In this document: in pieces, positions 1-64,000 of the stretch
Position numbering within the stretch: the first letter of the stretch is position 1
Layout of the letters: every line of letters starts with the position of its first letter
Origin: a virus
Lineage: Duplodnaviria; Heunggongvirae; Uroviricota; Caudoviricetes
IMG/VR virus record: IMGVR_UViG_3300007169_000056
DNA length: 64,000 bases
Reading direction: 5' to 3' (one strand)
Made by a program: the position numbers and the translations under genes
The notes under the pieces: generated by a model
Told to the model about the DNA's origin: nothing
Database searches by the model: none
Seen by the model: the letters and a program-made list of their open reading frames with translations, nothing else

Positions 1-28
1 GAGTGGAGTGAGTGGAGTGAGTGGGGGG
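1..28. repeat. short GAGTG-based tandem repeat followed by a G-run, truncated by the window edge
   Basis: gagtggagtga occurs twice in tandem then gtgggggg; read directly. Confidence 0.5.
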
Positions 29-79
29 TGGGCAGCGCAAATAACCTCTATGGGGATAGGGAGGGTTTTGTATATATTT
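27..79 (+). promoter_or_regulatory. conserved upstream module copy R1 (GGTGGGCAGCGYAAATA ... CTATRGRG ... GTATATTTAT then ATG)
   Basis: three near-identical copies at 27, 585 and 2380, each ending a few nt before an ATG. Confidence 0.6.
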
Positions 80-544
80 ATGAATAAGCATACAGAATAT
101 ATGGTAATGAATGACGAGTGGGTATTGAATAATAGTGCGTATACGTTATGTAGTTACATGGCGAATTATTTGGATATAAGGATACGGGATAGCAGTAAAG
201 ATTTGATAAGGTATAGTGGCATATTGGATTATTATGTGCGTAACGAGTATGGATATGAGTATCGTAGTAGTAGGAGAGTGAATGGTATAGTTGCGGGCAG
301 GTATATGATGGATCCATGGAACCGGGAGTTTTTGGTATTTCCGTATGAGCGTGGTATCAATATGGGTAAGCATGGATATGAGGGATATTTTAGTGATAGT
401 GTGTACAAGAACACGTATTATGGCAATGAGGTTAAGGGAGAGGTGAGTGATATTAAGCATAATGTTATGTTATTGACTACGACGGTGCATGGCAGAATGG
501 TATATTGTTTGGATATATTGGCTGGAACGTATGGTAATAGGTAA
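80..544 (+). CDS. hypothetical Tyr/Gly-rich protein
   Basis: start trimmed to the ATG right after module R1; coding strand is C-depleted. Confidence 0.35.
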   Translation: MNKHTEYMVMNDEWVLNNSAYTLCSYMANYLDIRIRDSSKDLIRYSGILDYYVRNEYGYEYRSSRRVNGIVAGRYMMDPWNREFLVFPYERGINMGKHGYEGYFSDSVYKNTYYGNEVKGEVSDIKHNVMLLTTTVHGRMVYCLDILAGTYGNR

Positions 545-584
545 ATGAGTGATTGTGTGAATACCGGGCGGATATTGTTGGTGG

Positions 585-640
585 GGTGGGCAGCGTAAAT
601 AATCTATCTATAGAGGGAGAGGAGTATATTTATAGAAAAT
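585..640 (+). promoter_or_regulatory. conserved upstream module copy R2
   Basis: GGTGGGCAGCGTAAATAATCTATCTATAGAGGGAGAGGAGTATATTTAT then ATG at 641. Confidence 0.6.
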
Positions 641-1375
641 ATGAGATATCGTGATTTTTTTGAGGAGACTAGTATGAGCGTCGATCTTTTGGAGAGTGTG
701 AATGATCGAGGTATATTTAAGGCTGTATTTTTTGCGGGCATACCGGGTGCTGGCAAGAGTTATGTATTGAACAAGATAAGTGATGGAGGGATAATGCCTA
801 GGGTGGTGAATACGGATATTTATACGGAGTATTTGAGCAAGAAGTTTGGCAGAGATATATCTGGTGAGTTTGACGTGCATGTGGATATGATTAAGAAGGT
901 GACGGTCAATCAATTATCAGGGTATGTTAACGGTGCGTTGCCGTTGTTTGTGGATGGAACCAGCAATAGTGCGTCTAGTTTATTTAAGAGAGAAGGAATA
1001 TTGAAGTCATTTGGTTATGATACTGGCATGGTATATATTGACACTGATTTGGATGTTGCTATAGAGAGGAGTAAGGAGAGAGATCGTAAGGTACCGGAGG
1101 AGTTTATACGTAAGGTATATGAGTCATTGAGTAAAAACCGTGAGTATTATAAGAATCATTTTGAGTTTTTTGTGGAGGTAAAGAATTCGGATGGTGAATT
1201 GACTGACAAGGTGGTGATGGATGCGTATAAAAAGGTTAGAGGATTTTATAGTTCGGATATACAGAATCCTATTGGCATTGAGAGCAAGAATAAGATGGTG
1301 AATGGATATTTGGTACCGTCTGTGTATAGAGACATAAGTTCTATAGTGCGTGCTGTTCGTGGGTGGTACAACTAA
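641..1375 (+). CDS. P-loop NTPase, putative nucleotide or polynucleotide kinase
   Basis: Walker A FFAGIPGAGKSYV near the N-terminus; 244 aa. Confidence 0.5.
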   Translation: MRYRDFFEETSMSVDLLESVNDRGIFKAVFFAGIPGAGKSYVLNKISDGGIMPRVVNTDIYTEYLSKKFGRDISGEFDVHVDMIKKVTVNQLSGYVNGALPLFVDGTSNSASSLFKREGILKSFGYDTGMVYIDTDLDVAIERSKERDRKVPEEFIRKVYESLSKNREYYKNHFEFFVEVKNSDGELTDKVVMDAYKKVRGFYSSDIQNPIGIESKNKMVNGYLVPSVYRDISSIVRAVRGWYN

Positions 1376-1380
1376 AATGT

Positions 1381-2334
1381 TTATTTGTAGAAGTCTTTAT
1401 AATTGACGCGTTCGTTTATGTCATCTTGTTTGGTTCGTACAAGGTAGCATAAAGAGTCTGTCCATAGTTCGTATATTTTTGGATCGGACATGAGTGTTTT
1501 TGCTTGAGACACGTCCATCAGTTGAATATCATTTTTAGTTGGATTGAACAAGTCGTCTAGGATATTGAGTATGCGTCCCTGAGTTTCTAACAAAAGCAAA
1601 AAGGTGGACATAAAAGACTGTTCACCAAATGTGTATGGCAAAACGATATGATGGCGATATGAAATGTCGTTTCCGTACAAATACAAGAGAGGTTGTATAT
1701 ATTGTTTATAATCAGTGTTGTTGATTTTTTGTAAAAACTCTAATGTTCGTGGCACATCTTTGTAGAAACCGTCGCTTGAAGGCAGTGAAGTCATTAGTAA
1801 ATTTGACATATCGACGATCCATTCTTTTAATTGTGGTATGTTATTGGTGTCATATATATTTTTCAGTTCATTAAGGTGTGGATGTGTAGTGTATAGTACA
1901 TTTAGTCCCCGTGCTAGATTTGAAACGAGTGATGTTGTATCGTATAATTCGAAAACTCTAAATGCGTATGTAAATTTTATGAAATCGTTTTTAATTTCCG
2001 CGACTGCTATTTTTGCGTAGTTTGAAGGAAAAACTTGAAAAGTGTGTGTTCCGTATAATTCTGTGTATGATTTGTTGTTGGAAAATATGATGCTTTTGCT
2101 TCTGGATGGATAATTTTTGTAACTTGGAAGATTATCCATCAGAACGTAGTATAAGTTGTTTGTGTCTTTTGAGGTGCGTGTAAGTTTTTGTGGGTTAATA
2201 AACAAACTATTTTCTGTATATTTTGCACCTCTATAACCGTGAAATCCATCTGGATATGTTTTTGAGAAATGTTTATCCAAAGTAGATTGAATTTTGTCCG
2301 GCGGCATTTTTACAGTTCTAAGGCTATGTTTCAT
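1381..2334 (-). CDS. hypothetical protein, only minus-strand gene in the left 11 kb
   Basis: maximal ORF reaches 2436 but would overlap module R3; internal Met (MKHSLRT) taken as start. Confidence 0.4.
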   Translation of the reverse strand: MKHSLRTVKMPPDKIQSTLDKHFSKTYPDGFHGYRGAKYTENSLFINPQKLTRTSKDTNNLYYVLMDNLPSYKNYPSRSKSIIFSNNKSYTELYGTHTFQVFPSNYAKIAVAEIKNDFIKFTYAFRVFELYDTTSLVSNLARGLNVLYTTHPHLNELKNIYDTNNIPQLKEWIVDMSNLLMTSLPSSDGFYKDVPRTLEFLQKINNTDYKQYIQPLLYLYGNDISYRHHIVLPYTFGEQSFMSTFLLLLETQGRILNILDDLFNPTKNDIQLMDVSQAKTLMSDPKIYELWTDSLCYLVRTKQDDINERVNYKDFYK

Positions 2335-2379
2335 GTGATATAAATACAAAATGGTTAGATATATATGTATTTTTTTGGT

Positions 2380-2436
2380 GGTGGGCAGCGTAAATATATA
2401 GGCACTATGGGTATATGGGGTATATTTATTTTGCAT
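2380..2436 (+). promoter_or_regulatory. conserved upstream module copy R3
   Basis: GGTGGGCAGCGTAAATATATAGGCACTATGGGTATATGGGGTATATTTAT then ATG at 2437. Confidence 0.6.
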
Positions 2437-3801
2437 ATGATAAAACTTGCGAATGTGGTGAATGAGATAATACCATTTGATAAGGCACCGGCGGTAAAAG
2501 CTGGATTGGTTAAGAAGTATGGCACGGGAGAGTTGGATGCTTATACGTTTGGAATAGAGTTTGAATATGAGCCATCTAGCAGTGAAGAGGTGGATGAAAA
2601 CAAGTTGCGACTTGAGTTAGAGAACAACAGTGAAGTAGATGGCAATTATAGTGAGTGGGTGGAGGAGCAGCGTCGAGATGTTAATCGTAGGATGTATAAT
2701 GATGTGAGCAGATGGGATAACAGTTATGGTCCTATAGATACAGATACGTATGACAGTTTAGTATCTGAGCCTGAACCGCGTGATTTTGAGACTGATGAAG
2801 AGTATGATAAGGCGTATGACCAGTGGAAGAGCAGTAGAGATGATGTTAAGTATGAGTATAATTATTGGTTAGGTCGGGATTTTTATGATTACCGTGATGA
2901 TTATATTAGTTGGATAATACGAAGTGGTGAGTGGGAGAGATATGTGGATCGTAGCAGTGTGGCTGACAAGTCATCTATTGAAGACAATGTGAGGGAGGCT
3001 ATGTCATATATACAGAATAATATGGGTGAGAATGTTCAGTATGGTGATGGTGGCAAGGATGTATGGGGAGTGGGTCCTGATGGAGACAACATTGAGATAC
3101 GAAGCAAGCATTTGAAGCAGAGTGAGTTTGAGTTGGTGAAGCAGATAAGTGATTATGTATCTGAGCAGAATGTTAGTGGAGGAACGAGTGCTCATGTGCA
3201 TATTGGGTTACCTGATGATTTTGATGCGTTTGATTTATTGGCGATAACGACATTGGTGGATGAGCGAGCGATCAAGAATCAAGTTGGGCCGGGGCGGGAT
3301 TTGGCATCATGGGCACAATTGAGAGACAAGTTGCATAATTCTATAGTAAACAAGTTGATAAAGACGCCGGAGAATCAGAGTACCAAAGAAAAGTCATTTG
3401 TATTGAGCAACGAGCGGTTATTTGTGTTGTTGAGTGATTTGGGTCGATATTGGGGTACCAATGTGGCTGCTATGAGAAGCAAGCGAACCATAGAGTTTAG
3501 ATATTTGGGTAGTCAGATAGCGAGTAATGTAGTGGCATTTATAAAATGGATACAGTATTATTTGTTGTTACCCAAGGTAGCGAAGAGTCGTAATAGTGTT
3601 ATATTGAAGCAGACTATAGGAATAGACAGTCAGAGTGTGACTGCGATACGTCAATCTGGGTCTGTTAAGTTTGTATTGAATATTGGTAGATATTCTACAT
3701 CTAATTTACCCGCGGCTGATTTGAAGAAGGGTACAATTGGAGTGGTTAGTCCAAAAATAGCACAAGCTAAAAAAGAAAAGATTGCAAAAATAAGTATTTG
3801 A
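2437..3801 (+). CDS. acidic hypothetical protein; N-terminus MIKLAN shared with the next two genes
   Basis: long ORF, start placed after module R3; D/E/Y-rich. Confidence 0.5.
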   Translation: MIKLANVVNEIIPFDKAPAVKAGLVKKYGTGELDAYTFGIEFEYEPSSSEEVDENKLRLELENNSEVDGNYSEWVEEQRRDVNRRMYNDVSRWDNSYGPIDTDTYDSLVSEPEPRDFETDEEYDKAYDQWKSSRDDVKYEYNYWLGRDFYDYRDDYISWIIRSGEWERYVDRSSVADKSSIEDNVREAMSYIQNNMGENVQYGDGGKDVWGVGPDGDNIEIRSKHLKQSEFELVKQISDYVSEQNVSGGTSAHVHIGLPDDFDAFDLLAITTLVDERAIKNQVGPGRDLASWAQLRDKLHNSIVNKLIKTPENQSTKEKSFVLSNERLFVLLSDLGRYWGTNVAAMRSKRTIEFRYLGSQIASNVVAFIKWIQYYLLLPKVAKSRNSVILKQTIGIDSQSVTAIRQSGSVKFVLNIGRYSTSNLPAADLKKGTIGVVSPKIAQAKKEKIAKISI

Positions 3802-3815
3802 TATTTATAACACAT

Positions 3816-5261
3816 ATGATAAAATTGAAAAATCTTCTTGCAGAAAATCCCGATACACTCAAATATGGTGGAAAACGGTATGGATATACAACTCCAGCGA
3901 ATCGGTCTGCGTTTTTTGTGTATCGTGACAAAAAAACAAACAAAACGGAGTTATTTGGTTATAGTGATATCAAAAAGGAGTTTTTTTCATCGGATCCCAG
4001 TGTTGTGGCCGAGATAAAAGAGGTGGAACAGAAAGATGGTGATAATCGTGATCATGACAAGTTGTATAATATCAATCGTTTGAGAAAAGGAAATAATGGC
4101 GGTGGGCATAGCAATTTGGAGAGTATATTGTATGATATAAAGCGTCTCGATGGTGACGCTATAAGTCGTGCTCGTATATTTGAGGTGGACGGTGAAGATG
4201 GCAAGAAGGTTATAATATGTAGTTTTTGGGATAACAAAAGTGTTGCGTTGGAATATATGGATTTTTGGAAACAGGCCATAGAGTTTAATGGATACAAACC
4301 CGAAGAGATATTGTATGAACCGTACATTAATTTGTATACATATGAACAGTTTATTGATCCAAACTATGTATCTAGACCCGACAAGGTACAAATCAGCAAA
4401 GGTGACATAGTTAAGGTTGGGGATAGAGTTGTGTATTATTACAATTCGTCTGATGCATCAGATCCATATAATCCAAGAGGTGTAATTGATAGTATTATCG
4501 ATAATGATCGTGTCACTGTTAAGTTTACCTTAGTTACCAATCCGGGTGGAAGATTTTTTGAAGGTAACATTATTGAGATATATCCTAGAGATTTGGGTGT
4601 GTGGAAAGAAACACCAAAACCAGTAGAGGTTCCGAAACCAGAACACCCGGCTAGTACGACCAATAAAGATTTTTCAGTTGGTGATATTATAAAGTTTAAG
4701 TATTTGAATTTATATGCTAAGATATTGTCTATTGAAGATGATGAAGCGTATGTTGAAATAGTGCGTACATCCAATCAAACGCCTTATGTGAGTGTAGGCG
4801 ATCGGATTTATTATAAGTTGTCTGGGTTTCACAAAGCATCCTCTACCACACCGGAGGAACCTATTGCTCCGATATTGGATAATAAAACGGATATATTTAT
4901 TGAAAAACGTGCTCAATTACATACAACGGCTGCGCGATTTACTCCACAAGAAAAGCAAAATTTGGAACGTGAAGTTGATATGTTGGAATTTGAGATCAAG
5001 AAGTTGCAGTCATTTATTGACAGTGGTATTACTACATTGAATGATGATCGTAAGAAGGAATTGGAACAATATGTCAAGGATGAGATGGCTAAAAAGCATT
5101 CTGAAAAGAAGGATAGATATAGTTTGATAGCTCAGGCTGAAAAGCAGTATGGAATGCCTATAGCACAAATACGTCAAAAGTTTCGAGGAGTACCATTGGA
5201 TCAGTTGGTTAAAAAAGAGTCATTGTATAAGAGAATGATGAAACAACAGATTATGTTGTGA
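3816..5261 (+). CDS. hypothetical protein, paralog family member 1 (MIKLKNLL N-terminus, ...MPIAQIRQKFRGVPLDQLVKK C-terminus)
   Basis: shares N- and C-terminal motifs and an ISFW motif with the 5269 gene. Confidence 0.55.
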   Translation: MIKLKNLLAENPDTLKYGGKRYGYTTPANRSAFFVYRDKKTNKTELFGYSDIKKEFFSSDPSVVAEIKEVEQKDGDNRDHDKLYNINRLRKGNNGGGHSNLESILYDIKRLDGDAISRARIFEVDGEDGKKVIICSFWDNKSVALEYMDFWKQAIEFNGYKPEEILYEPYINLYTYEQFIDPNYVSRPDKVQISKGDIVKVGDRVVYYYNSSDASDPYNPRGVIDSIIDNDRVTVKFTLVTNPGGRFFEGNIIEIYPRDLGVWKETPKPVEVPKPEHPASTTNKDFSVGDIIKFKYLNLYAKILSIEDDEAYVEIVRTSNQTPYVSVGDRIYYKLSGFHKASSTTPEEPIAPILDNKTDIFIEKRAQLHTTAARFTPQEKQNLEREVDMLEFEIKKLQSFIDSGITTLNDDRKKELEQYVKDEMAKKHSEKKDRYSLIAQAEKQYGMPIAQIRQKFRGVPLDQLVKKESLYKRMMKQQIML

Positions 5262-5268
5262 TAATTGT

Positions 5269-6342
5269 ATGATTAAACTTAAAAATTTACTTGTTGAGGG
5301 CAGCAATTTGAAATGGATTTTGGGCTATGTAGACAGCTATGGAAAGGTTCATTACAAAGTTGTTGGTAAAGATGATTCTATAGACAGTCACAATCAAATC
5401 TGGCCGGGACCAAAACATGGCAAGTGGCGGTGGATGCCTGGCAACCCTTCACATTTGAATACATATGGTGAAGAGTTGTCGTTTGAGGATGAAGATAGAA
5501 TTTGGAAGATCATAGACAAGTATAAATCGTTGAGTGAAAGTCCTGATGGTGTATATTATGGAAACAACGAATATAGTTGGTATGATGATGGGTTATATAC
5601 GTTTTTAGTATATAATGATATTGTTGACAACCAGCGATATTGGTTTGCGTGGGATTATAGTAAAAAGACCATATTGTGTGAAAACAAACAAGTTGAAAAT
5701 GAAATATTACATACGGATGATACTGTATTGACTGCTATAGAAAAAAGAAGTAGTGACGGGAATTTTTCTTATCGAAGTATATCAAGTGTTTTTAACGATC
5801 TGTTGGACAGACCAACACATCATAATTTGATAGGATTATTGAGCACACTGAAACGTTGTTACGATAGTCGTGAGTATGCTGAATGTGATGGTCGTGTATA
5901 TGGTGTGAAGGGTGAAGACAAGTATATTATTAGTTTTTGGCAAGAAGATTCGGAGATTATCAAAGATCGAAACAAGTTGGATGATTTCTTTAATAGGGTT
6001 GGTATTGATAAAAACAAAATATTGTTTCAAAGATTTGATCGTGAAAACACTGTAAACTACTATCAATTTTTTGGAACCAAACCACCGGAAATTAGTGATG
6101 TCGAACGTCAGAAACAACAGATAGCCAGAGACTTGCACATGAAAAAAGCACAGTTAGATAAGGCTATATTGGATGCGTTGCAGAGCAAACCCAAGGATAT
6201 TAACAGTTTGTATGCTGCGTTAGAAAAACAATTAAACATGCCTTTGGCTAAGATAAAGCATGTATTTAGAGGAATACCGTTGGATAAGTTAGTGGTGAAA
6301 CAGTTGAGAGAATTTGTTAGCCGGGTGGGTATAAAAAATTGA
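5269..6342 (+). CDS. hypothetical protein, paralog family member 2 (MIKLKNLL ... MPLAKIKHVFRGIPLDKLVVK)
   Basis: paralog of the 3816 gene by direct protein comparison. Confidence 0.55.
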   Translation: MIKLKNLLVEGSNLKWILGYVDSYGKVHYKVVGKDDSIDSHNQIWPGPKHGKWRWMPGNPSHLNTYGEELSFEDEDRIWKIIDKYKSLSESPDGVYYGNNEYSWYDDGLYTFLVYNDIVDNQRYWFAWDYSKKTILCENKQVENEILHTDDTVLTAIEKRSSDGNFSYRSISSVFNDLLDRPTHHNLIGLLSTLKRCYDSREYAECDGRVYGVKGEDKYIISFWQEDSEIIKDRNKLDDFFNRVGIDKNKILFQRFDRENTVNYYQFFGTKPPEISDVERQKQQIARDLHMKKAQLDKAILDALQSKPKDINSLYAALEKQLNMPLAKIKHVFRGIPLDKLVVKQLREFVSRVGIKN

Positions 6343-6370
6343 CCCTCTATAGTGTGTGTGGTATGTTTGA

Positions 6371-6646
6371 TTGGATATGAACAAATCCGAGTATTACGGC
6401 ATTATATTTACAATATTGTTTAATATTGGTCCATTGTTTCAACTGTGGGCAATTTTCAAACATAAAAGTAGTTACAATGTTAGTATTGTCATGTGGGTAT
6501 TGGGCTTCATAGGTCAGATATTTGTATTGTTGTATTTGACCGAAAACAACGTCACTGGAATATTCAACTATATCAATAGTGGAATTGGATTATTATTGAA
6601 TATGATTATTACGGTGATGATTTTGGTATATCGTAACAAAAAATAA
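6371..6646 (+). CDS. small 3-TM membrane protein, PQ-loop / SemiSWEET-like
   Basis: 91 aa, three hydrophobic helices, GPLFQLWAIFKHKS resembles the LPQ..K.KS PQ-loop motif. Confidence 0.35.
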   Translation: MDMNKSEYYGIIFTILFNIGPLFQLWAIFKHKSSYNVSIVMWVLGFIGQIFVLLYLTENNVTGIFNYINSGIGLLLNMIITVMILVYRNKK

Positions 6647-6651
6647 GTTTA

Positions 6652-7053
6652 TTGTCTATGTTTCAACCGCATCATTTTGAGAAGTATTTTATAAACGATG
6701 GATTGTTTGTGCGTAAAAGTCACAAAGGGGGATTGGGAGTATTTACGTCAAATGACTTGGATCAGAACATAATTGTAGAATACAATCCATTTAGTAGTTT
6801 TATTAGATATGCATGGAAGGATGTGCCAGAACCTCTGAGAAAGATTGTATTTGCTCATCCTATAGGCAGTGACAGTTATGTTATTGGATTGGGATATTTG
6901 AGTTTATACAATCACGATGACGACAACAACTGTGTGTGGTCAACTGTGGATGAAGGTATTTACATTTATACCAGGCGAAAAATACAAGCTGGCGAAGAGT
7001 TGTATATTCACTATGGAGATGGTTATTGGAGCAACGGTTGGGAAAAACTATAA
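6652..7053 (+). CDS. SET-domain protein (putative protein lysine methyltransferase)
   Basis: NHDDDNNC resembles NHSCxPN and AGEELYIHYGDGYW resembles the GEELtxDYg SET C-terminal motif. Confidence 0.4.
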   Translation: MSMFQPHHFEKYFINDGLFVRKSHKGGLGVFTSNDLDQNIIVEYNPFSSFIRYAWKDVPEPLRKIVFAHPIGSDSYVIGLGYLSLYNHDDDNNCVWSTVDEGIYIYTRRKIQAGEELYIHYGDGYWSNGWEKL

Positions 7054-7056
7054 GTG

Positions 7057-7088
7057 TAGTGTTTCATATCCGTAACACTCTTTTTTAT
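7057..7088 (+). terminator. putative rho-independent terminator
   Basis: agtgtttcatatccgtaacact hairpin followed by a T-run. Confidence 0.45.
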
Positions 7089-7098
7089 ACTTATATCT

Positions 7099-7833
7099 AT
7101 GAAAGTAAGATCATTATTTTTAAGTGACGTACATTTGGGTGGTGATTATTGTAACCACGAAAAATTGCTTGAGTTGATAAGTGTAATTGAGTGTGAAAAC
7201 CTGTATATTGTTGGTGATTTTATTGATGGTTGGGTGTTGAAACGGAGAATGAAATGGCATTCTAACTATAACACTGTAATTCAAAAAATACTAAGAATGA
7301 GTCGTAAAGGTGTTAATGTTGTGTATTTATGGGGCAACCACGATGATTTTCTGGAACCATTTGATGGTGCTTATTTTGGAAGTAATATTTCTATAGTTCG
7401 TGAGACGGTACACATTACACTAAAAAATGAACGTATACTTATACTTCACGGTGATCAATTTGATGGAATTGTTACAAAAAACAAGTGGATACAAAAAATA
7501 GGAGCTGTAATATATGATTACAGTTTACATTTGAATAAACTTTTTCGTGTATTTAAGTTCAGCTTTAGCAACTTTCTAAAACAAAAAGCAAAAGAAGCTG
7601 TAAAATATATTTCTAGTTATGAGGACACAATGATTATGTACTGTATTAATCATGGGTATGACTCTGTACTATGTGGTCACATACACAAACCTGAATTGAA
7701 AAATATAGAAGGTGTAAACTATTACAATACAGGTGATTGGGTTGAGAACAACACTTTTGTTGTTGAAACATTAGATGGTGATATTAAATTATTAACGTAT
7801 GAAGATTTTATTCGGAGTTCAAACAGAGGGTAA
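7099..7833 (+). CDS. LpxH-like calcineurin-family metallophosphoesterase (UDP-2,3-diacylglucosamine hydrolase family)
   Basis: LFLSDVHLGGD, IVGDFIDGWV and WGNHDDF metallophosphoesterase motifs; N-terminus aligns with LpxH. Confidence 0.6.
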   Translation: MKVRSLFLSDVHLGGDYCNHEKLLELISVIECENLYIVGDFIDGWVLKRRMKWHSNYNTVIQKILRMSRKGVNVVYLWGNHDDFLEPFDGAYFGSNISIVRETVHITLKNERILILHGDQFDGIVTKNKWIQKIGAVIYDYSLHLNKLFRVFKFSFSNFLKQKAKEAVKYISSYEDTMIMYCINHGYDSVLCGHIHKPELKNIEGVNYYNTGDWVENNTFVVETLDGDIKLLTYEDFIRSSNRG

Positions 7834-8827
7834 CGGACATATAACACAATCGATTGCCGTAAAACAATATCTTGAATCCAAGGGATATAAGATCGGCTGC
7901 GCATTTGCTGCTAAAAAGAAAAAAGGTTTGTCACAATATTTCAAACAAGAATTCGAAGTGATAGAATATGAAGGATTTGATTTTGTATTTGGCAAAGACG
8001 GGAGGGTGATTATATGGAAAACATTTTTGAAAAATATATATGAGTTACCAAGACTTGCAAGTTCATTCATAAAAATATGTGACCGAATACGAAAAGAAAA
8101 ACCAGACGTTATATTTAATTACTACGAACCGTTGGTTGGATTGACTGCAATATTTTTCCCACGCATCAAATATGTTAGTATTGGTCATCAATATTCTATG
8201 TATTCACACATGTATCCTCGTATAGATGGATACTATGTACAAAAACTATTTCTAGCCATCATAAATTGGGTGACAAGTATTCGGGCAAAAATTGTAGCGT
8301 TGAGTTACTATAAATTTGTTGACTCAAAAATGATTGTGAGTCCACCAATACTTCGGCGTGAAAGTTATGAGATAGCAGATTACAAGATGGAAGATTTTGT
8401 TCTTGTATATCTAATGAATGAAGACATGTTACCACAGTTGATTGAAGAGTCAAAAAATCATCCAGAACTTCAAATACAATGTTTTACTAAATTGACTAAA
8501 CAACACATCGTTCCATCCAACTTACATTTGTACAACTTAGATTCTAAGTTGTTTCAGGAAAAAATGAAAGTTTGTAAAGCCGTGGTATGTAGTGGGGGTT
8601 TTGAAACCAGTTCAGAAGCTATATATCAAAACAAGCCATTGTTGATGGTACCTATGCCAAATCATTATGAACAACATGCAAATTGTGCTGATGCAAATTC
8701 ATATGGTTTGGCAGAGACCAATGAAACAATTGATTTATCTAAAATACCAACAACACAATGTGGAAACAAAGCATGGTTTGATGAATATAAAAAAGTTTTG
8801 GATAGACTTCTTGATTATTTGAATTGA
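7799..8827 (+). CDS. GT-B fold glycosyltransferase (MurG / UDP-glycosyltransferase-like)
   Basis: C-terminal VVCSGGFETSSEAIYQNKPLLMVPMPNHYEQHANCADANSYGLAE matches the GT-B sugar-nucleotide binding region. Confidence 0.55.
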   Translation: MKILFGVQTEGNGHITQSIAVKQYLESKGYKIGCAFAAKKKKGLSQYFKQEFEVIEYEGFDFVFGKDGRVIIWKTFLKNIYELPRLASSFIKICDRIRKEKPDVIFNYYEPLVGLTAIFFPRIKYVSIGHQYSMYSHMYPRIDGYYVQKLFLAIINWVTSIRAKIVALSYYKFVDSKMIVSPPILRRESYEIADYKMEDFVLVYLMNEDMLPQLIEESKNHPELQIQCFTKLTKQHIVPSNLHLYNLDSKLFQEKMKVCKAVVCSGGFETSSEAIYQNKPLLMVPMPNHYEQHANCADANSYGLAETNETIDLSKIPTTQCGNKAWFDEYKKVLDRLLDYLN

Positions 8828-8833
8828 CACAAT

Positions 8834-9154
8834 ATGGTAGGACTAAAGAATAGAGTTTATTTTGATCACATTTATTTGGAACAAGACGATTTGGAACGAT
8901 ATTATTGTACCATTCGTGATAACCAACAAAATGTTGTGGGGTGGTGTAAGTATTATAAACCCACCCTAGAGTATGAGGGTGTATGTATCGAATACATTAG
9001 TATAAATGATGAGTTTCAGAGAAAAGGTTATGGAACATTGACGGTAAAAGAATTGAGTCGCAAATATGGCAGACTCATATGGGATTATAGGTTTACAAAT
9101 GTTGGGCGTCAGTGGTTCGAATCGTTGATAAAAAAGGGTATAGTTTCAGCATAA
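8834..9154 (+). CDS. GNAT-family N-acetyltransferase
   Basis: acetyl-CoA motif A: FQRKGYGTLTVKEL (Q/RxxGxG/A). Confidence 0.45.
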   Translation: MVGLKNRVYFDHIYLEQDDLERYYCTIRDNQQNVVGWCKYYKPTLEYEGVCIEYISINDEFQRKGYGTLTVKELSRKYGRLIWDYRFTNVGRQWFESLIKKGIVSA

Positions 9155-9203
9155 GGAATATATTTATGTTATCATGCTATGCAGCATATAACATTTTATT
9201 CCT

Positions 9204-10052
9204 ATGACACGAAACGACCTAAAACAAATCATTCAAGAAGTATATCAAGAAATTGTAAACGAAGTTAGAGCAGACGATCCACAAACTCAATCATTGATCA
9301 ATGAGTTTGGTATGTTGACCGAAGAATTGAATCGTGAAAAACAACGATTGAAAGAAATGGAAGCTAAACATACTGCCATGGAATCACAAATTCGAGCATT
9401 GTTGGAATCGCTTGAATCAGTAGAAGACAAAACATTGGTTACCGAGAAATTTATTGCTGAAATTACCAGAAAGGGTTATACGCGTGATAACATCAAATAC
9501 AAAGAAGCCTTTGCGTTGGCATTGACCAAGGTAAATGAAGCAACTCGTCGTGTATTGGAAGAGGCAGTAGAAGCAACTAAAGGTGTTACCAAAGTAGCAT
9601 CATCTATTGGTATCAAAGGTATACGTGAAGATCACGGTGTACCGGGCGAACATCTTGCTGGAATTGAAAAAGCAAAAATTGATATTGATTTGGCTAACAA
9701 GGCACTGTCGAGACTTGCTATGTCACCAGTTGCTGAAGCTGGTGGTTCTGTTCCTAATCATCCATCACCGTTTGAACCAACAAACGAGTCTGCTAAAGGC
9801 AAGGGTGGTTGGTTGAGTGGTAAAGGCAAAGGTGGAAAACCAGCAGTTCACCCTAGCAAAAAGGGTATGTTTGATGACAAGTCCAAAGCTGAGATTGAAA
9901 AGATGAAAGCAGCATTGGAAAAACAAAATGATGCTTTGAAGAAAGCTGGAAAACCAATTCCACATCAAAACAGAGTAAAGATGGCACAATACAATTTTGC
10001 ACTTAGAGCCAAGAGCAAAGGTGGTATTACAAAAAATGAGAATGAGAAATAA
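9204..10052 (+). CDS. coiled-coil protein with Lys/Gly-rich C-terminal half
   Basis: heptad-rich N-terminus, KGKGGWLSGKGKGGK low-complexity; followed by a terminator. Confidence 0.4.
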   Translation: MTRNDLKQIIQEVYQEIVNEVRADDPQTQSLINEFGMLTEELNREKQRLKEMEAKHTAMESQIRALLESLESVEDKTLVTEKFIAEITRKGYTRDNIKYKEAFALALTKVNEATRRVLEEAVEATKGVTKVASSIGIKGIREDHGVPGEHLAGIEKAKIDIDLANKALSRLAMSPVAEAGGSVPNHPSPFEPTNESAKGKGGWLSGKGKGGKPAVHPSKKGMFDDKSKAEIEKMKAALEKQNDALKKAGKPIPHQNRVKMAQYNFALRAKSKGGITKNENEK

Positions 10053-10081
10053 TTAGAATAGTGTTATCTAATTAGTATAAT

Positions 10082-10113
10082 CCCCACAAGATTGAGTTCT
10101 TGTGGGTTTTTTA
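10082..10113 (+). terminator. rho-independent terminator
   Basis: cccacaagattgagttcttgtggg hairpin followed by tttttt. Confidence 0.8.
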
Positions 10114-10149
10114 TTGACCCAACTATATCTATAAGATACGTTATAACTT

Positions 10150-10527
10150 ATGAACAAAAAACAAATGACCAATAGAGCAATTTCTATTCATTCAATTCTT
10201 CTCTACGCTCGTAAAATTAGAAAAATTCAATCAGAACAAATTGATCCATTTGTAAAGATGATTGAACAAGAGTTGTTGGAACTGTATCCGACGTTGCTTG
10301 GTAAAAACAGCGATGGTGTTGAAGACTGGACATGTGACATTCTTAGCGAATCTGACGATCAAGGTATTAGAGATGTGTTGGATCGTATTGAAAAAATTGA
10401 AAATGATCGACGTATCAAACAACAACAGGATAAAGACCCATCATCTGATGATGTGATCAATTCTATTTTAGATAGACTGAATAGACTTGAAAGTACAATG
10501 TATGATGATGATAAATCACATTCGTAA
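10150..10527 (+). CDS. acidic hypothetical protein
   Basis: ORF after the terminator; D/E-rich. Confidence 0.4.
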   Translation: MNKKQMTNRAISIHSILLYARKIRKIQSEQIDPFVKMIEQELLELYPTLLGKNSDGVEDWTCDILSESDDQGIRDVLDRIEKIENDRRIKQQQDKDPSSDDVINSILDRLNRLESTMYDDDKSHS

Positions 10528-10532
10528 ATTAT

Positions 10533-11153
10533 ATGAATGACAGAAACGATTTGGTAAATTTGTTTGAACAACACAAACTAACTGGAAGGGGCGTTGAGGT
10601 TGGTGCATTTGAGGGTGAATATGCTCAACAAATTCTTCAACGGTGGTCTGGAAAGTTGTATTTGATTGATGTTTGGGCAAAATTAGATGATGGTGAGTAT
10701 CAAGATGTTTTGAATAGTTGTAATCCGGTTACAACGTACACCAATTGTTTTAATAGTATTGCTGGACACGAACGTAGATGTCATATGTTAAGGTGTTTCA
10801 GCGAAGATGCTATTGAGTTTTTCGATGATGAATCCTTAGATTTTGTTTATATTGATGCCAATCATCGTTATGATTTTGTGAAACGAGATTTGGAAATGTG
10901 GTTTCCAAAAGTTAGAAAAGGTGGAATATTTGCCGGTCATGATTATTTTAGAATGAACTGGTATGATGGAAATTTTAATTCGAATGGTAAAGATAAACAT
11001 ATTTGGTCGGGACAACGCCCTGATGGATCGTATTCTTTTTACCATGGAGTATTTGGTGTAATCAGTGCCGTTGATGAATTTTGTACACAAAACAACTATA
11101 AAGTAAATACTACAAACGAAGAATGGGTTCGTTCGTGGTATATAATAAAGTAG
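10533..11153 (+). CDS. class I SAM-dependent methyltransferase (TylF/MycF-like O-methyltransferase family)
   Basis: motif I VEVGAFEGEYA; FVYIDANHRYDFVKRDLEMWFPKVRKGGIFAGHDY. Confidence 0.55.
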   Translation: MNDRNDLVNLFEQHKLTGRGVEVGAFEGEYAQQILQRWSGKLYLIDVWAKLDDGEYQDVLNSCNPVTTYTNCFNSIAGHERRCHMLRCFSEDAIEFFDDESLDFVYIDANHRYDFVKRDLEMWFPKVRKGGIFAGHDYFRMNWYDGNFNSNGKDKHIWSGQRPDGSYSFYHGVFGVISAVDEFCTQNNYKVNTTNEEWVRSWYIIK

Positions 11154-11159
11154 AAATAG

Positions 11160-11408
11160 TTGACAAAAAGCATTAGTATCTACTATATTATTAGCACTAT
11201 GAAGATTAGATTCTTAAAAAACATGGATATAGATATTGACAAGACCAACTTAAAAGAAGTATGGCCTCGTTATATTAATCGTAACGACATTTACAATGTT
11301 GACAAAATCGAAAGCATTGATAGTAGGTTTGTCAACTTGGTATTGGACAACAATGATGTGTTGTTGGAAGTACCCGTAGATAGTTTTCAGTGTATAAAAA
11401 GTAGATAA
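11160..11408 (+). CDS. hypothetical protein
   Basis: ORF only. Confidence 0.3.
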   Translation: MTKSISIYYIISTMKIRFLKNMDIDIDKTNLKEVWPRYINRNDIYNVDKIESIDSRFVNLVLDNNDVLLEVPVDSFQCIKSR

Positions 11409-11434
11409 TCGGTAATTTACCTATATTTATTTGT

Positions 11435-11785
11435 ATGACCACTGAAAAACTTAGACAACTTATTCGTGAAGCCATTGATGAAGTATTAAATGAATCATGT
11501 GCTGCGTGTTCGATGGAATCTTCTGAACCTACTGATGTGAAAAAGACCGATGATAACGGTGATGAACCGGGACGTGGATGGGAAACAGATGTAGGTGCCA
11601 AAATGGATCCAAGAGAAACGGATCCTACTGGTGGTGACTATGACCCAGACGAATTTCGTGAGTGGTTAAACAAAGCTAAAGATGATCCAGCTATTCAGTT
11701 GGTATTGAAAGAGTATGTTAACCACAAAGATAAAACAAAAGCAAATACAATACTGTTGAGTTTGTATAAAAAGAAAAGAGTCTAA
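11435..11785 (+). CDS. acidic hypothetical protein
   Basis: ORF ending at the bidirectional terminator. Confidence 0.4.
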   Translation: MTTEKLRQLIREAIDEVLNESCAACSMESSEPTDVKKTDDNGDEPGRGWETDVGAKMDPRETDPTGGDYDPDEFREWLNKAKDDPAIQLVLKEYVNHKDKTKANTILLSLYKKKRV

Positions 11786-11786
11786 A

Positions 11787-11817
11787 CAAAAAACCCACCG
11801 AAAGGTGGGTTTTTTTA
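11787..11817. terminator. bidirectional rho-independent terminator between convergent genes
   Basis: aaaaaacccaccgaaaggtgggttttttt: A-run, hairpin, T-run. Confidence 0.85.
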
Positions 11818-11818
11818 T

Positions 11819-13435
11819 TTAGTTTTTTGTTTCACAGTTAATTTCAACAACGAATGACCATATAGAAGATGGTGCTATTATTGAGTTTAGCATGAATTTT
11901 GCCGGAGTAGTTTCCGTTGGCCAGTTGGTGTGTTTTGAAATATACCATCCATTGCCTGAAGTAAAATTGCCAGGATGTGATACCGGAATTACTTTGATTG
12001 ACGATAGTGATAATTCGTTATTTTCAGCAAACCCAAATGGAAATTCGCTTAATGACAATGTTACAAATCCACTGTTTGTTGATCCGGGGTTGATTGATAC
12101 TTTTTTGGTTATTTTTGTAGCAAATCCACGATTGTTTCTTACGATGTAAGATTCAACAGAAGGATGAAACAGTTCTGGGATTTCAAACTTTTGACCCACA
12201 CCAAAGTCGGACAAATCGTTGTCGTTAAACACAAATCTTTCTATATTTGCACCACGTCCCAACCCTGATATTATAAATCTAGGCAATTCATCAAAACCGC
12301 TAGCTTCAAATGTGTTATTGATAAATGAAATGCTTTTGATTTTTGAGTTATTGGAAAATTTTATGATAGATTGATTAGCTTTCAATCCATTAAACTGGCA
12401 TCGTTCAAAACTAATTTCGTTTACTATTCCGTTCAAAATATCATTTTGAATATCAATCAGAGTGTCGTTCGCATTAAATATACAATCAGCAAAACAGATT
12501 TTTTTTGTTATATCAACAGATGTTGAACCGTTTTCACATCTACCGATAATAACATTCTGGAAAAAAACCTTTTCGTCGAATACTAGGTTTCTTATAGTAG
12601 TGTTTGTTGGCGACAGTTTGTATATGATTTTTGGTATACCGGGAAAACCTTGAGCACCCTGTGCGCCTTGAGCTCCTCCTGGCAACCCTTGTGGTCCACG
12701 GTCACCTTGTGGACCTTTATCACCAATTTGCCCTTTATCACCAACGGGTCCTTTATCACCATCAATTCCTTTGTCGCCGATGGGTCCTTTATCACCATCA
12801 ATACCATCTACGCCGTCTTTACCAGGCAAACCTTGTGCACCAATAAAACCTTGTGCACCAATAAAACCTTGCGGACCAATATCACCCTGTTCACCTTTGT
12901 CACCACGTTCACCTTTGTCGCCTGGTTCACCTTTGTCACCTTGTGGCCCTCTATATCCTTCTGGACCACCGGGTAGTCCTTGTGGCCCTATCAATCCTTG
13001 TGGACCTAAATCTCCCGGTTCGCCTTTGTCACCACGTTCGCCTTTGTCGCCTGGTTCGCCTTTGTCACCTTGCGGTCCTCTATATCCTTCTGGACCACCC
13101 GGAAGTCCTTGTGGACCACGATCTCCCAGTTCACCTTTGTCGCCTGGCTCACCTTTGTCACCTTGAATGCCTTTATCACCCTGTGGACCTTTAGCACCGC
13201 GATTTCCTACTAAATCACTGTCTATTATTTTGAATTTGTCGTCTTGAAAAACAACGACTCTAAAAGGATCTGAGTCATTTACAGGCGATGCACTAACGTT
13301 TTCACCAACTGGATATCCGTCTTTGTCGGTACGCATCAACAAATTAGCACCTTGAATCTCAACAGTTTTATTTGCTAAAACCTTATTGGTATCAGTGAAT
13401 TCTGCGTACTTTAACTGAGTTTTGATGATTGACAT
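11819..13435 (-). CDS. collagen-like tail fibre protein with a C-terminal non-collagen domain
   Basis: long Gly-X-Y tract (GPQGDKGEPGDKGERGDKGEPGD...), 538 aa. Confidence 0.7.
   Translation of the reverse strand: MSIIKTQLKYAEFTDTNKVLANKTVEIQGANLLMRTDKDGYPVGENVSASPVNDSDPFRVVVFQDDKFKIIDSDLVGNRGAKGPQGDKGIQGDKGEPGDKGELGDRGPQGLPGGPEGYRGPQGDKGEPGDKGERGDKGEPGDLGPQGLIGPQGLPGGPEGYRGPQGDKGEPGDKGERGDKGEQGDIGPQGFIGAQGFIGAQGLPGKDGVDGIDGDKGPIGDKGIDGDKGPVGDKGQIGDKGPQGDRGPQGLPGGAQGAQGAQGFPGIPKIIYKLSPTNTTIRNLVFDEKVFFQNVIIGRCENGSTSVDITKKICFADCIFNANDTLIDIQNDILNGIVNEISFERCQFNGLKANQSIIKFSNNSKIKSISFINNTFEASGFDELPRFIISGLGRGANIERFVFNDNDLSDFGVGQKFEIPELFHPSVESYIVRNNRGFATKITKKVSINPGSTNSGFVTLSLSEFPFGFAENNELSLSSIKVIPVSHPGNFTSGNGWYISKHTNWPTETTPAKFMLNSIIAPSSIWSFVVEINCETKN
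12890..13150. repeat. tandem duplication of about 130 bp inside the collagen-like gene
   Basis: caccacgttcacctttgtcgcctggttcacctttgtcacc...ggaccacc recurs 130 nt later; both protein copies read GPEGYRGPQGDKGEPGDKGERGDKGE. Confidence 0.7.
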
Positions 13436-13539
13436 ATGTTATAAATATCCACAAGTGGGTGATGTTATCTAAATAAATTAAACAGTCTTGGTGTTATAAA
13501 ATTGACAACACAATACATATAGACTATAAGTATAACAAA

Positions 13540-14142
13540 ATGAAAAGTTACGTAGATCATGTATTTACCAATTTTGAAGATTGCCGACAGGTGTATGATG
13601 AATTGTGTGCATTTGAAGCATTTTTGAGAGAATATAAACCCAACAACATTCTTGAGATTGGAACGTATACCGGTGTTACATTTTGGCTTATGTGTCAATA
13701 CAGTAGCGGATTCAAAGTATCTATTGATATTGTTCCACCCGAATATGCTGAAGAACGGGAAAAACACAGAATGTTTGCGTCTGATGTTGTATTGATCAAC
13801 GCGTCTTCACAAAATCCAAATACGGTCAATACAGTATTGAAACAGACTGACAACTCTAAATTTGATTTGATTTTCATCGATGGTGATCACACATTCGATA
13901 AGGTTATGGAAGATTTCAACATCTATTCCAAACTGTTATCGACCAGAGGTGTAGTAGCATTTCATGATATAAATCCAAACCACATTCATAAAGACACATA
14001 TGGTGTTCGACGTGTATGGGATGGACTGATAGGTCACAAGATGGAAATTATATCCAAACAAAAAGAAGGAACTGTTAAATATGGGTATCCACATAATAGC
14101 GGTGGAATTGGTATTTGGAAACCATTTAACTACATATACTAA
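13540..14142 (+). CDS. class I SAM-dependent methyltransferase (Methyltransf_24 / CmcI-like)
   Basis: ILEIGTYTGV motif I; FDLIFIDGDHTFDKV; VAFHDI. Confidence 0.55.
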   Translation: MKSYVDHVFTNFEDCRQVYDELCAFEAFLREYKPNNILEIGTYTGVTFWLMCQYSSGFKVSIDIVPPEYAEEREKHRMFASDVVLINASSQNPNTVNTVLKQTDNSKFDLIFIDGDHTFDKVMEDFNIYSKLLSTRGVVAFHDINPNHIHKDTYGVRRVWDGLIGHKMEIISKQKEGTVKYGYPHNSGGIGIWKPFNYIY

Positions 14143-14151
14143 CACTACAAA

Positions 14152-14349
14152 ATGAAATTATTTGCTGACAATCTAGTTCGTGTTGAAGAAAAAGAAATGA
14201 CAAAGTATACGAAACTCAAAGAAGGATCGGACATTGATCCGGGCGATTTGCTTCATATATTTGATGACATTTATGCAATCCTCGGTGAAGGCAATATTGT
14301 TTGTAAGTCCAAGGTGACTAAATTTAATATTGTTCTGAGAAAGAAATAA
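14152..14349 (+). CDS. small hypothetical protein
   Basis: ORF only. Confidence 0.3.
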   Translation: MKLFADNLVRVEEKEMTKYTKLKEGSDIDPGDLLHIFDDIYAILGEGNIVCKSKVTKFNIVLRKK

Positions 14350-14381
14350 CAACCAGATGTATATTTATTGTAATCTAACAT

Positions 14382-14747
14382 ATGAATTTTGTAACCACAC
14401 TTCTTACATTGACACATCAACTTCATGTATATCACTGGCAAGTTGATAGTTTTAGCGCTCATGAGGCTTTAGGCGAAGCATATACTGATCTTGATGGATT
14501 GATGGATCAATTCGTTGAAGTGTTCATGGGTAAAAACGGAAAGATTTCCTCCAAAGGCGGATTCAACATTAAATTATCAAATATAACGGATCAAGAACCA
14601 GTTGCGTTTATTGATTCTGCTATTGGGTATTTGACAAATGATCTTCCAAAGGAGATTAAAGAACAAGACACTGATCTTCTCAATATTAGAGATGAAATGT
14701 TGGCGGTTCTAAACAAGCTTAAATATAAGCTCGTAAACCTTAAGTAA
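14382..14747 (+). CDS. ferritin-like / Dps-like protein (short)
   Basis: HVYHWQVDSFSAHEALGEAYTDL resembles the Dps helix-A/B motif (HW.V.G..F..lHe..ee.Y). Confidence 0.3.
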   Translation: MNFVTTLLTLTHQLHVYHWQVDSFSAHEALGEAYTDLDGLMDQFVEVFMGKNGKISSKGGFNIKLSNITDQEPVAFIDSAIGYLTNDLPKEIKEQDTDLLNIRDEMLAVLNKLKYKLVNLK

Positions 14748-14760
14748 ACAAAACAAAGTT

Positions 14761-15009
14761 ATGAATCAAACACCACTACAAGCTCCACGCGGAGGCATCG
14801 ACGTTAAACAAACAACCGAAGTTAACTGCACCAACTGTGGAAACACTGTGTTTAATCAGGGAGTATTTCTCCGTAAAGTAAGCGCATTGATAAATCCAGA
14901 CGGAAGAGACGGTTATTTACCAATTCCAACATTCTATTGTGTTTCATGCGGATCGGTAAATGAAGAATTTGTTCCGAAGGAACTTCAGAATAAAATTCAG
15001 TTGTCGTAA
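14761..15009 (+). CDS. zinc-ribbon protein
   Basis: CTNCGN ... CVSCGS cysteine pairs. Confidence 0.4.
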   Translation: MNQTPLQAPRGGIDVKQTTEVNCTNCGNTVFNQGVFLRKVSALINPDGRDGYLPIPTFYCVSCGSVNEEFVPKELQNKIQLS

Positions 15010-15052
15010 TTTTTGGATGGTAATTGCTGACGAGTAAGTTCCGTGAAACCCA

Positions 15053-15883
15053 GTGAAGACAAGCGACTTCACATCCAAACTTATGTTTCCTACTTTTTAT
15101 CATTCAGGAGAAATAGGCGATTTGCTATATGGATTAAAAGTAATTCAGTCTGTAGGTAAAAGTGATTTATATTCTCATATTGATCTTCATATAGATTTCA
15201 ACCCCAATGTTGAAATGTGTGTGTTTCCAAACAAACCATTTGATCAAAGAACCTATAACTTTGTAAAAAGATTACTGTTACGACAACCGTACATAAACAA
15301 GTTTGAATATGGTGTTCCAGATCATATTGACTATAATCTGAACTATTTTAGAAAAACAGTATTTTACAGTCCACGGGTTAGTTATGCTGACATATATTAT
15401 GAGATCTGTGATGTTAATATAGATGTTAATGACGGATATAAACCGTGGATAGAATGTGATGCAAAATCACTAGCACCTATAAGTGTCATAAGAACCAATG
15501 GAGCCAATCGGACAATACCAAATTATCCTTGGAAAACTGTTGTACAAAAGTATAAAAATGAAATGGTTTTTTTAGGAACGAAATCCGAATATGAAGCTTT
15601 TACCGTACAAGCAGGTGGTAAAAAAATACAATGGTTTGACAGTACGGACATGTTATCCATATGTGAAGTAATAAACGGAGCAAAATTGCATATGGGAAAT
15701 TCAACGTCCATATCAGCGTGTGCTGAAGCATTGAAAAAGAATATGATATTTGAAGAATCGGCAAACCGACATGATTTTCCAGAAGAATATTGGGACTTTA
15801 GAAGAACAAATAGATTGAACGTGTATGCAAATGAACTTGACGTAGATCTAATAATGGAAAAAATCGAGTTATTTATGTCATAA
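15053..15883 (+). CDS. hypothetical protein, weak resemblance to GT9 heptosyltransferase N-terminus
   Basis: HSGEIGDLLYGLKVI resembles the lsslGDvv..lP motif; weak. Confidence 0.3.
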   Translation: MKTSDFTSKLMFPTFYHSGEIGDLLYGLKVIQSVGKSDLYSHIDLHIDFNPNVEMCVFPNKPFDQRTYNFVKRLLLRQPYINKFEYGVPDHIDYNLNYFRKTVFYSPRVSYADIYYEICDVNIDVNDGYKPWIECDAKSLAPISVIRTNGANRTIPNYPWKTVVQKYKNEMVFLGTKSEYEAFTVQAGGKKIQWFDSTDMLSICEVINGAKLHMGNSTSISACAEALKKNMIFEESANRHDFPEEYWDFRRTNRLNVYANELDVDLIMEKIELFMS

Positions 15884-15899
15884 TTCATATTTATGACAT

Positions 15900-16262
15900 G
15901 TGAATAAACAAAAGAAGTTAATCATTGCCAAGTTTGTCAAATATGTGTTGGCTCAACTAGGAATTACCAATTCGTTCAAAGTTCAATTGGTATCCGACAG
16001 AGATCCTTCATTTAAGACATATGCTTTTTATGATCCATCCACTGGACTAACTAAGGTATATGTTAAAAATCGTGGACTTGCAGATATACTTAGAAGCATA
16101 GCTCATGAATTTGTTCATCACAAACAAAACCAAGATAATCGTCTAAACGAACCACATCAAGATGTAGGTGGAAATATTGAGGATGAAGCAAACTCAAGAG
16201 CAGGATCTTTAGTAAAACAGTTTGGATACGATAATCCCAAATTCAAAATTTACGATTTGTGA
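15900..16262 (+). CDS. hypothetical protein with HExxH motif (possible Zn metallopeptidase-like)
   Basis: IAHEFVHH. Confidence 0.3.
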   Translation: MNKQKKLIIAKFVKYVLAQLGITNSFKVQLVSDRDPSFKTYAFYDPSTGLTKVYVKNRGLADILRSIAHEFVHHKQNQDNRLNEPHQDVGGNIEDEANSRAGSLVKQFGYDNPKFKIYDL

Positions 16263-16774
16263 TTTAAGTATAGTTGGTGTTTATCTTTTATTAGTTGCCA
16301 GATCGTTTCTCTTCTGTACCATTTATCAACTGATACTGTTTTGGTTGATTTGTTGTAATTTTTGTAGTGTGTAAAAAAGTCAGCGGTAACTTCCAAAAAC
16401 ACATCATCAATTTGATCGATATAAGTATAGTTATTTGGATTGTACAGTGGTATTCCGAGGATTTTGTAGTCGGGTACACCATTGTCAATTGTTTTTAATC
16501 CTCCGACAATTCTACATTCTACTAGTGTTCCTGTTTGAATCGGAACAGTGTTATAAACCAAAATATCCAAGGGATCACCATCATCACTGATTGTTTGTGG
16601 TATAAATCCATAACTAGCTGGATATCTCATGCTGCTAATCAAACAACGATCTAATCTAAAACAGTCATATTTTGGATCGTATTCGTACTTTGCACTACTA
16701 TCTTTTGGTATTTCTACTATTGCATTTACTATTTCTGGTGCTTTTTCACCGATAAAAATATCTAGTTTGTTCAT
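16250..16774 (-). CDS. ppa: inorganic pyrophosphatase (family I)
   Basis: signature DDGDPLDILVY; 174 aa typical size. Confidence 0.8.
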   Translation of the reverse strand: MNKLDIFIGEKAPEIVNAIVEIPKDSSAKYEYDPKYDCFRLDRCLISSMRYPASYGFIPQTISDDGDPLDILVYNTVPIQTGTLVECRIVGGLKTIDNGVPDYKILGIPLYNPNNYTYIDQIDDVFLEVTADFFTHYKNYNKSTKTVSVDKWYRRETIWQLIKDKHQLYLNHKS

Positions 16775-16777
16775 AAC

Positions 16778-16987
16778 TTAGTTTTCTTCACAGTGTATAT
16801 CAACTCTACACTTTTTTGTTATCACAAAGTATTCGTCCATCAAATACTGAATCACGTTGTCTATCATTATTCTCTGATCCTCCGAAACCTCTGTATGTTT
16901 GTGATAAACAACAACTGATTTACCACCGTTACGTACTGCGACTCTAATTCCTCTGACGTAAAATGGTTTTTCGTAATCCATATTCAA
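16778..16987 (-). CDS. small hypothetical protein co-oriented with ppa
   Basis: ORF abutting ppa on the minus strand. Confidence 0.3.
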   Translation of the reverse strand: MNMDYEKPFYVRGIRVAVRNGGKSVVVYHKHTEVSEDQRIMIDNVIQYLMDEYFVITKKCRVDIHCEEN

Positions 16988-17094
16988 AATCTAATTTGAT
17001 CTTTGTGAAATGTCAATAATATATAGTTGGACACATTTTTATTCTTGACCAAATAGTTCTTGACGCTAATAAAATGTGATGATACGTTCGGAAT

Positions 17095-17718
17095 ATGAAA
17101 TGTAAACAACTTGAATTCGACTTTAGATCACCAGCTGAAATAGAAGAAATAAATTTAGAGATCAAACAATGTATCGATAAATATGAAGCTGAAGAATATT
17201 TTCGTATAAACAAATACGCAGATTGGTGGTGTGATAGAGTTCCACGGTGGTTAGGGTGGGGAATTTATGATGGATACAGAAATACCATACTATGGATCAA
17301 GTCTACATATCAAAAACTTCGGTATGGAGTAAGTGATCAAGAATGTTGGAGTTTATCAAACACTTTTGCTGAGTATATTCTTCCAAGGTTGAAACATTTT
17401 CGTAAAATGAAAAAAGTTGGAGTTCCATCTTGTATGTTTGTAACAAGCTATCCAACAAACAAATATGGTATCGAATTAGCGGAAATTCAGTGGAATGAAG
17501 TTTTGGACGAAATGATTTGGACATTTGAATATATCATCGATTCCGAAAAGTTTAATCCAATTCCAACTACGGGTAGTTTGTTTGATTCTGAAAAACAAAA
17601 AACGCCAGATGAAATGAAAGAGTGGGATATTTATTTTGAAAGAGCAGAAAAGTTCAATGAACGTAAAAACAAAGGACTTCAACTGTTTGCTAAACATTTT
17701 GACAACCTCTGGGATTAA
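17095..17718 (+). CDS. hypothetical protein
   Basis: ORF only. Confidence 0.4.
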   Translation: MKCKQLEFDFRSPAEIEEINLEIKQCIDKYEAEEYFRINKYADWWCDRVPRWLGWGIYDGYRNTILWIKSTYQKLRYGVSDQECWSLSNTFAEYILPRLKHFRKMKKVGVPSCMFVTSYPTNKYGIELAEIQWNEVLDEMIWTFEYIIDSEKFNPIPTTGSLFDSEKQKTPDEMKEWDIYFERAEKFNERKNKGLQLFAKHFDNLWD

Positions 17719-17728
17719 ATTTCAAAAA

Positions 17729-17929
17729 ATGGAAGATCAAATCAAAAACATAATCACGACGTATTGTGACCAAATCAAAAACGAAGCCAACACCGAAACA
17801 ATATCCAAGTCGGTCAAATCAATAGATACAATTATACAGAAAATGTATATGGATTTGTACGGATTAAGAGACATAAGATACAATTGTGTAAAACCAGAAG
17901 ATACAGAAAAGAAAGGACATTGTTGTTGA
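17729..17929 (+). CDS. small hypothetical protein
   Basis: start trimmed to an internal Met avoiding overlap. Confidence 0.3.
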   Translation: MEDQIKNIITTYCDQIKNEANTETISKSVKSIDTIIQKMYMDLYGLRDIRYNCVKPEDTEKKGHCC

Positions 17930-17932
17930 AAT

Positions 17933-18118
17933 ATGAATGTAAACGAATTTGAAAGAACCAAACCAGTCGTCACAATGAAAAAGATCAACGATCTTTTACG
18001 ACGTATCGAAGAGGAACGTGTCAAAACTGAAATACTTTACAGAGACCGTGTGCGTAGTCTTGATGAAATAAAAGTAACAATACAAGACTTAAAATCATCC
18101 TTTATCAAAGGCGAATAG
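17933..18118 (+). CDS. small hypothetical protein
   Basis: ORF only. Confidence 0.3.
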   Translation: MNVNEFERTKPVVTMKKINDLLRRIEEERVKTEILYRDRVRSLDEIKVTIQDLKSSFIKGE

Positions 18119-18179
18119 ACAAATTAAACAAAATCCTAATTGTCGCCAGTATATTTTATATTTATTCTGACGACATATT

Positions 18180-18785
18180 ATGAATCTATTTGGATATGAT
18201 TTAACTACCGTTGAGCACCTGTTTCAAATCATTATAACAGGTGCAGCAGCATTTGGTATATTGTACAAAGTGATTTCTTGGATAAGTGGTAAACTTAAAA
18301 AAGAATACGAAAAGATAGTAAAAGTACACGACATGATTGAGTTTATATGTAGTGAACTCAAACCAAATCATGGATCTAGTCTCACCGACAAAATCAATCG
18401 TATCGAAAGCGATGTCAAAGAAAATACATATTTAACCAAACAAATTTGTAACCGACAACGATGGATTCTAAATTCAAAACAAGAACTCATATTTGAATGT
18501 GACAAAAAAGGTAATTGTACATGGGTCAGCGAAGAATATTGCAGACTGATGAATGTACCTCTAAAAGACTTTTTCAACAACGGGTGGAAAAATGTTATAC
18601 ACGAAGATGACCGTGAACGAGTAACAACTGAGTGGCAATCGGCGGTAAAAGAAAAACGAAATTCTCGTATATCATATCGTATCGTTTCCAAAGACGGTGA
18701 TGTCTACGAAGTGGAATCTACTGCCACAATCAGTGATGAGTTTGGATATATCGGAAAAATCGATATAATCAAAAAAGTTGAATAA
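18180..18785 (+). CDS. N-terminally membrane-anchored PAS-domain protein
   Basis: TM helix IIITGAAAFGILYKVISWI; PAS-like core WILNSKQELIFECDKKGNCTWVSEEYCRLMNV...NVIHEDDRERV. Confidence 0.45.
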   Translation: MNLFGYDLTTVEHLFQIIITGAAAFGILYKVISWISGKLKKEYEKIVKVHDMIEFICSELKPNHGSSLTDKINRIESDVKENTYLTKQICNRQRWILNSKQELIFECDKKGNCTWVSEEYCRLMNVPLKDFFNNGWKNVIHEDDRERVTTEWQSAVKEKRNSRISYRIVSKDGDVYEVESTATISDEFGYIGKIDIIKKVE

Positions 18786-18834
18786 CTTAATATAACTAGA
18801 CAGATCGTTTTTCATATGTCAATATCAACAACAT

Positions 18835-19335
18835 ATGAAAGATTGGAATTCGTGGTTCATGGAGGGAGTTTATTGGGTCGCAAGTAAAAGCAAAGATCCA
18901 AAAACTAAAATAGGAGCAATTATTGTCAAAGACAAACGTATTGTTTCTACTGGTTATAATGGTCTGCCAATAGGCGTAGATGACACCATACAGGCTCGCA
19001 ATGAACGACCTGACAAGTACAAGTGGTACGAACATGCAGAAAGAAATGCCATTTACGCTGCTGCAAAATTTGGAATAAGCACTGATGGTGCCACTCTTTA
19101 TACCAATGCACTTCCTTGTGCAGATTGTGCTCGAGGTATCATTCAGAGTGGCATAACCAGCGTATACGTTCATCAAAAATTCAGTGACATCTGCAATTCC
19201 ATACAACGTGAACAATGGAAAGGTCATGATGATGCCACTTTTGCCATGTTTCGTGAATCGGGTGTGAATGCTTTCGCTGTACCTCATTCGTTAGGATGTA
19301 AAGCGTTCTTCGATGGAAAGGAATATGATGTATGA
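18835..19335 (+). CDS. dCMP deaminase
   Basis: zinc motifs HAERNAI and PCADC; about 166 aa. Confidence 0.8.
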   Translation: MKDWNSWFMEGVYWVASKSKDPKTKIGAIIVKDKRIVSTGYNGLPIGVDDTIQARNERPDKYKWYEHAERNAIYAAAKFGISTDGATLYTNALPCADCARGIIQSGITSVYVHQKFSDICNSIQREQWKGHDDATFAMFRESGVNAFAVPHSLGCKAFFDGKEYDV

Positions 19336-19745
19336 AAGTTACACTAATAGGAAAAGTCAGATACAGCGAAGACAACCTTTACAAAGTTACTTATGATAAG
19401 CCCACCAAGTATATTTGTGAACACTGTCGTGAAAAGAAAGGAAAAATCTCTTTCATTGAAGTTGATAGAAAAGTAAAAAATCCAAAACCCGGAGATGGAA
19501 TTGGTTGGTGTAAGGAGTGTACATATTCTATCGACATTGGTGAAGACACTCCAAAAAAGAATTTCAAGAATGGACAAATAGTGTATTACATGGGTGGTTT
19601 TCGTGGCGAAAACAAAGTATACTGCAAGTTTCTTTATGCCACATCTGACGAATACGCTGTGGTAGAGGTTACACAAAAAGATAAAAGTACGGTAAAACTA
19701 CTTGATGTTCAGTTTGATGACCTCTTTTCTGACGAATCCACTTGA
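19332..19745 (+). CDS. hypothetical Cys-containing protein
   Basis: CEHC ... CKEC pairs. Confidence 0.4.
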   Translation: MKVTLIGKVRYSEDNLYKVTYDKPTKYICEHCREKKGKISFIEVDRKVKNPKPGDGIGWCKECTYSIDIGEDTPKKNFKNGQIVYYMGGFRGENKVYCKFLYATSDEYAVVEVTQKDKSTVKLLDVQFDDLFSDEST

Positions 19746-19804
19746 CTTTCTGGAAAACCGTGGTACGATGGTATCGTAAACTGAAACACTAATAAAAACT
19801 TAAT

Positions 19805-20440
19805 ATGAGTGCCAAACTGACTAAGACCGAAAAGATTAAAGCAGCAATTAAGAAGACCAACGCCGAGTTCAAGAAGGCAACCAAGGCGCAAAAGCGAGTC
19901 CTTATTGCTCAAGATGTTCTTGCTCAAATCAAGGCTAAGCGATATGTGGCCGCGTCGGGAATCTGGGTTCTGCCGAATTGGTCAGACAAGATTGATCGTG
20001 GCCAAATCCGGGTTACTGATTCAGTTCAGAAGCTTTTTGCCGAAAATGCCATTGATACGTGCAATGTTTGTGCTCTCGGAGGTATGTTTATGAGTTGTAC
20101 CAATCTCAACAACAACACCACCGTTAAACAGCTTACGGATGAGGCTCAGGATGGGTTGGGTGCATCGATTGACGGTGGAGAAAAGTTGTCTAATGGTCTC
20201 AATCAAATCTTCAGCAAAACGCAATTGGAGATCATTGAAACCTATTTTGAACACGGTGATGGGTGGTTTCGGAGGGATGGATACACCGGAAGGTCTAACG
20301 GGGTGGATCAAAAACACGTTGACGCGTTTTTTGAGAAGTATCCCGAGGACGATGACCGTCTCAAGGAAATCATGAAGAACATTGTTGCCAACAACGGTAC
20401 CTTTGTTCCTTCCAAGTTGAAGGTTGCTAAGAACAAGTAA
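19805..20440 (+). CDS. hypothetical protein
   Basis: ORF followed by a terminator. Confidence 0.4.
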   Translation: MSAKLTKTEKIKAAIKKTNAEFKKATKAQKRVLIAQDVLAQIKAKRYVAASGIWVLPNWSDKIDRGQIRVTDSVQKLFAENAIDTCNVCALGGMFMSCTNLNNNTTVKQLTDEAQDGLGASIDGGEKLSNGLNQIFSKTQLEIIETYFEHGDGWFRRDGYTGRSNGVDQKHVDAFFEKYPEDDDRLKEIMKNIVANNGTFVPSKLKVAKNK

Positions 20441-20449
20441 AAACCAACA

Positions 20450-20480
20450 AAACCCAGTGGACATACACTGGGTTTTGTGT
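20450..20480 (+). terminator. rho-independent terminator
   Basis: cccagtggacatacactggg hairpin followed by tttt. Confidence 0.7.
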
Positions 20481-20495
20481 TATTGTGTAAAACGA

Positions 20496-20996
20496 ATGAA
20501 CAAAATGTATCTTGTGTTGGGTGACTGGTCTGATGACGGTCATGGTAAACATGACAAAGTGTTGCTTCAAAGCAATGTCAGTGTCAACGAAATTCAAAAT
20601 GCCTATAAAAAGAGTTGTAAGTTGACAGGTGTATCGTTTAATCATAACGACGATTACACCGAAAGCAACCGCAGTTGGGAAGATCGTGGAGAATATCAGG
20701 TTTGTGTGGAATACGAGAATAACACACTTTCCGACACTGTGTTCAAGGTATTGACCAAGTTTGGTTTGACAAAAAAGCTCTTGAATTCTTTCGATACCGA
20801 GGATATGATGGGTGAAGACGGTGAAATTTGTCTATATGAGGAGTCTTACGTCAATCTGTGGATTTGGTTTGTCAAGCTTAGCTTGCCCAAAGACGCTGTG
20901 ATTGAAAAAGTCGATGTAAAAGATGAGATTCCTGTAATTAATGGATATTGGAACAAAAATCTTAATGTCCAGTTTGGTTACGGACTTTACTATTAA
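20496..20996 (+). CDS. hypothetical protein
   Basis: start moved downstream of the terminator (MNKMYLVLGDW). Confidence 0.4.
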   Translation: MNKMYLVLGDWSDDGHGKHDKVLLQSNVSVNEIQNAYKKSCKLTGVSFNHNDDYTESNRSWEDRGEYQVCVEYENNTLSDTVFKVLTKFGLTKKLLNSFDTEDMMGEDGEICLYEESYVNLWIWFVKLSLPKDAVIEKVDVKDEIPVINGYWNKNLNVQFGYGLYY

Positions 20997-21008
20997 ATAC
21001 AAACACTT

Positions 21009-21467
21009 ATGGCTAAACCTATTATTCATGCTCAGAGTTCTGCTCGTAAATTCGGAGGTAAACCCGAAGATTATGAACCTGTTCACGCCTTCATGGATTG
21101 TAGTAAGGGTGCAATCGCTGACAATCGTCATCGTACATTGACACATAACAGTTGGTTTTTGAGCAATGTACTTGAACGAGTCAAGTTTGCTAATAGTGGG
21201 CCCGAAACTGCTGATCATCGTTTTCCTACGATTATTAACAGTGACGGGCGAGCCGTAAGTGTTCGTGACATCGGTGAACAACATTGTTTGGAGGATTTTG
21301 CAAACAAATTCATTCCATCAGCCCAAGATTATTTGGCTGAAATGGAATACAAGAGTTGGATGCAAAATGGAATCGGTGATCCTCCTAGTTTTGCTAAAAT
21401 TGCAGAAAAGAGAAAAACCAAAATCAAAAACATTAACATTAACAACAAATCGGTAATGGGAGATTAA
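21009..21467 (+). CDS. hypothetical protein
   Basis: ORF only. Confidence 0.4.
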   Translation: MAKPIIHAQSSARKFGGKPEDYEPVHAFMDCSKGAIADNRHRTLTHNSWFLSNVLERVKFANSGPETADHRFPTIINSDGRAVSVRDIGEQHCLEDFANKFIPSAQDYLAEMEYKSWMQNGIGDPPSFAKIAEKRKTKIKNININNKSVMGD

Positions 21468-21471
21468 AAAT

Positions 21472-21864
21472 ATGAAGAATACTATTGCAAGAATTAATGA
21501 ACTGAATAATCAGTTGCGTGATGCCACAAAGGCACTCGAAAATGAGTTTTGGATTGAACTCAAGAACATTTTCGATAATAATCCAAAGCTTGAATCCATC
21601 AGTATGTATGTCAACAACCATGAATTCAACGATGGTGATGCAACCACGTTTTATCTTGGGTACGATGATATGACCATTACTGTCGATGATGAGGAGGTCG
21701 GCCGTGAGTGGGATTCTAAAACCAAGGAATATGTTTCCAATCCTACTCTTGACAGTTTGATTGAACTGTTTGAAAATACACAAGACATTCATGAAGACAT
21801 GTTTAGTGGCGAATATGAAAACATGACGATTGATCGGGACGATGTTCTCAATCGAAAGAACTAA
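21472..21864 (+). CDS. acidic hypothetical protein
   Basis: AGGA-like SD then ATG. Confidence 0.4.
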   Translation: MKNTIARINELNNQLRDATKALENEFWIELKNIFDNNPKLESISMYVNNHEFNDGDATTFYLGYDDMTITVDDEEVGREWDSKTKEYVSNPTLDSLIELFENTQDIHEDMFSGEYENMTIDRDDVLNRKN

Positions 21865-21868
21865 CAAT

Positions 21869-22291
21869 ATGACAAAGAGTAAAATTAAAAAGGCTCTAAC
21901 TGATATCAATAATTCGCACCGTGAGGCTGTTGTTCAACTGATTCTTGCGGTAGGAAACGAAGTCATCAGCAAGAACCCGGAAATCAAAACTATTGCTTTC
22001 GGTGCATCATACGAGTATAATGATGAAGGATATGAATACTACTATCGTATCTCTGCTGATGATATTGAAATCAACGGATACAATATGTGGCAATTGGATG
22101 ATGAGGATGATGATTTTTGCAAGAAGAACGTGAACATTGATTCACTTGATAAGTTTTCTGAACTTGTTGAATCTATTGAGGAAACATTTTCTCCATTTGA
22201 AGGCGAAATTCATGGTGTTTTTGGCAAAAACTTTAAACTTGTGATTTCCAAAAACGCTGTTAAGATCGAAGAAGATGCGTATGACTACTAA
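21869..22291 (+). CDS. acidic hypothetical protein
   Basis: start trimmed to MTKSKIKK. Confidence 0.4.
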   Translation: MTKSKIKKALTDINNSHREAVVQLILAVGNEVISKNPEIKTIAFGASYEYNDEGYEYYYRISADDIEINGYNMWQLDDEDDDFCKKNVNIDSLDKFSELVESIEETFSPFEGEIHGVFGKNFKLVISKNAVKIEEDAYDY

Positions 22292-22517
22292 ATCAAAAAA
22301 GGAAAAGTTTGGATGGCGATGTGGGTATGAGAAAATCTACGGAGGTTTTCATGCCGACAACGAACGGTGTACCAGTGCTTGTCGTAAAAAATACGATAGT
22401 CTGGATGATGCAATTCGTGCTGCTCTACAACATAAAACCCATCGTAGTTCTGTGTACGTCTATTCAACCAAGACTGGTTACATTGGACTCGCCGAAGGAC
22501 TTAACTTTAACAAGTAA
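22275..22517 (+). CDS. small hypothetical protein
   Basis: ORF only. Confidence 0.3.
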   Translation: MRMTTKSKKEKFGWRCGYEKIYGGFHADNERCTSACRKKYDSLDDAIRAALQHKTHRSSVYVYSTKTGYIGLAEGLNFNK

Positions 22518-22523
22518 ACAAAC

Positions 22524-22907
22524 ATGAGTAAATATCGCAAAGCCACATTGGAGGAACTTTCTGCTATTGGATATGTTCCCAACAAAACCAAGTACGAAAA
22601 GCATATTGCTTTCGCACAAAAGTATTATCCTTCTAACGCTGCAACAATGGTTATTTCCATTCACAGCGAGTACAATGATAATACATATGACAACTCAACG
22701 AGATACGTAATTGTTCTTGATAAGGATGGAAATGAACTTCCACCTCTCAAGGCGACTGCCAAAAAGTGTCGTGATGAGTGGTATAGTCTTCCTATTCCCG
22801 GCACACGCAGCGGTGGATATTCTACGTTTGAAACCGATGAACATATGGATGATGTTGTAATTCCTTTGAATGCAACCATTCCTGAATTTTACGTAAAAGA
22901 AGATTAA
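22524..22907 (+). CDS. hypothetical protein
   Basis: ORF only. Confidence 0.4.
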   Translation: MSKYRKATLEELSAIGYVPNKTKYEKHIAFAQKYYPSNAATMVISIHSEYNDNTYDNSTRYVIVLDKDGNELPPLKATAKKCRDEWYSLPIPGTRSGGYSTFETDEHMDDVVIPLNATIPEFYVKED

Positions 22908-22910
22908 ACT

Positions 22911-23153
22911 ATGAAAAACAGAACTATTATTTGGTATGTTGTCAAGTATGTTTCTCTGATCGTAGCGACTATTGGCATTTGGCAATGGTCTGGTGTGTTG
23001 ATAACTGCCAAAAGCGATATTCAAAATCTGATTGGAGTTGCCCTTTGTACTGGACTTTTTCTTGGAGTTGTCCTAACATTTAGGAGTGACGTGATCAAGG
23101 TGATCAAAGCGTTTAACGAGTCGAAAACTAAGAAAAATGATGAAAATGAATAA
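22911..23153 (+). CDS. small membrane protein
   Basis: two hydrophobic helices. Confidence 0.35.
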   Translation: MKNRTIIWYVVKYVSLIVATIGIWQWSGVLITAKSDIQNLIGVALCTGLFLGVVLTFRSDVIKVIKAFNESKTKKNDENE

Positions 23154-24048
23154 AAAGTTGATTAGTCTGTTGGTCGGTATTATTGCAATTTTTGCTCTTA
23201 CCGGATGTGATCGAGTCGAACCGGGATACGTTGGTATCAAGGTAAATCAGTGGGGTAGTCAGAAGGGTGTCAATGACTTTCCTTTGGTTACCGGTGGTGT
23301 TTTCTACAATCCCATTACAGAAGACATCTATAAGTTTCCCACGTTCATGCAGAATGCTGTTTGGACTAAGGAACCCTCCCGAGAGAGTCCCGGTGATGAT
23401 AGTGTTACCTTCAACAGCATTGAGGGTGCAGTAGTGAATGCTGATATTGCTCTCGCATACACCTTTGTGGCAGACAAAGTTCCTCAAATTTTTGTTGAAT
23501 TTCGTCAGAGTCCCGAAGTAATCACTCATGGATTTATGAGGAACGAGATCAATAACGCATTCAATCGTGTCGCTTCCACCATGAAGGCAAGTGACATCTT
23601 TGGCGAGAGGAAACAATATCTTCTTGATAGTGTTCGAAGCAATTTGAACAGTCAATTGGGACCGAAAGGATTCAAATTTGAATTGATTAGTTTTCATGGT
23701 GGTCTACGTGTAGATCAAAGTGTTCAGTCCCGAATCAATGCTGTTCTTGAGGCAAGTCAGAGGGCAATTGAGGCTGAGACCAAGGTGAAGCAGTCTAAGG
23801 CTGAAGCTGATCAGGCAATTGAGAAGGCTCGTGGTGAAAAGGAGAGTAACATTGCTAAGGCCGAAGGTGAGGCAAAGAGTATCGCCTTGAAAGCTGAAGC
23901 TCAGGCAAAGGCTAACCTTGTGTTGGCTCAGTCTTTGACCCCGACGTTGGTACAGTACGAGGCACTACAACGATGGGATGGTAAGTTGCCTGTTTACAAT
24001 GGTGGTGGAGTTGTGCCATTCATGAATCTGTCGGTGACAAACCGATAA
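23137..24048 (+). CDS. SPFH / band-7 (prohibitin, HflKC-like) lipoprotein
   Basis: lipobox LTGCD after a signal peptide; SPFH core and C-terminal Ala/Glu/Lys coiled coil. Confidence 0.7.
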   Translation: MMKMNKKLISLLVGIIAIFALTGCDRVEPGYVGIKVNQWGSQKGVNDFPLVTGGVFYNPITEDIYKFPTFMQNAVWTKEPSRESPGDDSVTFNSIEGAVVNADIALAYTFVADKVPQIFVEFRQSPEVITHGFMRNEINNAFNRVASTMKASDIFGERKQYLLDSVRSNLNSQLGPKGFKFELISFHGGLRVDQSVQSRINAVLEASQRAIEAETKVKQSKAEADQAIEKARGEKESNIAKAEGEAKSIALKAEAQAKANLVLAQSLTPTLVQYEALQRWDGKLPVYNGGGVVPFMNLSVTNR

Positions 24049-24067
24049 CAAAGCCAAGGAAGGTGAA

Positions 24068-24097
24068 GCCCACCGGAGAAATCCGGTGGGTTTTTTC
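24068..24097 (+). terminator. rho-independent terminator
   Basis: cccaccggagaaatccggtggg hairpin followed by tttttt. Confidence 0.85.
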
Positions 24098-24146
24098 ATG
24101 CGTAAATTAAATTGATCAACTGACAAATACGTGATACATATCTTTT

Positions 24147-24680
24147 ATGAGAATCAATTTTTTGGCAGGCCCCGGTGCGGGCAAAAGCACCACAGCAGCA
24201 TGGTTGTTCAGTGAAATGAAAACCAAACATTATTCGGTTGAACTAATAACCGAATACGTCAAAAGCTGGGCGACCCAACAACGTAAAGTTGCACCTTTTG
24301 ATCAGGTATATTTGTTTGGAAAACAAATGCAGTACGAGTATCGGTTTTTGAACGCCGGGATCAAAAACATTGTCACAGACAGTCCTCTTGTGTTGTCGTG
24401 TATATACTCGGATGTATATTATCCCAAATTGAAAATTGGAGAAAAACTTTGGCCGGTATTAAATGAATACGACCGAATGTATCCGTGTGTTAATATCTAC
24501 TTGGAACGTAAGGACAAACGTTACAACCAAGAAGGTCGATATCAATCATACGAAGAAGCAAAAAAGATTGATCAGGTGGTAAAAGACTTTATAAATCAAC
24601 ACTATCAACATGTATATTATGTTGACTATTCAGATAGAAAAGCCATATTGGATATCGTTTCAAACTGCGCCTCGTTATGA
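24147..24680 (+). CDS. P-loop NTPase of the AAA_28 / NadR-kinase-like family (possible nucleoside or nucleotide kinase)
   Basis: Walker A INFLAGPGAGKSTTA at the extreme N-terminus; 177 aa. Confidence 0.45.
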   Translation: MRINFLAGPGAGKSTTAAWLFSEMKTKHYSVELITEYVKSWATQQRKVAPFDQVYLFGKQMQYEYRFLNAGIKNIVTDSPLVLSCIYSDVYYPKLKIGEKLWPVLNEYDRMYPCVNIYLERKDKRYNQEGRYQSYEEAKKIDQVVKDFINQHYQHVYYVDYSDRKAILDIVSNCASL

Positions 24681-24886
24681 AAAAACTAAGAACGTTAATG
24701 TTAACACAATTGGAACATAAACCAAACGGACCATTTATTACTGGAGAAGACATGGTATCTTTTCTAACCGGAAAAGAAATACCACAGGGATCAACAGCAT
24801 ATCTCCTTGAAGGTCATATTTGCAGAAATGAAAAAGAAGCAATAGAACTGTATAACCAGTTACATAGGGATGATATATTGGATTAA
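24677..24886 (+). CDS. small hypothetical protein
   Basis: ORF overlapping the upstream stop. Confidence 0.3.
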   Translation: MKKLRTLMLTQLEHKPNGPFITGEDMVSFLTGKEIPQGSTAYLLEGHICRNEKEAIELYNQLHRDDILD

Positions 24887-24904
24887 AAAAGTCCAAAAAA
24901 CCTA

Positions 24905-24932
24905 TTGACTTTTCAAAAAACTCTGGTACATT
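24905..24932 (+). promoter_or_regulatory. sigma70-like promoter (TTGACT, 16 nt, TACATT) placed for a leaderless ligase mRNA
   Basis: -10 ends 6 nt before the ATG at 24939. Confidence 0.45.
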
Positions 24933-24938
24933 CTTATC

Positions 24939-26087
24939 ATGATCAAGACCTATTCTACGCTCTACACCAAGGATTCACTCGGAAACATTCGTGTCTGGTA
25001 CATGGAACAGAACGGTAGCAAGTATCGTACTGTCGCTGGACTCACCGATGGTGAAAAGGTGACTTCCGAGTGGAGTCATGCTGAAGCCAAGAATGTTGGG
25101 CGGTCAAATGAGACCACCGCAATCGAACAGGCAACGGCTGAAATCGAAGCCAAGTACAAGAAACAGTTGAAGACTGGATACCACAAAAGTGTCAAGGACG
25201 TTGACGTTTCTACGTATGTGGAACCTATGTTGGCACAACCTCTTAACAAGCTCACCAAGCAACCGGACTTTGCCAAGGATAAGTGGGCAATGCAGTGTAA
25301 ATTCAATGGCAATCGTTGTATTGCTACCAAGGACGGGTTGTTTACCAGAAAGGGTGAGAAGTATGTCAGTGTACCGCACGTTGAGAACGCTCTCAAACCT
25401 TTCTTCAAGGAATATCCCAATGCAGTTCTCGACGGTGAGCTGTTCAATAATGATCTTCGTCAACAGCTGAACGAAATCAGCAAGTTGATTCGTAAGACGA
25501 AAAATATTGATCCTTCCGATTTGGCAGAAAGTGAGAAGAAGGTCAAGTTTTATATCTATGACGGTTACAATTTCCGTGGCAAATCGGATATTTTGGACGA
25601 GGAAGCTCCATACTCTGAACGCAAGAATTGGATCGACAAGGTTGTGATTCCTCTTTCCAAGTATTTTGTTGAAGTCGAAACCACGATTGTCAAGTCGAAT
25701 GACCACATGAACCAGTTGTTTCAGGATCTTCTCAATGACCAACAGGAGGGTGGCATTCTTCGTAAAATGGATGCTCCTTATGAGCACAAGCGTTCCAAGA
25801 ATCTTGTGAAGGTCAAGAGTGAAGATGATGACGAGGGTACGATTCTTGACATCACAGATGGTGATGGTAACTGGAAGGGTGCTGCTACCAATGTGACTCT
25901 CAAGTGGAAGAACGTTACATTTGATGCTGTGTTTAAGGGTAGTTATGAGAAGCGTGCTCAAATCTTGAAGGAAAAGAACAAGTGGATCGGCAAGGAGGTT
26001 ACGTTCCTTTATATGGGACTTACCGGACTTGGAACACCGAATTATGGACGTGTCGATCCTGATAATTGTTTCAAGAGTGATCGATAA
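24939..26087 (+). CDS. ATP-dependent DNA ligase
   Basis: motif I KFNGNR (KxNG variant), LDGELF, EGGILRK, NLVKVK nucleotidyltransferase motifs. Confidence 0.7.
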   Translation: MIKTYSTLYTKDSLGNIRVWYMEQNGSKYRTVAGLTDGEKVTSEWSHAEAKNVGRSNETTAIEQATAEIEAKYKKQLKTGYHKSVKDVDVSTYVEPMLAQPLNKLTKQPDFAKDKWAMQCKFNGNRCIATKDGLFTRKGEKYVSVPHVENALKPFFKEYPNAVLDGELFNNDLRQQLNEISKLIRKTKNIDPSDLAESEKKVKFYIYDGYNFRGKSDILDEEAPYSERKNWIDKVVIPLSKYFVEVETTIVKSNDHMNQLFQDLLNDQQEGGILRKMDAPYEHKRSKNLVKVKSEDDDEGTILDITDGDGNWKGAATNVTLKWKNVTFDAVFKGSYEKRAQILKEKNKWIGKEVTFLYMGLTGLGTPNYGRVDPDNCFKSDR

Positions 26088-26089
26088 GT

Positions 26090-26368
26090 ATGAATGCATA
26101 CGAATTATGGAAAAACACCGAAGGTCTTAGTGAAAAAGATCGACTTCGCAAGTTATACGAACATCAGATCGTAAAATACGAAGGCGAAGTCAAAGGTTTA
26201 CAAATCATGATTCGACGTGAAGAGTTAAGTGAACACCACTGGTTAACCAAACGTGATAATATTGATGGATTCAAAAAGGCATTGCATAAAGCCAGATATA
26301 ACTTGACGAGAACCAAGACTCTATTGGCTAATCTTGACAAGCCTCCAATCATAGATTATAGTATCTAG
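26090..26368 (+). CDS. small hypothetical protein
   Basis: ORF only. Confidence 0.35.
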   Translation: MNAYELWKNTEGLSEKDRLRKLYEHQIVKYEGEVKGLQIMIRREELSEHHWLTKRDNIDGFKKALHKARYNLTRTKTLLANLDKPPIIDYSI

Positions 26369-26369
26369 T

Positions 26370-26798
26370 ATGAAACTTCTACAGTGGGTAAAAGAAATTC
26401 GAAGCAAAACAGGTCGATTGCATTTCAAACGATTTGCCATCATTGAAACCAAGAATTTTGCTTTGTATATCCATAGAATCTATGAACATGATCGTGATAT
26501 ACATCTTCACAGTCATCCGTGGAACTTCAAGACGGTTGTCTTGAGTGGATGTTATATTGAACAATATCTTGGAAAAGATTTGTTCTGTGAACCACAGGAG
26601 TTCACCCGCGTTCGACGACCTTTTTCATACGCGAGTGGCGATAGAAACTATTACCACAAAATACTTGAAATTACAAACGGACCAGTGACTACATTGTTTT
26701 TCACGTTTGGTCGCCACCAACCTTGGCATTACAGTGTTGGTGATACACAAATTGAAAGTGAAGAGTATCGCAGACTAAAACACGAAGGAAAACTATGA
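26370..26798 (+). CDS. hypothetical protein
   Basis: ORF only. Confidence 0.4.
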   Translation: MKLLQWVKEIRSKTGRLHFKRFAIIETKNFALYIHRIYEHDRDIHLHSHPWNFKTVVLSGCYIEQYLGKDLFCEPQEFTRVRRPFSYASGDRNYYHKILEITNGPVTTLFFTFGRHQPWHYSVGDTQIESEEYRRLKHEGKL

Positions 26799-26920
26799 AA
26801 GAATTTTTTACATTTGCAGGGCACACCCCGTTTTAACTTTTTTCTTGGTACTGATCATATCACAACTAATTTACGTTTGTGTTGACAGTATCAGTTCAAT
26901 TTTCAGAAATAGGAATTAGT

Positions 26921-27451
26921 ATGCAGGTCAAGTATAAAAACGTACATGATTTTTTACAAACTCTTGATGTTGAAGACATTAAGGATTATTGTAAACGTCA
27001 TACTATTCCACATGCATTGGCAATGATGCATGTTGATGGAGATTTCAACCTTGGAACTGTTGTGCGTAATGCCAATTTCTTTGGTTTTGAACGTGTTTAT
27101 TACATTGGTGGAGGCAAACAGTACGACCGTCGTCCAACGGTGGGAACGCATTTGTATACACCTATGGAATACTACAAGACGGTTGACGAGTTTTTTACTG
27201 CTATTGAAGGAAAATATAGTCCTGTGGCGGTAGAAAACAATATCAACTATACGTGTCACAACTATCATGACTATCAGTATCCAGATCGTACTGTGTTGAT
27301 CTTTGGAGAAGAACAGTTTGGATTAAGTGATAGTATGTTGACTAGATGTATGGGAATTGTTACTATTCCGTCAGCTGGAAGTGTACGAAGTCTTAATGTG
27401 GGAACAGCAAGTGGCATTTTGTGTGCTCACATGAGAACATTATCTAGTTGA
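26921..27451 (+). CDS. SpoU/TrmH-family RNA 2-prime-O-methyltransferase
   Basis: LGTVVRNANFFG, LIFGEEQFGL and IPSAGSVRSLNVGTASGI SPOUT motifs; AGGA SD before ATG. Confidence 0.65.
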   Translation: MQVKYKNVHDFLQTLDVEDIKDYCKRHTIPHALAMMHVDGDFNLGTVVRNANFFGFERVYYIGGGKQYDRRPTVGTHLYTPMEYYKTVDEFFTAIEGKYSPVAVENNINYTCHNYHDYQYPDRTVLIFGEEQFGLSDSMLTRCMGIVTIPSAGSVRSLNVGTASGILCAHMRTLSS

Positions 27452-27483
27452 TGGATGCATTCAATAATATTGTTATAATGATA

Positions 27484-27514
27484 GGCGTATTACTTTTGTT
27501 TTACGCCTTTTTTA
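27484..27514 (+). terminator. rho-independent terminator
   Basis: ggcgtattacttttgttttacgcc hairpin followed by tttttt. Confidence 0.7.
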
Positions 27515-27536
27515 TATTAATGGGGGATAGAGATTA

Positions 27537-27734
27537 ATGATTACAAATAAGTTTTTTCTTGTTTTAGCACGAACAATAGACCATCGTGTAGGTCAAACAG
27601 ACGAATGTAAACCTGACATTCCTGTATTGCCTGTAAAATACGCACTTATTTCATTTTTCATACGATTTGTTATAGTTATGGTAAATTTCATTACATGTGC
27701 GTTTATCATAGCAAATATAGTGCATCATTGGTGA
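27537..27734 (+). CDS. small membrane protein
   Basis: hydrophobic 65-aa ORF. Confidence 0.3.
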   Translation: MITNKFFLVLARTIDHRVGQTDECKPDIPVLPVKYALISFFIRFVIVMVNFITCAFIIANIVHHW

Positions 27735-27783
27735 TACGTTATAATGGTTTACGTTATGTATGTGACACATAGAAATTTACACG

Positions 27784-29154
27784 ATGATAAAATTAGTTAA
27801 AATTCAAATCGACCCAACGATTTCATTTGAGTTAAAAAATGAATTGCCAGGAACCCGGCAGGTGTTGTTTGTTTGGGAAGATGCAAAATATAATACTCCG
27901 TTGTTCACGGATATTGTGACATTGACCGATGGCATCAATGCATTTTCATCGTTGAATAAACCTCTTTCATTTTTTCCTGATGGTATCACTTTCAAAGTGA
28001 TTGACTTAACTAATCAAGAATTATTGTTTAGTCACACGGCTCACAATCTGAGTTTTATTCGTGGCAGAAGAATCCTATATGTGTCACAGAACAACCATAC
28101 CGGATATGGATTTGCAGCTCGCAATTGCATCTATCAATTGTTGACACAAGGTTATGATGTACAATGGGTAACAGACATTCTAAGTGAAAATCAAACGCAG
28201 TACGTGCCAAGTAATGAGTTTGAAAAATCTGTCAATGAGTGCAGAAACAAAACTATTGATTACGATTGTGTAATAATCCATCATGTTCCAATCGATTATG
28301 ATGATTTGATAACTCGGTTAAAAATCAAACCAAACGTTCCAATATATGTTTCGACTGTTTGGGAAACCACACATGTTCACCAATCGTGGTGTGATATTCT
28401 AAACAATTTCAAATCGTTGACCGGTGTTATTGTTCCATCACAATTCAATGTGGATGTGTTCAAACGATCCAACATTAATCACCCTATTTATTTGTGGAAC
28501 TACGACATATTTCCAATCACAGACAAGACCGAAATCGAACCGGTATTGGCAAATCTTTGGATGTATAAAAACGGCGAGTATACTAATGATATATCAACGG
28601 TATATTCTGCCATTATTTCAAACACTGTGTTTTATAACATCAGTCAATATAGCACTAGAAAGAATATAGATCAAATTGTTAGAACGTTTTGCAAAACATA
28701 CGATGGCAACGATAAAGTTTGTTTGTTGTTGAAAACATTCTTTAAAACGTTCACCAATCAGGAAAAAGAATATATCAAGTACAAGATCAAGTCATTGACC
28801 AGTATATACGAAAAACCTCCTACTATTTTGCTTTGTTTGGATGATTTGAATACCGAACAAATCAATGTATTGCACAAACTATCAGACATATATTTTACAC
28901 TCAATCGTGGAGAAGGATTCGGACTTTGTAGTTACACTGCCAAAAAGTTTGGCAACAGAGTTATATGTGGAGGATTTGGTTCCGAGTCAGAGTTTGTTGA
29001 CGAAAACGACTGTATTGTTCCGTATTCTTTGGAAAAACCCCATGGCATGATCACATTCCACAATCTTTACGATGGTGATAACCAACTGTGGGCATCATAC
29101 GATGATAATGATGTCATTCATTGTTTGAAACAAATTAAACTGGTAAAAAAATGA
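27784..29154 (+). CDS. putative GT-B glycosyltransferase (GT4-like)
   Basis: C-terminal RGEGFGLCSYTAKKFGNRVICGGFGSESEFV resembles the EX7E GT4 motif region. Confidence 0.4.
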   Translation: MIKLVKIQIDPTISFELKNELPGTRQVLFVWEDAKYNTPLFTDIVTLTDGINAFSSLNKPLSFFPDGITFKVIDLTNQELLFSHTAHNLSFIRGRRILYVSQNNHTGYGFAARNCIYQLLTQGYDVQWVTDILSENQTQYVPSNEFEKSVNECRNKTIDYDCVIIHHVPIDYDDLITRLKIKPNVPIYVSTVWETTHVHQSWCDILNNFKSLTGVIVPSQFNVDVFKRSNINHPIYLWNYDIFPITDKTEIEPVLANLWMYKNGEYTNDISTVYSAIISNTVFYNISQYSTRKNIDQIVRTFCKTYDGNDKVCLLLKTFFKTFTNQEKEYIKYKIKSLTSIYEKPPTILLCLDDLNTEQINVLHKLSDIYFTLNRGEGFGLCSYTAKKFGNRVICGGFGSESEFVDENDCIVPYSLEKPHGMITFHNLYDGDNQLWASYDDNDVIHCLKQIKLVKK

Positions 29155-29158
29155 ACAT

Positions 29159-29380
29159 ATGAGAATGGCGATTCTTTTACTTTTTGCTTTACTTTTGTCC
29201 GGGTGTGGTGTAGTATTACGTTATAACTACATTGATGCTATCAACAACATGCCATCGGGATCCAAGTTGGTTTATGTAAACAATAACTACATAGAGTATA
29301 CAAATTCCAGTGGACATTTCAAAGGACACTATGTTGCTGATAGTGGACAATTGTTCAGAATTGAACAACTAAAAGATTGA
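29159..29380 (+). CDS. small lipoprotein
   Basis: signal peptide with lipobox LLSGCG. Confidence 0.4.
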   Translation: MRMAILLLFALLLSGCGVVLRYNYIDAINNMPSGSKLVYVNNNYIEYTNSSGHFKGHYVADSGQLFRIEQLKD

Positions 29381-29546
29381 CACATGGAATATAAAAGCAA
29401 AGACGAAATTATTGACGAATTGTATCACAACGTCAAACAATTGCATGAAGAAAACCAACAAATGCAGATGGATATCGAGTTGTTGAAACAAAAACTGCAA
29501 GATATTATTCAGGACATTGATGACATTTACGACGGAAAATAAATAT

Positions 29547-30341
29547 ATGAAAACGATCAGACACAACGTATTTGAGACTAATAGTAGTTCCACGCATAGT
29601 ATCAGTATCAATTCGACCACCGAACTTTATGATAGTATTACGCCTGATTCAAATGGCGTTATTACTCTTACAGGTGGACAGTTTGGTTGGGAGTGGCAAC
29701 AGTATAACGACGCATTGACCAAGGCGAATTATTGCGCTGTTGATTCGTATGGCAATGGTGATTTGGAAAAAATGCTTCGGGATGTTATCATGGAACATAC
29801 TGGTGCCAAAGACGTGGTGTTTGATCTGACAACAGATTACAGACAAGATAATTATTCATATATCGATCATCAAAGTGTTGGTACGTCTCATCCCGCATTT
29901 AGTAGTTCCGATAACTTGAAGAATTTTATCTTCAATCCCAAGAGTTATTTGTTCACTGGAAATGATAACGGCGACGAACCTGCTAACTTTTATGATGTTG
30001 GTGTAGAAGATTTCACACATCAAATTGTGTTGGAGGGTTGCCGTGAGGTTTACAAATTGCGAGAGACCGATATCAATAATCCTGAAAAAATTACGGAGGC
30101 TGTGTTGAATTTGTTTTCACGAAACATTTACAACCAGTACAACTCAGACAGAACATATTGGTTAAGTGACAGTGAAAAGTTGTACATGATACCATACCGT
30201 GAAGAAAATCGTGGCGTTGATATTGCCAACAACAGATTGAAAATTGTAAAAGAGACCGCCGTCTATAAAAAAGATGGTAGTTTTGACGATTACAAACTTG
30301 ACGAAGTGAAGTTTTTGACGTATTATATCGTTAAGATATGA
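29547..30341 (+). CDS. hypothetical protein
   Basis: start trimmed to MKTIRHN. Confidence 0.4.
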   Translation: MKTIRHNVFETNSSSTHSISINSTTELYDSITPDSNGVITLTGGQFGWEWQQYNDALTKANYCAVDSYGNGDLEKMLRDVIMEHTGAKDVVFDLTTDYRQDNYSYIDHQSVGTSHPAFSSSDNLKNFIFNPKSYLFTGNDNGDEPANFYDVGVEDFTHQIVLEGCREVYKLRETDINNPEKITEAVLNLFSRNIYNQYNSDRTYWLSDSEKLYMIPYREENRGVDIANNRLKIVKETAVYKKDGSFDDYKLDEVKFLTYYIVKI

Positions 30342-31228
30342 ATCTTCTTCACGAATACATCAACGGAAACTACACGATTAAACTTTACGATGATGGGACG
30401 AAGGAAAGGATTTACGATTCCGATCCTCGTCCCATTTTTCCTGAAAGCATGGACGTAAAGATTACGGATTATTGTGATGCAAACTGTGCTTTTTGCCATG
30501 AGAAGTCCACCATCCAAGGAGTTCACTCCGACGAAAACTTTCTACTCAACCTTTTCAACGGTCTACCCAAAGGAACAGAATTGGCCATCGGAGGAGGCAA
30601 TCCTCTTTCTTACCCTGGCATTTATTATGTGTTGTCTCAATTCCGTGAAAAAGGATTGATCTGCAATGTCACTGTTAACAGTGTACATATTCGTAAAAAT
30701 CGTGGCATGATTCACGATATGATTTATTGTAAAGATATTCGTGGTCTTGGAATCAGTTATTTTCCATCTATGCACCAAGAGTGTGTAGAAATGGCACAGT
30801 TCACCAATAACACGGTTTTTCATGTGATTATGGGTGTTCATACCATTCGTGATTTGCAACGTATTGTTGACACTGTGGAGAAGCCCAAGGTCTTGTTGCT
30901 TGGATACAAGCAATATGGCCGTGGAGAAAAATACTACAGTTCAACCGTCGAGAAGACTATTTACGAATGGTACACCAACCTACACAAGTTTTTTGGTTCG
31001 AAGAACCTTACCATTTCATTTGACAATCTCGGTATTCGACAAATGAATCTGAAGAGATTCTTTACAGCTGAAAACTGGAACAAGTTCTATATGGGCGACG
31101 ATGGAAAATTTACCATGTACATTGATGTTGTAAGGAAACAGTATGCAATGTCTTCCACGTCCAAAACTAGATTTGACATTGACAATAAGACTGTTGCTCA
31201 AATGTTTGAACACGTTAGAAGTCTTTGA
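30338..31228 (+). CDS. radical SAM domain protein
   Basis: CX3CX2C cluster motif CDANCAFC near the N-terminus; GGGNP glycine-rich SAM motif. Confidence 0.5.
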   Translation: MNLLHEYINGNYTIKLYDDGTKERIYDSDPRPIFPESMDVKITDYCDANCAFCHEKSTIQGVHSDENFLLNLFNGLPKGTELAIGGGNPLSYPGIYYVLSQFREKGLICNVTVNSVHIRKNRGMIHDMIYCKDIRGLGISYFPSMHQECVEMAQFTNNTVFHVIMGVHTIRDLQRIVDTVEKPKVLLLGYKQYGRGEKYYSSTVEKTIYEWYTNLHKFFGSKNLTISFDNLGIRQMNLKRFFTAENWNKFYMGDDGKFTMYIDVVRKQYAMSSTSKTRFDIDNKTVAQMFEHVRSL

Positions 31229-31261
31229 TTATGACAAAGTTACAGAAAAACATCCAATAAT

Positions 31262-31501
31262 ATGAGACTATACTCAAAACAAAACGAAAAGTTGTGGTTT
31301 GATACATTCAACATTTATCTGTTGTTTCCATCTTTCAAACGGTTCACGGAAAAAAACGAATGGATTCATGATTCTTCTGTTTTTGGTTGTCAAGTAGAAT
31401 TTAACACACAATTTTTGTTCAAAAAAGAACGGGGATTTTGGTGTTTCATTGTAACTTTGTTAGGATTCGGTGTGTCTATTACTAAACAAACAGACTATTA
31501 A
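31262..31501 (+). CDS. small hypothetical protein
   Basis: ORF only. Confidence 0.3.
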   Translation: MRLYSKQNEKLWFDTFNIYLLFPSFKRFTEKNEWIHDSSVFGCQVEFNTQFLFKKERGFWCFIVTLLGFGVSITKQTDY

Positions 31502-31598
31502 AACATGAAAAACATAATTAACGTGGTCATTAAACATTGGTACCTAACATTGTTAGCTATTGCAGCAATCATTATCGGGATTGATTTTTTGTTTTGAC

Positions 31599-31859
31599 AT
31601 GACACCACAGATTTCATTTAGAAAACAATTCAGCGAATGCACTGATGCTGGATTCTGTAACAACACAGTTTTTGAATCATTTGAAGAACATCCTGAAAAC
31701 CTTCCTGCGTTTTTGTTTTTGCCAAAATTTGACAAGATGCGAAAAGCCATTGAAACTGGCGAATTGAAAGGTTTCGACAAAATTCTCTGCGGACGATTCG
31801 GTGGAGATTGTCATTCTGGCAACCCGGAATGTAGAAAACTTCGTGGATTTTCAGATTGA
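31599..31859 (+). CDS. small Cys-containing hypothetical protein
   Basis: start trimmed; 31505-31597 encodes a 30-aa TM peptide upstream. Confidence 0.3.
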   Translation: MTPQISFRKQFSECTDAGFCNNTVFESFEEHPENLPAFLFLPKFDKMRKAIETGELKGFDKILCGRFGGDCHSGNPECRKLRGFSD

Positions 31860-31884
31860 CCTTTTGGAATTACTGTGTTAGTGT

Positions 31885-32403
31885 ATGGTTGTTATGGAAA
31901 ATACAAAACAAAATACTGTGGTTCGTCCTAAATTTGACCCCAATAAAATTGACAGGAATCACAAGGCATTCAAGACTTTGGTCGATCAATATCAGCGGTG
32001 GTCCCAATCTGGTGACATTGACGAGTCCCGTGAGACATATGAAAACGATATCATCGGCTGTCTGGGTCATTATAACCTTGATGGATATCAGTTGGCTAAA
32101 CGTCTTGAATCCACAGTGTATCTTGAAGCTGATAGCGAATTGGTCGGTATTCTCGATGATCTGTTTTTTGTTAAGGATTCACTTGTACGTTCCATGTTGA
32201 AAACGTGGGTAGACGAAAACTCTCTTACAATCGACCCATCGGTGGTGGGTAAGAAGGTTAATGCCAAACAGGGATTTCATAAATACGAAAACCACTATAT
32301 TACTGGTATCAGATCCGAAACTTACGAAGTTACTATCAGTACCGAAACGGGCAAAAATGGAGGATTCGTTATTGCTTACGAAAACATTCAATTTGTTGAC
32401 TGA
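31885..32403 (+). CDS. hypothetical protein
   Basis: ORF only. Confidence 0.4.
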   Translation: MVVMENTKQNTVVRPKFDPNKIDRNHKAFKTLVDQYQRWSQSGDIDESRETYENDIIGCLGHYNLDGYQLAKRLESTVYLEADSELVGILDDLFFVKDSLVRSMLKTWVDENSLTIDPSVVGKKVNAKQGFHKYENHYITGIRSETYEVTISTETGKNGGFVIAYENIQFVD

Positions 32404-32405
32404 TT

Positions 32406-32576
32406 ATGAAGTTTAATCGTAAAAGTATTTTGTGGACATCAATATCTTTTGCTATTGCAACAGTAATTCTATTGTTTACTGGAAAAACCAGTTGGAGTTA
32501 TGAATTTGCAATTTTCAATCTTAAAGTGGCATTAGTTTTGTATGCGTTGTATAACATAACAACGGAAGAAAAATAA
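32406..32576 (+). CDS. small 2-TM membrane protein (56 aa)
   Basis: hand-translated MKFNRKSILWTSISFAIATVILLF...; below the ORF-track cutoff. Confidence 0.3.
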   Translation: MKFNRKSILWTSISFAIATVILLFTGKTSWSYEFAIFNLKVALVLYALYNITTEEK

Positions 32577-32580
32577 CCAG

Positions 32581-33150
32581 ATGAATTATTATATTGTTTT
32601 TGACACTGAGACAGGTGGTATTGGTCTTGATAAGAGTCTTCTCACAGCTTATTTTGCGTTGTTGGAACTTAACAACGGTACATTTGTTGTCAAAGACGAT
32701 TTGGATCTTCGTATCAAGCCAGACGATGACATTTATCGTGTTACGGCTGAAAGTCTTGAGATCAATCAAATTGATTTGAAGCAACACAACCGAGGTGCAA
32801 TTTATCGAAAGAGAGCTGGCACCATGTTGTATGACAAACTTCGCGTTTGGAATACTATTGCCAAAGACAAGTTGATTCCGGTCGGACACAATATTGGTTT
32901 TGATATTCAACGTGTTACTCATGACCTTGTGAGCCAAGGTAGTTGGGAACAGTATGTTTCATACCGAGTTTTGGATACCTGTACTATTGCTCAGTTTCTT
33001 CGCATCAGTGGTCGATTGCCCGCTGATTTGAGTTGTAGTTTGGTCAATCTTGGTGAATACTTCGATGTACAAGTAAACGGTATTCCTCACGAAGCCAAGT
33101 ATGACGCTCTTGTTACTGCTAAAGTGTTGGAGAACCTACTTAAAGTCTGA
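32581..33150 (+). CDS. DEDD-family 3-5 exonuclease (DnaQ-like)
   Basis: Exo I FDTETGG, Exo II GHNIGFD, Exo III HEAKYDA. Confidence 0.65.
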   Translation: MNYYIVFDTETGGIGLDKSLLTAYFALLELNNGTFVVKDDLDLRIKPDDDIYRVTAESLEINQIDLKQHNRGAIYRKRAGTMLYDKLRVWNTIAKDKLIPVGHNIGFDIQRVTHDLVSQGSWEQYVSYRVLDTCTIAQFLRISGRLPADLSCSLVNLGEYFDVQVNGIPHEAKYDALVTAKVLENLLKV

Positions 33151-33253
33151 TATGACTATCAAAACCAAGAGAATTATTGCTTTGATTGGATTGGTTACTA
33201 CAGTGATTGTTATAGCAATCGACGCTTTGCTTAAAACCCAATAATAATGTTGT

Positions 33254-33505
33254 ATGCACAAATGTGGATGTGGAAACGAAATTCACCCCGAACGATTTGA
33301 ATTGGGGTATAAGGTGTGTTTGTCATGTGGCGAAAAATCAGCTTCCAAAAAGAAGCCGTTTGGTTATGTGTCATATGGTCATAAAACAGCGGGAGCCATC
33401 GTGATTACATCTAAAGCCGGATTTGACAATTATGCCAAAGTTTCGTACCGTAAAAATAAGGGAAGCAATATGGGATATGCTTCTCGTTTGACAACATCGT
33501 TTTGA
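33254..33505 (+). CDS. TraR/DksA-type C4 zinc-finger protein
   Basis: CGCGN...x...CLSCGE four-cysteine finger in an 83-aa protein. Confidence 0.4.
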   Translation: MHKCGCGNEIHPERFELGYKVCLSCGEKSASKKKPFGYVSYGHKTAGAIVITSKAGFDNYAKVSYRKNKGSNMGYASRLTTSF

Positions 33506-33676
33506 AATTATGAAATATATTGGCGAAGGAACAGTCGGACACATTGGCAAAAAGACGTGGAGCCGTCTCAGTCACAAACAACGTGAAGTGATTAAGCGTG
33601 ATCGTGCGAATGCTGCCAAACTCGTTGCAGCATTCATCAGAGAAAAAGATCTTCGATTGGGTTTTGTGAAAAAGTC

Positions 33677-33704
33677 TTGACGTTTTCTGAATCTAGGGTA
33701 TAGT
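33677..33704 (+). promoter_or_regulatory. sigma70-like promoter (TTGACG, 16 nt, TATAGT) upstream of the NMNAT-Nudix gene, embedded in a 7-bp inverted repeat
   Basis: atctagg (33691-33697) pairs with cctagat (33721-33727) across the -10 and +1. Confidence 0.45.
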
Positions 33705-33784
33705 TATCAACGTAATCAGACCTAGATTTTGATATGGTCGGTTTACAAAAACATAAACAAACATAGAAAGGTATAGATAAATCT

Positions 33785-34744
33785 ATGAAGGAAAAGACTG
33801 CTAAGCCCGCAGATGTGGGCGTTATTGTTGGCCGGTTTCAGGTCAACGAACTTCATGAGGCTCATATTGACCTCATCAATTCTGTTGCTCAGAAGCATGA
33901 TCGGGTGCTTCTTTTCTTGGGTAACAGCATCATCCGGAATACCACCTCTAATCCACTTGACTATCGGGCACGTCGTGCCATGATTGCTGACAAGTTTCCG
34001 AACGTCGAGGTGCATTACATCAATGATCATCCATCAGATGCTGTATGGTCTAAAAATCTTGACAAGCAGATCACAGAACAACTGCTTCCGCTTCAGACGG
34101 TTACACTGTATGGTAGCCGTGATAGTTTTCTCAAAGCATACAGCGGAAAGTTCAACGTATGTGAACTTGAGGCGACCACGTTTATCAGTGGTACCGAGGT
34201 TCGTCGTCGAGTTTGTAACAATTATCCTCCCACAGCTGACTATCGTGCCGGAATGATTGCAGCCACCGCATATCGTTATCCTACGGCGTTTCAGACTGTA
34301 GACATCGCTGTTGTGAACGACAAGCGAGAGATTCTGCTGGCCCGTAAGCCCGATGAAAAGAAGTGGCGATTCATTGGAGGTTTCAGCGATCCTCGTAGTC
34401 CATCGCTTGAGGCAGACGCAAAGCGTGAGGTAAGTGAGGAAGCCGGTATTGAAGTGGATGGCATTACGTATCTTGGATCTACGTTGATTGATGATTGGCG
34501 TTATCGTGGTGAACAGGACAAGATCAAGACTGCTCTGTTTGTTGCCAAGTATATGTACGGAAAGCCAGAGGGTGCTGATGACATTGCTGAAGTCAAGTGG
34601 GTTCCAATTGGTACCGGACTCAGCAAGGACAACGTTGAACCTCTTCACCATGTTTTGGTGGATATGTTCAACGATAAGTTTGGCGGAAATCGTGATCTTC
34701 AAGACAAGTTTTTTCAGCCAAATGTTGACGGTAATATGACTTAA
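33785..34744 (+). CDS. bifunctional NMN adenylyltransferase / Nudix hydrolase (NadM-Nudix type)
   Basis: N-terminal GRFQVNELHEAH cytidylyltransferase motif; C-terminal Nudix box GGFSDPRSPSLEADAKREVSEEAGIE. Confidence 0.7.
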   Translation: MKEKTAKPADVGVIVGRFQVNELHEAHIDLINSVAQKHDRVLLFLGNSIIRNTTSNPLDYRARRAMIADKFPNVEVHYINDHPSDAVWSKNLDKQITEQLLPLQTVTLYGSRDSFLKAYSGKFNVCELEATTFISGTEVRRRVCNNYPPTADYRAGMIAATAYRYPTAFQTVDIAVVNDKREILLARKPDEKKWRFIGGFSDPRSPSLEADAKREVSEEAGIEVDGITYLGSTLIDDWRYRGEQDKIKTALFVAKYMYGKPEGADDIAEVKWVPIGTGLSKDNVEPLHHVLVDMFNDKFGGNRDLQDKFFQPNVDGNMT

Positions 34745-34751
34745 AAATTAT

Positions 34752-35063
34752 ATGAAAACATTCAAAGTTTGGGCGTGTACTGCCAATCGTGATCAAACCG
34801 AAGGACGTGGACCTAGTTATGACGTATGTTATGCTGAGACCCGTGAAGTTGCGCTAAAAATCGTAAACAACCCATTGTTCTACGGAAAGTATGGTGTGAT
34901 GGGTTGCCAACCCTTCGATGGTGGCAAGTACGATGTTAGTGAACGAGAAATGTTTGTTTATGAAAGCATTTCTGAATATTTGGAAAGTGAAAAGAATGCC
35001 GAAATCAAAGCAGCTTTGAACAAGCTGTCTGACAAGGAAAAGAAACTGTTGGGTTTGATGTAA
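34752..35063 (+). CDS. small hypothetical protein
   Basis: ORF between the NMNAT and NAMPT genes. Confidence 0.4.
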   Translation: MKTFKVWACTANRDQTEGRGPSYDVCYAETREVALKIVNNPLFYGKYGVMGCQPFDGGKYDVSEREMFVYESISEYLESEKNAEIKAALNKLSDKEKKLLGLM

Positions 35064-35069
35064 AACACC

Positions 35070-35097
35070 TTGACTTTGAGTGAAGTTGAGGTACAAT
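35070..35097 (+). promoter_or_regulatory. sigma70-like promoter (TTGACT, 16 nt, TACAAT) upstream of NAMPT
   Basis: consensus-like hexamers; 68-nt leader with AAGGA SD. Confidence 0.55.
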
Positions 35098-35165
35098 GAA
35101 AGAGTAGAAACGTAGTAAAGATTAAGGTACAGATAAAATCATTACAACAAAAGGAAAATAAGATT

Positions 35166-36785
35166 ATGAATAAGTATAATATTGGTGACACTGTTATGAT
35201 TTCGACCGATTTGATGGATAATTCGGCGGGATCTATTAGACAAGTTGCAGAAGTGTTTCGTAACGACAATGTGGTTCGTTATTTGCTAACTGGTACTCGC
35301 GCTCTCTATAACGAGAATGAACTCACCCGACCTACCAAGAAGCAGATTGAAGACGCCAAGAATGGCAATTCGATCCGCAATGGATCGTTTGTCAAGAACA
35401 TTTGTTTGACTACAGATTCGTATAAGTTGAATCACTGGAATCAGTATCCCAAGGGCACCGAGAAGGTTTATAGTTACTTTGAGTGCCGTAAGGGTGCTAA
35501 GTTTGCTGAGACTCCGTTCTTCGGACTTCAGTATATTATCAAGAACCACCTTGAAGGCGTGGTTGTGACCCGCGAGAAGATTGAGAAGGCTGCCAAGTTG
35601 TGTAAGGCACATTTTGGTGACGAGAAGTATTTTAACCGTGAAGGTTGGGAGTACATTCTGAACAACTTTGGTGGTAAGTTGCCGGTTGTTATTAAGGCCG
35701 TTGAGGAGGGAACCGTGGTTCCTATCAACAATGTGTTGATGACTATTGAGAATACCGGTGGATGGGAAACCGCTTGGTTGACCAACTTCCTTGAGACGAT
35801 TTTGTCTCAGGTTTGGTATCCTATTACTGTGGCGTCTTTGTCCCGAGAAGTGAAGATGAATATCAAGGAGTATCTTGACCTCACTTCGGATGGTGGTCTT
35901 CTCAATTTCGGACTGCACGATTTTGGTTTCCGAGGCGCATCTTCGTGGGAGACTGCTGGTATTGGTGGTGCTGCCCACCTGATTAACTTCCTCGGCACCG
36001 ATACGGTTGTGGCTATGGAAGTGGCAATCAACTACTATAATGCCAACCTTGATGGTCTGGCGTATAGTGTGGCGGCTACCGAACACAGTGTTATGACTGC
36101 CCTTGGTAGGGATGGGGAGGTTGCTGTGGTTGAAAGTCTTCTCAATGAATATCCTACGGGTATTCTGTCTGTTGTTGCCGATAGTTACGACATTTATAAC
36201 TTTGTTGATAACATTGTTGGAAAGAAATTCAAGGATCGTATTTTGGCACGTAAGGGTGTGTTTGTGGTTCGTCCCGATAGTATCACTCCTACTCACCAGA
36301 CTCCCGAGGAGGAGATGGTGTGGATCATGGAATCCTTGTGGAAGAACTACGGTGGCACGGTGAACAGTAAGGGATATAAGTTGATCAATCCTTCTGTCCG
36401 TGTGTTGTGGGGTGACGGCATTGATCTTGATGGTATCAAGAAGATTCTGTATGCTGTTACCAAGGCGGGATTTGCCACGGAGAATATCGCTTGTTTTGGT
36501 ATGGGTGGGGGTCTTCTCCAGAAGGTCAATCGTGACACTCAACGCTGTGCTTTCAAGTGTAGTGCTCAGTACCGTGATGGTCAGTGGTATGACATTCAGA
36601 AGAATCCCAAGGACGTTTCTAAGGCTTCTAAGAAAGGTCGTCTCAAGTTGACTAAGGTTGATGGTAAGTTTGTTACTGTCAATGAAAACGATCCCGGTGA
36701 GGATTATTTGAAGGTTGTGTTTACGAATGGTGTGTTGGTCAAGGAAATTGATTTTGACACTGTTCGCAAGAACGCTGCTCTGTAA
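35166..36785 (+). CDS. nadV: nicotinamide phosphoribosyltransferase (NAMPT / NadV)
   Basis: 539 aa; GLHDFGFRGASS and other NAMPT-family motifs. Confidence 0.85.
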   Translation: MNKYNIGDTVMISTDLMDNSAGSIRQVAEVFRNDNVVRYLLTGTRALYNENELTRPTKKQIEDAKNGNSIRNGSFVKNICLTTDSYKLNHWNQYPKGTEKVYSYFECRKGAKFAETPFFGLQYIIKNHLEGVVVTREKIEKAAKLCKAHFGDEKYFNREGWEYILNNFGGKLPVVIKAVEEGTVVPINNVLMTIENTGGWETAWLTNFLETILSQVWYPITVASLSREVKMNIKEYLDLTSDGGLLNFGLHDFGFRGASSWETAGIGGAAHLINFLGTDTVVAMEVAINYYNANLDGLAYSVAATEHSVMTALGRDGEVAVVESLLNEYPTGILSVVADSYDIYNFVDNIVGKKFKDRILARKGVFVVRPDSITPTHQTPEEEMVWIMESLWKNYGGTVNSKGYKLINPSVRVLWGDGIDLDGIKKILYAVTKAGFATENIACFGMGGGLLQKVNRDTQRCAFKCSAQYRDGQWYDIQKNPKDVSKASKKGRLKLTKVDGKFVTVNENDPGEDYLKVVFTNGVLVKEIDFDTVRKNAAL

Positions 36786-36832
36786 TTGAATTGCCACAAA
36801 GGTTTACGGTTATCCTTCACACAAAACCGTTC

Positions 36833-36861
36833 TTGACTTTCTATAAACATCGTGGTAAGCT
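36833..36861 (+). promoter_or_regulatory. repeated promoter element copy 1 (TTGACTTTCTATAAACATCGTGGTAAGCT)
   Basis: matches 26 of 28 nt of the 38509 copy; -10 ends 6 nt before the ATG at 36868. Confidence 0.5.
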
Positions 36862-36867
36862 GATTGT

Positions 36868-37077
36868 ATGATGAAATACAACCTTGCTCTCAAAACTGGT
36901 GGATTGATGGAAGATCCTGAATGGCATTACGACAACATTCGTGTAATTGAAGCGGATAATTTGATTGATGCAAAAAACAAATACGCTGAACTTACAGGAC
37001 TTGTTGATAAGCCACATTGGAATGCAAATCAACAGACATATTTTGGATGGCATATTGTTGCATTGACAGAAGAATAA
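36868..37077 (+). CDS. small hypothetical protein
   Basis: ORF right after promoter copy 1. Confidence 0.4.
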   Translation: MMKYNLALKTGGLMEDPEWHYDNIRVIEADNLIDAKNKYAELTGLVDKPHWNANQQTYFGWHIVALTEE

Positions 37078-37101
37078 GTGGTTATAAATCAAAGTAACTC
37101 T

Positions 37102-37278
37102 ATGGAACAAACTCCATACGATAAAGGACGTGCGTATTGTAAAAATACGCATGGAATGAACAAATATCTTGAGGACAACCCGTATGATCCTAAAACAGAG
37201 GAATATACTCAGTGGAGAGAAGGATTCCAAGACGAACGGGTATCGCATCTTGAAGGATATGAAGAATACTACTCTTGA
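37102..37278 (+). CDS. small hypothetical protein
   Basis: preceded by aaagtaactctATG, identical to the 37873-37886 leader. Confidence 0.35.
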   Translation: MEQTPYDKGRAYCKNTHGMNKYLEDNPYDPKTEEYTQWREGFQDERVSHLEGYEEYYS

Positions 37279-37308
37279 CTTTCTACAAACACAGTGATAG
37301 TGTATAAT
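37275..37308 (+). promoter_or_regulatory. repeated promoter element copy 2 (TTGACTTTCTACAAACACAGTGATAGTGTATAAT)
   Basis: same TTGACTTTCTAYAAACA core; TATAAT 3 nt before the ATG at 37312. Confidence 0.4.
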
Positions 37309-37311
37309 CAC

Positions 37312-37527
37312 ATGAACATCATTAGCATCATCAATACGAATACAGTTAAAGACATTCCTGATGCCCTGCGGGCTTTGGCTAATATCGTGGAAAAGGATAT
37401 TGCTATTCAAGGTTGCAGAGCAAATTCTATAGGAATGTTCGGGGAAATTGATAGTGTATCAGGCGATTTTGATTATCAAATTCAACAAACTAATTTCACA
37501 AGCCTTTCTGAGTCGGTGATAAACTAA
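37312..37527 (+). CDS. small hypothetical protein
   Basis: start trimmed to the Met after the -10 element. Confidence 0.35.
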   Translation: MNIISIINTNTVKDIPDALRALANIVEKDIAIQGCRANSIGMFGEIDSVSGDFDYQIQQTNFTSLSESVIN

Positions 37528-37531
37528 AAAT

Positions 37532-37852
37532 ATGAGTTATCTAGGTGAAACAGTGGTGGATGTATCTACACATCCAGAATTCAAACATTATACAGCCAAT
37601 GATTGGGCAATGTCTTTTATTTCAAGATATGGTCAAATTGACGGTGCTCACCACAAAACGTGGGTATTGGATCAGGTTGCGCGATGTTTGAAAAATACAC
37701 CGATTGTAGTTTTAGAAGCTCGATGGACAGATCACGAATCGGAATATCGTATTCTCACAGGAGAACCCAGTGAAGAATACAAAGAATGGGTCAAGGACAT
37801 GACGAGTGGAGTCAACGAGGGATACGACTACGACACAGGAATTGCTCCTTGA
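37532..37852 (+). CDS. small hypothetical protein
   Basis: AGGA-like SD; its stop lies inside the next promoter copy. Confidence 0.4.
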   Translation: MSYLGETVVDVSTHPEFKHYTANDWAMSFISRYGQIDGAHHKTWVLDQVARCLKNTPIVVLEARWTDHESEYRILTGEPSEEYKEWVKDMTSGVNEGYDYDTGIAP

Positions 37853-37877
37853 CTCTCTATAATCTTCTTGGTAAAGT
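37849..37877 (+). promoter_or_regulatory. repeated promoter element copy 3 (TTGACTCTCTATAATCTTCTTGGTAAAGT)
   Basis: TTGACT, 17 nt, TAAAGT; ATG 6 nt after the -10. Confidence 0.45.
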
Positions 37878-37883
37878 AACTCT

Positions 37884-38372
37884 ATGAAAAATATTATTCC
37901 TCAAGACCGTGTGCTTAAACTGAACGACCCCAACGTCACAAAGCGTGAATATGACGCTATTATTGGAGAAATTGGAGAACGTGTGGATTATGTTTGGCGT
38001 AAACTATTGAAGATTTCGGGTCGTAGACTTAATTGGTATGCATTCCAGAACGACGTTGAGTATAATGATGGTGATGGAAGCAGTGGTGGAAGTTTTGATC
38101 CAGAAACCGATGGTGAATTCATTGAACTTTCGGGTGATTATGCAAGTAGGGAAGTTGATGGTGATTTTGCAACGGGATTTCCCACCCGTTTTTTGTGGAC
38201 CGATGACGATATTTGGACGAAAGAGGTTTTGGACCATGTTGATCAAAACAAGAAACTGAAAGAATCAGCGAAACAAAAGGCTGAACTTTCTAAGGTTGCT
38301 CGCACCAAGATTATTGAGTCAATCAAGAGTAAGTTGACCAAGGAAGAACTGAAGTACGTATCATTCAAATAA
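37884..38372 (+). CDS. hypothetical protein
   Basis: ORF after promoter copy 3. Confidence 0.4.
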   Translation: MKNIIPQDRVLKLNDPNVTKREYDAIIGEIGERVDYVWRKLLKISGRRLNWYAFQNDVEYNDGDGSSGGSFDPETDGEFIELSGDYASREVDGDFATGFPTRFLWTDDDIWTKEVLDHVDQNKKLKESAKQKAELSKVARTKIIESIKSKLTKEELKYVSFK

Positions 38373-38375
38373 TTT

Positions 38376-38522
38376 ATGGTTGAAACCGATATCACAAAAC
38401 GTTGGGAGCAAGGCATTCGTCATCATCCAAAAAGCATTGAAATCTTAAAAGCTATCATGAACAATGGATGGAAGACGAAAGAAATTCTAAAAACAAAACA
38501 TGTTGTGATTGACGTTCTATAA
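38376..38522 (+). CDS. small hypothetical protein (48 aa)
   Basis: hand-translated MVETDITKRWEQGIRHHPKSIEILK...; stop lies inside promoter copy 4. Confidence 0.3.
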   Translation: MVETDITKRWEQGIRHHPKSIEILKAIMNNGWKTKEILKTKHVVIDVL

Positions 38523-38537
38523 ACATCGTGGTAGGAT
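38509..38537 (+). promoter_or_regulatory. repeated promoter element copy 4 (TTGACGTTCTATAAACATCGTGGTAGGAT)
   Basis: 26 of 28 nt identical to copy 1; ATG 9 nt after the -10. Confidence 0.5.
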
Positions 38538-38546
38538 ATTGAAACT

Positions 38547-38861
38547 ATGAAGATCAAAACTTTTGTCATCGTTGTTGCTTCCATCGTCACTCTCACCGGA
38601 TGTCGTGGCCGCAACGATCCACAAACAAAGGCAAATAATTGGGTCAATGTCAATAATCCTGAATTTGTTGTGGATACTCCCAAGGGTAAACTGTTCCGAA
38701 TTTGGATTGATATGGGTGCAGGAAACCACCCGGATCGTATTTACTTTTTTGAAAATGCCACCAACAATACTATCAGTGTCAACAAAACTATCAGTAACGG
38801 AAAAAGCTCACATACCGAGACGATTGTGGTGATCGATGGTGTTGAGTATATTCGTAAGTAA
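38547..38861 (+). CDS. small lipoprotein
   Basis: signal peptide plus lipobox LTGCRG. Confidence 0.4.
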   Translation: MKIKTFVIVVASIVTLTGCRGRNDPQTKANNWVNVNNPEFVVDTPKGKLFRIWIDMGAGNHPDRIYFFENATNNTISVNKTISNGKSSHTETIVVIDGVEYIRK

Positions 38862-38866
38862 ACAAT

Positions 38867-39373
38867 ATGAGTGAAGAATCCAAAGAGTTCCGAAATGTTC
38901 ATTCCGCCAAGTTTTATCTCAACATTTACGTTGAACGTGGGCGTGATCTACGAGTAATTCGCAATATTCCAATTGATGAGATCGGACGTTTTGATGTGTG
39001 GCAATGTGTTTTTGAGAAGGAGCCAGAAGCATATCGGGAGCTTTGTGTCAAAGAATGGTATAATGATAACCTTAAATCGTCAGACAACGATGATGTAAAC
39101 AAATTCCGGTTGGAGTTCTCTGTTTACAGACTTATTCAACTTGAAGAATGGAACACTTCATTTACCGTGCAAGATGCGATTAAGATCATTTTTGATTGTT
39201 ATGGAACAGAGTGTTTGCCATTTCTCATTGAAAAAGCAGAAAAATGTGTGGAATCTCGAAAAGAAATTGTCAAGCCATATTACAAGCCCGACAACGAATG
39301 GGTTGGGTTTGCAGAAAGAGTATTAGAAAAATTGAAACAGTATGAACGACACTACACAGAAAAGGACCATTGA
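38867..39373 (+). CDS. hypothetical protein
   Basis: ORF only. Confidence 0.4.
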   Translation: MSEESKEFRNVHSAKFYLNIYVERGRDLRVIRNIPIDEIGRFDVWQCVFEKEPEAYRELCVKEWYNDNLKSSDNDDVNKFRLEFSVYRLIQLEEWNTSFTVQDAIKIIFDCYGTECLPFLIEKAEKCVESRKEIVKPYYKPDNEWVGFAERVLEKLKQYERHYTEKDH

Positions 39374-39485
39374 CGATGTTTGTGGTCAACCGAAAGGATC
39401 ATTTCAGAAGTTTTTACAAACGATTGAACTTGAAAACAAGCAATCCGAAGAACGAAGATCAGAAAGAATCAGAAAGCATATCAAT

Positions 39486-40268
39486 ATGAAGAATTTGTCA
39501 AACGAAATTGTGCAGTGGATCAAGGATTATGCCACCAAAAACAACCGTAAGTCGCTGGTCGTGGGTGTATCGGGTGGTGTGGACAGTGCGCTTGTGAGCA
39601 CTCTGTGTGCCATGACAGGTCTACCTACGCATTGTGTAGTGATGCCGTGTCAGACCAAGACAGATCAAACGGATCGTGGTAACAAGCACATTGAATGGCT
39701 TCGCAGCAAATTTGATAATGTTTACTACGAGTGTGTAGACCTTACCAACACGTTTGAAGCGTTTCAACGTGTGACCACCACTTGCTATCACAATAAATTG
39801 GGCTATGCCAACAGCAAGAGTCGGCTTCGCATGGTAACTTTGTATCAGATTGCCACGGCTACTAACGGTTTGGTTGTTGGAACCGGCAACAAGGTTGAAG
39901 ATTTTGGTGTGGGTTTCTTTACCAAATATGGTGACGGTGGTGTGGACATCAGCCCTATTGGAGATCTGCTCAAGAGCGAAGTGCGAACCATGTGTCGTGC
40001 TTTGGGAGTTCTTCCAGAACTTAGTGAAGCTGTTCCTACCGATGGACTGTGGGACGATACTCGTACCGACGAGGATCAAATTGGTGCTACGTATGACGAA
40101 TTGGAATGGGCTATGGAGTTTTTTGAATCAAACGATCCAGGCGACATTCATTTGTGGGGAGGCGAAGTGACCACTCGTCAGCGTGAAGTTCTTGCCATTT
40201 ACGACAAGTGGCACAATGCTGGTGCTCACAAATTGGCCCCAATTCCAGTCTTTGTGCGAAATGCGTAA
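39486..40268 (+). CDS. nadE: NH3-dependent NAD+ synthetase
   Basis: PP-loop SGGVDSALVSTLC; FFTKYGDGGVDISPIGDLLKSEV and the C-terminal region align with NadE; maximal ORF starts at 39342 but 39486 gives the canonical length. Confidence 0.75.
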   Translation: MKNLSNEIVQWIKDYATKNNRKSLVVGVSGGVDSALVSTLCAMTGLPTHCVVMPCQTKTDQTDRGNKHIEWLRSKFDNVYYECVDLTNTFEAFQRVTTTCYHNKLGYANSKSRLRMVTLYQIATATNGLVVGTGNKVEDFGVGFFTKYGDGGVDISPIGDLLKSEVRTMCRALGVLPELSEAVPTDGLWDDTRTDEDQIGATYDELEWAMEFFESNDPGDIHLWGGEVTTRQREVLAIYDKWHNAGAHKLAPIPVFVRNA

Positions 40269-40272
40269 ATCG

Positions 40273-40461
40273 ATGAAACAAAAGAACGTCAAGAAAATCA
40301 ATGAGATTGTGGGCAATTTGACGGAGTTGGAAACCGCTATTGCCCAACATTCTTATTATGATGGACCCGCTACCAAGACCAAACAACTGGAGTGGTTCCG
40401 CAAACTACAAGAAATTACTGCAAAGTTAAACAGAATTTATCGTGACGAAACCACGTTGTGA
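40273..40461 (+). CDS. small hypothetical protein
   Basis: start trimmed to the Met after the nadE stop. Confidence 0.3.
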   Translation: MKQKNVKKINEIVGNLTELETAIAQHSYYDGPATKTKQLEWFRKLQEITAKLNRIYRDETTL

Positions 40462-40487
40462 TTTCTATGTCTACTCAGTGATGTTGT

Positions 40488-40703
40488 ATGAGAACAATAT
40501 TCAATAAGGGAAAACAAATCTACAAATTTTTTCCAAATAAACAAAAATCCACTATGAACGAAAAAGACAACGCTGTCGATCAAAACAAAAAGAAATGGAT
40601 CAATCAGGACGTGAAGTTTTCGGTAAACTTTTCACTTGAATTTCCACGGTGGTTCTGGATGTTGATTTCTGGATTGATGTTGGCATTGATTGTTTTATGG
40701 TAA
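40488..40703 (+). CDS. small membrane protein
   Basis: C-terminal TM helix. Confidence 0.3.
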   Translation: MRTIFNKGKQIYKFFPNKQKSTMNEKDNAVDQNKKKWINQDVKFSVNFSLEFPRWFWMLISGLMLALIVLW

Positions 40704-40781
40704 AACGTTGACATTGGTTACTAACCGTGATACCATATGTAAACGGTATGAGTAAATCGTAGAAACAACAAATAAACAAAT

Positions 40782-41237
40782 ATGAATAATTCCGTTACAA
40801 ACAATATTCCACAAGAAACCATCAACAGTGTACTTGTTGACATCCTCAAGGGTGCCAAGGACGCAGGTAGTGAAATCTATGGTGCCAGCAAAACTGGCAT
40901 CATCAAGGCAGTGGATTTTGCTCAAGAGCAAGCTCCGTTGGTTGTGCAAGAGTTTTTGACATGGAAATTTGCACAAGCCACCATTTGGACTGTTATTAGT
41001 GTGATCGGATTGATTGTGTTGGGATATTGCATCAAGAAATGTATTAATTGGCTTGAAGAAAGCGGGGGTGGATCGATGGTTGGCATACTTTTTGGTGTAA
41101 TTTTATTTGTAGTGGTGATGTTTGTGGGATTGATTCCCAACGTTGAACAAATGGTCAAGGTCAAGGTGGCTCCCCGAGTATTCATCATCGAATGGGTTAG
41201 TGATCAGGTCAAACCTACAAATCATCACAACCGATAA
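40782..41237 (+). CDS. membrane protein (2-3 TM helices)
   Basis: hydrophobic segments. Confidence 0.4.
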   Translation: MNNSVTNNIPQETINSVLVDILKGAKDAGSEIYGASKTGIIKAVDFAQEQAPLVVQEFLTWKFAQATIWTVISVIGLIVLGYCIKKCINWLEESGGGSMVGILFGVILFVVVMFVGLIPNVEQMVKVKVAPRVFIIEWVSDQVKPTNHHNR

Positions 41238-41242
41238 AATTT

Positions 41243-41500
41243 ATGAAAGCATCTGAAGCACGTACTTTGAGTGAAAAAGCATGTAATTCATCGTTGAGTA
41301 TATATTTGAAAAATGTATATGAACATATCAGTAAACAAGCGAGTCTGGGACTTTCTACGGTATCAGTTAAATCTCCAAACAGTGTAATTATTACATCTGT
41401 AATGGAACAACTTCGTAAAGATGGATATCAAGTTAAACGAAAAAATGGATATGATCATCGAGACTGCGACAGTTGGGACTATTTGAATATTTCTTGGTAA
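41243..41500 (+). CDS. small hypothetical protein
   Basis: ORF only. Confidence 0.35.
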   Translation: MKASEARTLSEKACNSSLSIYLKNVYEHISKQASLGLSTVSVKSPNSVIITSVMEQLRKDGYQVKRKNGYDHRDCDSWDYLNISW

Positions 41501-41503
41501 ACT

Positions 41504-42067
41504 ATGAACTACGAAAAAGAAAAGTTGATTGAACGTGCAGAAATTCTTGGCGTATACGATATTGCATCAGTAGTTATTGCAGATCCACGTTTTGAATTGT
41601 GGAGTGGGTCTAGCAAACCTGAACAACACCACTATGGTAAGGGTGGTCTACTTAGACATACGCATGAAGTGGTTGAGTTGTGTATTACCAATTGTAGTCT
41701 GTTGCAACTAAATATCGATCAGGTAGAGTTGTATTTGAGTGCATTGTTTCATGATTGTGGTAAGATGTGGGATTATGAACCAGTTGATTCGATTATGAAT
41801 TCTTGGCGTAGCACCGAACACAAACGATTGATTCATCACATCAGTCGTAGTGCATTGGTTTGGAATAGTGCGTGTACATTTCGCCGGCTTAAGTATGGTA
41901 ATTATGCGGATAGTGTCACACACAACATTTTGTCCCACCATGGACATCGTGAATGGGGTAGTCCTGTGATGCCAAAGACGAAGGCAGCATGGTTGTTGCA
42001 TTTGTGTGATGGTATTAGTGCTAGAATGAATGACGCAGACAAATGTGATTTTGTAAAGAAAGTATGA
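41504..42067 (+). CDS. HD-domain phosphohydrolase
   Basis: HTHEVVE and LFHDCGK (H...HD) metal-binding motifs. Confidence 0.5.
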   Translation: MNYEKEKLIERAEILGVYDIASVVIADPRFELWSGSSKPEQHHYGKGGLLRHTHEVVELCITNCSLLQLNIDQVELYLSALFHDCGKMWDYEPVDSIMNSWRSTEHKRLIHHISRSALVWNSACTFRRLKYGNYADSVTHNILSHHGHREWGSPVMPKTKAAWLLHLCDGISARMNDADKCDFVKKV

Positions 42068-42459
42068 CTAAAGACTATTATAATTCGTTGATGAATCCTG
42101 GTTTTTTATCAAGCGAAAAAAGTAAAAAAGATGAGATTGAATCGATAAAAAAGGAAAATATAGAGTTAAAGGCAAAGTTGACATTGTTGGAAACACTATA
42201 TAATGATTTGCAAAAAAGGATCAATATGAAAGAAACGCAAATAGAAGATATAAATGAATTGACCCACGAAGATGGTAATCCCCTTGTTGGATGTAGAATG
42301 CACGTAGGACCTGTAGGATCAAAACATGGATGGTTTTTTACTGTATCAAAAGAACCAACTAGTACAAAGGAATACGTTGAAATATTGGAAGAATTGATTA
42401 GGATGGCAAAAGCTCCCGATGTTGAAGATACAGAGGTATTGGGTGATCGTTCTTTGTAA
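42064..42459 (+). CDS. coiled-coil hypothetical protein
   Basis: ORF only. Confidence 0.4.
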   Translation: MTKDYYNSLMNPGFLSSEKSKKDEIESIKKENIELKAKLTLLETLYNDLQKRINMKETQIEDINELTHEDGNPLVGCRMHVGPVGSKHGWFFTVSKEPTSTKEYVEILEELIRMAKAPDVEDTEVLGDRSL

Positions 42460-42462
42460 CAT

Positions 42463-43038
42463 ATGAACGACTATATTTGTCATAGTGGTGGATGTGAAGG
42501 TGCTGACATGGGTTGGGAGGAAATTGGGTATCACTATAATGTCAAAACCATTGCATATAGTTTTTACAATCATCGACAGCACGGTCGAAACCAAAAGATC
42601 TTGACCTCTGAAGAACTTCAAGAAGGATATTCTGCTGCAAGAATTGCTAGTAGATCCATCGGCAGACCTTTTGATACAATTCAATATCCATACATCAAAA
42701 ATCTATTGGCACGAAACTGGTTTCAAGTCAAGAACAGTGAGGCAATTTTTGCAATTGCCAAAAGTTTTTTGACCAATACAATTGTTGAAGGAGGAACTGG
42801 TTGGGCCGTTCAAATGGCAATTGATTGTGACAAACCGGTATATGTGTGGGTTCCCGATGCATCGTGCTTTACTGGAGGATATTGGTGTAGATATAAGCCG
42901 GTTGTGGGATTTGAAGGCATGCGTGGTGAGATTCCGAAGTTAACCAAGAATTTTGCTGGTATTGGAACGAGAGATTTGACCGACGCTGGTTTAGCAGCAA
43001 TTGCAGAAGTGTATAAAAATACGTTTGGGGATATATAA
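42463..43038 (+). CDS. SLOG-superfamily Rossmann-like protein (YpsA/DprA/LOG-like)
   Basis: N-terminal glycine-rich HSGGCEGADMGW and second GGTGWAVQ motif, as in SLOG/LOG nucleotide-binding domains. Confidence 0.35.
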   Translation: MNDYICHSGGCEGADMGWEEIGYHYNVKTIAYSFYNHRQHGRNQKILTSEELQEGYSAARIASRSIGRPFDTIQYPYIKNLLARNWFQVKNSEAIFAIAKSFLTNTIVEGGTGWAVQMAIDCDKPVYVWVPDASCFTGGYWCRYKPVVGFEGMRGEIPKLTKNFAGIGTRDLTDAGLAAIAEVYKNTFGDI

Positions 43039-43042
43039 CAAT

Positions 43043-43360
43043 ATGAATACAAAGACAAGTTACATCAAAGACGAATCGTATTATGCTGAAGCTGAATCGA
43101 TGCAAGATGGTTGGGGTGATACATTGCGTTGGATTGATGTTTTGAAAGACAAAATTCAATATAAGAAAGAAATCACTCTCAAAGAATTTTGTTATAGTTT
43201 ATATGGCGATGGTTGGTGTAGTCATACGTGGGATGCGTTCAAGATGTATTGTGAAGAAGAATTGAAGTATTCACGTAAGCGGTTGGTTTATGATGCTTGG
43301 AAAGGTGTGTTTGACAAGTGGGTAAACACAGAGTATGATCGTAGTAAATTCTATCGATGA
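43043..43360 (+). CDS. hypothetical protein
   Basis: start trimmed to MNTKTSY. Confidence 0.4.
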   Translation: MNTKTSYIKDESYYAEAESMQDGWGDTLRWIDVLKDKIQYKKEITLKEFCYSLYGDGWCSHTWDAFKMYCEEELKYSRKRLVYDAWKGVFDKWVNTEYDRSKFYR

Positions 43361-43361
43361 T

Positions 43362-43571
43362 ATGACCAAACCTATTGGAGCAACACAAAAACAACTTGAC
43401 GACAACGATATTGAGTGGGTATTGTGCGGAAGTTACAATATTGGTATGAATAAAGGTCCAGAGAAATGGGCATTACGTCACAGCACTGAATATGAATGGG
43501 CTAAGGAACGAACAATGTTGTTGCAAGAAATTGCTAATTTGAAACGAATCAATAAAAGTCTACAAAATTAA
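43362..43571 (+). CDS. small protein carrying repeat module A (KPIGATQKQLDDNDIEWVLCG...ERTMLLQEIANLKR)
   Basis: cgaTGAtATGa junction; paralogous to the C-terminus of the 50815 gene. Confidence 0.4.
   Translation: MTKPIGATQKQLDDNDIEWVLCGSYNIGMNKGPEKWALRHSTEYEWAKERTMLLQEIANLKRINKSLQN
43368..43556 (+). repeat. direct repeat module A (left copy) bracketing the small-gene array
   Basis: shares the 36-nt identical core gaacgaacaatgttgttgcaagaaattgctaatttg (43506-43541) with 51262-51297. Confidence 0.7.
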
Positions 43572-43575
43572 ATAT

Positions 43576-43842
43576 ATGATAACCACACACGAACTAATAA
43601 AAGGTACAAGCGAAGAAATTCTACAACATATAACATCCAAACCAACATATAGTCACAGAGATAGTTTTGACATACAAACACAACTGGACACTATTGGGTT
43701 GGAAAAACAAGGCATGGTGTTTTATCTCGAACAACCAGATGCATCAAATTTTGTTTTTAAAAATGTATATGTTCATATCATTGATGGTGTTCGAAGAAAA
43801 CATATGGAAGATGTTTTAATTGATAAATATACTGTAAAATAA
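43576..43842 (+). CDS. small hypothetical protein
   Basis: array ORF. Confidence 0.4.
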   Translation: MITTHELIKGTSEEILQHITSKPTYSHRDSFDIQTQLDTIGLEKQGMVFYLEQPDASNFVFKNVYVHIIDGVRRKHMEDVLIDKYTVK

Positions 43843-43843
43843 T

Positions 43844-44113
43844 ATGAGAAAATACCCAAAAGAATGTAAATCTCCTGATCCTGATTTTGACTGGACCAAA
43901 ATCAAATGGACAAAATACAAGATTGTTGTGCCAACCAAAGCCGATGAAAAAGAACTAAGAGATGCGTTTAGACATATTCACGATTCAGATATTGATACAG
44001 ATTATATCGCCGTCAATCAATTGGCACATGAATATCTTGAAGACGATGGTTGTTGTAGTATCATTGTAGATAAAGAATTATATGAAGCACTAAATAAAAA
44101 AGAAAATAAATAA
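43844..44113 (+). CDS. small acidic hypothetical protein
   Basis: array ORF. Confidence 0.4.
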   Translation: MRKYPKECKSPDPDFDWTKIKWTKYKIVVPTKADEKELRDAFRHIHDSDIDTDYIAVNQLAHEYLEDDGCCSIIVDKELYEALNKKENK

Positions 44114-44114
44114 T

Positions 44115-44681
44115 ATGAACCGCCGAAAATTTATTACATCAACCGCACGTGCATTGCCATCAGTGACAGTGCTTGGTGCAATATCAACTCAACTTACCAA
44201 GACTTATAGAAGTCCAAAAAGCGTCTTTACAAATGAAGAATTAACTGAGTGGTGTGAAAAGAATGGTGGTCACTACGCTCAAGACAATGAATTGGTATAT
44301 GCTTATTATCAGACAAGTGATAGGGAATATGACCCAAAAAGTCCAAATGCGTATAAAGATCCATATAAGTCATTTAGACATTTGATTTTTCATATTCCAA
44401 CAGAATGTGATAAATACGAAGCACTCAATCGGTGGTTGGTATTTTATAGCCACAAGTATGGCAGTTATAGATTCATCATCAAAGACATCTATTATCCAGA
44501 TTATGTGATTGAAAATACCAAAATGATGCCTTTGATTGCGTCAACCAGAGAATATCCCAACGGTAAATCGCATGGATTTGGTTCTCCGATTTTTGATATC
44601 AAATCACACAAATACATTGTTCCAACATTTGAAGAACTGGATGAACGAACACTCAATTTTACAGGATTCAAATCTGTATGA
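44115..44681 (+). CDS. hypothetical protein, paralog B (FTNEELTEWCEKNGGHYAQDNEL)
   Basis: shares motifs with the 49518 gene. Confidence 0.45.
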   Translation: MNRRKFITSTARALPSVTVLGAISTQLTKTYRSPKSVFTNEELTEWCEKNGGHYAQDNELVYAYYQTSDREYDPKSPNAYKDPYKSFRHLIFHIPTECDKYEALNRWLVFYSHKYGSYRFIIKDIYYPDYVIENTKMMPLIASTREYPNGKSHGFGSPIFDIKSHKYIVPTFEELDERTLNFTGFKSV

Positions 44682-44863
44682 ACGAACGAGACATTCTACG
44701 TATAGCAAAACAAAGTGCAAAAAAGTTGGGATTACCTTCTCGATCTAAACGAATTTTACTAGAATATTTTGATGATTTTTTATGGTTTTTTGTTGCAACT
44801 TATATACGAATAGTATTTACCGTTGTACCAAAGAGATATCGTCATCTGTTTTTTAACCCATGA
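44678..44863 (+). CDS. small hypothetical protein
   Basis: array ORF. Confidence 0.3.
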   Translation: MNERDILRIAKQSAKKLGLPSRSKRILLEYFDDFLWFFVATYIRIVFTVVPKRYRHLFFNP

Positions 44864-45111
44864 ATATAATTTACGTTACATATGCAGTAGGCCCTCATTT
44901 GCAAGAGCTTGATTTGATTGAGCGTTTGTGCAAGTATGAGGGATACAGTGTTGCATTGATTTATCCGGAGAATCCGGATTTCAAACGATACTACAAGGGA
45001 GGACATCCAGCTATTCTGTTTTACGAGGAAGTTGACAAAGATCCCACTGTGTTGTATGGATTTTGGCAATTGGCAGAGTTTATGTTGAAACATGGAATGA
45101 TACGTTGTTGA
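44860..45111 (+). CDS. small hypothetical protein
   Basis: array ORF. Confidence 0.35.
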   Translation: MNIIYVTYAVGPHLQELDLIERLCKYEGYSVALIYPENPDFKRYYKGGHPAILFYEEVDKDPTVLYGFWQLAEFMLKHGMIRC

Positions 45112-45116
45112 CTACT

Positions 45117-45299
45117 ATGAATAGTATAACATCTGATATAGAAAAAATCATTAAAGATGGAAAAGGTTGGGGATCAGCATGGTATAGTCATGATGACAAG
45201 GTTCAATTGGATGGCACATTCTCAATTCAAGTATTGAGAGATATTGCCGATTTGGTTGAACGATGTATAAAGGAAGCTTCCAATAAACAGAAGGATTGA
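45117..45299 (+). CDS. small hypothetical protein
   Basis: start trimmed; ends in the AAGGATTGATATG junction. Confidence 0.35.
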   Translation: MNSITSDIEKIIKDGKGWGSAWYSHDDKVQLDGTFSIQVLRDIADLVERCIKEASNKQKD

Positions 45300-45300
45300 T

Positions 45301-45513
45301 ATGAAAAAACCAACCATCGTCACGACTGAACATCAAAGAAAATGGAACAAAGAAACTGTGGGAGTCACTCATATTGTTAGATATGATACTGAGTCAGAAC
45401 GCAGTTTTGTTACCAAAATAGATAAAGATACTGGCGAAGAACATTTTGATCATTGGGAGACACCAGATTTCCGACAACTAATCAAAGAAAAATACAATAT
45501 TGATGTCAAATAA
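45301..45513 (+). CDS. small hypothetical protein
   Basis: bounded by conserved junctions. Confidence 0.4.
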   Translation: MKKPTIVTTEHQRKWNKETVGVTHIVRYDTESERSFVTKIDKDTGEEHFDHWETPDFRQLIKEKYNIDVK

Positions 45514-45521
45514 GGATTGAT

Positions 45522-45767
45522 ATGAATGAAGATTACAATGTGCTTGGATTTGTGGCATTTATAAAGAATGGTGAACGCCACTATGGATGTCGTGGAAGAG
45601 GAAAAGACTATGATGATTTTTATGGTAGATTTCTAAATGGAAAATCATACAAATGCACTTCAGAAGATTTTCCTTGGGATTATTTTATATTCACTGATAT
45701 TAATGATGAACAACTCTTCTTGAAAGAATATTCATCAAAAATAGACTTTATAACTTCCGAGGATTGA
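45522..45767 (+). CDS. small hypothetical protein
   Basis: bounded by conserved junctions. Confidence 0.4.
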   Translation: MNEDYNVLGFVAFIKNGERHYGCRGRGKDYDDFYGRFLNGKSYKCTSEDFPWDYFIFTDINDEQLFLKEYSSKIDFITSED

Positions 45768-45768
45768 T

Positions 45769-46254
45769 ATGAATGATTCTAAACTACCAGATTGCATTGA
45801 CGATCAAGGACATTATTTTAAGACGTGTTCTAGGTGTGCATATATGGTATGTAGACGGTGCAACGCTCAATCTTATGATCATACATTAGGTATGTGTTCA
45901 ACCTATGGAGATTTTAGTGGAACAACAGCGGAATATGATAGATATTGTGATAGATGTGAACGATTATTGCAAAGGGGACGACCAACAGTGTATTCTCACT
46001 CATTCAAGTGTTATGAAGATTGGGAACAACATAGAATAGTTACCGGTGATATAATATGTAGACAATGTGACGGCAATGGATATTATATGACATATGGGAA
46101 TGAACCACGCAAATGTTGTAGTTGTGAAGGAACTGGCAAGTTTCCATCTCCAAGCCGTATTAAATACTTAGAGAGAATAAAAAAAGAAAAAAGTGAATAT
46201 CCTAAAGAAATGACTTCGTGGGATCTTTTCCTACAGTTATTCAAACTAAAATAA
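45769..46254 (+). CDS. Cys-rich zinc-finger protein
   Basis: multiple CxxC pairs (CSRCAYMVCRRC, CDRCE, CRQCDGNG, CCSCEGTG). Confidence 0.4.
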   Translation: MNDSKLPDCIDDQGHYFKTCSRCAYMVCRRCNAQSYDHTLGMCSTYGDFSGTTAEYDRYCDRCERLLQRGRPTVYSHSFKCYEDWEQHRIVTGDIICRQCDGNGYYMTYGNEPRKCCSCEGTGKFPSPSRIKYLERIKKEKSEYPKEMTSWDLFLQLFKLK

Positions 46255-46259
46255 TTGAT

Positions 46260-46739
46260 ATGACACAACCAGATACGGCGGATTTCTATTTGACCGCAAT
46301 AAAAAACAACAAAGAACGAAAAGAAAAAGAAAAGCACGAACAAAAAGAGCGTAATAGAACATATAAATCAACGCATCATCCTTGTGGTTGTAGAAATGAT
46401 GCGCCTCATTCTATACAATGTATTGAATATGATGTTGATAAAGGATTCAAAAACAGATTTATTGAACGTCATCCTAACTGGTATGATTCAGATGAATATT
46501 TTACATTGAATTTCAATACCACTGATGAATTGTTGCAATGTGAATATGTTGCTAGATATAAAAAAGACACTGATGCTGACAAATTTTACCAATATTCACT
46601 ATCAATAGACAAATATAGCCCGCCAATGTTGATGGCTGAGTATAATAATGGAACCAGTTGGTGGTGTCTTGGTAAACTACGAACAACCGATGGATTAAAT
46701 TTGCCAAAATGGGAACCTGTATACAAAAAGAAGGATTGA
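46260..46739 (+). CDS. hypothetical protein
   Basis: start trimmed to the junction ATG. Confidence 0.4.
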   Translation: MTQPDTADFYLTAIKNNKERKEKEKHEQKERNRTYKSTHHPCGCRNDAPHSIQCIEYDVDKGFKNRFIERHPNWYDSDEYFTLNFNTTDELLQCEYVARYKKDTDADKFYQYSLSIDKYSPPMLMAEYNNGTSWWCLGKLRTTDGLNLPKWEPVYKKKD

Positions 46740-46740
46740 T

Positions 46741-46980
46741 ATGAAAATACAAAATATAAACACGTCGTGGAAAAATCAAAATGCAATAGATGATGATATG
46801 TGTAATTATGCTATTCAGATTAGCAAACCAACCGGAAAAATAGGCTTTTATGAAAACGTAACACTGAAAGATAAATATCTCAATATAGAAACAGCAGTGC
46901 AAAAAGCCACCGAAGTTCAAAACGTATTAAAAGCAATAGATTCGTACATCCAAGTTTCAGTGGTAGAAGGATTGATATGA
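46741..46980 (+). CDS. small hypothetical protein
   Basis: bounded by conserved junctions. Confidence 0.4.
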   Translation: MKIQNINTSWKNQNAIDDDMCNYAIQISKPTGKIGFYENVTLKDKYLNIETAVQKATEVQNVLKAIDSYIQVSVVEGLI

Positions 46981-47252
46981 AATACAAAACATTTGCGGAT
47001 GCTATGAATGATGGATGGTCATTGGTGCCTATAGACAAAGAAATTGCACAAATAGGAACTTATTATTCATATTGGAAAAAGGATGGCAAAGTATTGTGTG
47101 AGGACGAGTTGATTGAAAATTGGACCATGAACAATTCACACCAACAACTAACTACTATTTCTGAAAAATGGAAGCACATATTTCCGCCCAATGAACCGTC
47201 TGGTCCGATGAAGCCAATTCTCATTGAAGGACAACAGAAAAAATTGATATGA
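46977..47252 (+). CDS. small hypothetical protein
   Basis: ATGA start/stop overlap junctions. Confidence 0.4.
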   Translation: MKYKTFADAMNDGWSLVPIDKEIAQIGTYYSYWKKDGKVLCEDELIENWTMNNSHQQLTTISEKWKHIFPPNEPSGPMKPILIEGQQKKLI

Positions 47253-47503
47253 ATGAAAAACTAATAAACGTTGGTGATTGTTGTGTGGCTATCAAGGCTA
47301 TCAATTTAGATAAATCATCTCATGATGAAATCGATGCCTATGGTAAAGCTAATAACTTGACAATAGTATATGCTGACTGGCATCCAAATCCTGAATATCG
47401 TATATCAAAAACTGGTAGTTTTTTGAGTCAAAATAAAAAATATCCAAGCGGACTAATTTTAGTGGATAATAAAGGAGAACCACATCCATACAAAAAAGAT
47501 TGA
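47249..47503 (+). CDS. small hypothetical protein
   Basis: bounded by conserved junctions. Confidence 0.4.
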   Translation: MNEKLINVGDCCVAIKAINLDKSSHDEIDAYGKANNLTIVYADWHPNPEYRISKTGSFLSQNKKYPSGLILVDNKGEPHPYKKD

Positions 47504-47504
47504 T

Positions 47505-47690
47505 ATGACCCGTAAAGAAGAACTAGAATATAGACTTAAACAAATTGGTAATAGAATAATTGAGCATGGACGAGATGCTGCATTAAAAGGAATATCCATT
47601 GATGATAATCCGTGGAAAGGATTTTCACATGAGTTCCATATTTGGCGAAACGGTTGGATATTTGAAACCAATTTGAAAAAAGAGGATTAA
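47505..47690 (+). CDS. small hypothetical protein
   Basis: bounded by conserved junctions. Confidence 0.4.
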   Translation: MTRKEELEYRLKQIGNRIIEHGRDAALKGISIDDNPWKGFSHEFHIWRNGWIFETNLKKED

Positions 47691-47691
47691 T

Positions 47692-48174
47692 ATGAAAACA
47701 ATACCCATAAAAATTGGAGGATCTACACTGGTAGGTTATGTTGCTGACAGTTATCCAATCGACGGTGGCAATTGTTTTGATTTGATTGATACCGATGGTA
47801 GTAGACATCGTGTTGTAAACTTTGGATATGAGAATCTAAAAGAGTGGATGAAACGAACTGGACAGACTGATATTATGGTTCGTTGTATTCCAAAATCAGA
47901 TAAATTGTGGGAGATTTGTGATGAACGTATACCCAAAGAGTGGTATAGCAGTGAATATTGCACAGTTTGCACTCCTATTAGGATGTTGCCGTTTGAGCAG
48001 CGTAAACAATATGTCAAAAACAAGAAGTTTACAAAGACAAAAGATGGAGATTTAATAATTTCTACGACTCTTGTTCCACAAGCCAGAAAATTGAATTTCA
48101 AATGGGCGACTGAAATTGAACAAAATATGGTATACGCCCATTATATACCAATAATCAAAAACAAAATGATATGA
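47692..48174 (+). CDS. hypothetical protein
   Basis: bounded by conserved junctions. Confidence 0.4.
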   Translation: MKTIPIKIGGSTLVGYVADSYPIDGGNCFDLIDTDGSRHRVVNFGYENLKEWMKRTGQTDIMVRCIPKSDKLWEICDERIPKEWYSSEYCTVCTPIRMLPFEQRKQYVKNKKFTKTKDGDLIISTTLVPQARKLNFKWATEIEQNMVYAHYIPIIKNKMI

Positions 48175-48353
48175 GCCGCAAGATTTTAAAGAACTATTGT
48201 TTTGAATTAGACAATTTTGAACGAGGTATAAACAAACGAATGCAAATTATTGTATCCGATTACAATTTGAAAAATGCTAAAAACCAAGTAAAAAAAATGT
48301 TGGGTAAGATTGTAGCAGATAAAATGACATTAGAGTTTTCAGAAAAGGCTTGA
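48171..48353 (+). CDS. small hypothetical protein
   Basis: bounded by conserved junctions. Confidence 0.35.
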   Translation: MSRKILKNYCFELDNFERGINKRMQIIVSDYNLKNAKNQVKKMLGKIVADKMTLEFSEKA

Positions 48354-48354
48354 T

Positions 48355-48573
48355 ATGACTTATGAAGATAAATTAAATGAGTTGAAATTAAAAGGTTATG
48401 ATAGTTCAAATATTAATAATGTGATTGAATACAAGTGCAGCAATCCAGAGTGTGATGTTGTTAATTATGGAACGACATTTTCTTTTTATGCATATACATT
48501 GTATGGCAAACCAAAAGGTGGATGCCGCGTATGTAAATCACCAATAGAAATTACAGTAATTAATGAAAATTGA
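48355..48573 (+). CDS. small zinc-ribbon protein
   Basis: CSNPEC ... CRVCKSP. Confidence 0.4.
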   Translation: MTYEDKLNELKLKGYDSSNINNVIEYKCSNPECDVVNYGTTFSFYAYTLYGKPKGGCRVCKSPIEITVINEN

Positions 48574-48574
48574 T

Positions 48575-48847
48575 ATGTCAATAGTAAATTATATGATATA
48601 CGGTGGGTATAAAGAAATACCACGGGAAGAATATTATGAGTGGTTCAAAAACGCCTCTATCATAAGAGAAGAAAGTTTTGTAATTTCAAATTTTTGCGGA
48701 CCCCACGAATTTTCCACTACTATCAGTAAAAATGGAATGACTTATGAGTTGGGATGGGGATGGCATGTAGAAAATGGTAAAACCATAGACTGGTATGGAG
48801 TAAGAAAACTACACACAGATCATAATCAAAATGGAAACGGTATATGA
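48575..48847 (+). CDS. small hypothetical protein
   Basis: start trimmed to the junction ATG. Confidence 0.4.
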   Translation: MSIVNYMIYGGYKEIPREEYYEWFKNASIIREESFVISNFCGPHEFSTTISKNGMTYELGWGWHVENGKTIDWYGVRKLHTDHNQNGNGI

Positions 48848-49260
48848 CCACAAAAACACATATAGTATGTCCTGCGTGCAATAAACCCACCGGAGAGATT
48901 GATCATTTTGTAGATTTTAACAAGTCAGTTAAAACACGATGGTATTGTGATAGTTGTATGACGGACTTGGAATATAATAAAGCAATCATATTAAATAATT
49001 TTACAGAAGAACAATATAGAGAATTGTTTGAGGGTCCGGACTATGATTTGAAACTCATACGAGCGGCAAAAAAATATAAACTTAGAATGGATAAAGAAGT
49101 GTTAACTGAGTATCTTACGGAACAATTAATTCATGCGAGTTCCGGAGAATATATTGGGGAGGGTTATCACGGAGGGTTATCATGTGAAGAATGGAGACGT
49201 AGAAGAATTTGTTTGGAACAATGTTTAGCCGAATTAAATAGTATAAATGAAGAGAATTAA
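48844..49260 (+). CDS. zinc-finger hypothetical protein
   Basis: CPACNKP ... CDSCMTD. Confidence 0.4.
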   Translation: MTTKTHIVCPACNKPTGEIDHFVDFNKSVKTRWYCDSCMTDLEYNKAIILNNFTEEQYRELFEGPDYDLKLIRAAKKYKLRMDKEVLTEYLTEQLIHASSGEYIGEGYHGGLSCEEWRRRRICLEQCLAELNSINEEN

Positions 49261-49261
49261 T

Positions 49262-49513
49262 ATGACCAAAACACAACTAAAAAAAATCAAAGAACTTGAC
49301 GCATTTCTAAAACAAAGAAAGATGGAATTGCGAGGAAGTGATATTATTATGGGGTTTAATATGCAGACGTATGGAACTGAAAAGCATGTTCAACTAAATC
49401 TAGATATAGGATATATCAGAGGCAGCGACTCTGATATTCAAGAACTAAACAAAATACCAAAAATAAAAGAACATTATCATATTGACAAAAATGGAAAATT
49501 AAAATCATATTAA
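49262..49513 (+). CDS. small hypothetical protein
   Basis: start trimmed to the junction ATG. Confidence 0.4.
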   Translation: MTKTQLKKIKELDAFLKQRKMELRGSDIIMGFNMQTYGTEKHVQLNLDIGYIRGSDSDIQELNKIPKIKEHYHIDKNGKLKSY

Positions 49514-49517
49514 TGAG

Positions 49518-49949
49518 ATGATAATACCCAATACTTCATGTAGAAGTGCTACGAGTTTGTTCACAAATGAAGAATTGACTGTCTGGTGCAAAAATAACGG
49601 TGGACATTATGCACAAGAAAATGAACTAAACAGTGTGTTTTTTGAACAACAATATGAACAATGTGTTGAGGTTTATAATACACTTGATCCAGATTTTATC
49701 CGAAAATATGATCATCTAAATGATTTTCTTGATATTCATAGAACCAATATCGCTAGATACAATCGTTATATCACAAGAAAGAATAACAACATTCGGTTTG
49801 ATATATTTGACGGCGATCCATTTATTTCTGGATTGGATTTAATATATAATTCCAACAGATTTGTGATCAAAGACGTGTATACAAAACCAAGTATTATTTC
49901 ATTTCGATATGTAATAGATGGTAGAAGATCCGACAAACAAAAAGATTGA
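49518..49949 (+). CDS. hypothetical protein, paralog B-prime (FTNEELTVWCKNNGGHYAQENEL)
   Basis: shares motifs with the 44115 gene. Confidence 0.4.
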   Translation: MIIPNTSCRSATSLFTNEELTVWCKNNGGHYAQENELNSVFFEQQYEQCVEVYNTLDPDFIRKYDHLNDFLDIHRTNIARYNRYITRKNNNIRFDIFDGDPFISGLDLIYNSNRFVIKDVYTKPSIISFRYVIDGRRSDKQKD

Positions 49950-49950
49950 T

Positions 49951-50142
49951 ATGACTGAAAAAGGATATACATTAAATGAGATGTTGGAAAACAGCAGAAT
50001 ACTTGCGAGTGAAATCAAAAAGGATAATTTTCCAATAGAAGGCACCACTGAAAAAGATTATATGATAGTTGGTAACATTGCTGTTTACACACCGTATATT
50101 CCATTGTATACTACACCTTTAATAACAGATAAGAAGGATTGA
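49951..50142 (+). CDS. small hypothetical protein
   Basis: bounded by conserved junctions. Confidence 0.4.
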   Translation: MTEKGYTLNEMLENSRILASEIKKDNFPIEGTTEKDYMIVGNIAVYTPYIPLYTTPLITDKKD

Positions 50143-50143
50143 T

Positions 50144-50344
50144 ATGAAGATCAAAGTAATTAAGCAATACGATCCCATCAAATTTACAGAGGCGGTAAAT
50201 AATCATTTAACTGATGGATGGCAATTATTTGGAGAACCAAAAATTGAAACAGTTGTAGAACAAAAGATGTGGGATGGTGATCCATATAGCGTAACCCATA
50301 CTGTATATCATCAAATAGTAAAAACCGGAAAAAATGAAAACTAA
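50144..50344 (+). CDS. small hypothetical protein
   Basis: bounded by conserved junctions. Confidence 0.4.
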   Translation: MKIKVIKQYDPIKFTEAVNNHLTDGWQLFGEPKIETVVEQKMWDGDPYSVTHTVYHQIVKTGKNEN

Positions 50345-50552
50345 GTATCTATCAGTATATCCAGAATGGCATTGTAGAAAAGCTGGAGGATTGTTTTTTG
50401 GATTTCGATTAGACTTTCCATGTAGTATTTACGACGCTGATGCTTTTGCGTCAAATCACACCTATACTGATATTAGATTGACATTAGGACTAATTGCGTT
50501 TAGTGTCAAAGTACATATCAAATACAACTATAAGAAAACGTTACCTCAATGA
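50334..50552 (+). CDS. small hypothetical protein
   Basis: ORF only. Confidence 0.35.
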   Translation: MKTKYLSVYPEWHCRKAGGLFFGFRLDFPCSIYDADAFASNHTYTDIRLTLGLIAFSVKVHIKYNYKKTLPQ

Positions 50553-50818
50553 ATAAAAATATAACTATAATTAAGAAACTAAAAGACGATAAATATCAAA
50601 ATGATCATTCTCAGGTCGATGAAGAAACCAGAAATATTTATAAATGGCCCAAATGGTATTGGGGATTAGGATCCGATGGAGAATTATATTTTAAAGGACA
50701 AATCTCCGGATATTCGTATCCAAACTGGACAAAAAAATCGGGGGTAGAGTTGCCACTTTCAACAGAGGAAATTTGCAGGCTAAGTGATTTTATACGTTTT
50801 TATCTAAACTTGATATGA
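50549..50818 (+). CDS. small hypothetical protein
   Basis: ends in a TTGATATGA junction. Confidence 0.4.
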   Translation: MNKNITIIKKLKDDKYQNDHSQVDEETRNIYKWPKWYWGLGSDGELYFKGQISGYSYPNWTKKSGVELPLSTEEICRLSDFIRFYLNLI

Positions 50819-51333
50819 AAGCGAACACACGACCGATTGTTAAACCGTGGGTAGTAAGCAGTTTAAAAAAATCTATAGACGAATATTTGTATAGTATGGC
50901 AGAAAAGGAAAATCGATGTTTACACGATTCGTGTTTAGAGTGTAATGGAACAGGAACAAACAAATATAACGGACAGCCGTGTGTCCATATGATAAGTTGT
51001 AGATGTAGTAAATGTTCTAGCGGGGCACAAATAGAACCATGGATTATGAAAAAAGTTGACGAATCTTTACGAAACAGATTTCCGGATAGAGAAAGTCGAA
51101 CATTGCCTTTTGAAAAAAATATGAATAAACCCATCGGTGCAACACAAAAACAGTTGGATGACAACAATATCGAATGGGTATTATGCGGCAACTATGGACA
51201 TAGAGATACCCAAGAACCAAAATGGGCATTGCGTCATAGCAGTGAATATGACTGGGCGAAAGAACGAACAATGTTGTTGCAAGAAATTGCTAATTTGCGT
51301 AGACAGATAACACGATTGGAAGGTTTGACATGA
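50815..51333 (+). CDS. Cys-rich protein with C-terminal repeat module A-prime
   Basis: CLHDSCLECNGTG, CRCSKCS; C-terminus KPIGATQKQLDDNNIEWVLCG...ERTMLLQEIANLRR. Confidence 0.45.
   Translation: MKANTRPIVKPWVVSSLKKSIDEYLYSMAEKENRCLHDSCLECNGTGTNKYNGQPCVHMISCRCSKCSSGAQIEPWIMKKVDESLRNRFPDRESRTLPFEKNMNKPIGATQKQLDDNNIEWVLCGNYGHRDTQEPKWALRHSSEYDWAKERTMLLQEIANLRRQITRLEGLT
51127..51310 (+). repeat. direct repeat module A-prime (right copy)
   Basis: 36-nt identical core at 51262-51297 matching 43506-43541. Confidence 0.7.
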
Positions 51334-51488
51334 TAGAAATTGACTATCAACCGACGAACAGACAAAAGGTTCAAAAAACCACAAAACACAAGTTTTGGTG
51401 TAAATGTGACCGGAATATTGTTGGTGAAATAGGCAAATGTCCCGTATGTGGTCGATACAATAGAAAAAACAGAAAACGGTTGAGATAA
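51330..51488 (+). CDS. small zinc-ribbon protein (52 aa)
   Basis: hand-translated MIEIDYQPTNRQKVQKTTKHKFWCKCDRNIVGEIGKCPVCGRYNRKNRKRLR. Confidence 0.35.
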   Translation: MIEIDYQPTNRQKVQKTTKHKFWCKCDRNIVGEIGKCPVCGRYNRKNRKRLR

Positions 51489-51679
51489 TGAGTGAAATAT
51501 CACCAAAATGGCCAACATTGGAAGGCCGACTAAATAATCCAATCACCGATGAACTTACTGCTTTACTTCAGTTGAAAGAGTCAGTACCATTGTCTGAATT
51601 GGCAGAAAAACGTCTCAAACAGTTATTAAACGATAAAAACAAAATTAACTATGAAGTGGACAAAAAAGAAACCAAATAA
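51488..51679 (+). CDS. small hypothetical protein
   Basis: TAATG overlap with the upstream gene. Confidence 0.35.
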   Translation: MSEISPKWPTLEGRLNNPITDELTALLQLKESVPLSELAEKRLKQLLNDKNKINYEVDKKETK

Positions 51680-51842
51680 AACTGGATACTATTGGTATAA
51701 ATCAGATTCTACTCAAGGACTTGAAATGCTACGCGTCAGAGAACATAAAGGTGGGTTTTTTGCGGACAACGAAGAATATAATTTCGTAATTGATGCATCT
51801 GATGAATCTGAAAGATGGTGTTACATTCCAGAACCCAAATAA
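51651..51842 (+). CDS. small hypothetical protein
   Basis: ORF only. Confidence 0.3.
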   Translation: MKWTKKKPNKTGYYWYKSDSTQGLEMLRVREHKGGFFADNEEYNFVIDASDESERWCYIPEPK

Positions 51843-51845
51843 CAT

Positions 51846-52361
51846 ATGAGTAATTTATTAAAACATGCTGAACGTGAACTGTCTCTCATTGGTTATGACG
51901 GTACAGATGAATATGATAATACAGCAAAAAAGGCTATATTAGAACTAATAGAAACATTTGCCAAACAAGGTCACAGCGGATTTAGCGCTGGTTACGTGGT
52001 AAGTCTTTTCAACAAACTGGCAAGATATGAGACATTATCTCCATTGACTGGTAATGATGATGAATGGAATGAAATACTCGACAATCAACCTCAACACGGA
52101 GTTTTGTTTCAAAATAATAGAAACAGTGCTGTTTTTAAAACAGACGGTGGATGTTATTATATTGATGCTATTGTGTGGATTGACGAAACCGGATGTAGCT
52201 TCACCAATGGAAGAAGCCGAGGATATATCAAGTCGTTTCCATTCACACCCAAAACGTTTTATGTACATGTAGATGCAAATGATGTCGTCATAGACACCGA
52301 AGAACATCAGAAAGCTCTCGACTATTATCACCATGAACAAAACGTTGGAAAAGTTTTGTGA
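51846..52361 (+). CDS. hypothetical protein
   Basis: ORF only. Confidence 0.4.
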   Translation: MSNLLKHAERELSLIGYDGTDEYDNTAKKAILELIETFAKQGHSGFSAGYVVSLFNKLARYETLSPLTGNDDEWNEILDNQPQHGVLFQNNRNSAVFKTDGGCYYIDAIVWIDETGCSFTNGRSRGYIKSFPFTPKTFYVHVDANDVVIDTEEHQKALDYYHHEQNVGKVL

Positions 52362-52608
52362 AGTAGAACTTCGTGCTTTGTCTATCTACAAAGAAAAATA
52401 CACGACAAAAGATCAATTGTATGATCAGTTACTTGCTGAGTTTGGTAAAAGGTACGAAAATGTTATTTTACTGGCAATTGAAGCTGCCGCAGAAGCAAGC
52501 AATTTTCATGACGATGTTGGTCCTTGGATGCGTGACTTGAAAGAAAAAGCTGGACACTTTACCCTAGAAGATCTAAAATCAACAAGAATTTATGTCAAAT
52601 CCAACTAG
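52333..52608 (+). CDS. small hypothetical protein
   Basis: ORF only. Confidence 0.35.
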   Translation: MNKTLEKFCEVELRALSIYKEKYTTKDQLYDQLLAEFGKRYENVILLAIEAAAEASNFHDDVGPWMRDLKEKAGHFTLEDLKSTRIYVKSN

Positions 52609-52879
52609 AGAAAAACTAACGTTAACTAAAGAACAAGCCCTAGATATTATCGGGGGTGATAACAAAGACTTTGTTGAAATCCAAAACGAAATCGTGGAAC
52701 ACAAACGGTGGAGTGTGGTACACGAAATCGTCGTTAAACGAAAGTCTGACGGAAAATATTTCATGGACACTTATCAAACTGGTGCAACTGAAAGCCAAGA
52801 CGAATGGCCCTATGAATATACCGATCCGGATTTTACAGAAGTCTTTCCAGTAACTAAAACATACATCGATTATGAATAA
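52592..52879 (+). CDS. small hypothetical protein
   Basis: ORF only. Confidence 0.35.
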   Translation: MSNPTREKLTLTKEQALDIIGGDNKDFVEIQNEIVEHKRWSVVHEIVVKRKSDGKYFMDTYQTGATESQDEWPYEYTDPDFTEVFPVTKTYIDYE

Positions 52880-53297
52880 CCGAAACACAATCAGTGAATG
52901 TCGTGTCTATGACGAGAAGTATCGGTGTTGGGACGACACGCCGTTGATGATTTATCCAAACCAACAGATTGTCAAACAAGGTCGTATCATTCAGTGGTAT
53001 ACAGGTGTTCTTGACAAACATGGTAAGAAAATCTATGAAGGTGATGTAGTCAAAACCATTGATAGTGGTATTGGCGTATTGTTTGGCGCACCAAAATACA
53101 CCCGTGGAGTAATCACATGGCTTCGTGAATCATTTTGTATATGTCAAAGTTACGTGGGCGGTAACGAACTAAGCAATTATGTTTTTTGTGATTGCTGTGG
53201 CTGTGACTTGATTGTCATTGGCAATATCTTTGACAATCCAGAATTGTTGGAAGACGATCCTGTTGTCAAACAATCGCGAGAAACTAAAAAAGATTGA
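52872..53297 (+). CDS. YopX-family protein
   Basis: C-terminal IGNIFDNPELLE resembles the YopX IGNIyeNPELL signature. Confidence 0.5.
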   Translation: MNNRNTISECRVYDEKYRCWDDTPLMIYPNQQIVKQGRIIQWYTGVLDKHGKKIYEGDVVKTIDSGIGVLFGAPKYTRGVITWLRESFCICQSYVGGNELSNYVFCDCCGCDLIVIGNIFDNPELLEDDPVVKQSRETKKD

Positions 53298-53329
53298 CAA
53301 TTTGTGGAAGTTAGTATAAAGTATCTGTA

Positions 53330-53797
53330 ATGAGAACATACAAGAGTGATCACTACAAGAATTCCAAGGGCGAACAGATAGAGTTCAGGGTTTTGGTGTA
53401 TACTCGCCCCAATCTTCGTGATGGTATTGGTGAAATGTTGATGTATCGTGGAAAAACCATTTTGGAAATCATGTTTGACAAGTGTATGGTTGATCCTGAC
53501 ATTACGTGTATCGATATGGAATACCCTGAACGATGGGCAAACATTCTTGAACTTCGGGCAATTCCAAATCGTATGTTGGCTTGTTTTCCTAATTTGAAAC
53601 AAGTATTGATTAAGACCCATTCGGTCTACATTATTCAGTGTGTTCACTCCGAACACATTGGTATTTGTGACGACGCCAGCAAGTATCCAGAAAAGGATTA
53701 TGCTGATATCAACACTCGTTATTGCGATGGTCCTGAGCAGTTTACGGGACTGTGGACAATGACTCCTTCTACTGGTCTAAAGAAAGTACATCCATGA
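53330..53797 (+). CDS. hypothetical protein
   Basis: ORF only. Confidence 0.4.
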   Translation: MRTYKSDHYKNSKGEQIEFRVLVYTRPNLRDGIGEMLMYRGKTILEIMFDKCMVDPDITCIDMEYPERWANILELRAIPNRMLACFPNLKQVLIKTHSVYIIQCVHSEHIGICDDASKYPEKDYADINTRYCDGPEQFTGLWTMTPSTGLKKVHP

Positions 53798-53970
53798 AAT
53801 ACTCTTACGCATACAATTTGTATGATAAAGACGGCGACGTGTATGAAGACTGTTTATTGGTTTTCATTGGTGACAATACCATCGTTAAATTTCAAGATAG
53901 TATTGAACTTGAACAATTTGCACATCGTATTCTAAGCAGCATCAAAGAAATCCGAGAGAGTGAAAAATGA
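53794..53970 (+). CDS. small hypothetical protein
   Basis: ATGA overlap start. Confidence 0.35.
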   Translation: MKYSYAYNLYDKDGDVYEDCLLVFIGDNTIVKFQDSIELEQFAHRILSSIKEIRESEK

Positions 53971-54449
53971 AAACTGCATACGACTTGATCACAGAATTCT
54001 ATGGTACTCGTTGTGCCAAACGGTCGGGGGTACCACTGATCAATCATATCAATGAGGGATTGAAGATTTTGGATCTTTTGAATTGTTGTGATGCCACCAA
54101 AAAAGCATACGTTATTCATCCAATTGTACAAGACGGTGAATCTTTAGCAAAAAATTACGAAACTGTTCAACATCTTGACGGCAAGACGTTGATTTTTGCT
54201 ATGGAATACCGCAGAACTGCCAATGCGTGGTTGTGTGGCATGAAAAAGCCAAAGAATCCACTGTCGCCGTTGCATCAAGTTAATCAAATGTTGACAGCAG
54301 ATAAGATTCAGAACCGTAAAGATTTTGAAATCTATCATAAAGCTACTCATGAAAACTCAGCAGAGTTGACTCAGTATTTTTCAGAGTGGTTAGACACATT
54401 GGGTGTGTCTGAATCGGACTATACCAAATGGTTAGAAATTATCAAATAA
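53967..54449 (+). CDS. hypothetical protein
   Basis: ORF only. Confidence 0.4.
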   Translation: MKTAYDLITEFYGTRCAKRSGVPLINHINEGLKILDLLNCCDATKKAYVIHPIVQDGESLAKNYETVQHLDGKTLIFAMEYRRTANAWLCGMKKPKNPLSPLHQVNQMLTADKIQNRKDFEIYHKATHENSAELTQYFSEWLDTLGVSESDYTKWLEIIK

Positions 54450-54451
54450 GT

Positions 54452-54709
54452 ATGAAACCAGACAAAGAAGGATTGTGGGAATGGACCGACGACAACGGAG
54501 ACGTTCGTGTCGTAAACGTCATTGACGTTGGACATGACAGTCCGTGGTTGAGGGTGTATTATCTTGGTGGATACTACAATGTTCACGACGAATGTATTGG
54601 AACTCCCGACGAGGAATATTCAAAAGCAGAATGGCCAGATCGTTGGGGTCGTTACTTGGGAACGCTCGAAAGCATTCCTCTTGAAGAAACTTACGGTGGA
54701 ATTTTATGA
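54452..54709 (+). CDS. small hypothetical protein
   Basis: start trimmed. Confidence 0.35.
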   Translation: MKPDKEGLWEWTDDNGDVRVVNVIDVGHDSPWLRVYYLGGYYNVHDECIGTPDEEYSKAEWPDRWGRYLGTLESIPLEETYGGIL

Positions 54710-55107
54710 CTGACAAAGTAAAACAAGTTATTGTAATTCGTACCGATCTTCGCAATAGTCAAAATAAAAAAGTTAGAACTGGCAAATTGATTGCACAAGC
54801 CTGTCATGCTAGTATTGCTTTTCTAAGCAACCGAATCAGAAAAAATTTTGGATTGCCAATTCCTTTATCCAAAGCAGAAATGCAATGGATCGAAGGATCT
54901 TTCTTCAAAGTTTGTGTCGGTGTTGATACCGAACAAGAATTGCTTGACATTTTGGAAAAAGCCCGTACACTGGGTGTAGAGTGTAATCTGATTACCGACC
55001 AAGGACATACTGAATTTAATGGTGTTCCTACCAACACTTGTTTGGCTTTGGGACCAGATTACAGCAGCAAAATTGATACTATTACGGGACATCTTAAACT
55101 ACTATAA
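54706..55107 (+). CDS. peptidyl-tRNA hydrolase, PTH2 family
   Basis: VIVIRTDLRNSQNKKVRTGKLIAQACHAS N-terminus and C-terminal LITDQGHTEFNGVPTNTCLALGPD match PTH2. Confidence 0.6.
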   Translation: MTDKVKQVIVIRTDLRNSQNKKVRTGKLIAQACHASIAFLSNRIRKNFGLPIPLSKAEMQWIEGSFFKVCVGVDTEQELLDILEKARTLGVECNLITDQGHTEFNGVPTNTCLALGPDYSSKIDTITGHLKLL

Positions 55108-55110
55108 ATT

Positions 55111-55698
55111 ATGCCAACCGGATATACAGCATTGGTTTATGAAAACAAAAACGTGTCGTTCAAAGATTTTGTACTTACATGTGCACGTGCTTTTGGACCG
55201 TGTATGCATCAACGTGACGACGATATGAGGGATAAGCCCAAACTTCGTGAACCATCCATTCAATATCACTTGGATGCAATCGAAGCAGCTAAGAAAAATT
55301 CAAAACCGTCCAAGACTGCGTTCAACAAATACAAGAAGGATAAAATCGAGGAATATAAACAATACATCCAAGAAAAGAAACAACTCAAGGAACGATATCA
55401 ACTTATGCTGAATCAGGTACAGATGTGGACTCCTCCTACATCCGATCATGATGGACTTAAAAAGTTCATGATCAGTCAGTTGAACAGTAGCATTGAATTT
55501 GATTGTTCAGTTGATGGATCTACGCGTGATTTGGATACCTACACAAACATGACTTATGAAGATTATGTTGCAGAGTTGAAAAAGAGTAATGATTGGGAGA
55601 TCAAATATCACACAGAAGAAATTGAAAAAGAAAAGATAAATGCTGAACGTGCAAATAAATGGATTTTGGCTTTGTACGACAACTTGAACAACAACTAA
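55111..55698 (+). CDS. hypothetical protein
   Basis: ORF only. Confidence 0.4.
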   Translation: MPTGYTALVYENKNVSFKDFVLTCARAFGPCMHQRDDDMRDKPKLREPSIQYHLDAIEAAKKNSKPSKTAFNKYKKDKIEEYKQYIQEKKQLKERYQLMLNQVQMWTPPTSDHDGLKKFMISQLNSSIEFDCSVDGSTRDLDTYTNMTYEDYVAELKKSNDWEIKYHTEEIEKEKINAERANKWILALYDNLNNN

Positions 55699-55704
55699 AA
55701 ACTT

Positions 55705-56004
55705 ATGATTGGATTTATTTCATACTTTATTGTTCCCACTGCAGTTTTTTTGACGTTGGTCAAACTCAACAACAAGCAACGATGGCTTACTGCTCGTATT
55801 CGATCAAGTGACTATTGGACCAAGAATGGAAAGTCCATAGACAAGGGGTTTTTCTGGGCGTTAGTTTTCTTTAGTTTTCTGTTGTGGTGGATTTCCATTC
55901 CTGTAGTGGTTATTGTACTTGCTGTATCAAAGATCATTAATTGGATTACCAACGGAGAAGGTGCAATTCCTGTTAACAAAGAAGATAGCAGATATCGTTA
56001 CTAA
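55705..56004 (+). CDS. small membrane protein
   Basis: two hydrophobic helices. Confidence 0.35.
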   Translation: MIGFISYFIVPTAVFLTLVKLNNKQRWLTARIRSSDYWTKNGKSIDKGFFWALVFFSFLLWWISIPVVVIVLAVSKIINWITNGEGAIPVNKEDSRYRY

Positions 56005-56180
56005 ACATATGAACATTGTCAAAAAAGTGTGGGATACCGTCAAACTTGGCATTGTCGAAATGTACGAATGTATTACTGCCAGTAGTTTTGGAATCATTCT
56101 TTTTTGGCTAGTGATTTTTCTGTTGATTTTTGGAAATTCCAGCTGTAAACTTGAGTTGTCGATTCATTCTACTCCATAAT

Positions 56181-57161
56181 ATGAACAATCTTAAAATCTT
56201 CAGTGGTACCAGCAACATTCCTCTTGCACAAAAAATTGCCGGTAATCTTCTCACCAATCTAGGTGAGATCTATCATCACACGTTTCCTTCTGGTGAATCG
56301 TATTGTCAGTTTAAGGAAAATATTCGCGGCAGCGATGTGTTTTTGATTCAATCTATCAGTCAACCTGCTAATGAAAATCTGATGCAGCTTTTGATTATGG
56401 CTGACGCTGCTAGACGTGCCAGCGCAGATCGTATCACGGCCGTGATTCCATATTTTGGATACAGCAGACAGGACCGTAAGGACAAAAGCAGAGTGCCTAT
56501 CAGTGCCAAGTTGGTGTTGGACCTGTTTGAAGCAAGTGGCATTGACCGTGTGGTTACCATGGATCTTCATAGTCCACAGGTAGGTGGGTTCACCAATTTG
56601 CCATTTGATCATCTTACATTTGAACCCGTATTGATTGATCATATCAAGTCGTATGGTGTCAATGTCAAGGATATTATCATTATGGCGCCTGACGTTGGTG
56701 CTGTAAAGCGTGCTGAAAAGTATGCTAGTTATTTGAAATGTGACTTTGGTTTTATCTCCAAGAAGCGAATTGGTGATGAACAGGTCGAATTGCAGAGTAT
56801 TTCAGGTAATGTTCAGGACAAACACGTATATCTTATCGATGATCTTACTGAATCGTGTGGCACTTTGATTCAGGCGGGCGCAGCGTGTAAGAAAAATGGT
56901 GCCCGTAGGGTTGTTGGTGCTGTAACGCATGGTTGTTTTACTGAGACCGGCATGGAAAGACTGTCAGCAGCAATGCCACACCCTAATTTGTTGGAACAAA
57001 ATCCGTCTATCGACGAATTTATTCACAGCAACAGTGTTAATCACTGGTGGAAAAACAAGTACAAGCCAAGCGATATTGTATCGTTGGATGTTAGCAGTTT
57101 GTTTGCCAAAGCAATCAATAGTATTCATAAAAACGAAAGTGTTAGTGAATTGTTTGTATGA
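56181..57161 (+). CDS. prs: ribose-phosphate pyrophosphokinase family (Prs; ADP-ribose pyrophosphokinase-like alternative not excluded)
   Basis: KIFSGTSNIPLAQKIA, NENLMQLLIMADAARRASA, ITAVIPYFGYSRQDRK and DDLTESCGT PRPP loop; start trimmed to MNNLKIF. Confidence 0.8.
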   Translation: MNNLKIFSGTSNIPLAQKIAGNLLTNLGEIYHHTFPSGESYCQFKENIRGSDVFLIQSISQPANENLMQLLIMADAARRASADRITAVIPYFGYSRQDRKDKSRVPISAKLVLDLFEASGIDRVVTMDLHSPQVGGFTNLPFDHLTFEPVLIDHIKSYGVNVKDIIIMAPDVGAVKRAEKYASYLKCDFGFISKKRIGDEQVELQSISGNVQDKHVYLIDDLTESCGTLIQAGAACKKNGARRVVGAVTHGCFTETGMERLSAAMPHPNLLEQNPSIDEFIHSNSVNHWWKNKYKPSDIVSLDVSSLFAKAINSIHKNESVSELFV

Positions 57162-57442
57162 AACTGAAGGTTACATATTATGATATCGAGTCGAACAAAG
57201 TTGTAGAAAAAACTTGCTTCGATTTCGAAACCGACAGTCATGCAGATATGTTTGTATTTACGCCAATAGATGAACCGGTGAAACAATACAAGTCAGTATG
57301 CATTGATCATCCGAACACACAAATGTATTGGAATAATAACAAACTAAAGATTATTATTGAAGGGTATCAATTGGTCAAACAAGAACACCAGAGCGGTTAT
57401 TGGAAAACAAGAACAACAATAGAAAGTGTATCTGAGGATTAA
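57158..57442 (+). CDS. small hypothetical protein
   Basis: ATGA overlap with prs. Confidence 0.4.
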   Translation: MKLKVTYYDIESNKVVEKTCFDFETDSHADMFVFTPIDEPVKQYKSVCIDHPNTQMYWNNNKLKIIIEGYQLVKQEHQSGYWKTRTTIESVSED

Positions 57443-57447
57443 TCACT

Positions 57448-57906
57448 ATGGAAATCAACAAAGAACAGGTGTACAAATTGTACATGCAAAAAGTAGAGAA
57501 AATTGCAGACGAATGTGATTGGAAGACGCATTTTACCCCAGAGGAATGTGTGAATTTGGTGTGTAACGTTTTGCAAGAAAATCCATCATTGATTGAATAC
57601 CCAGATACAAACGAATCGGAGTTTTCTCCAACAACACACGCATATAAACTGGCATATATGCGAGATTTTGATTATGAATATCTTGGATGTGAGTATTACA
57701 TTTTGGGTATAATTGACACACAAGGAAAATTCCTAGATTTCTATTACAATTCAGGATTGGAATACGAAGAGTTTCAAAAATTCATTCCAAAAGAATTTTC
57801 GGAGGCAGCAGAGAGTGTCTATGAGTTCAGTATTAAACGACATCCCGGCAAAACTGCAAAAGAAATTCTAGAAAAGTATGGATATGTCGAATTCACCACA
57901 TCGTAA
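57448..57906 (+). CDS. hypothetical protein
   Basis: AGGATT SD then ATG. Confidence 0.4.
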   Translation: MEINKEQVYKLYMQKVEKIADECDWKTHFTPEECVNLVCNVLQENPSLIEYPDTNESEFSPTTHAYKLAYMRDFDYEYLGCEYYILGIIDTQGKFLDFYYNSGLEYEEFQKFIPKEFSEAAESVYEFSIKRHPGKTAKEILEKYGYVEFTTS

Positions 57907-58333
57907 ATTTTTTCATGCCAATAAGATTCCATGTGTAAGCCAAACACGCGAATGGAAAGGTATTTTTGAAAATCATTTCATGAATGGTAAAGAAATATGT
58001 GAAAAGTATCCGATACTCGACCCACGTTGGCAATATGAAAGTGGTTCGTCAGAAACAATCAATCATATCCGATATGATGGTCACTATTATACATATTTCA
58101 ATGATTTTCATAAAGTAGATGATCCATATAGCGATCCGTGGTACCGAGAGTTGAAACACGACAATCCAATATTCGAAGATTCGTTAATGAGAAAATACCA
58201 TACAACCATCGAAAGCAACGGAATTCTATTGGTTTTTTACAAAACTAGCCTAGAAGATTTAACATATACGAATTACACGTATTTTAACGACAGTGATAAA
58301 TATCCTTTAAGCGGAAGTCTTGACTTTTTCTGA
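57878..58333 (+). CDS. hypothetical protein
   Basis: ORF only. Confidence 0.35.
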   Translation: MDMSNSPHRKFFHANKIPCVSQTREWKGIFENHFMNGKEICEKYPILDPRWQYESGSSETINHIRYDGHYYTYFNDFHKVDDPYSDPWYRELKHDNPIFEDSLMRKYHTTIESNGILLVFYKTSLEDLTYTNYTYFNDSDKYPLSGSLDFF

Positions 58334-58384
58334 ACACCGTGACATACTAAGACGTAGAGTAAAAACAACGTAAAACATAAAACT

Positions 58385-59017
58385 ATGGGCTGTGACATTC
58401 ATTTGTATATTGAATATAGGAGTAAGAAGGTCGGACACGATGGTGTTAAAGACGGTTGGCTTGATTTTGGAGGTCGTATAAACCCCGGGCGTAATTACGC
58501 ATTGTTTGCGTTAATGGCCGGTGTTCGTGATTATACCAACAAAATTCAACTGATGGTACCTCCACGCGGTATGCCAGAAGATCCAGCATACACGTCAAGA
58601 AACGATAACCGGATTTATATCAGTGAAAATGAATTTTCTGGTGAACGAACCGTTACTATGGAACGAGCTAAGGGTTGGGTTGAACGTGGTAATAGTCAAT
58701 TTATCTTTGGTAAAAGTGGCGACCAAGATAAACCTATCTGGGTTACCGATCCAGATGCACATACCCATAGTTGGTTGACTACTGGTGAATTTGAGACTAT
58801 CTTTAACAAGTATCTTGAATTGGAGTCCGGTTGGCATAAGGAACGAATCGATGAACACAACAAGTATATCAAAGAGAATGATATCAAGAATGATAGTTGG
58901 ATGTTTGATCCTCCGTCGATGAACATTGAACCAGAATATCAAGCTGTTTTGGCTAGCATGAAACGGTTTGAGGAACTTGGATATGATGCTCGTATTGTGT
59001 TTTGGTTTGACAATTAA
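58385..59017 (+). CDS. hypothetical protein
   Basis: ORF only. Confidence 0.4.
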   Translation: MGCDIHLYIEYRSKKVGHDGVKDGWLDFGGRINPGRNYALFALMAGVRDYTNKIQLMVPPRGMPEDPAYTSRNDNRIYISENEFSGERTVTMERAKGWVERGNSQFIFGKSGDQDKPIWVTDPDAHTHSWLTTGEFETIFNKYLELESGWHKERIDEHNKYIKENDIKNDSWMFDPPSMNIEPEYQAVLASMKRFEELGYDARIVFWFDN

Positions 59018-59022
59018 AGATT

Positions 59023-59229
59023 ATGACCTTTACAATTAACATAAACAGTGTGATTATTCCTGTGATTTTCACAGTAGCATCAGTATTACTTATTTCTATT
59101 ACTGCTTTTAGAGAAAGAAATCAACGAGGGTGGTTTTCTGGGTTGGGTACAGCTATTGCATTTCTAATCGGTATTGCTGTTACTTTAGTGGCATGGATTG
59201 TTTGGCTATTGACGTACTTCAGTAAGTAA
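59023..59229 (+). CDS. small 2-TM membrane protein
   Basis: hydrophobic. Confidence 0.35.
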   Translation: MTFTININSVIIPVIFTVASVLLISITAFRERNQRGWFSGLGTAIAFLIGIAVTLVAWIVWLLTYFSK

Positions 59230-59230
59230 T

Positions 59231-59635
59231 ATGAACACTCTTAAAATTGGAGTCGCTTGTGTTTTGTTGGATCGAGACAACAATGTTTGGCTTAGCCAAC
59301 GACTTGGACCCTACCAGACCGGAAAATACGCATGTCCGGGTGGCATGGTTGATCTAACCGATACGAATGATGTAGTTGCAATTCGACGAGAAATCTTAGA
59401 AGAAACTGGCATCAATATTGTAGATACAACCAGATTCAAGCGTAGTATTAAATCATATCATCCGGGTGGCAAAAGTGATATTACACAATGGTTTCTTTTA
59501 ATCTTGAAACCATCTGAAACACCTGTTAATCTGGAGCCTACAAAACATGGCGATTGGAAAAAGTATTCGTTAACGGATGCTAAGCTATTGCCATTAATGG
59601 TCAGTACCAACGAAGTATTGGACACACTAAAATGA
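59231..59635 (+). CDS. Nudix hydrolase
   Basis: Nudix box GGMVDLTDTNDVVAIRREILEETGI. Confidence 0.65.
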   Translation: MNTLKIGVACVLLDRDNNVWLSQRLGPYQTGKYACPGGMVDLTDTNDVVAIRREILEETGINIVDTTRFKRSIKSYHPGGKSDITQWFLLILKPSETPVNLEPTKHGDWKKYSLTDAKLLPLMVSTNEVLDTLK

Positions 59636-59756
59636 ATCTAAAATGGGTAGAAGAAATCAAACCAGTATTGGAATTACAAGAATTCCTTGACGGTATGATA
59701 GAACTTGGCAAAAAAGAACAGGGAATTGTATCATGGGAGTGGTGGATGGAGGAACA

Positions 59757-60146
59757 ATGAAATATCTATGTGAATGTGGCAAATTGGCTACATGGAGTTA
59801 CATGCCCAGCACGAGCAAACCCATTTACGGATATTATTGTGACGATTGTGTCCCCCGTGGATGCAGTTGCAATGAAGAATATACTGTAAAAAGTCCACAG
59901 GCTCACGAAAACGGTTACGGTGAAGATCCTCCACAAGATGGAGCCAGATATTGGAAGTGGATTGACAAGGACATTCGTTGGGCATATACTGACAACAAAG
60001 GAAGAGAACTTCCGTGTATCGAGTTTTTGCAGTCCGAAGACGGATATGAGGTCGAAAACGAAGAAACAACATACTTTGATACACACAACGTAAAATACTA
60101 TACAACAAACGATAATGAAAGAAGTATATCTGGTAACCCGAGGTAG
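59757..60146 (+). CDS. zinc-finger hypothetical protein
   Basis: GGAGGA SD; CECGK ... CDDC ... CSC. Confidence 0.4.
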   Translation: MKYLCECGKLATWSYMPSTSKPIYGYYCDDCVPRGCSCNEEYTVKSPQAHENGYGEDPPQDGARYWKWIDKDIRWAYTDNKGRELPCIEFLQSEDGYEVENEETTYFDTHNVKYYTTNDNERSISGNPR

Positions 60147-60573
60147 TTACAGTGATTATAGCGTATGTGGAGTGTTTGCTGACAAAGATTTAGCGACTGA
60201 ATATGCTGAACAATTGACAGGTCGATGGGATAATGCTCGAGTTGAGACACGTCAGTTGCGTACAAGTGTAGATGACCTGAGGGCTCCTATCGGATTCAGG
60301 GCATATGAAGTTAATATGGACCAAGATGGTAATTCACATTATCATCGTGATGAAATTACTGGCGAGTACAAAGACAGAGATGGATATGAGGAACTTGATT
60401 GTTCCAATAATAATGGCACATATACAAAAACAGGTCGTTATGTTTTTTACATTGTAACTGACAAGGGCGAAGAAGGTGCAATCAAGATTGCAAATGAGCG
60501 TCGTATTCAGATGATTGCAAATGGAACGTGGCCCAAGAAAACAGATGTATATGATCAATCCAAACTATTTTGA
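60115..60573 (+). CDS. hypothetical protein
   Basis: ORF only. Confidence 0.4.
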   Translation: MKEVYLVTRGSYSDYSVCGVFADKDLATEYAEQLTGRWDNARVETRQLRTSVDDLRAPIGFRAYEVNMDQDGNSHYHRDEITGEYKDRDGYEELDCSNNNGTYTKTGRYVFYIVTDKGEEGAIKIANERRIQMIANGTWPKKTDVYDQSKLF

Positions 60574-61114
60574 AGTAACTCCAGATCCTAGCACACATCC
60601 GATTCGCAAAAATCCAGAGCATGTCAAGAAAAACTACTTTGGTGTGTTGAACGTGTCGGATACTCCGTGCATGACTTTTGATTTTGCCACACATGGTATT
60701 TTGTCACTGTGGTTTCCTATTCATGAAGTCGGGCAGTGGGGGTATAGTCCATTTTATGGAGCGGCTAAATTTCTTGATCATAAACTAGCGAGTGGTGATG
60801 AACGTCCTATTTTGTTACATTGTCATGCTGGTGTAAATCGTTCTGTTTGTGTAGCATATGCTGTTCTTAAATCTGTTGAATCTACACAATCGGAAATTGA
60901 TCATAAATTAGAAATTGGAGAAGGATTGCCAAATTTATTTCAAATCAACATAAATAAAGGTTATATTCCTTCGGATGTAATTGATTTCTTAAAAGCCAGA
61001 CATCAATGTCCAACTTACGGAATCCATGGGTTGCTTGCATCTTCTGGAAGCGAACATACGTTTTATCACAAAAACGGCAAACCCAATCTGAAATTCAAAG
61101 GAGTGTCTATATGA
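60545..61114 (+). CDS. dual-specificity / tyrosine-type protein phosphatase (Cys-based)
   Basis: CX5R P-loop HCHAGVNRS. Confidence 0.6.
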   Translation: MYMINPNYFEVTPDPSTHPIRKNPEHVKKNYFGVLNVSDTPCMTFDFATHGILSLWFPIHEVGQWGYSPFYGAAKFLDHKLASGDERPILLHCHAGVNRSVCVAYAVLKSVESTQSEIDHKLEIGEGLPNLFQININKGYIPSDVIDFLKARHQCPTYGIHGLLASSGSEHTFYHKNGKPNLKFKGVSI

Positions 61115-61416
61115 AGCTTGAATTTATCAAAGATAGTTCTGAGTTGAACGAGTTTACAAAAACCCTCAAATGGAAAGATAGTGTAGATTTTGAGGGTGAT
61201 TTGGATGATTGTCACGCATTTCAATCAATCTTTTTGCAAGAATCTACTGGCAAATACTATATGGTTGAAATGTATCGCGGTGGCGGAGTCTATAATAGAG
61301 CCGACTATGTTTCGTATCACCGAAACTTCAAAACAAGTGAACCTTATGTGGTTTCATTTCATGAAGTAAAACCAGTTGAAGTTGTTAGAACAGTGTGGAA
61401 AGATGTAGAAAGCTAA
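61111..61416 (+). CDS. small hypothetical protein
   Basis: ATGA overlap start trimmed from a longer ORF. Confidence 0.35.
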   Translation: MKLEFIKDSSELNEFTKTLKWKDSVDFEGDLDDCHAFQSIFLQESTGKYYMVEMYRGGGVYNRADYVSYHRNFKTSEPYVVSFHEVKPVEVVRTVWKDVES

Positions 61417-61423
61417 GAATCAT

Positions 61424-61948
61424 ATGAACATTGAAGACACGAAAAATTTCGCAGGAAAAAACTTGACCACTGATACCCACATTTATTTCTGGACAAATTG
61501 GTTGAGCAATTTCAAGGTATGTAAAATAACCGATCCACTGATTCGTATTTCGTTTAATACGACCGAACAAGCCTACATGTGGCGAAAAGCCTACTTTTTT
61601 GGTGATGAAGATACCATGAAAAAATTGGAAAATGCTGATCTGACTCCCAGAGAAGCAAAAAACTTGGGCAGAGAAGTGGTAGGCTATAACGACGATTTGT
61701 GGGGGTGTGTCCGATATGGATACATGGTGTATGTCAACTATTTGAAGTACACACAAAACGATGACTTGAAAAAGAAACTTTTGGATACCGGTGAAAAAGT
61801 TCTTGTAGAAGCATCACCTTATGATAAAATCTGGGGAGTCGGTTTTTCAGCCGACAACCCGCTTATTTTGGACGACAAAAATTGGACCGGACAAAATTTG
61901 CTTGGCAAAGCACTAATGGATGTTCGTAAAAAACTTGCAAACGCATGA
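61424..61948 (+). CDS. NADAR (YbiA-like, DUF1768) domain protein
   Basis: DLWGCVRYGYM ... EASPYDKIWGVGFSADNP matches NADAR conserved blocks. Confidence 0.5.
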   Translation: MNIEDTKNFAGKNLTTDTHIYFWTNWLSNFKVCKITDPLIRISFNTTEQAYMWRKAYFFGDEDTMKKLENADLTPREAKNLGREVVGYNDDLWGCVRYGYMVYVNYLKYTQNDDLKKKLLDTGEKVLVEASPYDKIWGVGFSADNPLILDDKNWTGQNLLGKALMDVRKKLANA

Positions 61949-62412
61949 AAACTTGGAAAACCATCATTGAAAATACACTACAGCAAAAAAAGGCCCGAGG
62001 TTGGACCAAATTGTATTGGTGTATTGACCTACATGACACTGTAATCACTGGTACATACAATCGTCACAACGATGGTTCCAAAATTTTTCCATACGCCAAA
62101 GAAACATTGGATTGGTTGTTTAATCAACCAGATCATTCAACTATCTTGTGGACAAGCAGTTACACCGATTCAGCCAATGAAGTGTGTAATCGATTTGACC
62201 TGAAGTTTCACTACTTTAACGTTAATCCCGAGTGTCCAAACACTGGCATTTGTGATTTTGAACGTAAACTTTATTTCAATTTTCTACTCGACGACAAGGC
62301 TGGATTTGATCCACAATACGATTGGAGAGAAATCTATGAAACCTTGACCAACACGTCTGTATTTATGTCAAACAAACAAAAACGTTTTTGTGAAGACATT
62401 CACGGACCTTAA
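61945..62412 (+). CDS. hypothetical protein (weak HAD / 5-prime-nucleotidase-like N-terminus)
   Basis: WCIDLHDTVITG only loosely resembles HAD motif I. Confidence 0.3.
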   Translation: MKTWKTIIENTLQQKKARGWTKLYWCIDLHDTVITGTYNRHNDGSKIFPYAKETLDWLFNQPDHSTILWTSSYTDSANEVCNRFDLKFHYFNVNPECPNTGICDFERKLYFNFLLDDKAGFDPQYDWREIYETLTNTSVFMSNKQKRFCEDIHGP

Positions 62413-62415
62413 CAT

Positions 62416-62634
62416 ATGAGTGCTGATCCGTTCCGAGACATTGTAAAACAAAATGCACATTTGTACAGGGACAGTGAAGATGCACGTGTAAAAAATACAG
62501 AAAGAAAATGTATAGAATACATTGAGTGGAAAAAACTCAATGATGTTTACCAAAACGCCAAAAAGTCTCTTGAATACACAGAACAATTATATGAAAAAGA
62601 ACATCGAATATATCGAAGCACCAAATTACAATGA
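62416..62634 (+). CDS. small hypothetical protein
   Basis: ORF only. Confidence 0.3.
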   Translation: MSADPFRDIVKQNAHLYRDSEDARVKNTERKCIEYIEWKKLNDVYQNAKKSLEYTEQLYEKEHRIYRSTKLQ

Positions 62635-63151
62635 TCCTAGGGATCATACATGTACTGTTTTTCTGGGAGGAGGAATTACCAACTGCAAAGATTGGCAAAA
62701 GGATTTGGTTTCTCGTCTACAAGTGTCAGATGAAAAAATGCGTCTGTATAATCCACGTCGAGAAAATTTCGATCTGGCAAACCCAAAAGAGTCTGAAATT
62801 CAGATTGATTGGGAACACCATTATCTAAATATGTGTGACATTTTGGTGTTTTATTTTTCAGAGGAAACGTTGTGTCCAATTACGTTGTTTGAACTAGGTG
62901 GTGCATTGGAAAGGAATCTTCACATTGAGCCATATTATGGCTGTCGCAGGCAAAAGATTCTTGTGTATTGTGACCCCGAGTACAAACGCAAGTTTGATGT
63001 AAATTACCAGATTGGTCTGGTTCGAAAATTAGAGGCGACTATGTATAACTATGGAGAATTTGTATATAGTTATGAAACCTATGGGGAATTTGTAGAGGGT
63101 TTGATGAACCAGATTCGTATTCACAATGAAAAATATAGAAAGATGATTTAA
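62591..63151 (+). CDS. nucleoside 2-deoxyribosyltransferase-like protein (Nuc_deoxyrib_tr / DNPH1 fold)
   Basis: N-terminal VFLGGGITN and C-terminal TLFELGGALE resemble the family AGP..F and ELGyA blocks. Confidence 0.4.
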   Translation: MKKNIEYIEAPNYNDPRDHTCTVFLGGGITNCKDWQKDLVSRLQVSDEKMRLYNPRRENFDLANPKESEIQIDWEHHYLNMCDILVFYFSEETLCPITLFELGGALERNLHIEPYYGCRRQKILVYCDPEYKRKFDVNYQIGLVRKLEATMYNYGEFVYSYETYGEFVEGLMNQIRIHNEKYRKMI

Positions 63152-63795
63152 TGAAAGTGAAAGTTTACAACGACAGTAGCGTGAAGAATTTTGTTTCAAG
63201 TGATTGGCATTTGGGACATCGAAAAGATTTCATTTGGGCTAAGCGTGGTTATAGTTCCGTCGAGGAACATGACCGAGCCGTTATTGCCAAAGTGAATGAA
63301 CTTGTTGGTCCGGATGACAACTTGTTTTATCTCGGTGATTTTTGTTTGAATACAAACGAGGAACGATTTGAGTCATATTTGAATCAAATTACTTGTCAGA
63401 ACATTCATTTGATCTGGGGTAATCATCCTAATCCGATTCGCAAGGTTTATGACCGTTTAGTTGCAGAATGGTATGGACCTAATATTGATGTGTATCCGCT
63501 CAGATATCGTAACCTTAACATTCTTGGATATCACTATGAATGTGTGATTCAAGGTAAGTACGTAGTGTTCAATCATTTTCCTATCAGCGTATGGGAAAAC
63601 ATGAAAGACGGTGCATACATGTTGTGTGGTCACAGTCATTATAGCTATCCAGACACACGCATTGAGTCGCATAACGGCTTAACGTTGGATTGTGGATGGG
63701 ATGGACATGCCCGTCCTCTTTTGTTTGACGAAGTAATTCGGATTATGAATCAAAAGAAGATCCGACAAGTTGATCATCACGTAAAGAATCTGTAA
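63151..63795 (+). CDS. calcineurin-like metallophosphoesterase
   Basis: SDWHLGH, LGDFCLN, WGNHP and GHSH motifs. Confidence 0.6.
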   Translation: MKVKVYNDSSVKNFVSSDWHLGHRKDFIWAKRGYSSVEEHDRAVIAKVNELVGPDDNLFYLGDFCLNTNEERFESYLNQITCQNIHLIWGNHPNPIRKVYDRLVAEWYGPNIDVYPLRYRNLNILGYHYECVIQGKYVVFNHFPISVWENMKDGAYMLCGHSHYSYPDTRIESHNGLTLDCGWDGHARPLLFDEVIRIMNQKKIRQVDHHVKNL

Positions 63796-63801
63796 ACAAC
63801 A

Positions 63802-63837
63802 CCCCCACTTATAATAATTTGTGGGGGATTTTTTTGC
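63802..63837 (+). terminator. rho-independent terminator
   Basis: cccccacttataataatttgtggggg hairpin followed by a T-run. Confidence 0.85.
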
Positions 63838-63875
63838 ATTTGAATAGTGATATTGAACAGTATATATTGTTGGTT

Positions 63876-64000
63876 ATGATATCTCAATTACATCATCACG
63901 AAAGCCATAAATTTCTAACTGATATAGGCTTTGTTGCCCGACCACTATTAGGTGATAATCAACGAATTGCATATGATTATCCGGGTTCCGTATCAATTGT
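63876..64000 (+). CDS. 5-prime fragment of a hypothetical gene truncated by the window end
   Basis: ATG after the terminator, open to the window edge. Confidence 0.25.
   Translation, partial: MISQLHHHESHKFLTDIGFVARPLLGDNQRIAYDYPGSVSI

Follow-up and report, generated by a model that had tools for sequence, protein, structure and literature searches.

A repeated upstream cassette with promoter-like features in the early-gene block of an uncultured jumbo-phage clade

Three genes near one end of a 64-kb phage sequence, the whole of which we call the window, are each preceded by the same short module, and the question raised by this locus is what the module does for the genes behind it. We put the probability at roughly 0.55 that it is a portable promoter cassette that has no -35 hexamer, depends on a directing factor and doubles as a recombination joint. 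It lies in the block of rightward early genes in a clade of uncultured jumbo phages, almost none of whose early genes are annotated. If it is a promoter, the cassette would be the recognition sequence of a transcription factor or sigma-like activity of this clade, and would provide a handle both on that factor and on when the downstream genes, a P-loop kinase and an amidoligase among them, are expressed. The phages of the clade are mostly from freshwater.

Three oriented copies in the window

Scanning the window for the 17-mer GGTGGGCAGCGYAAATA returned exact matches at 27-43, 585-601 and 2380-2396, all on the + strand, and no further copy on either strand of the 64 kb with up to three mismatches; three matches were obtained in 0 of 100 dinucleotide shuffles. 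A profile HMM of the whole module recovered the same three copies as its window matches (E = 3e-16, 8e-15 and 7e-11). The ATGs downstream of copies 1, 2 and 3 lie at 80, 641 and 2437, at 53-57 nt from GGTGGGCAGCGYAAATA. Scan and profile agree with a preliminary description of the locus, which had placed a + strand triplet at 27, 585 and 2380, each before an ATG, and the dispersed copies in both orientations that it had named as evidence against a promoter did not appear in the window.

Each copy comprises a box A, a block 2 and a box B, all on the + strand. In copy 1, box A (GGTGGGCAGCGCAAATA, 27-43) joins the clade-wide block 1, TGGGCAGCG, to a lineage-specific AT-rich hexamer, CAAATA; it is followed by block 2 (CCTCTATGGGGATAGGGAGGG, 45-65), with an upstream ATG at 50-52 in frame with ATG 80, and by box B (GTATATATTT, 70-79), which abuts that start codon. 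Copy 2 has its box A (GGTGGGCAGCGTAAATA) at 585-601, its block 2 (CTATCTATAGAGGGAGAGGAG), with ATA in place of the upstream ATG, at 604-624, and its box B (GTATATTTAT) at 624-633, in which TATATT (625-630) ends 10 nt 5' of ATG 641. Copy 3 lies in the divergent intergenic region between ORF3 and ORF4, with box A (GGTGGGCAGCGTAAATA) at 2380-2396, block 2 (CTATGGGTATATGGGG) at 2405-2420, whose upstream ATG at 2407-2409 is in frame with ATG 2437, and box B (GTATATTTAT) at 2420-2429, in which TATATT (2421-2426) again ends 10 nt 5' of the start codon.

Across the three copies, 50 of the 51 box A positions are identical, as is box B, and about half of the inter-box spacer is identical, with indels. 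This uneven, block-wise conservation argues for selection over recent duplication. The spacer formula given in the preliminary description (N8-9 and N8 on either side of the centre) holds only approximately: box A is separated from CTAT by 4, 6 (or 2) and 8 nt, and CTATRGRG from GTATAT by 14, 8 and 7 nt in copies 1, 2 and 3, with copy 3 reading CTATGGGT and copy 1 reading GTATATATTT. The spacing between blocks 1 and 2 in the window lineage (17, 20 and 21 nt) is likewise not rigid, and this counts against a promoter reading. Directly after block 1 stands an AT-rich, -10-like hexamer (YAAATA, AATAAT or TATATA in the window, GATAAT-like in relatives). The start context TATTTAT...CATATG, which had been extended to two later genes, is indeed shared by the 3816 gene, whereas the 5269 gene has only the ATGATTAAA (MIK) start in common.

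The cassette in related phages

In phages sharing 58-81% ORF1 identity with the window, one to four copies of the cassette occur per locus. The loci are syntenic, and every copy lies immediately to the right of a divergent control region and points rightward, on the + strand, before a different gene. The window-lineage profile matched L111 at 5352-5414 (E = 3e-6) and L112 at 5015/6533/4987, and the clade-wide profile matched L110 at 320-367 (E = 8e-11) and L111 at 7178 (E = 6e-5); further cassettes were found in L112 at 7755, in L018 at 573 and as copy 1 of L025. In metagenomic contigs of this clade, the cassette profile shows where the rightward early block begins.

The clade-wide consensus reads G-run, TGGGCAGCG, 16 variable nt and (CTC)TATAT|GGGGAGGG, in fixed order, orientation and spacing, and has two conserved parts, TGGGCAGCG and the CTCTATATGGGG block. 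The CTATRGRG centre that had been singled out earlier is loosely placed in the window, yet it proved to be the best-conserved block clade-wide (CTCTATAT|GGGGAGGG). TGGGCA and the G-run are 19 nt apart in 7/7 outgroup copies, and the sequence inside this stretch varies (CTAATGGT, ATATGC, ATATTC, CTACTCC, ATAATC, ATAAAC). Block 1 lies 51-55 nt from the ATG in seven short-class entries, which represent six distinct modules because L007_1 is orthologous to w1, and a second, TATATT-like hexamer, box B, stands 8-13 nt 5' of the ATG in w2, w3, L111b and L112d. The conserved C residues of the cassette persist in a strongly C-depleted strand. Before ORF4 in L025, box A is mutated (GGTGGGCAGTGAAAAAT) and a consensus TATAAT has arisen 8 nt downstream, consistent with one promoter replacing another.

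Weak box-A-like motifs occur in the control regions of the more distant relatives L026, L027, L108 and L011. These matches are individually non-significant (E = 1.3-32), and we take them as a lead only; the best one per relative is a + strand match within the syntenic non-coding region, and the motifs adjoin a GCGCAC-N3-GTGCGC palindrome. An exact scan of IMG/VR for GGTGGGCAGCGYAAATA gave three single matches, which is chance level, and a scan of GTDB genomes gave 77 loci, 76 of them single, for a rough chance expectation of ~140. The one triple match in GTDB, in a Clostridia MAG (L059), falls within a repetitive 2060-aa ORF and has no relation to the cassette. Protein-based locus searches of IMG/VR and GTDB returned no loci, and the motif strings turned up only unrelated primers in the literature.

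A promoter-type reading and its alternatives

The cassette does not have the form of a canonical sigma70 promoter. The -35 positions read ATCTAT, TAGGCA and TGGGGA, and the best sigma70 scan score among the cassettes was 9/12, in copy 3 only; -10-like hexamers are present at 598-603 (AATAAT) and at 625-630 and 2421-2426 (TATATT). The preliminary description of an oriented, gene-proximal module without a -35 hexamer was borne out in this respect and fits what is expected of a promoter-type element. Elsewhere the window holds 19 TTGACN promoters (TTGACN-N16-18-TAnnnT), and in 12 of them the -10 hexamer lies 6-11 nt before the ATG, which suggests that leaderless mRNAs are common in this phage. 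An SD-like core precedes only 49 of 131 genes. Leaderless or near-leaderless mRNAs thus appear to be the rule here, a hint at a host with SD-independent translation. The distance from box B to the ATG (8-13 nt) matches the -10 geometry of the phage's own promoters. Box B was rejected as the -10 hexamer of all copies because at copy 1 it abuts the start codon and so cannot serve ORF1; ATG 80 is the true ORF1 start, since H4 and Y7 are unchanged across 30 homologs.

We propose that the double-stranded cassette would be read by an RNA polymerase holoenzyme whose director is something other than sigma70 region 4 on a -35 hexamer. The director could be an activator or sigma-appropriator made by the phage, working as MotA/AsiA do in T4; an alternative sigma and a phage polymerase are the other candidates. 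No recognisable gene for such a factor was seen in the window, and the apparent lack of sigma, RNA polymerase, HTH or other DNA-binding domains among its ~118 ORFs (64 kb of a >200-kb genome) would speak against a promoter. Two start sites may be envisaged, one about 7 nt past the first hexamer, where the conserved (T)ATGGGG lies, and one about 7 nt past box B; either would give a leaderless or short-leadered mRNA, the norm for the ordinary promoters of this phage. Because it is repeated, the cassette could also act as a homologous-recombination joint, moving genes together with their expression signal. As a tentative and rather unlikely extension, the bipartite, G-rich TGGGCAGCG-N16-TATAT|GGGGAGGG might be the promoter of an undescribed transcription mode read by a phage factor, with mRNAs starting at a leaderless AUG(GGG) whose frame enters or stops on the real start codon; start, ribosome entry and gene delivery would then be combined in one 55-nt recombining unit.

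Among known systems, T4 middle promoters pair a MotA box, (a/t)(a/t)TGCTTtA centred at -30 and 11-13 nt upstream of TAnnnT, with a sigma70 -10 hexamer read by AsiA-remodelled sigma70. The cassette resembles them in its -10-like hexamer without a -35, where a phage-specific upstream sequence might replace the -35 contact, and in that its early genes are also reachable from upstream host-type promoters. Distant relatives carry rIIA/rIIB. The cassette differs in that no copy contains TGCTT and in having longer conserved blocks that are G-rich and bipartite; neither a MotA nor an AsiA homolog was detected in the window. T4 late promoters (gp55) require TATAAATA at -10 and nothing else, whereas box A has CG(T/C)AAATA and the outgroup cassettes have GCGCTAATGG, GCGATATGCC and GCGCTACTCC there. 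In a comparison of consensus sequences by eye, sigma54, sigma32, ECF, sigmaB, SPO1, NtcA, LexA and lambda nut elements did not fit.

The cassette might instead be an operator, a regulator-site alternative that the preliminary description had also offered, with blocks 1 and 2 binding a phage or host regulator, such as an early-gene repressor, beside host-polymerase promoters that use box B as -10 or a downstream TTGACR; we regard this as unlikely. In the long class, the first-gene copies of L110, L111 and L112, a complete sigma70-type promoter (TTGACR-N18-TAGNNT) follows 7-8 nt past the cassette, and at those loci the cassette might just as well be an operator, or a site for an activator, upstream of that promoter. 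Block 2 (CCTCTC-TATAT-GGGGAGG) forms an imperfect inverted repeat, in L112 two tandem copies stand 29 nt from each other, an arrangement often seen with operators, and the palindrome beside the distant box-A-like motifs would also suit a regulator. However, block 1 is not palindromic, nor is the cassette as a whole, whose orientation relative to the gene is strict; short- and long-class cassettes lie at different positions relative to the nearest -10 hexamer; and the window yielded no HTH or other DNA-binding domain. Copy 3 has no -35 hexamer, and if the cassette were purely an operator, ORF4 would have only a very weak promoter. ORF4 needs a promoter of its own because the gene to its left runs on the minus strand, and the divergent intergenic region of 100 nt between the two holds no TTGACN promoter.

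At copies 1 and 2 the need is less strict. In L007 a rightward sigma70-type promoter lies upstream of both and could read through them, so a promoter is strictly needed only at copy 3. No terminator was seen between ORF0, ORF1 and ORF2. This arrangement would suit an element that acts in the RNA of a polycistronic early transcript, as a processing site, as a ribosome-loading leader (SD-like GGAGG plus an AU-rich tract) or as a short upstream ORF that passes ribosomes to the main ATG, a reading we hold to be quite unlikely. In its favor, GGAGG is present in every copy, and ATGGGG shares the reading frame of the main ATG in copies 1 and 3 and opens a frame whose stop overlaps the main ATG in L025, L111b and L112c (joint shuffle probability ~0.004, computed post hoc). 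Yet copy 2 and L112d have no upstream ATG, and GGAGG lies 15-50 nt from the start codon. Nor is there a stable or conserved fold: z-scores ranged from -0.1 to -0.4, and alifold of 11 cassettes gave a consensus energy of -0.5 kcal/mol. No hairpin was found at box A on either strand (folding z-scores -0.4 to +0.2), and an Rfam scan of the relatives' loci L007, L011, L026 and L108 yielded only a tRNA and one sub-threshold leader match elsewhere. Fixed spacing over variable sequence is more typical of DNA recognition, and in the long class the promoter lies between cassette and gene, which means that its transcripts would exclude the cassette.

Promoters of the T7 type consist of one contiguous conserved element of ~17-23 bp (-17 to +6) that is identical among the promoters of a genome. 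That the cassette is such a promoter for a single-subunit RNA polymerase, phage-encoded or virion-delivered, starting at the G-run after (C)TATA(T), seems very doubtful to us. The likeness lies in an AT-rich TATA(T) followed by GGG(G)AG and in a GGGCA motif upstream. The clade consensus CTCTATAT|GGGGAGGG resembles the T7-group CTCACTATA|GGGAGA, and at the putative start TATAT|GGGGAGGG (clade) and TATA|GAGGGAGA (window copy 2) compare with TATA|GGGAGA. The window-lineage TGGGCA..CGTAA also resembles the Syn5 promoter ATTGGGCACCCGTAA (PMC3950665), and Syn5-like promoters are similarly few, ~2 per genome (PMC11880802). The Syn5 alignment, however, holds only with a 1-nt gap, and outgroup cassettes do not conserve its CGTAA portion. 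Conservation in the cassette is not contiguous but falls into TGGGCAGCG and CTCTATATGGGGAGGG; the intervening 6-8 nt, the equivalent of -16..-9 in which polymerase specificity would reside, differ within the single genome L112 (a CTAATGGT, c ATATGC, d ATATTC), and the conserved block lies further up, at ~-25..-17. The T7-type membership hinted at earlier is weakened further by there being only three copies in 64 kb and no RNA polymerase gene or RNA_pol domain among the ~118 window ORFs, the longest of which is 539 aa; the many consensus sigma70-type promoters imply dependence on the host polymerase.

Early promoters of the N4 virion RNA polymerase are DNA hairpins with a 5-7 bp stem and a 3-nt loop. 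Three clustered copies in the same orientation before the first genes of an early block recall N4, but the analogy drawn in the preliminary description breaks down at the hairpin, which no copy has (box A on both strands; 11-cassette consensus, -0.5 kcal/mol).

Genes behind the copies, cassette exchange and the left end

Copy 1 serves ORF1 (80-544, + strand; 154 aa), which has no known family or fold. Copy 2 serves ORF2 (641-1375, + strand), a P-loop kinase (Zeta-toxin/polynucleotide-kinase-like) that is convergent with ORF3 (1381-2334, - strand), and behind copy 3 the amidoligase-like ORF4 (2437-3801, + strand; PF12224 in homologs) heads a run of + strand genes. Searches of GenBank phages (blastn and tblastn) showed ORF2 to be 49.5% identical to a protein of the Ralstonia jumbo phage RsoM2USA, in which a convergent gene follows the ORF2 homolog as ORF3 follows ORF2 in the window; they gave no match for the DNA and none for ORF4. 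A profile search of the RsoM2USA locus found no significant match to the cassette. In relatives of ORF4 at 60-65% identity, the gene is fused into an operon that has no cassette, indicating that the cassette is not tied to ORF4.

Copies 2 and 3 flank ORF2-ORF3, a pair missing from L025, whose single chimeric copy runs from the left flank of copy 2 through a degenerate box A into the copy 3 right flank. This exchange might suggest an expression-neutral repeat, a recombination scar or joint kept only through cassette exchange, but such a reading is highly improbable given block-wise conservation and fixed spacing that persist down to 58% ORF1 identity, C residues conserved in a C-depleted strand, and constant orientation and ATG distance.

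The PeSL cassettes of the T4-type phages RB49 and phi1, at ~50 per genome, consist of a consensus sigma70 promoter (-35 and -10) and a terminating polyG...polyC stem-loop (PMC2839356, PMC4122927). Like them, the window cassette is a short repeated regulatory unit directly 5' of orphan early genes with G-runs within the motif, and the two-copy-flanked genes of the window and the single chimeric copy of L025 parallel RB49 ORFan192 and phi1. Unlike them, it has neither a -35 hexamer nor a stem-loop, and its three copies in 64 kb are confined to the first few kb to the right of one control region. The promoter-type reading would extend the idea of mobile regulatory cassettes past sigma70-type promoters and classical T4-like phages.

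The module had also been taken to lie at the left end of the genome, in the first DNA to enter the cell. That placement reflects the contig end, as the sequence of relatives runs on leftward: L007-L009 (98% identical) continue with a small gene, a ~600-nt control region with sigma70-type promoters and then leftward genes. Several independent assemblies break in a hypervariable G-run just 5' of box A, and the contigs L025 and L005, like the window, begin in or beside it. In the window this tract (1-26, + strand), GAGTG repeats and a G-run directly 5' of copy 1, shows indels and substitutions even relative to 98%-identical phages; similar G-rich tracts precede the cassette in L110-L112. The left segment is compositionally distinct, as had been noted, the + strand of 1-3700 being C-poor (7.5-12% C, ~30% G). 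This C-poverty also spans the minus-strand ORF3 and is therefore a trait of the DNA strand, not of the mRNA. A terminator-like hairpin was spotted, by eye only, at ~7054-7085.

Architecture of the repeated module

The 17-mer GGTGGGCAGCGYAAATA (box A) occurs exactly at 27, 585 and 2380, on the + strand in every case, and the three copies that it opens are terminated by the ATGs at 80, 641 and 2437, confirming the arrangement given in the preliminary description. Scanning both strands of the 64-kb window with up to three mismatches produced no other match to GGTGGGCAGCGYAAATA, a whole-module profile HMM recovered the same three copies and none other in the 64 kb, and three matches were reached in 0 of 100 shuffles in the 17-mer scan. 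Invariance of H4 and Y7 over 30 homologs shows that the ATG at 80 is the true start of ORF1 (80-544, +). Of 51 box A positions in the window copies, 50 are identical; the 22-26 nt that follow contain indels and are about half identical, after which box B, GTATAT(AT)TTAT, is again conserved. Box A and CTAT are separated by 4, 6 and 8 nt in copies 1, 2 and 3 (the copy 3 sequence at this region is CTATGGGT), such that the spacer formula proposed earlier is only approximate. Across 596 Gb of bacterial genomes the 17-mer has a single multi-copy match (locus L059, 3057-4756), which lies within tandem repeats of a 2060-aa ORF from a Clostridia MAG, and is a coincidence amplified by the protein repeat.

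Through homologs of ORF1 (58-68% identity) we reached the syntenic loci L110, L111 and L112-L117, in which clear homologs of the module precede a different gene each, without exception on the + strand, and lie immediately to the right of a divergent control region. These copies are at 320-367 in L110, at about 4225, 5352 and 7178 in L111, and at 4990 and 5019 (in tandem), 6537 and 7755 in L112; L018 has a partial + strand copy at 573. The clade consensus reads G-run, TGGGCAGCG, 16 nt, (CTC)TATAT|GGGGAGGG, and the clade-wide comparison establishes the previously proposed CTATRGRG centre as a genuinely conserved block. All 7 of the 7 outgroup copies place TGGGCA (block 1, within box A) 19 nt from the G-run, with a spacer sequence that varies even inside one genome; the window lineage has 17, 20 and 21 nt, and only this lineage has the YAAATA tail on box A. 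Block 1 stands 51-55 nt from the ATG in a short class (the three window copies, L025, L111b and L112d) and 82-90 nt in a long class; the extra length holds a complete TTGACR-N18-TAGNNT promoter in the long-class L110 and L112 copies and in the L111 copy at the first gene, which is degenerate.

A putative promoter and its alternatives

Fixed spacing over a variable spacer, strict orientation and a block 1 without dyad symmetry together suggest that the DNA is read by an asymmetric machine, i.e. a transcription complex. The best-supported reading (probability about 0.55) is a putative promoter cassette without a -35 element that would depend on a factor, would give rise to short-leader or leaderless mRNAs, and may double as a recombination joint. 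An operator, corresponding to the regulator sites also suggested earlier, is an unlikely alternative to such a promoter.

Near-consensus sigma70-type promoters (TTGACN-N16-18-TAnnnT) are numerous in the window, indicating that the host polymerase is in use. Nineteen TTGACN promoters (for example at 10113-10149, 11160-11198, 17050-17094, 24898-24938 and 37275-37311) lie no more than 120 nt from a gene start, and in 12 of them the -10 hexamer ends 6-11 nt before the ATG. An SD-like core is present at only 49 of 131 genes. Leaderless or near-leaderless mRNAs thus appear to be the rule in this phage, hinting at a host with SD-independent initiation. Two AT-rich hexamers inside the cassette share this geometry. 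The first directly follows block 1: in the window it is CAAATA/TAAATA, AATAAT or TATATA and precedes the conserved ATG/ATA of (T)ATGGGG by 6 nt, and in outgroups it is GATAAT-like and precedes that ATG by 9 nt. Box B supplies the second, TATATT, which lies 10 nt upstream of the ATGs at 641 and 2437 and 8-13 nt upstream of those in L112d and L111b. Neither is accompanied by a -35 hexamer, so the reported lack of sigma70 hexamers holds for the -35, with -10-like hexamers present. Comparison by eye with the consensus sequences known for other sigma factors gave no fit. ORF4 (2437-3801, +) requires its own promoter because the gene before it is on the minus strand and the two are separated by a divergent spacer of 100 nt; in the L025 copy before ORF4, box A is mutated and a consensus TATAAT lies just downstream.

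In 5 of 5 short or internal copies retaining the ATG, the ATGGGG frame either leads into the main ATG or ends at a stop that overlaps it (joint shuffle probability ~0.004, post hoc and for copies that are partly non-independent), a reading-frame curiosity that supports a candidate start at ATGGGG. An RNA-level function, as a leader or upstream ORF, is nevertheless improbable: folding of each copy on both strands detected no hairpin or RNA structure (z-scores -0.4 to +0.2), the consensus fold of 11 cassettes reached -0.5 kcal/mol with no meaningful covariation, and Rfam returned nothing relevant in the relatives' loci. The same z-scores set aside the analogy drawn earlier to N4-type promoters, whose defining hairpin is absent. 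A T7-type promoter, also put forward at that stage, is somewhat less probable again, since the defining contiguous element is absent. The likeness of TGGGCA..CGTAA to the Syn5 promoter depends on a gap and does not hold in outgroups.

TATTTAT lies within -25 to +2 of the start codon of nine genes (ORF1-5, 11435, 11819 on the minus strand, 14382 and 18180), frequently as (G)ATATTTAT-N4-7-(C)ATATG. These nine genes all fall in 1-18200, with none among the remaining ~100 genes, so that box B represents a broader start context of this region that does not depend on box A. Exact T4-late-type octamers, TATAAATA, occur on the + strand at 2339-2346, 34 nt upstream of box A of copy 3, and at 13440-13447, there the reverse complement of TATTTATA, the start context of a minus-strand fibre gene.

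Probable cassette exchange at the copies

Copies 2 and 3 flank ORF2 (641-1375, +) and ORF3 (1381-2334, -), a convergent pair with a 5-nt gap and no terminator seen between them. The two match adjacent parts (254-454 and 26-245) of the 788-position phrog_12810, and presumably their domains form a single fusion in other phages; the convergent pair is also present in Ralstonia phage RsoM2USA. Locus L025 is without both genes, running from the copy 2 left flank through one degenerate module to the copy 3 right flank. This arrangement matches the cassette shuffling described for PeSL cassettes in RB49/phi1 (PMC2839356), but the present element has neither the sigma70-type promoter nor the stem-loop of PeSL. 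A purely recombinational repeat, with no other role, is very improbable.

Left flank, strand composition and gene content

The position at the genome's left end assumed earlier was a contig end only: L007-L009, 98% identical relatives, continue leftward through a small gene and ~600 nt of non-coding sequence, whose sigma70-type promoters point both ways, to leftward genes (helicase, GP88). The G-run/GAGTG repeats directly upstream of box A are hypervariable among these relatives, and several independent assemblies begin in or beside this tract. In these close relatives the small first rightward gene (L007 7394-7431) probably starts at 7429, not 7384, and would be expressed leaderless from TTGACG-N17-TATGAT (TG-extended). 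The leftward block of L007 has a minus-strand tRNA gene (2639-2712, 59 bits); the 64-kb window has none.

In the distant relatives L026, L027 and L108, a conserved non-coding block (...GGCGGCGACAC...CAGGACGACCGAAAGGCTCCGAGGGTAGRGGACCGGAG..TGCGCA..TTAACGAT) follows directly downstream of a sigma70-type promoter of the control region (L026 3585-3735, L027 4940-5095, and, duplicated, L108 5785-5895 and 6280-6395). This block, for which Rfam gives no match, could be a small RNA of the phage. Their control regions have one or two box-A-like motifs each, GTGCGC-N1-2-GCGYAAA(A)TA (L027 5335-5420, L026 4000-4060, L108 6170-6205), partly paired with GCGCAC as a palindrome (6-bp stem, 3-nt loop) and ~32 nt apart in L027. 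In these loci and L011 such motifs are weak and individually non-significant, though + strand and syntenic throughout. Left of the L108 control region, rIIA (phrog_612, E 2e-88) and rIIB homologs (257-3616, minus strand) provide a loose link between the clade and large T4-like and jumbo myoviruses.

The compositionally distinct left segment noted before is real: over 1-3700 the + strand has 7.5-12% C and ~30% G, with GC skew up to 0.58. C-depletion is unbroken over minus-strand ORF3 and is thus a property of the DNA strand, not of codon or mRNA composition. It recurs on the + strand of L007 (7380-11400) and L011 (from about 1600), and in relatives starts abruptly at the control region, the left part of which is C-rich. 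It could stem from asymmetric mutation at an origin or from selection to avoid G+C palindromes.

The window belongs to a contig of >200 kb for which we found no close cultured relative, encoding NAD-salvage genes, Tad3, DNA ligase, a collagen-like fibre and numerous orphans. ORF2 is a P-loop kinase and ORF4 an amidoligase homolog; for ORF1 neither a family nor a recognisable fold was found. ORF5 and ORF6 (3816-6342) are paralogs with a common MIKLKNLL N-terminus, middle domain and C-terminal motif (44% identity over 57 aa), sharing only the MIKL start with ORF4. A dense NAD-related and counter-defence set at 35166-60000 comprises NAMPT, PRPP synthetase, NAD synthase, NADAR, two NUDIX, PTH2, nucleoside deoxyribosyltransferase and Tad3, a Thoeris inhibitor; to its left are SET-domain, PAS, radical SAM and dCMP deaminase genes. 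Diverged duplicates of gene segments in a small-gene block (43360-43541 versus 51119-51297; 44207-44291 versus 49541-49625; 76-92% identity, ~5-8 kb apart) indicate paralogous gene families.

Follow-up and report, generated by a model that had tools for sequence, protein, structure and literature searches.

The island described here lies on the plus strand of a 64 kb stretch of DNA (the window) from a large uncultured phage. It comprises three genes of NAD metabolism, a block of small ORFs and a set of promoter-like repeats; further genes that bear on NAD or on defence lie distally in the same window. The features are as follows.

33677-33704, plus strand: sigma70-like promoter of NadM-Nudix, TTGACG / 16 nt / TATAGT, leader about 80 nt
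33785-34744, plus strand: bifunctional NadM-type NMN adenylyltransferase with fused Nudix hydrolase
34752-35063, plus strand: 103-aa protein (PHROG match, phrog_5370), optional island member
35070-35097, plus strand: sigma70-like promoter of NAMPT, TTGACT / 16 nt / TACAAT (pattern and consensus scan)
35166-36785, plus strand: nicotinamide phosphoribosyltransferase (NAMPT/NadV type), 539 aa
35175-35393, plus strand: window-specific in-frame insertion after NAMPT codon 3, 219 nt, 73 aa
36806-36830, plus strand: possible short hairpin just 3′ of the NAMPT stop codon, promoter copy 1 directly next
36833-36861, plus strand: promoter copy 1, 25-nt repeat family D1
36868-37278, plus strand: cassette 1, ORFs 36868-37077 (69 aa) and 37078-37278 (66 aa)
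37275-37303, plus strand: promoter copy 2, with the stop codon of the preceding gene inside its -35 element
37312-37852, plus strand: cassette 2, ORFs 37312-37527 (71 aa) and 37532-37852 (106 aa, phrog_23179)
37849-37877, plus strand: promoter copy 3 (pattern match, repeat)
37884-38522, plus strand: cassette 3, ORFs 37884-38372 (162 aa) and 38376-38522 (48 aa)
38509-38537, plus strand: promoter copy 4, 96% identical to copy 1 over 25 nt
38547-38861, plus strand: ORF of 104 aa, predicted lipoprotein (lipobox LTGC)
38867-39373, plus strand: ORF of 168 aa, all-alpha in its structure model
39342-40268, plus strand: NadE-family single-domain NAD synthetase, 308 aa
40439-40462, plus strand: terminator-like hairpin, in the consensus scan alone, after a small ORF (about 40273-40461) 3′ of NadE
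51846-52361, plus strand: Tad3-family protein (homologue of a type I Thoeris inhibitor)
56181-57161, plus strand: class I ribose-phosphate pyrophosphokinase (Prs)
59231-59635, plus strand: stand-alone Nudix hydrolase, MutT-like
61424-61948, plus strand: NADAR-domain protein

Profile and structure searches upheld the NadM-Nudix and NAMPT assignments of the first-pass annotation. ORF 33785-34744 contains a Pfam NUDIX domain (48 bits), matches NCBIfam NadM/Nudix models (E 1e-9 to 2e-14) and aligns with M. jannaschii NMNAT (PDB 1F9A) and Francisella NadM-Nudix (2QJT); its CTP_transf_like match was weak, at 18.4 bits under a 21-bit cut-off. The translation carries the motifs GRFQ..HEAH and ISGTEVRRR and the Nudix core REVSEEAGI, and orthologues 80-87% identical adjoin NAMPT in related contigs. 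The fused Nudix domain presumably lacks the downstream proline of the ADP-ribose pyrophosphatase signature, so that ADP-ribose is only tentatively its substrate. The NAMPT ORF matched NAMPT_N (133.7 bits), NAPRTase (151.9 bits) and NF006629 (539.7 bits), and scored 417-427 bits against authentic solved NAMPTs (427 to PDB 6TAC); its IMG/VR relatives are 87-92% identical. At the N-terminus these relatives read MNKNICLTTDSYK and the window protein reads MNK, 73 further residues, then NICLTTDSYK. This insertion was absent from every relative compared, has coding-like codon usage in frame, and yielded no homologue in sequence and profile searches.

The distal Prs and the extra Nudix gene were likewise confirmed by profile searches. 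Prs is a canonical class I enzyme: its Pribosyltran_N domain is complete (174 bits), it passes NCBIfam model NF002320 for Prs, and it scores 231 bits against B. subtilis Prs (1DKR). It adjoins NAMPT or lies within about 2 kb downstream in about ten related contigs, with NadM, NAMPT and Prs in one shared order, which supports the idea that it supplies PRPP. The Tad3-family protein was identified by PF25185 (123.7 bits, cut-off 27) and by PDB 9B7D_B, ‘Tad3’ (E 8e-21), and the NADAR protein by PF08719 (155 bits).

The third enzyme had been assigned to the right family (Pfam NAD_synthase, 167 bits; TIGR00552, 177 bits, cut-off 63.65) but most likely with the wrong start; position 39486 is where the conserved NadE core begins. 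The 48 codons upstream are conserved at the protein level among relatives, and between 39366 and 39416 all five nucleotide differences from the closest relative, L102, are synonymous third-position changes; NadE therefore very probably starts at ATG 39342. The 48-aa N-terminal extension so defined is what is left of a longer, zinc-ribbon-like one, which L102 and L103 have at its full 85 aa, with CPVCG...PYCPK. Searches of the 64 kb window found none of PncA, PncB and NadD, so the NadE branch would rely on host enzymes. The earlier proposal that the phage rebuilds NAD without them is unsupported for this branch, no deamidated-route NaMN adenylyltransferase or PncB having been found in the window.

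Gene order in relatives tied NadE functionally to the NAMPT/NMNAT pair, as had been proposed. L102 and L103 (Logan SRR20069386/85), the closest relatives, are uncultured and about 76-80% identical to the window in nucleotide sequence. L102 has NadM, the 103-aa gene, NAMPT and NadE in an unbroken row; in the shorter L103, NAMPT and NadE are adjacent. Both differ from the window in having a NAMPT without the 73-codon insertion and in lacking the 2.5 kb block of small ORFs. The 103-aa gene also lies between NadM and NAMPT in L091 (64-78% identity for L091 and L102) and is absent from the remaining relatives compared. L102 thus shows what we read from the alignments as the older layout: NadM, small gene, NAMPT and NadE side by side.

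The window holds 13 matches to the promoter pattern of the first-pass annotation where 4.0 would be expected, and 0 of 100 shuffles reached 13; copies within the island start at 33677, 35070, 36833, 37275, 37849 and 38509. Each enzyme gene was said to have its own promoter. This held for NadM, whose near-identical promoter lies at an equal upstream distance in contigs L081, L082, L084-L086, L088 and L090, and for NAMPT, whose copy is conserved in about ten relatives. Upstream of NadE the pattern found no match, and this gene likely lies in a unit read from promoter copy 4. The hairpin 3′ of NAMPT is weakly suggested by a 5-bp stem that 11 sequences share, in which one pair covaries (G-C/A-U) and G-U variants occur.

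Between NAMPT and NadE lie eight small ORFs, not seven, and four 25-nt promoter repeats rather than one promoter per ORF, forming four promoter-led cassettes. The first genes of the cassettes look leaderless: ATG 36868 is 6 nt past the -10 element of copy 1. Within cassette 1, the GTG start of ORF 37078-37278 abuts the stop codon of ORF 36868-37077. Alignment with L102 placed the junctions of the window-specific block at 36846/36847, in the spacer of promoter copy 1, and at 39365/39366. NAMPT and NadE would thus have been ancestrally adjacent, and the block would have entered by recombination within a promoter copy, making the small ORFs passengers of a variable region and not conserved parts of the pathway. 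In the pattern of its sequence, which does not imply T4-type status, the region resembles the PeSL cassettes of T4-type phages, where repeated early-promoter sequences also lie at indel junctions in a variable region (PMC2839356, PMC4122927). One window copy follows a hairpin and 3/4 copies do not; unlike in PeSL cassettes, the window promoters abut start codons.

Such a NAMPT and NMNAT pair is published as the phage NAD-salvage system NARP2, which experimentally counters Thoeris, DSR and related systems (bioRxiv 10.1101/2024.02.11.579819), and aRES as well. In KVP40 it consists of NadV/Nampt and NatV/Nmnat-Nudix. The window shares with KVP40 a NAMPT_N plus NAPRTase NAMPT and an NMNAT-Nudix in one phage, together with the expected chemistry, from nicotinamide, PRPP and ATP to NAD (bioRxiv 10.1101/2024.02.11.579819). 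It differs in adding Prs and NadE and in its unique NAMPT insertion; its NAMPT is about 39% identical to Vibrio phage NAMPTs, and its NMNAT is of a divergent NadM type, a sequence search at E 1e-5 not retrieving KVP40 NatV. NARP2-type NAD salvage/reconstitution is the probable function of the set.

Phage NadE, thought unfamiliar in this setting, proved to be already annotated in cyanophages S-SSM7, P-TIM68 and Bellamy, pelagiphage HTVC008M, Bacillus phage G and others, and papers on snow viruses and gut jumbo phages report nadE together with NAMPT/nadM or pncB/nadD. In the cultured Xanthomonas phage X1 (OQ427096.1, 106879-112638), NadE, NMNAT and NAMPT lie within 6 kb with hypothetical genes in between, and its paper ties them to NAD-depletion defence (PMC13384950); with these annotations, the claim of novelty fails. 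The X1 proteins are distant (NadE about 34%, NadM about 26% identity), NadE comes first, and X1, unlike the window, is reported with pncB and nadD too. Other phages (L001-L007, L097/L098, L104) carry a NadE of the window's subfamily (62-73% identity) in accessory regions, paired with a PncB-type nicotinate phosphoribosyltransferase and not with NAMPT/NadM; several have Prs nearby, and the pncB-nadD-nadE clusters of gut jumbo phages (PMC11662467) belong with them. One, L097, also carries Apyc1 and a NADAR gene whose product is 48% identical to that of the window.

A less likely though plausible alternative is that these are general auxiliary metabolic genes, providing more NAD for phage replication with or without a NAD-depleting defence. 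NARP2 increases NAD in cells free of any defence system, the KVP40 pathway, as cited in the same paper, was called salvage before the link to defence (bioRxiv 10.1101/2024.02.11.579819), and environmental surveys class NAMPT, nadM and nadE as metabolic genes. Against this, the window also encodes the Tad3 homologue and the NADAR protein, and the Apyc1 homologue of L097 sits between PncB and NadE. Moreover, the DNA ligase of the phage is ATP-dependent, so the window encodes no evident consumer of NAD. Both roles could hold at once, and since NARP2 raises NAD without a defence system they are inseparable here.

We find it rather doubtful that NadE acts like its Francisella tularensis counterpart, an NMN synthetase, converting NaMN to NMN so that NaAD is never an intermediate. 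If it did, all phage routes would meet at NMN, which NadM prefers as substrate. Among solved structures, the Francisella NMN synthetase 3FIU, and not a canonical NAD synthetase, is indeed closest to NadE, by a wide margin over the runner-up (116 vs 89 bits for the single sequence, 142 vs 106 for the family profile), and no NadD was found in the window. As Sorci et al. reportedly found in 2009, Tyr27 and Gln133 determine the specificity of Francisella NadE; at the corresponding positions the phage family has the small residues N/A/S and T/C, and we take it to be without the bulky residues that confer the NaMN preference. A Tyr that never varies among the phage enzymes also aligns with Tyr32 of B. 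subtilis and B. anthracis, a position occupied by Ser in Francisella. Sister phages pair NadE with PncB with no NMNAT within 10 kb, an arrangement that host NadD could complete only with NaAD as the substrate of NadE. In its NAMPT, NadM-Nudix and NadE the phage matches the enzyme families of the Francisella network (NadV, NadM-Nudix, NadE), the source of the best solved relatives of both NadE and NadM-Nudix; there NadM takes the place of NadD, and NadE serves as NMN synthetase; archaeal NadM, however, partners a canonical NadE (PMC3376133).

The small ORFs had been proposed as defence inhibitors co-regulated with the pathway, which now seems improbable. They lie in an accessory region with early-type promoters, the phage has other counter-defence genes, and anti-defence genes are typically small and unannotated. 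But the entire block is missing from L102, and none of the eight ORFs has a Pfam match, from a library that does detect Tad3 and Apyc1, a named PHROG function or a resemblance to known anti-defence proteins. Only ORFs 37532 and 38547, the latter the predicted lipoprotein, have homologues among related contigs, and distant homologues of ORF 37532-37852 are neither NAMPT-linked nor near NAD genes. The models of ORFs 37532-37852 (pLDDT 92) and 38867-39373 (pLDDT 94.8) matched no PDB fold.

That the NAMPT-like and Prs-like genes are instead Namat and Adps, the NARP1 pair making NAD directly from ADP-ribose, is hardly credible: their closeness in relatives gives a superficial operon likeness, but the order is opposite to adps-namat, both proteins score as canonical Prs and NAMPT whereas published Adps shares only about 27% identity with B. 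subtilis Prs, and NMNAT, the defining feature of NARP2, is present, no phage with both pathways having been reported (bioRxiv 10.1101/2024.02.11.579819).

Under the favoured NARP2-type reading, host-type sigma70-like promoters would drive the genes, presumably at an early stage of infection. NAMPT would convert nicotinamide and PRPP to NMN, which the NadM domain would adenylate to NAD; the fused Nudix would probably cleave ADP-ribose to AMP and ribose-5-phosphate, from which Prs could regenerate PRPP. NadE would perform an ATP- and ammonia-dependent amidation in the deamidated branch, most likely of NaAD supplied by host NadD, recovering the nicotinamide which host deamidation had turned into nicotinate. 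Combined, these steps would turn nicotinamide and ADP-ribose, both products of defence NADases, back into NAD. The set is a new example of a published phage counter-defence gene set and not a new kind.

Bacterial immune systems commonly end in the loss of NAD, and the phage pathways that reconstitute NAD (NARP1, NARP2, NARP3 and NARP1-AP) are an active field. All genes between 33 and 41 kb of the window lie on the + strand. Profile and PDB matches upheld five gene calls of the first-pass annotation:

33785-34744, + strand, bifunctional NadM-Nudix
35166-36785, + strand, NAMPT
39342-40268, + strand, NadE (most likely start)
56181-57161, Prs
59231-59635, MutT-like Nudix protein (profile search)

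Pfam detected both the NAMPT_N and NAPRTase domains in the product of 35166-36785, which scored 539.7 bits against NF006629 (NCBIfam) and 417-427 bits against solved NAMPTs in the PDB comparison. By these similarities the NAMPT-like gene is a true NAMPT. In the 33785-34744 product, Pfam recognized a NUDIX domain together with a cytidylyltransferase-like CTP_transf_like match below cut-off, and NCBIfam models for bifunctional NMNAT/Nudix proteins matched both halves. The N-terminal half aligned with the M. jannaschii NMNAT (PDB 1F9A) and the full-length protein with the Francisella NadM-Nudix (PDB 2QJT). Aligned to these two structures, the translation displayed the HxGH-type and ISxTxxR-type nucleotidyltransferase motifs (GRFQVNELHEAH and ISGTEVRRR, respectively), as well as REVSEEAGI around the REx2EE core of the Nudix box; the nucleotidyltransferase motif GRFQ..HEAH was also read in the translation. 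A proline downstream of the Nudix box is the signature of ADP-ribose pyrophosphatases. Since a Trp occupies the position of this proline in the alignment with the Francisella protein, the specificity of the Nudix domain is uncertain. Prs is a canonical class I enzyme, scoring 231 bits to B. subtilis Prs.

Judged by sequence, the window has the gene content of NARP2, with a NAMPT homologue and an NMNAT from one phage. Similarity favours a canonical, probably PRPP-using NAMPT and a canonical Prs over enzymes of the ADPR-PP/Adps type. This similarity of both proteins to canonical enzymes makes NARP1 (Adps and Namat) very unlikely. NARP3 (PnuC and NadR) was also rejected, as neither PnuC nor NadR was seen, and the paper describing it does not include NadE. 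A P-loop protein (24147-24680, + strand) has an AAA_28 match of 36 bits and no PDB relative. The AAA_28 family includes the ribosylnicotinamide kinase domain of NadR, and a putative nicotinamide riboside kinase function for this protein is only a lead.

The NadE assignment held at the family level, with 177 bits against TIGR00552 (cut-off 63.65) and a PP-loop, SGGVDS (SGGxDS type), invariant across the family. The profiles thus placed this gene in NadE and not in QueC, just as they placed 35166 in NAMPT and not in PncB. NAD_synthase is the sole Pfam domain of the 308-aa ORF, which carries no fused glutaminase but may have a glutaminase as a separate subunit. The start proposed in the first-pass annotation, 39486, fared less well. 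Relatives at 83-93% identity carry N-terminal extensions, the distal part of which, TIDDVCGQPKGSFQKFL, is conserved as protein. Furthermore, all five nucleotide differences between 39366-39416 and L102, one of two closely related Logan contigs, are synonymous third-position changes. Because the upstream part is conserved as protein in relatives and differs only synonymously from L102, the predicted start is most likely 39342. In relatives the extension adds ∼85 residues, including a zinc-ribbon-like CPVCG...PYCPK segment (L102 2672-2926), whereas that of the window (39342-39485) keeps only the distal 40 residues and lacks this segment. The family is common in environmental phages, with 418 IMG/VR stretches and at least 8000 candidates in the protein set.

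Which substrate NadE would amidate is less straightforward. Among solved structures the closest to it is 3FIU from Francisella, an NMN synthetase partnered with NadM (PMC3376133). Such an activity would go with NadM and no NadD; the 64 kb of phage sequence available encode NadM, and a NadD was not seen there. The side chains of the phage family point the other way. In the Francisella enzyme, Tyr27, Gln133 and Arg236 are reportedly the bulky residues that favour NaMN. Phage members have small residues instead, N, A or S at the Tyr27 position and T or C at the Gln133 position. At the position of Tyr32 in canonical Bacillus enzymes, they also have a Tyr, which is invariant. The C-terminus gave no useful match to PDB chains, and the equivalent of Arg236 was not aligned. 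Lastly, in NadE members at 62-73% identity the gene closely follows one for a nicotinate phosphoribosyltransferase of the PncB type; such PncB-linked relatives rely on host NadD, with which amidation of NaAD fits. We therefore regard a Francisella-type NMN synthetase as unlikely, and consider that the phage NadE probably amidates NaAD. In one PncB-linked case, the related contig L097 (7993-10813), the PncB-type NaPRTase, a homologue of the anti-Pycsar protein Apyc1 and NadE are consecutive. NADAR, Prs and a faint isochorismatase match were also observed near these three genes.

Comparison with relatives revealed the history of the locus. In IMG/VR contigs, NAMPT shared 87-92% and NadM 80-87% identity with their counterparts in the window. 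About 10 contigs have the order NadM, NAMPT, Prs within ∼2 kb, with Prs directly after NAMPT in three, and none of them carries NadE within 10 kb of these genes. In the closest NadE relatives (L102 and the second Logan contig, L103; 87% identity), NAMPT directly adjoins NadE, and in L102 NadM and a 103-aa gene lie upstream of this pair. Nucleotide alignment of L102 with the window gave three collinear blocks:

34107-35174
35394-36846
39366-40253

These three blocks establish that the window is derived twice over, by an insertion in NAMPT and by a 2.52 kb block (36847-39365). The latter removed the zinc-ribbon part of NadE. The former is an in-frame insertion of 219 nt (35175-35393; 73 residues) after codon 3, absent in all relatives, whose N-terminus reads MNKNICLTTDSYK. 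Codon usage of the insertion is coding-like. No homologue was found in phages, in a set of 5.8 billion proteins, in the window or in relative loci, and there was neither a Pfam match nor an Rfam intron match.

The left junction of the 2.52 kb block (36846/36847) falls in the spacer of a promoter, the first of four copies of a 25-nt repeat (84-96% identity). A short conserved hairpin of 5 bp with one covarying pair precedes this copy. Against another related contig, L094, the region from NAMPT to Prs proved to be a broader mosaic, in which cassettes have been gained and lost. A segment lying just upstream of Prs in L094 (3671-3952) was observed 30 kb away in the window (26084-26364); this displacement, together with many other indels, shows a mosaic variable region. 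Repeated promoter copies, located where related genomes differ by an indel, are reminiscent of PeSLs, the promoter-terminator cassettes whose shuffling is described for T4-type phages (PMC2839356, PMC4122927). PeSLs combine a terminator hairpin with an early promoter; of the four window copies, only one has a hairpin (36806-36861).

Between NAMPT and NadE we counted eight small ORFs, all with coding-like codon usage, arranged as four cassettes each led by one promoter copy; seven ORFs, each with a promoter of its own, had been described initially. They were also presented as co-regulated defence inhibitors, a view that found no support, as none of the eight had a Pfam match or a named PHROG function. 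The family of ORF 37532 comprises ∼110 phage proteins, and its members in distant phages are not near NAD genes. ORFs 37532 and 38867 both have homologues and confident structure models, yet the models matched no known fold relative or family. ORF 38547-38861 (+ strand) encodes 104 aa with a signal peptide and a lipobox (LTGC), and is thus a predicted lipoprotein, which may be of the superinfection-exclusion type. The small ORFs are best read as passengers of a variable region.

The promoter motif itself (TTGAC-N17-18-TAnnnT) is enriched in the window, with 30 copies vs 8.7 expected. Requiring an ATG 6-9 nt past the -10 element left 12 copies vs 0.87 expected window-wide, 11 of them on the + strand and matching ORF starts, including 36868, 37312, 37884, 38547 and the DNA ligase gene 24939 (the ligase being ATP-dependent). 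Examples of these sigma70-like, ATG-proximal promoters are:

6339, 10114, 17060, 24905, 26334, 31856, 36833, 37275, 37849, 38509, 53294

Such proximity of -10 elements to ATG suggests that many mRNAs may be leaderless or near-leaderless. Shine-Dalgarno cores are no commoner ahead of genes than by chance (13.7% of 124 genes vs 10.7% at random positions), so that the window essentially lacks them. Regions upstream of genes are A-rich, with T at position -1 in 72% of genes. Packing is extremely compact: the stop codon TGA lies within the next TTGAC -35 element twice (37275-37280 and 37849-37854), and TAA lies in the spacer of the next promoter once (38509-38525). NadM and NAMPT promoters leave leaders of 70-80 nt, and their position and sequence are kept in relatives. 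The promoter previously assigned to NadE was not recovered, since pattern scans detected none of the TTGAC/TAnnnT type directly upstream. NadE instead lies downstream of promoter 38509, along with the gene of the predicted lipoprotein (38547), with which it is predicted to be co-transcribed, and that of an all-alpha protein. One further feature follows the gene:

40439, terminator-like hairpin, 3′ of NadE

Two further proteins of interest are encoded outside the NAD island, the first of them detected in a scan of the remaining ORFs:

51846-52361, + strand, Tad3-family protein, homologous to an inhibitor of type I Thoeris (PF25185, 123.7 bits; PDB 9B7D_B, E 8e-21)
61424-61948, + strand, NADAR-domain protein (155 bits; 48% identical to the L097 gene near PncB-Apyc1-NadE)

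Tad3 acts on ThsB, the TIR protein of Thoeris, which it binds and thereby blocks, and the product of 51846-52361 is a real anti-defence candidate. The phage thus appears, from its gene content, to combine a direct, signal-level Thoeris inhibitor with metabolite-level NAD repair. Elsewhere, tRNA and Rfam scans of the window found nothing. The only substantial minus-strand coding ORF identified encodes a 538-aa collagen-triple-helix-repeat protein (11819-13435, - strand), and the rest of the window is read on the + strand. Accessory genes between 50 and 31228 include:

18835, dCMP deaminase
23137, Band_7/SPFH protein
26921, SpoU methylase
30338, radical-SAM/Fe-S protein

Further Pfam matches were SET, PAS, GNAT, Zeta_toxin-like and two Methyltransf_24 proteins.

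Taken together, the enzymes of the original interpretation are sound and its novelty is not. Many phage records in GenBank have an annotated NadE, and in a 642 kb phage (LR756502.1) NadM and NAMPT are adjacent with NadE elsewhere. Surveys of snow viruses and of gut jumbo phages include nadE among NAD salvage genes. In Xanthomonas phage X1, NadE, NMNAT and NAMPT are clustered, and a role of these genes against NAD depletion has been proposed (PMC13384950); two hypothetical X1 genes between NadE and NMNAT, candidates for PncB/NadD, had no Pfam match. A phage NadE in counter-defence, presented as unfamiliar in the first-pass annotation, therefore has a precedent. The NadE-NAMPT-NadM set is not new as a kind, and the locus adds no new principle. 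The island itself had no match among INPHARED phages by megablast. NadE is not mentioned in the NARP papers, and we found no experimental test of a phage NadE in the literature.

NARP2 is a published pathway, which has also been shown to defeat aRES. NadE could extend such reconstitution in either of two ways. It would recover nicotinamide shunted to the deamidated branch by host nicotinamidase or, as a Francisella-style NMN synthetase, would make all flux converge on NMN. Either way, in hosts bearing PncA the phage set of three or four enzymes would do better than NARP2 with its two genes. That NadE may define an extension of this kind is a tentative proposal, which we hold to be somewhat doubtful. 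The natural series NadM-NAMPT-Prs, NadM-NAMPT-NadE and PncB-NadE offers variants for testing if counter-defence improves with NadE and Prs, and the locus shows how promoter repeats let NAD islands gain and lose cassettes.

What the first reader, a model, noticed from the sequence alone, without database searches (positions are those of the whole stretch)
36833..38537. Family of near-identical promoter elements with a conserved 17-nt spacer in front of consecutive small genes
Copy 1 at 36833 (TTGACTTTCTATAAACATCGTGGTAAGCT) and copy 4 at 38509 (TTGACGTTCTATAAACATCGTGGTAGGAT) are identical at 26 of 28 positions. Copies 2 at 37275 (TTGACTTTCTACAAACACAGTG...) and 3 at 37849 (TTGACTCTCTATAATCTTCTTGGTAAAGT) share the TTGACT, TCTAYAA core. 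A fifth partial copy lies at 37085-37104 (the same aaagtaactctATG leader as 37873-37886). A sigma70 promoter needs only the hexamers. Conservation of the spacer (TTCTATAAACATCGTGG) implies an additional sequence-specific factor: an activator, a repressor or a phage-modified RNA polymerase. The TCTATAAACA segment also loosely resembles the TATAAATA late-promoter box of T4-type phages. Each copy sits immediately before a small ORF of unknown function.
Basis: seen in the sequence. Interest (0 to 1): 0.6.

Follow-up and report, generated by a model that had tools for sequence, protein, structure and literature searches.

The report
Leaderless early-promoter cassettes in a phage
Four near-identical bacterial-type promoters sit in a gene-shuffling hotspot of a large uncultured freshwater phage, each pressed so close to the next gene's ATG that the mRNA should have almost no leader; this is a compact variant of known phage early promoters, not evidence for a new transcription factor.

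Summary
Four copies of TTGACN-TCTAYAA-...-TGN-TAnnnT lie at 36833, 37275, 37849 and 38509 (0.28 expected by chance). They are the local, recently copied sub-variant of a promoter class found throughout this phage clade, seen in the window and in about 800 kb of related lake-metagenome contigs. The class consensus is an upstream A-tract, TTGACT, a TTyT..AAA spacer, tgTGG (extended -10) and TAnnnT.

The new point is the geometry. In 61 of 158 independent sites the next ATG lies 6-9 nt after the -10 hexamer (35 at exactly 6), which predicts leaderless or 3-nt-or-shorter-leader mRNAs. In 22 of 64 such sites the upstream gene's TGA stop is the TGA inside TTGAC. No Shine-Dalgarno signal is used.

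The cluster starts exactly where homology to all relatives ends. Five of its eight small genes are ORFans.

Spacer conservation does not require an extra factor. Its 3' part is the TGn element, its 5' part is class-wide composition, and the near-identity of copies 1 and 4 fits recent within-genome copying. A factor is not excluded.

The closest known systems are T4-type UP/-35/TGn/-10 early promoters, PeSL cassettes and the leaderless promoters of Thermus phages. No start-site data exist and the host is unknown.

The parts
36833..36861 (+). Promoter copy 1: -35 TTGACT (36833-36838), 17-nt spacer TTCTATAAACATCGTGG (TGG = extended -10), -10 TAAGCT (36856-36861). The ATG at 36868 lies 6 nt after the -10.
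   Evidence: PWM trained only on relatives scores 32.4 bits
37275..37303 (+). Promoter copy 2: TTGACT, spacer TTCTACAAACACAGTGA, -10 TAGTGT. The ATG at 37312 lies 8 nt after the -10. The TGA at 37276-37278 inside the -35 is the stop codon of ORF 37102-37278.
   Evidence: PWM 27.1 bits
37849..37877 (+). Promoter copy 3: TTGACT, spacer CTCTATAATCTTCTTGG, -10 TAAAGT. The ATG at 37884 lies 6 nt after the -10. The TGA at 37850-37852 inside the -35 is the stop codon of ORF 37532-37852.
   Evidence: PWM 20.6 bits
38509..38537 (+). Promoter copy 4: TTGACG, spacer TTCTATAAACATCGTGG, -10 TAGGAT. The ATG at 38547 lies 9 nt after the -10. The TAA at 38520-38522 inside the spacer is the stop codon of ORF 38376-38522.
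   Evidence: PWM 24.2 bits
37091..37107 (+). Partial (3'-half) copy: cAAAGT-AACTCT-ATG, a 16/17 match to 37873-37889. It has no correctly spaced -35 or TGn and lies at the start of ORF 37102-37278.
   Evidence: D4; no hit at this position among the PWM scores listed
36806..36830 (+). Small conserved hairpin (ACGGTT ... AACCGT) between the NAMPT stop and copy 1. In many relatives it is followed by a T-run, so it is terminator-like.
   Evidence: 5 pairs; one pair covaries G-C / A-U in 4 of 13 sequences; not significant on its own in a single-sequence fold
36868..37278 (+). Unit 1: ORFs 36868-37077 (69 aa) and 37102-37278 (58 aa). No family match and no homologue in related loci.
37312..37852 (+). 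Unit 2: ORF 37312-37527 (71 aa, ORFan) and ORF 37532-37852 (106 aa; phrog_23179, a widespread phage family of unknown function).
37884..38522 (+). Unit 3: ORF 37884-38372 (162 aa, ORFan) and ORF 38376-38522 (48 aa; homologue only in L006).
38547..40268 (+). Unit 4: ORF 38547-38861 (104 aa; N-terminus MKIKTFVIVVASIVTLTGC looks like a lipoprotein signal), ORF 38867-39373 (168 aa, ORFan), and NAD synthase NadE 39342-40268.
35070..35097 (+). Same promoter class, leadered version, in front of NAMPT: TTGACT-16-TACAAT. The -35 and spacer are buried in an 11-bp hairpin (35067-35092).
24905..24932 (+). Best-scoring class member in the window: TTGACT TTTCAAAAAACTCTGG TACATT, with the ATG of the DNA ligase gene (24939) 6 nt after the -10. 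Other class members start at 6339, 10114, 17060, 19742, 26334, 31856, 33677, 40708, 53294, 54944 and 58320.

Best explanation
The four elements are strong promoters for a housekeeping-sigma (sigma-70/sigmaA-type) RNA polymerase, most likely the host's. They probably act early in infection. Each drives a short unit of about two small accessory genes.

Recognition uses the -35 TTGACT, the extended -10 TGn and a TAnnnT -10 at 17-nt spacing. Because the -10 ends 6-9 nt before the ATG, transcription should begin at the A of the ATG or 1-3 nt before it. The first gene of each unit would then be translated from a leaderless or near-leaderless mRNA. The second gene follows without any Shine-Dalgarno sequence, like almost every gene in this phage.

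The promoter fills the whole intergenic space. The upstream gene's stop codon lies inside the -35 (TGA of TTGAC) or inside the spacer (TAA).

The spacer similarity has three layers:
- the TGn element;
- a class-wide T-rich then A-rich, unstructured composition shared by this promoter class across the phage clade;
- extra identity private to these four copies, which reflects recent copying or gene conversion of the promoter inside a hypervariable accessory-gene region.

Shown: sequence anatomy, statistics, conservation across relatives, and the synteny break. Inferred: promoter activity, start sites, early timing, host polymerase dependence, and copying by recombination.
For: - Motif significance.
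- Independent model: a PWM trained only on related loci finds 14 hits of at least 16 bits on the window's + strand, against 1 on the - strand and 0.1 in shuffles. The four copies are among the top 8.
- Class consensus from 76 non-redundant sites: A-tract upstream, TTGAC(T), T at spacer positions 1-4, AAA at positions 7-9, tgTGG, TAnnnT.
- Distance from the -10 to the next ATG, in 158 independent sites over about 860 kb: 35 at 6 nt, 8 at 7, 8 at 8, 10 at 9, and only 1 at 10. Of 64 ATGs at 5-9 nt, 58 open ORFs of at least 40 codons. For all TAnnnT in the window, 8.8% have the next ATG at 6-9 nt.
- TAnnnT whose first T lies about 12 nt before the start codon is the published in-silico signature of leaderless genes (PMC3160421; PMC12340547). 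Polymerase starts 6 nt after TANNNT in Thermus phages whose transcripts are leaderless (bioRxiv 10.64898/2026.04.20.719267).
- Stop inside the -35: 22 of 64 independent junctions.
- No Shine-Dalgarno enrichment: 18 genes with a core against 14.5 expected.
- Homology to all relatives ends at 36817-36858. Only 3 of the 8 small genes have homologues in relatives, and in a different order.
- Within-genome near-identical promoter pairs before unrelated genes: window 36833/38509, and L025 1808/2139 and 8116/11428. That is 4 of 189 within-locus pairs against 8 of 5465 between-locus pairs (Fisher p = 5e-4), and those 8 are the same paralogous pair seen on overlapping contigs.
- The strict sub-motif occurs 4 times within 1.7 kb here, but only 5 times, never clustered, in the related loci (a sixth match, L001, is a chance hit outside the clade).
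- The genes served elsewhere in the window are of early type: DNA ligase, NMNAT-Nudix, NAMPT.
Against: - There is no transcript start-site or timing data for this phage or any relative.
- The host is unknown, so 'host sigma-70' is an inference from the consensus. If the host were a Bacteroidota, whose primary sigma does not use TTGACA/TATAAT, a phage-encoded sigma would be needed.
- The -10 hexamers are weak by E. coli standards (TAAGCT, TAGGAT).
- Because the phage needs no Shine-Dalgarno sequence anywhere, close -10-to-ATG spacing could be mere compaction. It does not prove that translation actually starts on 5'-terminal AUGs.
- A promoter-specific role in recombination is only weakly supported. 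Promoter-bearing gene junctions carry homology breakpoints in 57 of 78 cases, against 492 of 765 for plain junctions.
- At the orthologous NAMPT promoter the 5' spacer is more conserved than the inner -10 positions. Spacer sequence can therefore be under selection for reasons not yet explained.
Confidence: 0.7

Rival explanations
1. A sequence-specific protein reads the spacer (TTCTATAAAC...) and co-regulates these genes. It could be a phage activator or repressor, an early shut-off factor, or a modified polymerase such as one altered by ADP-ribosylation of alpha, as T4 Alt does.
For: - The 5' half of the spacer carries class-wide information (T at positions 1-4, AAA at positions 7-9).
- At the orthologous NAMPT promoter the 5' spacer is nearly invariant across 27 variants while the inner -10 positions drift.
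- T4 Alt modification stimulates some early promoters through undefined sequence features (PMC2988021).
- The phage invests heavily in NAD supply, and NAD is the substrate of ADP-ribosyltransferases.
Against: - The spacer shows no dyad symmetry or discrete box, only a compositional T-then-A pattern.
- Different class members have unrelated spacers (TTGAGTGAAGT at NAMPT, AGCCTCCAATC at 26334).
- The residues that make copies 1 and 4 near-identical are not conserved in the class.
- No candidate DNA-binding gene was identified.
- The NAMPT spacer conservation is explained by a hairpin.
Confidence: 0.15
2. The spacer composition is selected at the RNA level. On read-through transcripts from upstream promoters, the promoter sequence becomes the 20-40 nt in front of an internal ATG that has no Shine-Dalgarno sequence. 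A U/A-rich, G-poor, unstructured stretch there would favour SD-independent initiation (ribosomal protein S1 or standby-type binding). The same 35 nt would then serve as promoter on DNA and as translation-initiation region on RNA.
For: - There is no terminator between units 1-4, so read-through is expected (one search lists none at the junctions).
- No Shine-Dalgarno use anywhere in the window.
- The ATG-abutting promoters are unusually unstructured (mean MFE -1.3 kcal/mol, mean z +0.39). Leadered class members often contain hairpins (25% with z below -1.5).
Against: - This is purely inferential.
- The same T/A pattern is seen in leadered class members (19742, 33677, 58320), where it is far from the ATG.
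- It does not explain the near-identity of copies 1 and 4.
Confidence: 0.1
3. The elements are primarily recombination modules, analogous to the PeSL (promoter-early stem-loop) cassettes of T4-type phages. Their sequence identity would be maintained because homologous exchange between copies moves ORFan cassettes in and out, with promoter function secondary.
For: - The cluster begins exactly at the end of homology with all relatives.
- The same upstream block plus a class promoter is followed by different genes in different genomes. Examples are L025 1808 versus L033 5855, with 20 of 21 promoter positions identical, and the window versus L006, L024 and L033 after NAMPT.
- Gene order is shuffled (L017 has the 38547 homologue before the 37532 homologue).
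- Near-identical paralogous promoters occur within genomes.
- The partial copy at 37091 looks like a crossover product.
Against: - Homology breakpoints are almost as frequent at gene junctions without promoters (64%) as at those with them (73%).
- The defining PeSL stem-loop is absent from these four copies.
- 29 nt of identity is short for homologous recombination.
- No mini-circle or junction data exist.
Confidence: 0.3
4. [quoted passage not shown]
For: - The host is unknown.
- The lack of Shine-Dalgarno sequences is typical of Bacteroidota and cyanobacteria. Bacteroidota primary sigma does not use TTGACA-type promoters (established knowledge).
- Distant relatives of the NAMPT gene occur in huge uncultured phages.
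Against: - The consensus A-tract/TTGACT/16-17/TGn/TAnnnT is a textbook housekeeping-sigma promoter.
- A separate single-box AT-rich motif (ATATTTAT) precedes structural-type genes and is the better candidate for a phage-specific sigma.
- No sigma or polymerase gene was seen in the window.
Confidence: 0.1

Closest known systems
T4-type phage early promoters ('uber' UP/-35/TGn/-10 promoters; Hinton 2010, PMC2988021; Nolan et al. 2006, PMC1524935)
   Same: - Many copies per genome, in front of small non-conserved early ORFs.
- An A-rich tract upstream of the -35.
- A -35 of the GTTGAC/TTGAC type.
- GT-rich/TGn sequence before the -10.
- Extra consensus outside the hexamers, attributed to optimised binding of unmodified host polymerase.
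   Different: - Here the -10 is a degenerate TAnnnT, not TATAAT.
- There is no Shine-Dalgarno sequence and essentially no 5' UTR, because the ATG lies 6-9 nt after the -10.
- The upstream stop codon is often embedded in the -35.
- No evidence was found that this phage is T4-related.
PeSL cassettes (promoter-early stem-loop) of T4-like phages (Arbiol et al. 2010, PMC2839356; Comeau et al. 2014, PMC4122927)
   Same: - Repeated, near-identical sigma-70-like early promoters.
- Concentrated in a hyperplastic region and flanking ORFans.
- Located at synteny breakpoints between close relatives.
- The start codon forms the 3' edge of the module.
   Different: - The four copies contain no stem-loop and no Shine-Dalgarno sequence.
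- Only a small hairpin lies upstream of copy 1.
- Recombination between copies is not demonstrated, and breakpoints are only slightly enriched over plain gene junctions.
- A true promoter-plus-hairpin composite does exist nearby, at the NAMPT promoter.
Leaderless transcription units of Thermus phages (phiYS40 and Lalka27a; bioRxiv 10.64898/2026.04.20.719267) and '-10 adjacent to ORF' genes of Deinococcus-Thermus and Actinobacteria (PMC12340547, PMC3160421, PMC3898074)
   Same: [quoted passage not shown] The TGn extension is common, and no ribosome-binding site is present.
   Different: - Those systems are high-GC or thermophilic and often lack a -35.
- Here a low-GC (about 38%) freshwater phage clade combines the leaderless geometry with a full -35, A-tract and TGn.
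- The -35 is fused to the preceding stop codon.
- Start sites are experimentally mapped there but not here.

Membership tests
Sigma-70-type (-35/TGn/-10) promoter | -35 hexamer close to TTGACA | tested here: met
   TTGACT in three copies and TTGACG in one; 5 of 6 matches
Sigma-70-type (-35/TGn/-10) promoter | Spacer of 17 +/- 1 nt to a -10 hexamer with T-12, A-11 and T-7 | tested here: met
   17 nt in all four copies; hexamers TAAGCT, TAGTGT, TAAAGT, TAGGAT
Sigma-70-type (-35/TGn/-10) promoter | Extended -10 TGn at -15 to -13 | tested here: met
   TGG, TGA, TGG, TGG. Class-wide, G at -14 occurs in 56 of 76 sites.
Sigma-70-type (-35/TGn/-10) promoter | Transcription initiates about 7 nt downstream of the -10 with primary-sigma holoenzyme | not testable with these tools
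   No RNA data are available and the host is unknown
T4-type early promoter class | A-rich UP-like tract at about -40 to -45 | tested here: inconclusive
   Class-wide, A occurs in 41-51 of 76 sites at the six positions 5-10 nt before the -35. Among the four copies it is only partial in copies 1 and 4, and copies 2-4 lie in upstream coding sequence.
T4-type early promoter class | Phage belongs to the T4-like group, and early timing is shown | not tested
   No T4 core gene was recognised among the roughly 50 window proteins scanned. No expression data exist.
PeSL (promoter-early stem-loop) cassette | Stable stem-loop within or overlapping the promoter | tested here: not met
   85-nt folds give z from -0.86 to +1.25. 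The -35 to -10 segments fold at 0 to -0.3 kcal/mol.
PeSL (promoter-early stem-loop) cassette | Shine-Dalgarno sequence plus start codon at the 3' end of the module | tested here: not met
   The start codon is present but there is no Shine-Dalgarno sequence; the gap is only 6-9 nt
PeSL (promoter-early stem-loop) cassette | Enriched in hyperplastic regions, flanking ORFans | tested here: met
   Homology to 35 relatives stops at 36817-36858, and 5 of 8 genes have no homologue
PeSL (promoter-early stem-loop) cassette | Copies recombine with each other (indels, mini-circles) | tested here: inconclusive
   Paralogous near-identical pairs and swapped downstream genes are seen. However, breakpoint excess over plain junctions is small: 73% against 64%.
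Leaderless ('TA-led') gene start | TAnnnT with its first T about 12 nt upstream of the initiation codon | tested here: met
   First T at -12, -14, -12 and -15 for the four copies. Class-wide mode is -12, with 35 of 158 independent sites.
Leaderless ('TA-led') gene start | No Shine-Dalgarno sequence, and an unambiguous start codon | tested here: met
   In-frame stops lie 3-4 codons upstream of ATG 36868, 37884 and 38547. Shine-Dalgarno cores are at background level.
Leaderless ('TA-led') gene start | Mapped 5' end at or within a few nt of the AUG | not testable with these tools
   Needs dRNA-seq or 5'-RACE
T4-type late promoter (TATAAATA) | TATAAATA box at -13 to -6 of a start site | tested here: not met
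   TCTATAAAC is not conserved in the class, where spacer positions 5-6 are variable. A different box, ATATTTAT, marks the structural-type genes.

The most novel reading that the evidence does not exclude
A clade of abundant, large freshwater phages may build much of its early genome from a portable 35-38-bp 'stop-promoter-start' junction. The preceding gene's TGA sits inside the -35. The spacer is an unstructured T/A-rich stretch that may double as an SD-independent translation region or as a factor site. The next gene's AUG is the first base transcribed. Such a module would let any ORF be dropped in and expressed with no other signal, and it would be copied and exchanged within and between genomes. 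That would make it a leaderless, stem-loop-free counterpart of PeSL cassettes in a low-GC phage, outside the Thermus and actinobacterial systems where leaderless phage expression is known.
Probability: 0.35. Interest if true: 0.6.

Novelty: new variant of a known kind. Interest (0 to 1): 0.45.

Why it matters
If start-site mapping confirms it, several things follow.
- This would be a compact and clean natural design for expressing accessory genes: about 35 bp containing stop, promoter and start.
- It would extend leaderless phage gene expression from thermophile and actinobacterial systems to a widespread low-GC freshwater phage clade.
- It gives a simple rule for annotation in such phages. 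TTGAC-16/17-TGnTAnnnT followed 6-9 nt later by ATG calls promoters, operon starts and true start codons. For example, it suggests 31894 rather than 31885 as a start.
- It provides a tractable set of natural spacer variants for asking what the promoter spacer contributes.
- It also tempers a tempting inference: repeated, near-identical promoters in a phage hotspot can reflect recent copying rather than a hidden regulator.

Tried and rejected
- Known phage relatives. There is no nucleotide match in 50,697 phage records. The 162-aa ORF has no tblastn hit. NAMPT and ligase are at most 47% and 37% identical to cultured phages. No annotated relative could be used.
- Exact look-up of the window's 162-aa protein in public assemblies: not on record.
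- Scan of viral contigs for the full motif: one chance hit with no -10.
- Host identification. The scan of bacterial genomes with NAMPT gave only distant or mis-binned MAG contigs from Planctomycetota, Verrucomicrobiota and Christensenella. No tRNAs were found. The host is left open.
- Known RNA families: none in the window at gathering score or at E up to 1.
- Repeated coding remnant: rejected, because the upstream ORFs end in different frames and their C-termini are unrelated.
- Stem-loops inside the four promoters (the PeSL criterion): none found.
- Promoter-specific recombination. The raw enrichment of homology ends near promoters (20-22% against 3.7% for random positions) largely disappeared when compared with ordinary gene junctions. 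The recombination role is therefore kept only as a secondary hypothesis.
- Resemblance to the T4 late box: rejected.
- NAD capping. The idea that all +1A leaderless transcripts link to the phage's NAD genes via NAD capping was considered. One paper shows that NAD-capped leaderless mRNA is translated normally in E. coli (PMC11514452). Nothing here tests the idea, so it was not pursued.
- Pfam and PHROG scans of the eight small ORFs gave only two families of unknown function, one of them a weak match.


Full report
**Observation**

The region 36833-38537 contains four + strand copies of TTGACN-NTCTAYAANC. The expectation is 0.28, and none of 100 shuffles reached four. The repeat finder groups them as one 25-nt family with 100, 84, 84 and 96% identity, spaced 442, 574 and 660 nt apart.

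Every copy has a 17-nt spacer, a TGN triplet directly before a TAnnnT hexamer, and an ATG 6, 8, 6 and 9 nt after that hexamer. In-frame stops a few codons upstream make ATG 36868, 37884 and 38547 the only possible starts.

The upstream ORFs end inside the element. For copies 2 and 3 the stop is the TGA of TTGAC. For copy 4 it is the TAA of CTATAA. These are in different frames, so the repeat is not a coding remnant.

The 'fifth copy' (37091-37107) is a 16/17 match. It covers only the end of the -10, the 6-nt gap and the ATG, and it has no properly spaced -35.

**Context**

The window is part of a large uncultured phage of about 38% G+C with almost all genes on one strand. It carries an NAD-salvage set:
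- NMNAT-Nudix at 33785
- NAMPT (nicotinamide phosphoribosyltransferase) at 35166
- NadE at 39342
- PRPP synthetase at 56181

It also carries DNA ligase, thymidylate kinase, an exonuclease, a collagen-like tail fibre and many small ORFs.

It has no close cultured relative. NAMPT recovered 51 related metagenome loci and 16 viral contigs at about 90% amino-acid identity, from contigs up to 248 kb and apparently mostly from lake samples.

**The four copies belong to a clade-wide promoter class**

I collected sites of the form TTGAC-16/17-TAnnnT followed closely by an ATG, from the window and its relatives. From 76 non-redundant sites the consensus is:
- an A-tract 5-10 nt upstream of the -35
- TTGAC(T)
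- T at spacer positions 1-4
- AAA at spacer positions 7-9
- tgTGG
- TAnnnT, with no preference at the inner positions

A weight matrix trained only on the relatives finds 14 sites of at least 16 bits on the window's + strand. It finds 1 on the - strand and 0.1 in shuffles. The four copies rank in the top eight. Other members precede the ligase gene (24905), NMNAT-Nudix (33677), NAMPT (35070) and further small ORFs.

The strict TCTAYAA sub-variant is private to this cluster. It occurs four times in 1.7 kb here, against five scattered matches across the related loci.

**Geometry**

I collapsed orthologous sites to 158 independent TTGAC-16/17-TAnnnT sites over about 860 kb. The next ATG lies at 6 nt in 35 sites, 7 nt in 8, 8 nt in 8, 9 nt in 10, and 10 nt in only 1. 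Of 64 close ATGs (5-9 nt), 58 open ORFs of at least 40 codons.

For any TAnnnT in the window, 8.8% have the next ATG at 6-9 nt. Conversely, 36 of 105 TAnnnT-N6-ATG gene starts carry TTGAC at the right distance, where about 0.3 would be expected.

A TAnnnT whose first T is about 12 nt before the initiation codon is the accepted computational signature of leaderless genes (PMC3160421, PMC12340547). Polymerase starts 6 nt after TANNNT in Thermus phages whose mRNAs are leaderless (bioRxiv 10.64898/2026.04.20.719267). I therefore infer transcripts that begin at the A of AUG for copies 1 and 3, or 2-3 nt before it for copies 2 and 4.

Shine-Dalgarno cores are at background level in the window, with 18 genes against 14.5 expected.

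In 22 of 64 independent junctions, the stop codon of the upstream ORF is the TGA inside TTGAC. The promoter is then the entire intergenic region.

**Hypervariable setting**

Nucleotide homology between the window and all 35 relatives that cover the site ends between 36817 and 36858. That is at a small conserved hairpin and copy 1.

Downstream, only three of the eight small genes have homologues in any relative, and these are in a different order. ORF 37532 belongs to phrog_23179, a widespread family. In L006 and L014 its homologue is the first gene, abutting a promoter; in the window and in L017 it is an internal gene. The other five genes are ORFans.

At the NAMPT junction the same upstream block is followed by a class promoter and then by different genes in the window, L006, L024 and L033. 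L025 and L033 share 20 of 21 variable promoter positions in front of unrelated genes.

**Why the spacers are alike**

Three layers can be separated.
1. TGG before the -10 is the extended -10 element.
2. The T-rich then A-rich 5' spacer is a class property. It parallels the 'additional regions of consensus' of T4 early promoters, which are interpreted as optimised polymerase contacts (PMC2988021, PMC1524935).
3. The further identity of copies 1 and 4 lies at positions that vary freely in the class. They share 18 of 21 variable positions. Copies 2 and 3 score 11-15 against the others.

Such near-identical pairs in front of unrelated genes recur within genomes (L025 1808/2139 and 8116/11428; the window). 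They were not seen between genomes once overlapping contigs are discounted: 4 of 189 against 8 of 5465, Fisher p = 5e-4. Recent copying or gene conversion is the economical explanation.

A dedicated spacer-binding factor is not required, and one factor for the whole class is unlikely because other members have unrelated spacers. It cannot be excluded. At the orthologous NAMPT promoter the 5' spacer is nearly invariant, although there it forms a conserved 11-bp hairpin with the -35.

The ATG-abutting promoters are the opposite: unusually unstructured, with mean MFE -1.3 kcal/mol and z +0.39. That would also suit SD-independent translation of the same ATG on read-through transcripts. I list this as a rival or complementary explanation.

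**Comparison with known systems**

The elements work like T4-type UP/-35/TGn/-10 early promoters, and they sit like PeSL cassettes in a hyperplastic region (PMC2839356, PMC4122927). They fail two defining PeSL features that I tested: there is no stem-loop and no Shine-Dalgarno sequence.

My test of promoter-specific recombination was weak. Breakpoints occur at 73% of promoter junctions against 64% of plain junctions. The raw enrichment had been 20-22% against 3.7% for random positions.

The leaderless geometry matches Thermus-phage and Deinococcus/actinobacterial '-10 adjacent to ORF' expression. Here, however, it appears in a low-GC freshwater phage, with a full -35 and with the stop codon fused into it. 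By contrast, mapped transcripts of the giant phages phiKZ and AR9 are not leaderless (PMC8244752, PMC5312081).

**Limits and verdict**

There are no start-site or timing data and the host is unknown. Host-polymerase dependence is inferred from the consensus.

The verdict is a real feature of moderate interest and a new variant of a known kind.

Noticed in passing
window 626, 2422, 3801, 9160, 11423, 13448(-), 14361, 15887, 18158 (and others): A second motif, ATATTTAT, occurs 20 times against 7.1 expected, with 13 copies in the first 18.2 kb. It often lies 4-7 nt before an ATG (641, 2437, 3816, 9174, 11435, and the collagen-like tail-fibre gene on the - strand at 13435). It looks like a single-box late-type promoter that also abuts start codons. 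It suggests 2437 rather than 2365 as a gene start.
   Followed up: partly
window 45293-50147: A junction motif, (A)GGATTGATATGA, occurs as 6 exact and 6 one-mismatch copies between consecutive small genes. It consists of the TGA stop, one nt, then the ATG of the next gene. Its AGGA is the only Shine-Dalgarno-like signal in the window. This may be a tandem family of small genes with a conserved coupling junction.
   Followed up: partly
window 35067-35097: The NAMPT promoter (TTGACT-16-TACAAT, roughly 70-nt conserved leader) has its -35 and spacer inside an 11-bp hairpin (-11.4 kcal/mol, z -4.6). The hairpin is conserved in 18 relatives with only one-sided (wobble) changes. The stop codon of the upstream gene is again the TGA of TTGAC. 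This is a genuine promoter-plus-stem-loop composite of the PeSL type.
   Followed up: partly
window 36806-36830: A conserved 5-6-bp hairpin lies after the NAMPT stop, with one covarying pair (G-C / A-U). In many relatives it is followed by a T-run and then directly by an ATG. It is a weak terminator-like element marking the end of the conserved block.
   Followed up: yes
window 38547-38861: The first gene behind copy 4 starts MKIKTFVIVVASIVTLTGC, which looks like a lipoprotein signal peptide with a lipobox. It may be a surface or exclusion protein. Homologues (57% identity) occur in L017 and L064.
   Followed up: no
window 35166-35393: NAMPT in this window carries about 76 extra N-terminal residues. 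In most relatives the match starts only at about residue 70-80. This could be a fused small domain or a mis-called start.
   Followed up: no
window 33785-40268 and 56181-57161: The window carries a full NAD-supply set: NMNAT-Nudix fusion, NAMPT, NAD synthase NadE and PRPP synthetase. NadE is absent from the 10 kb downstream of NAMPT in all relatives examined.
   Followed up: partly
L074 9992-10260 (contig BUCK21-1 scaffold_133): A truncated 65-aa copy of the 37532 gene (172 bp, 91% identical) sits in an otherwise unrelated context. It is followed about 25 nt after its stop codon by another class promoter. A TnpB/Cas12f-like gene lies about 5 kb upstream in the same phage contig.
   Followed up: partly
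window 31856-31896: The class promoter TTGACC-17-TAGTGT is immediately followed by ATG 31885. An in-frame ATG 9 nt after the -10 (31894) fits the class geometry better and is probably the true start.
   Followed up: no
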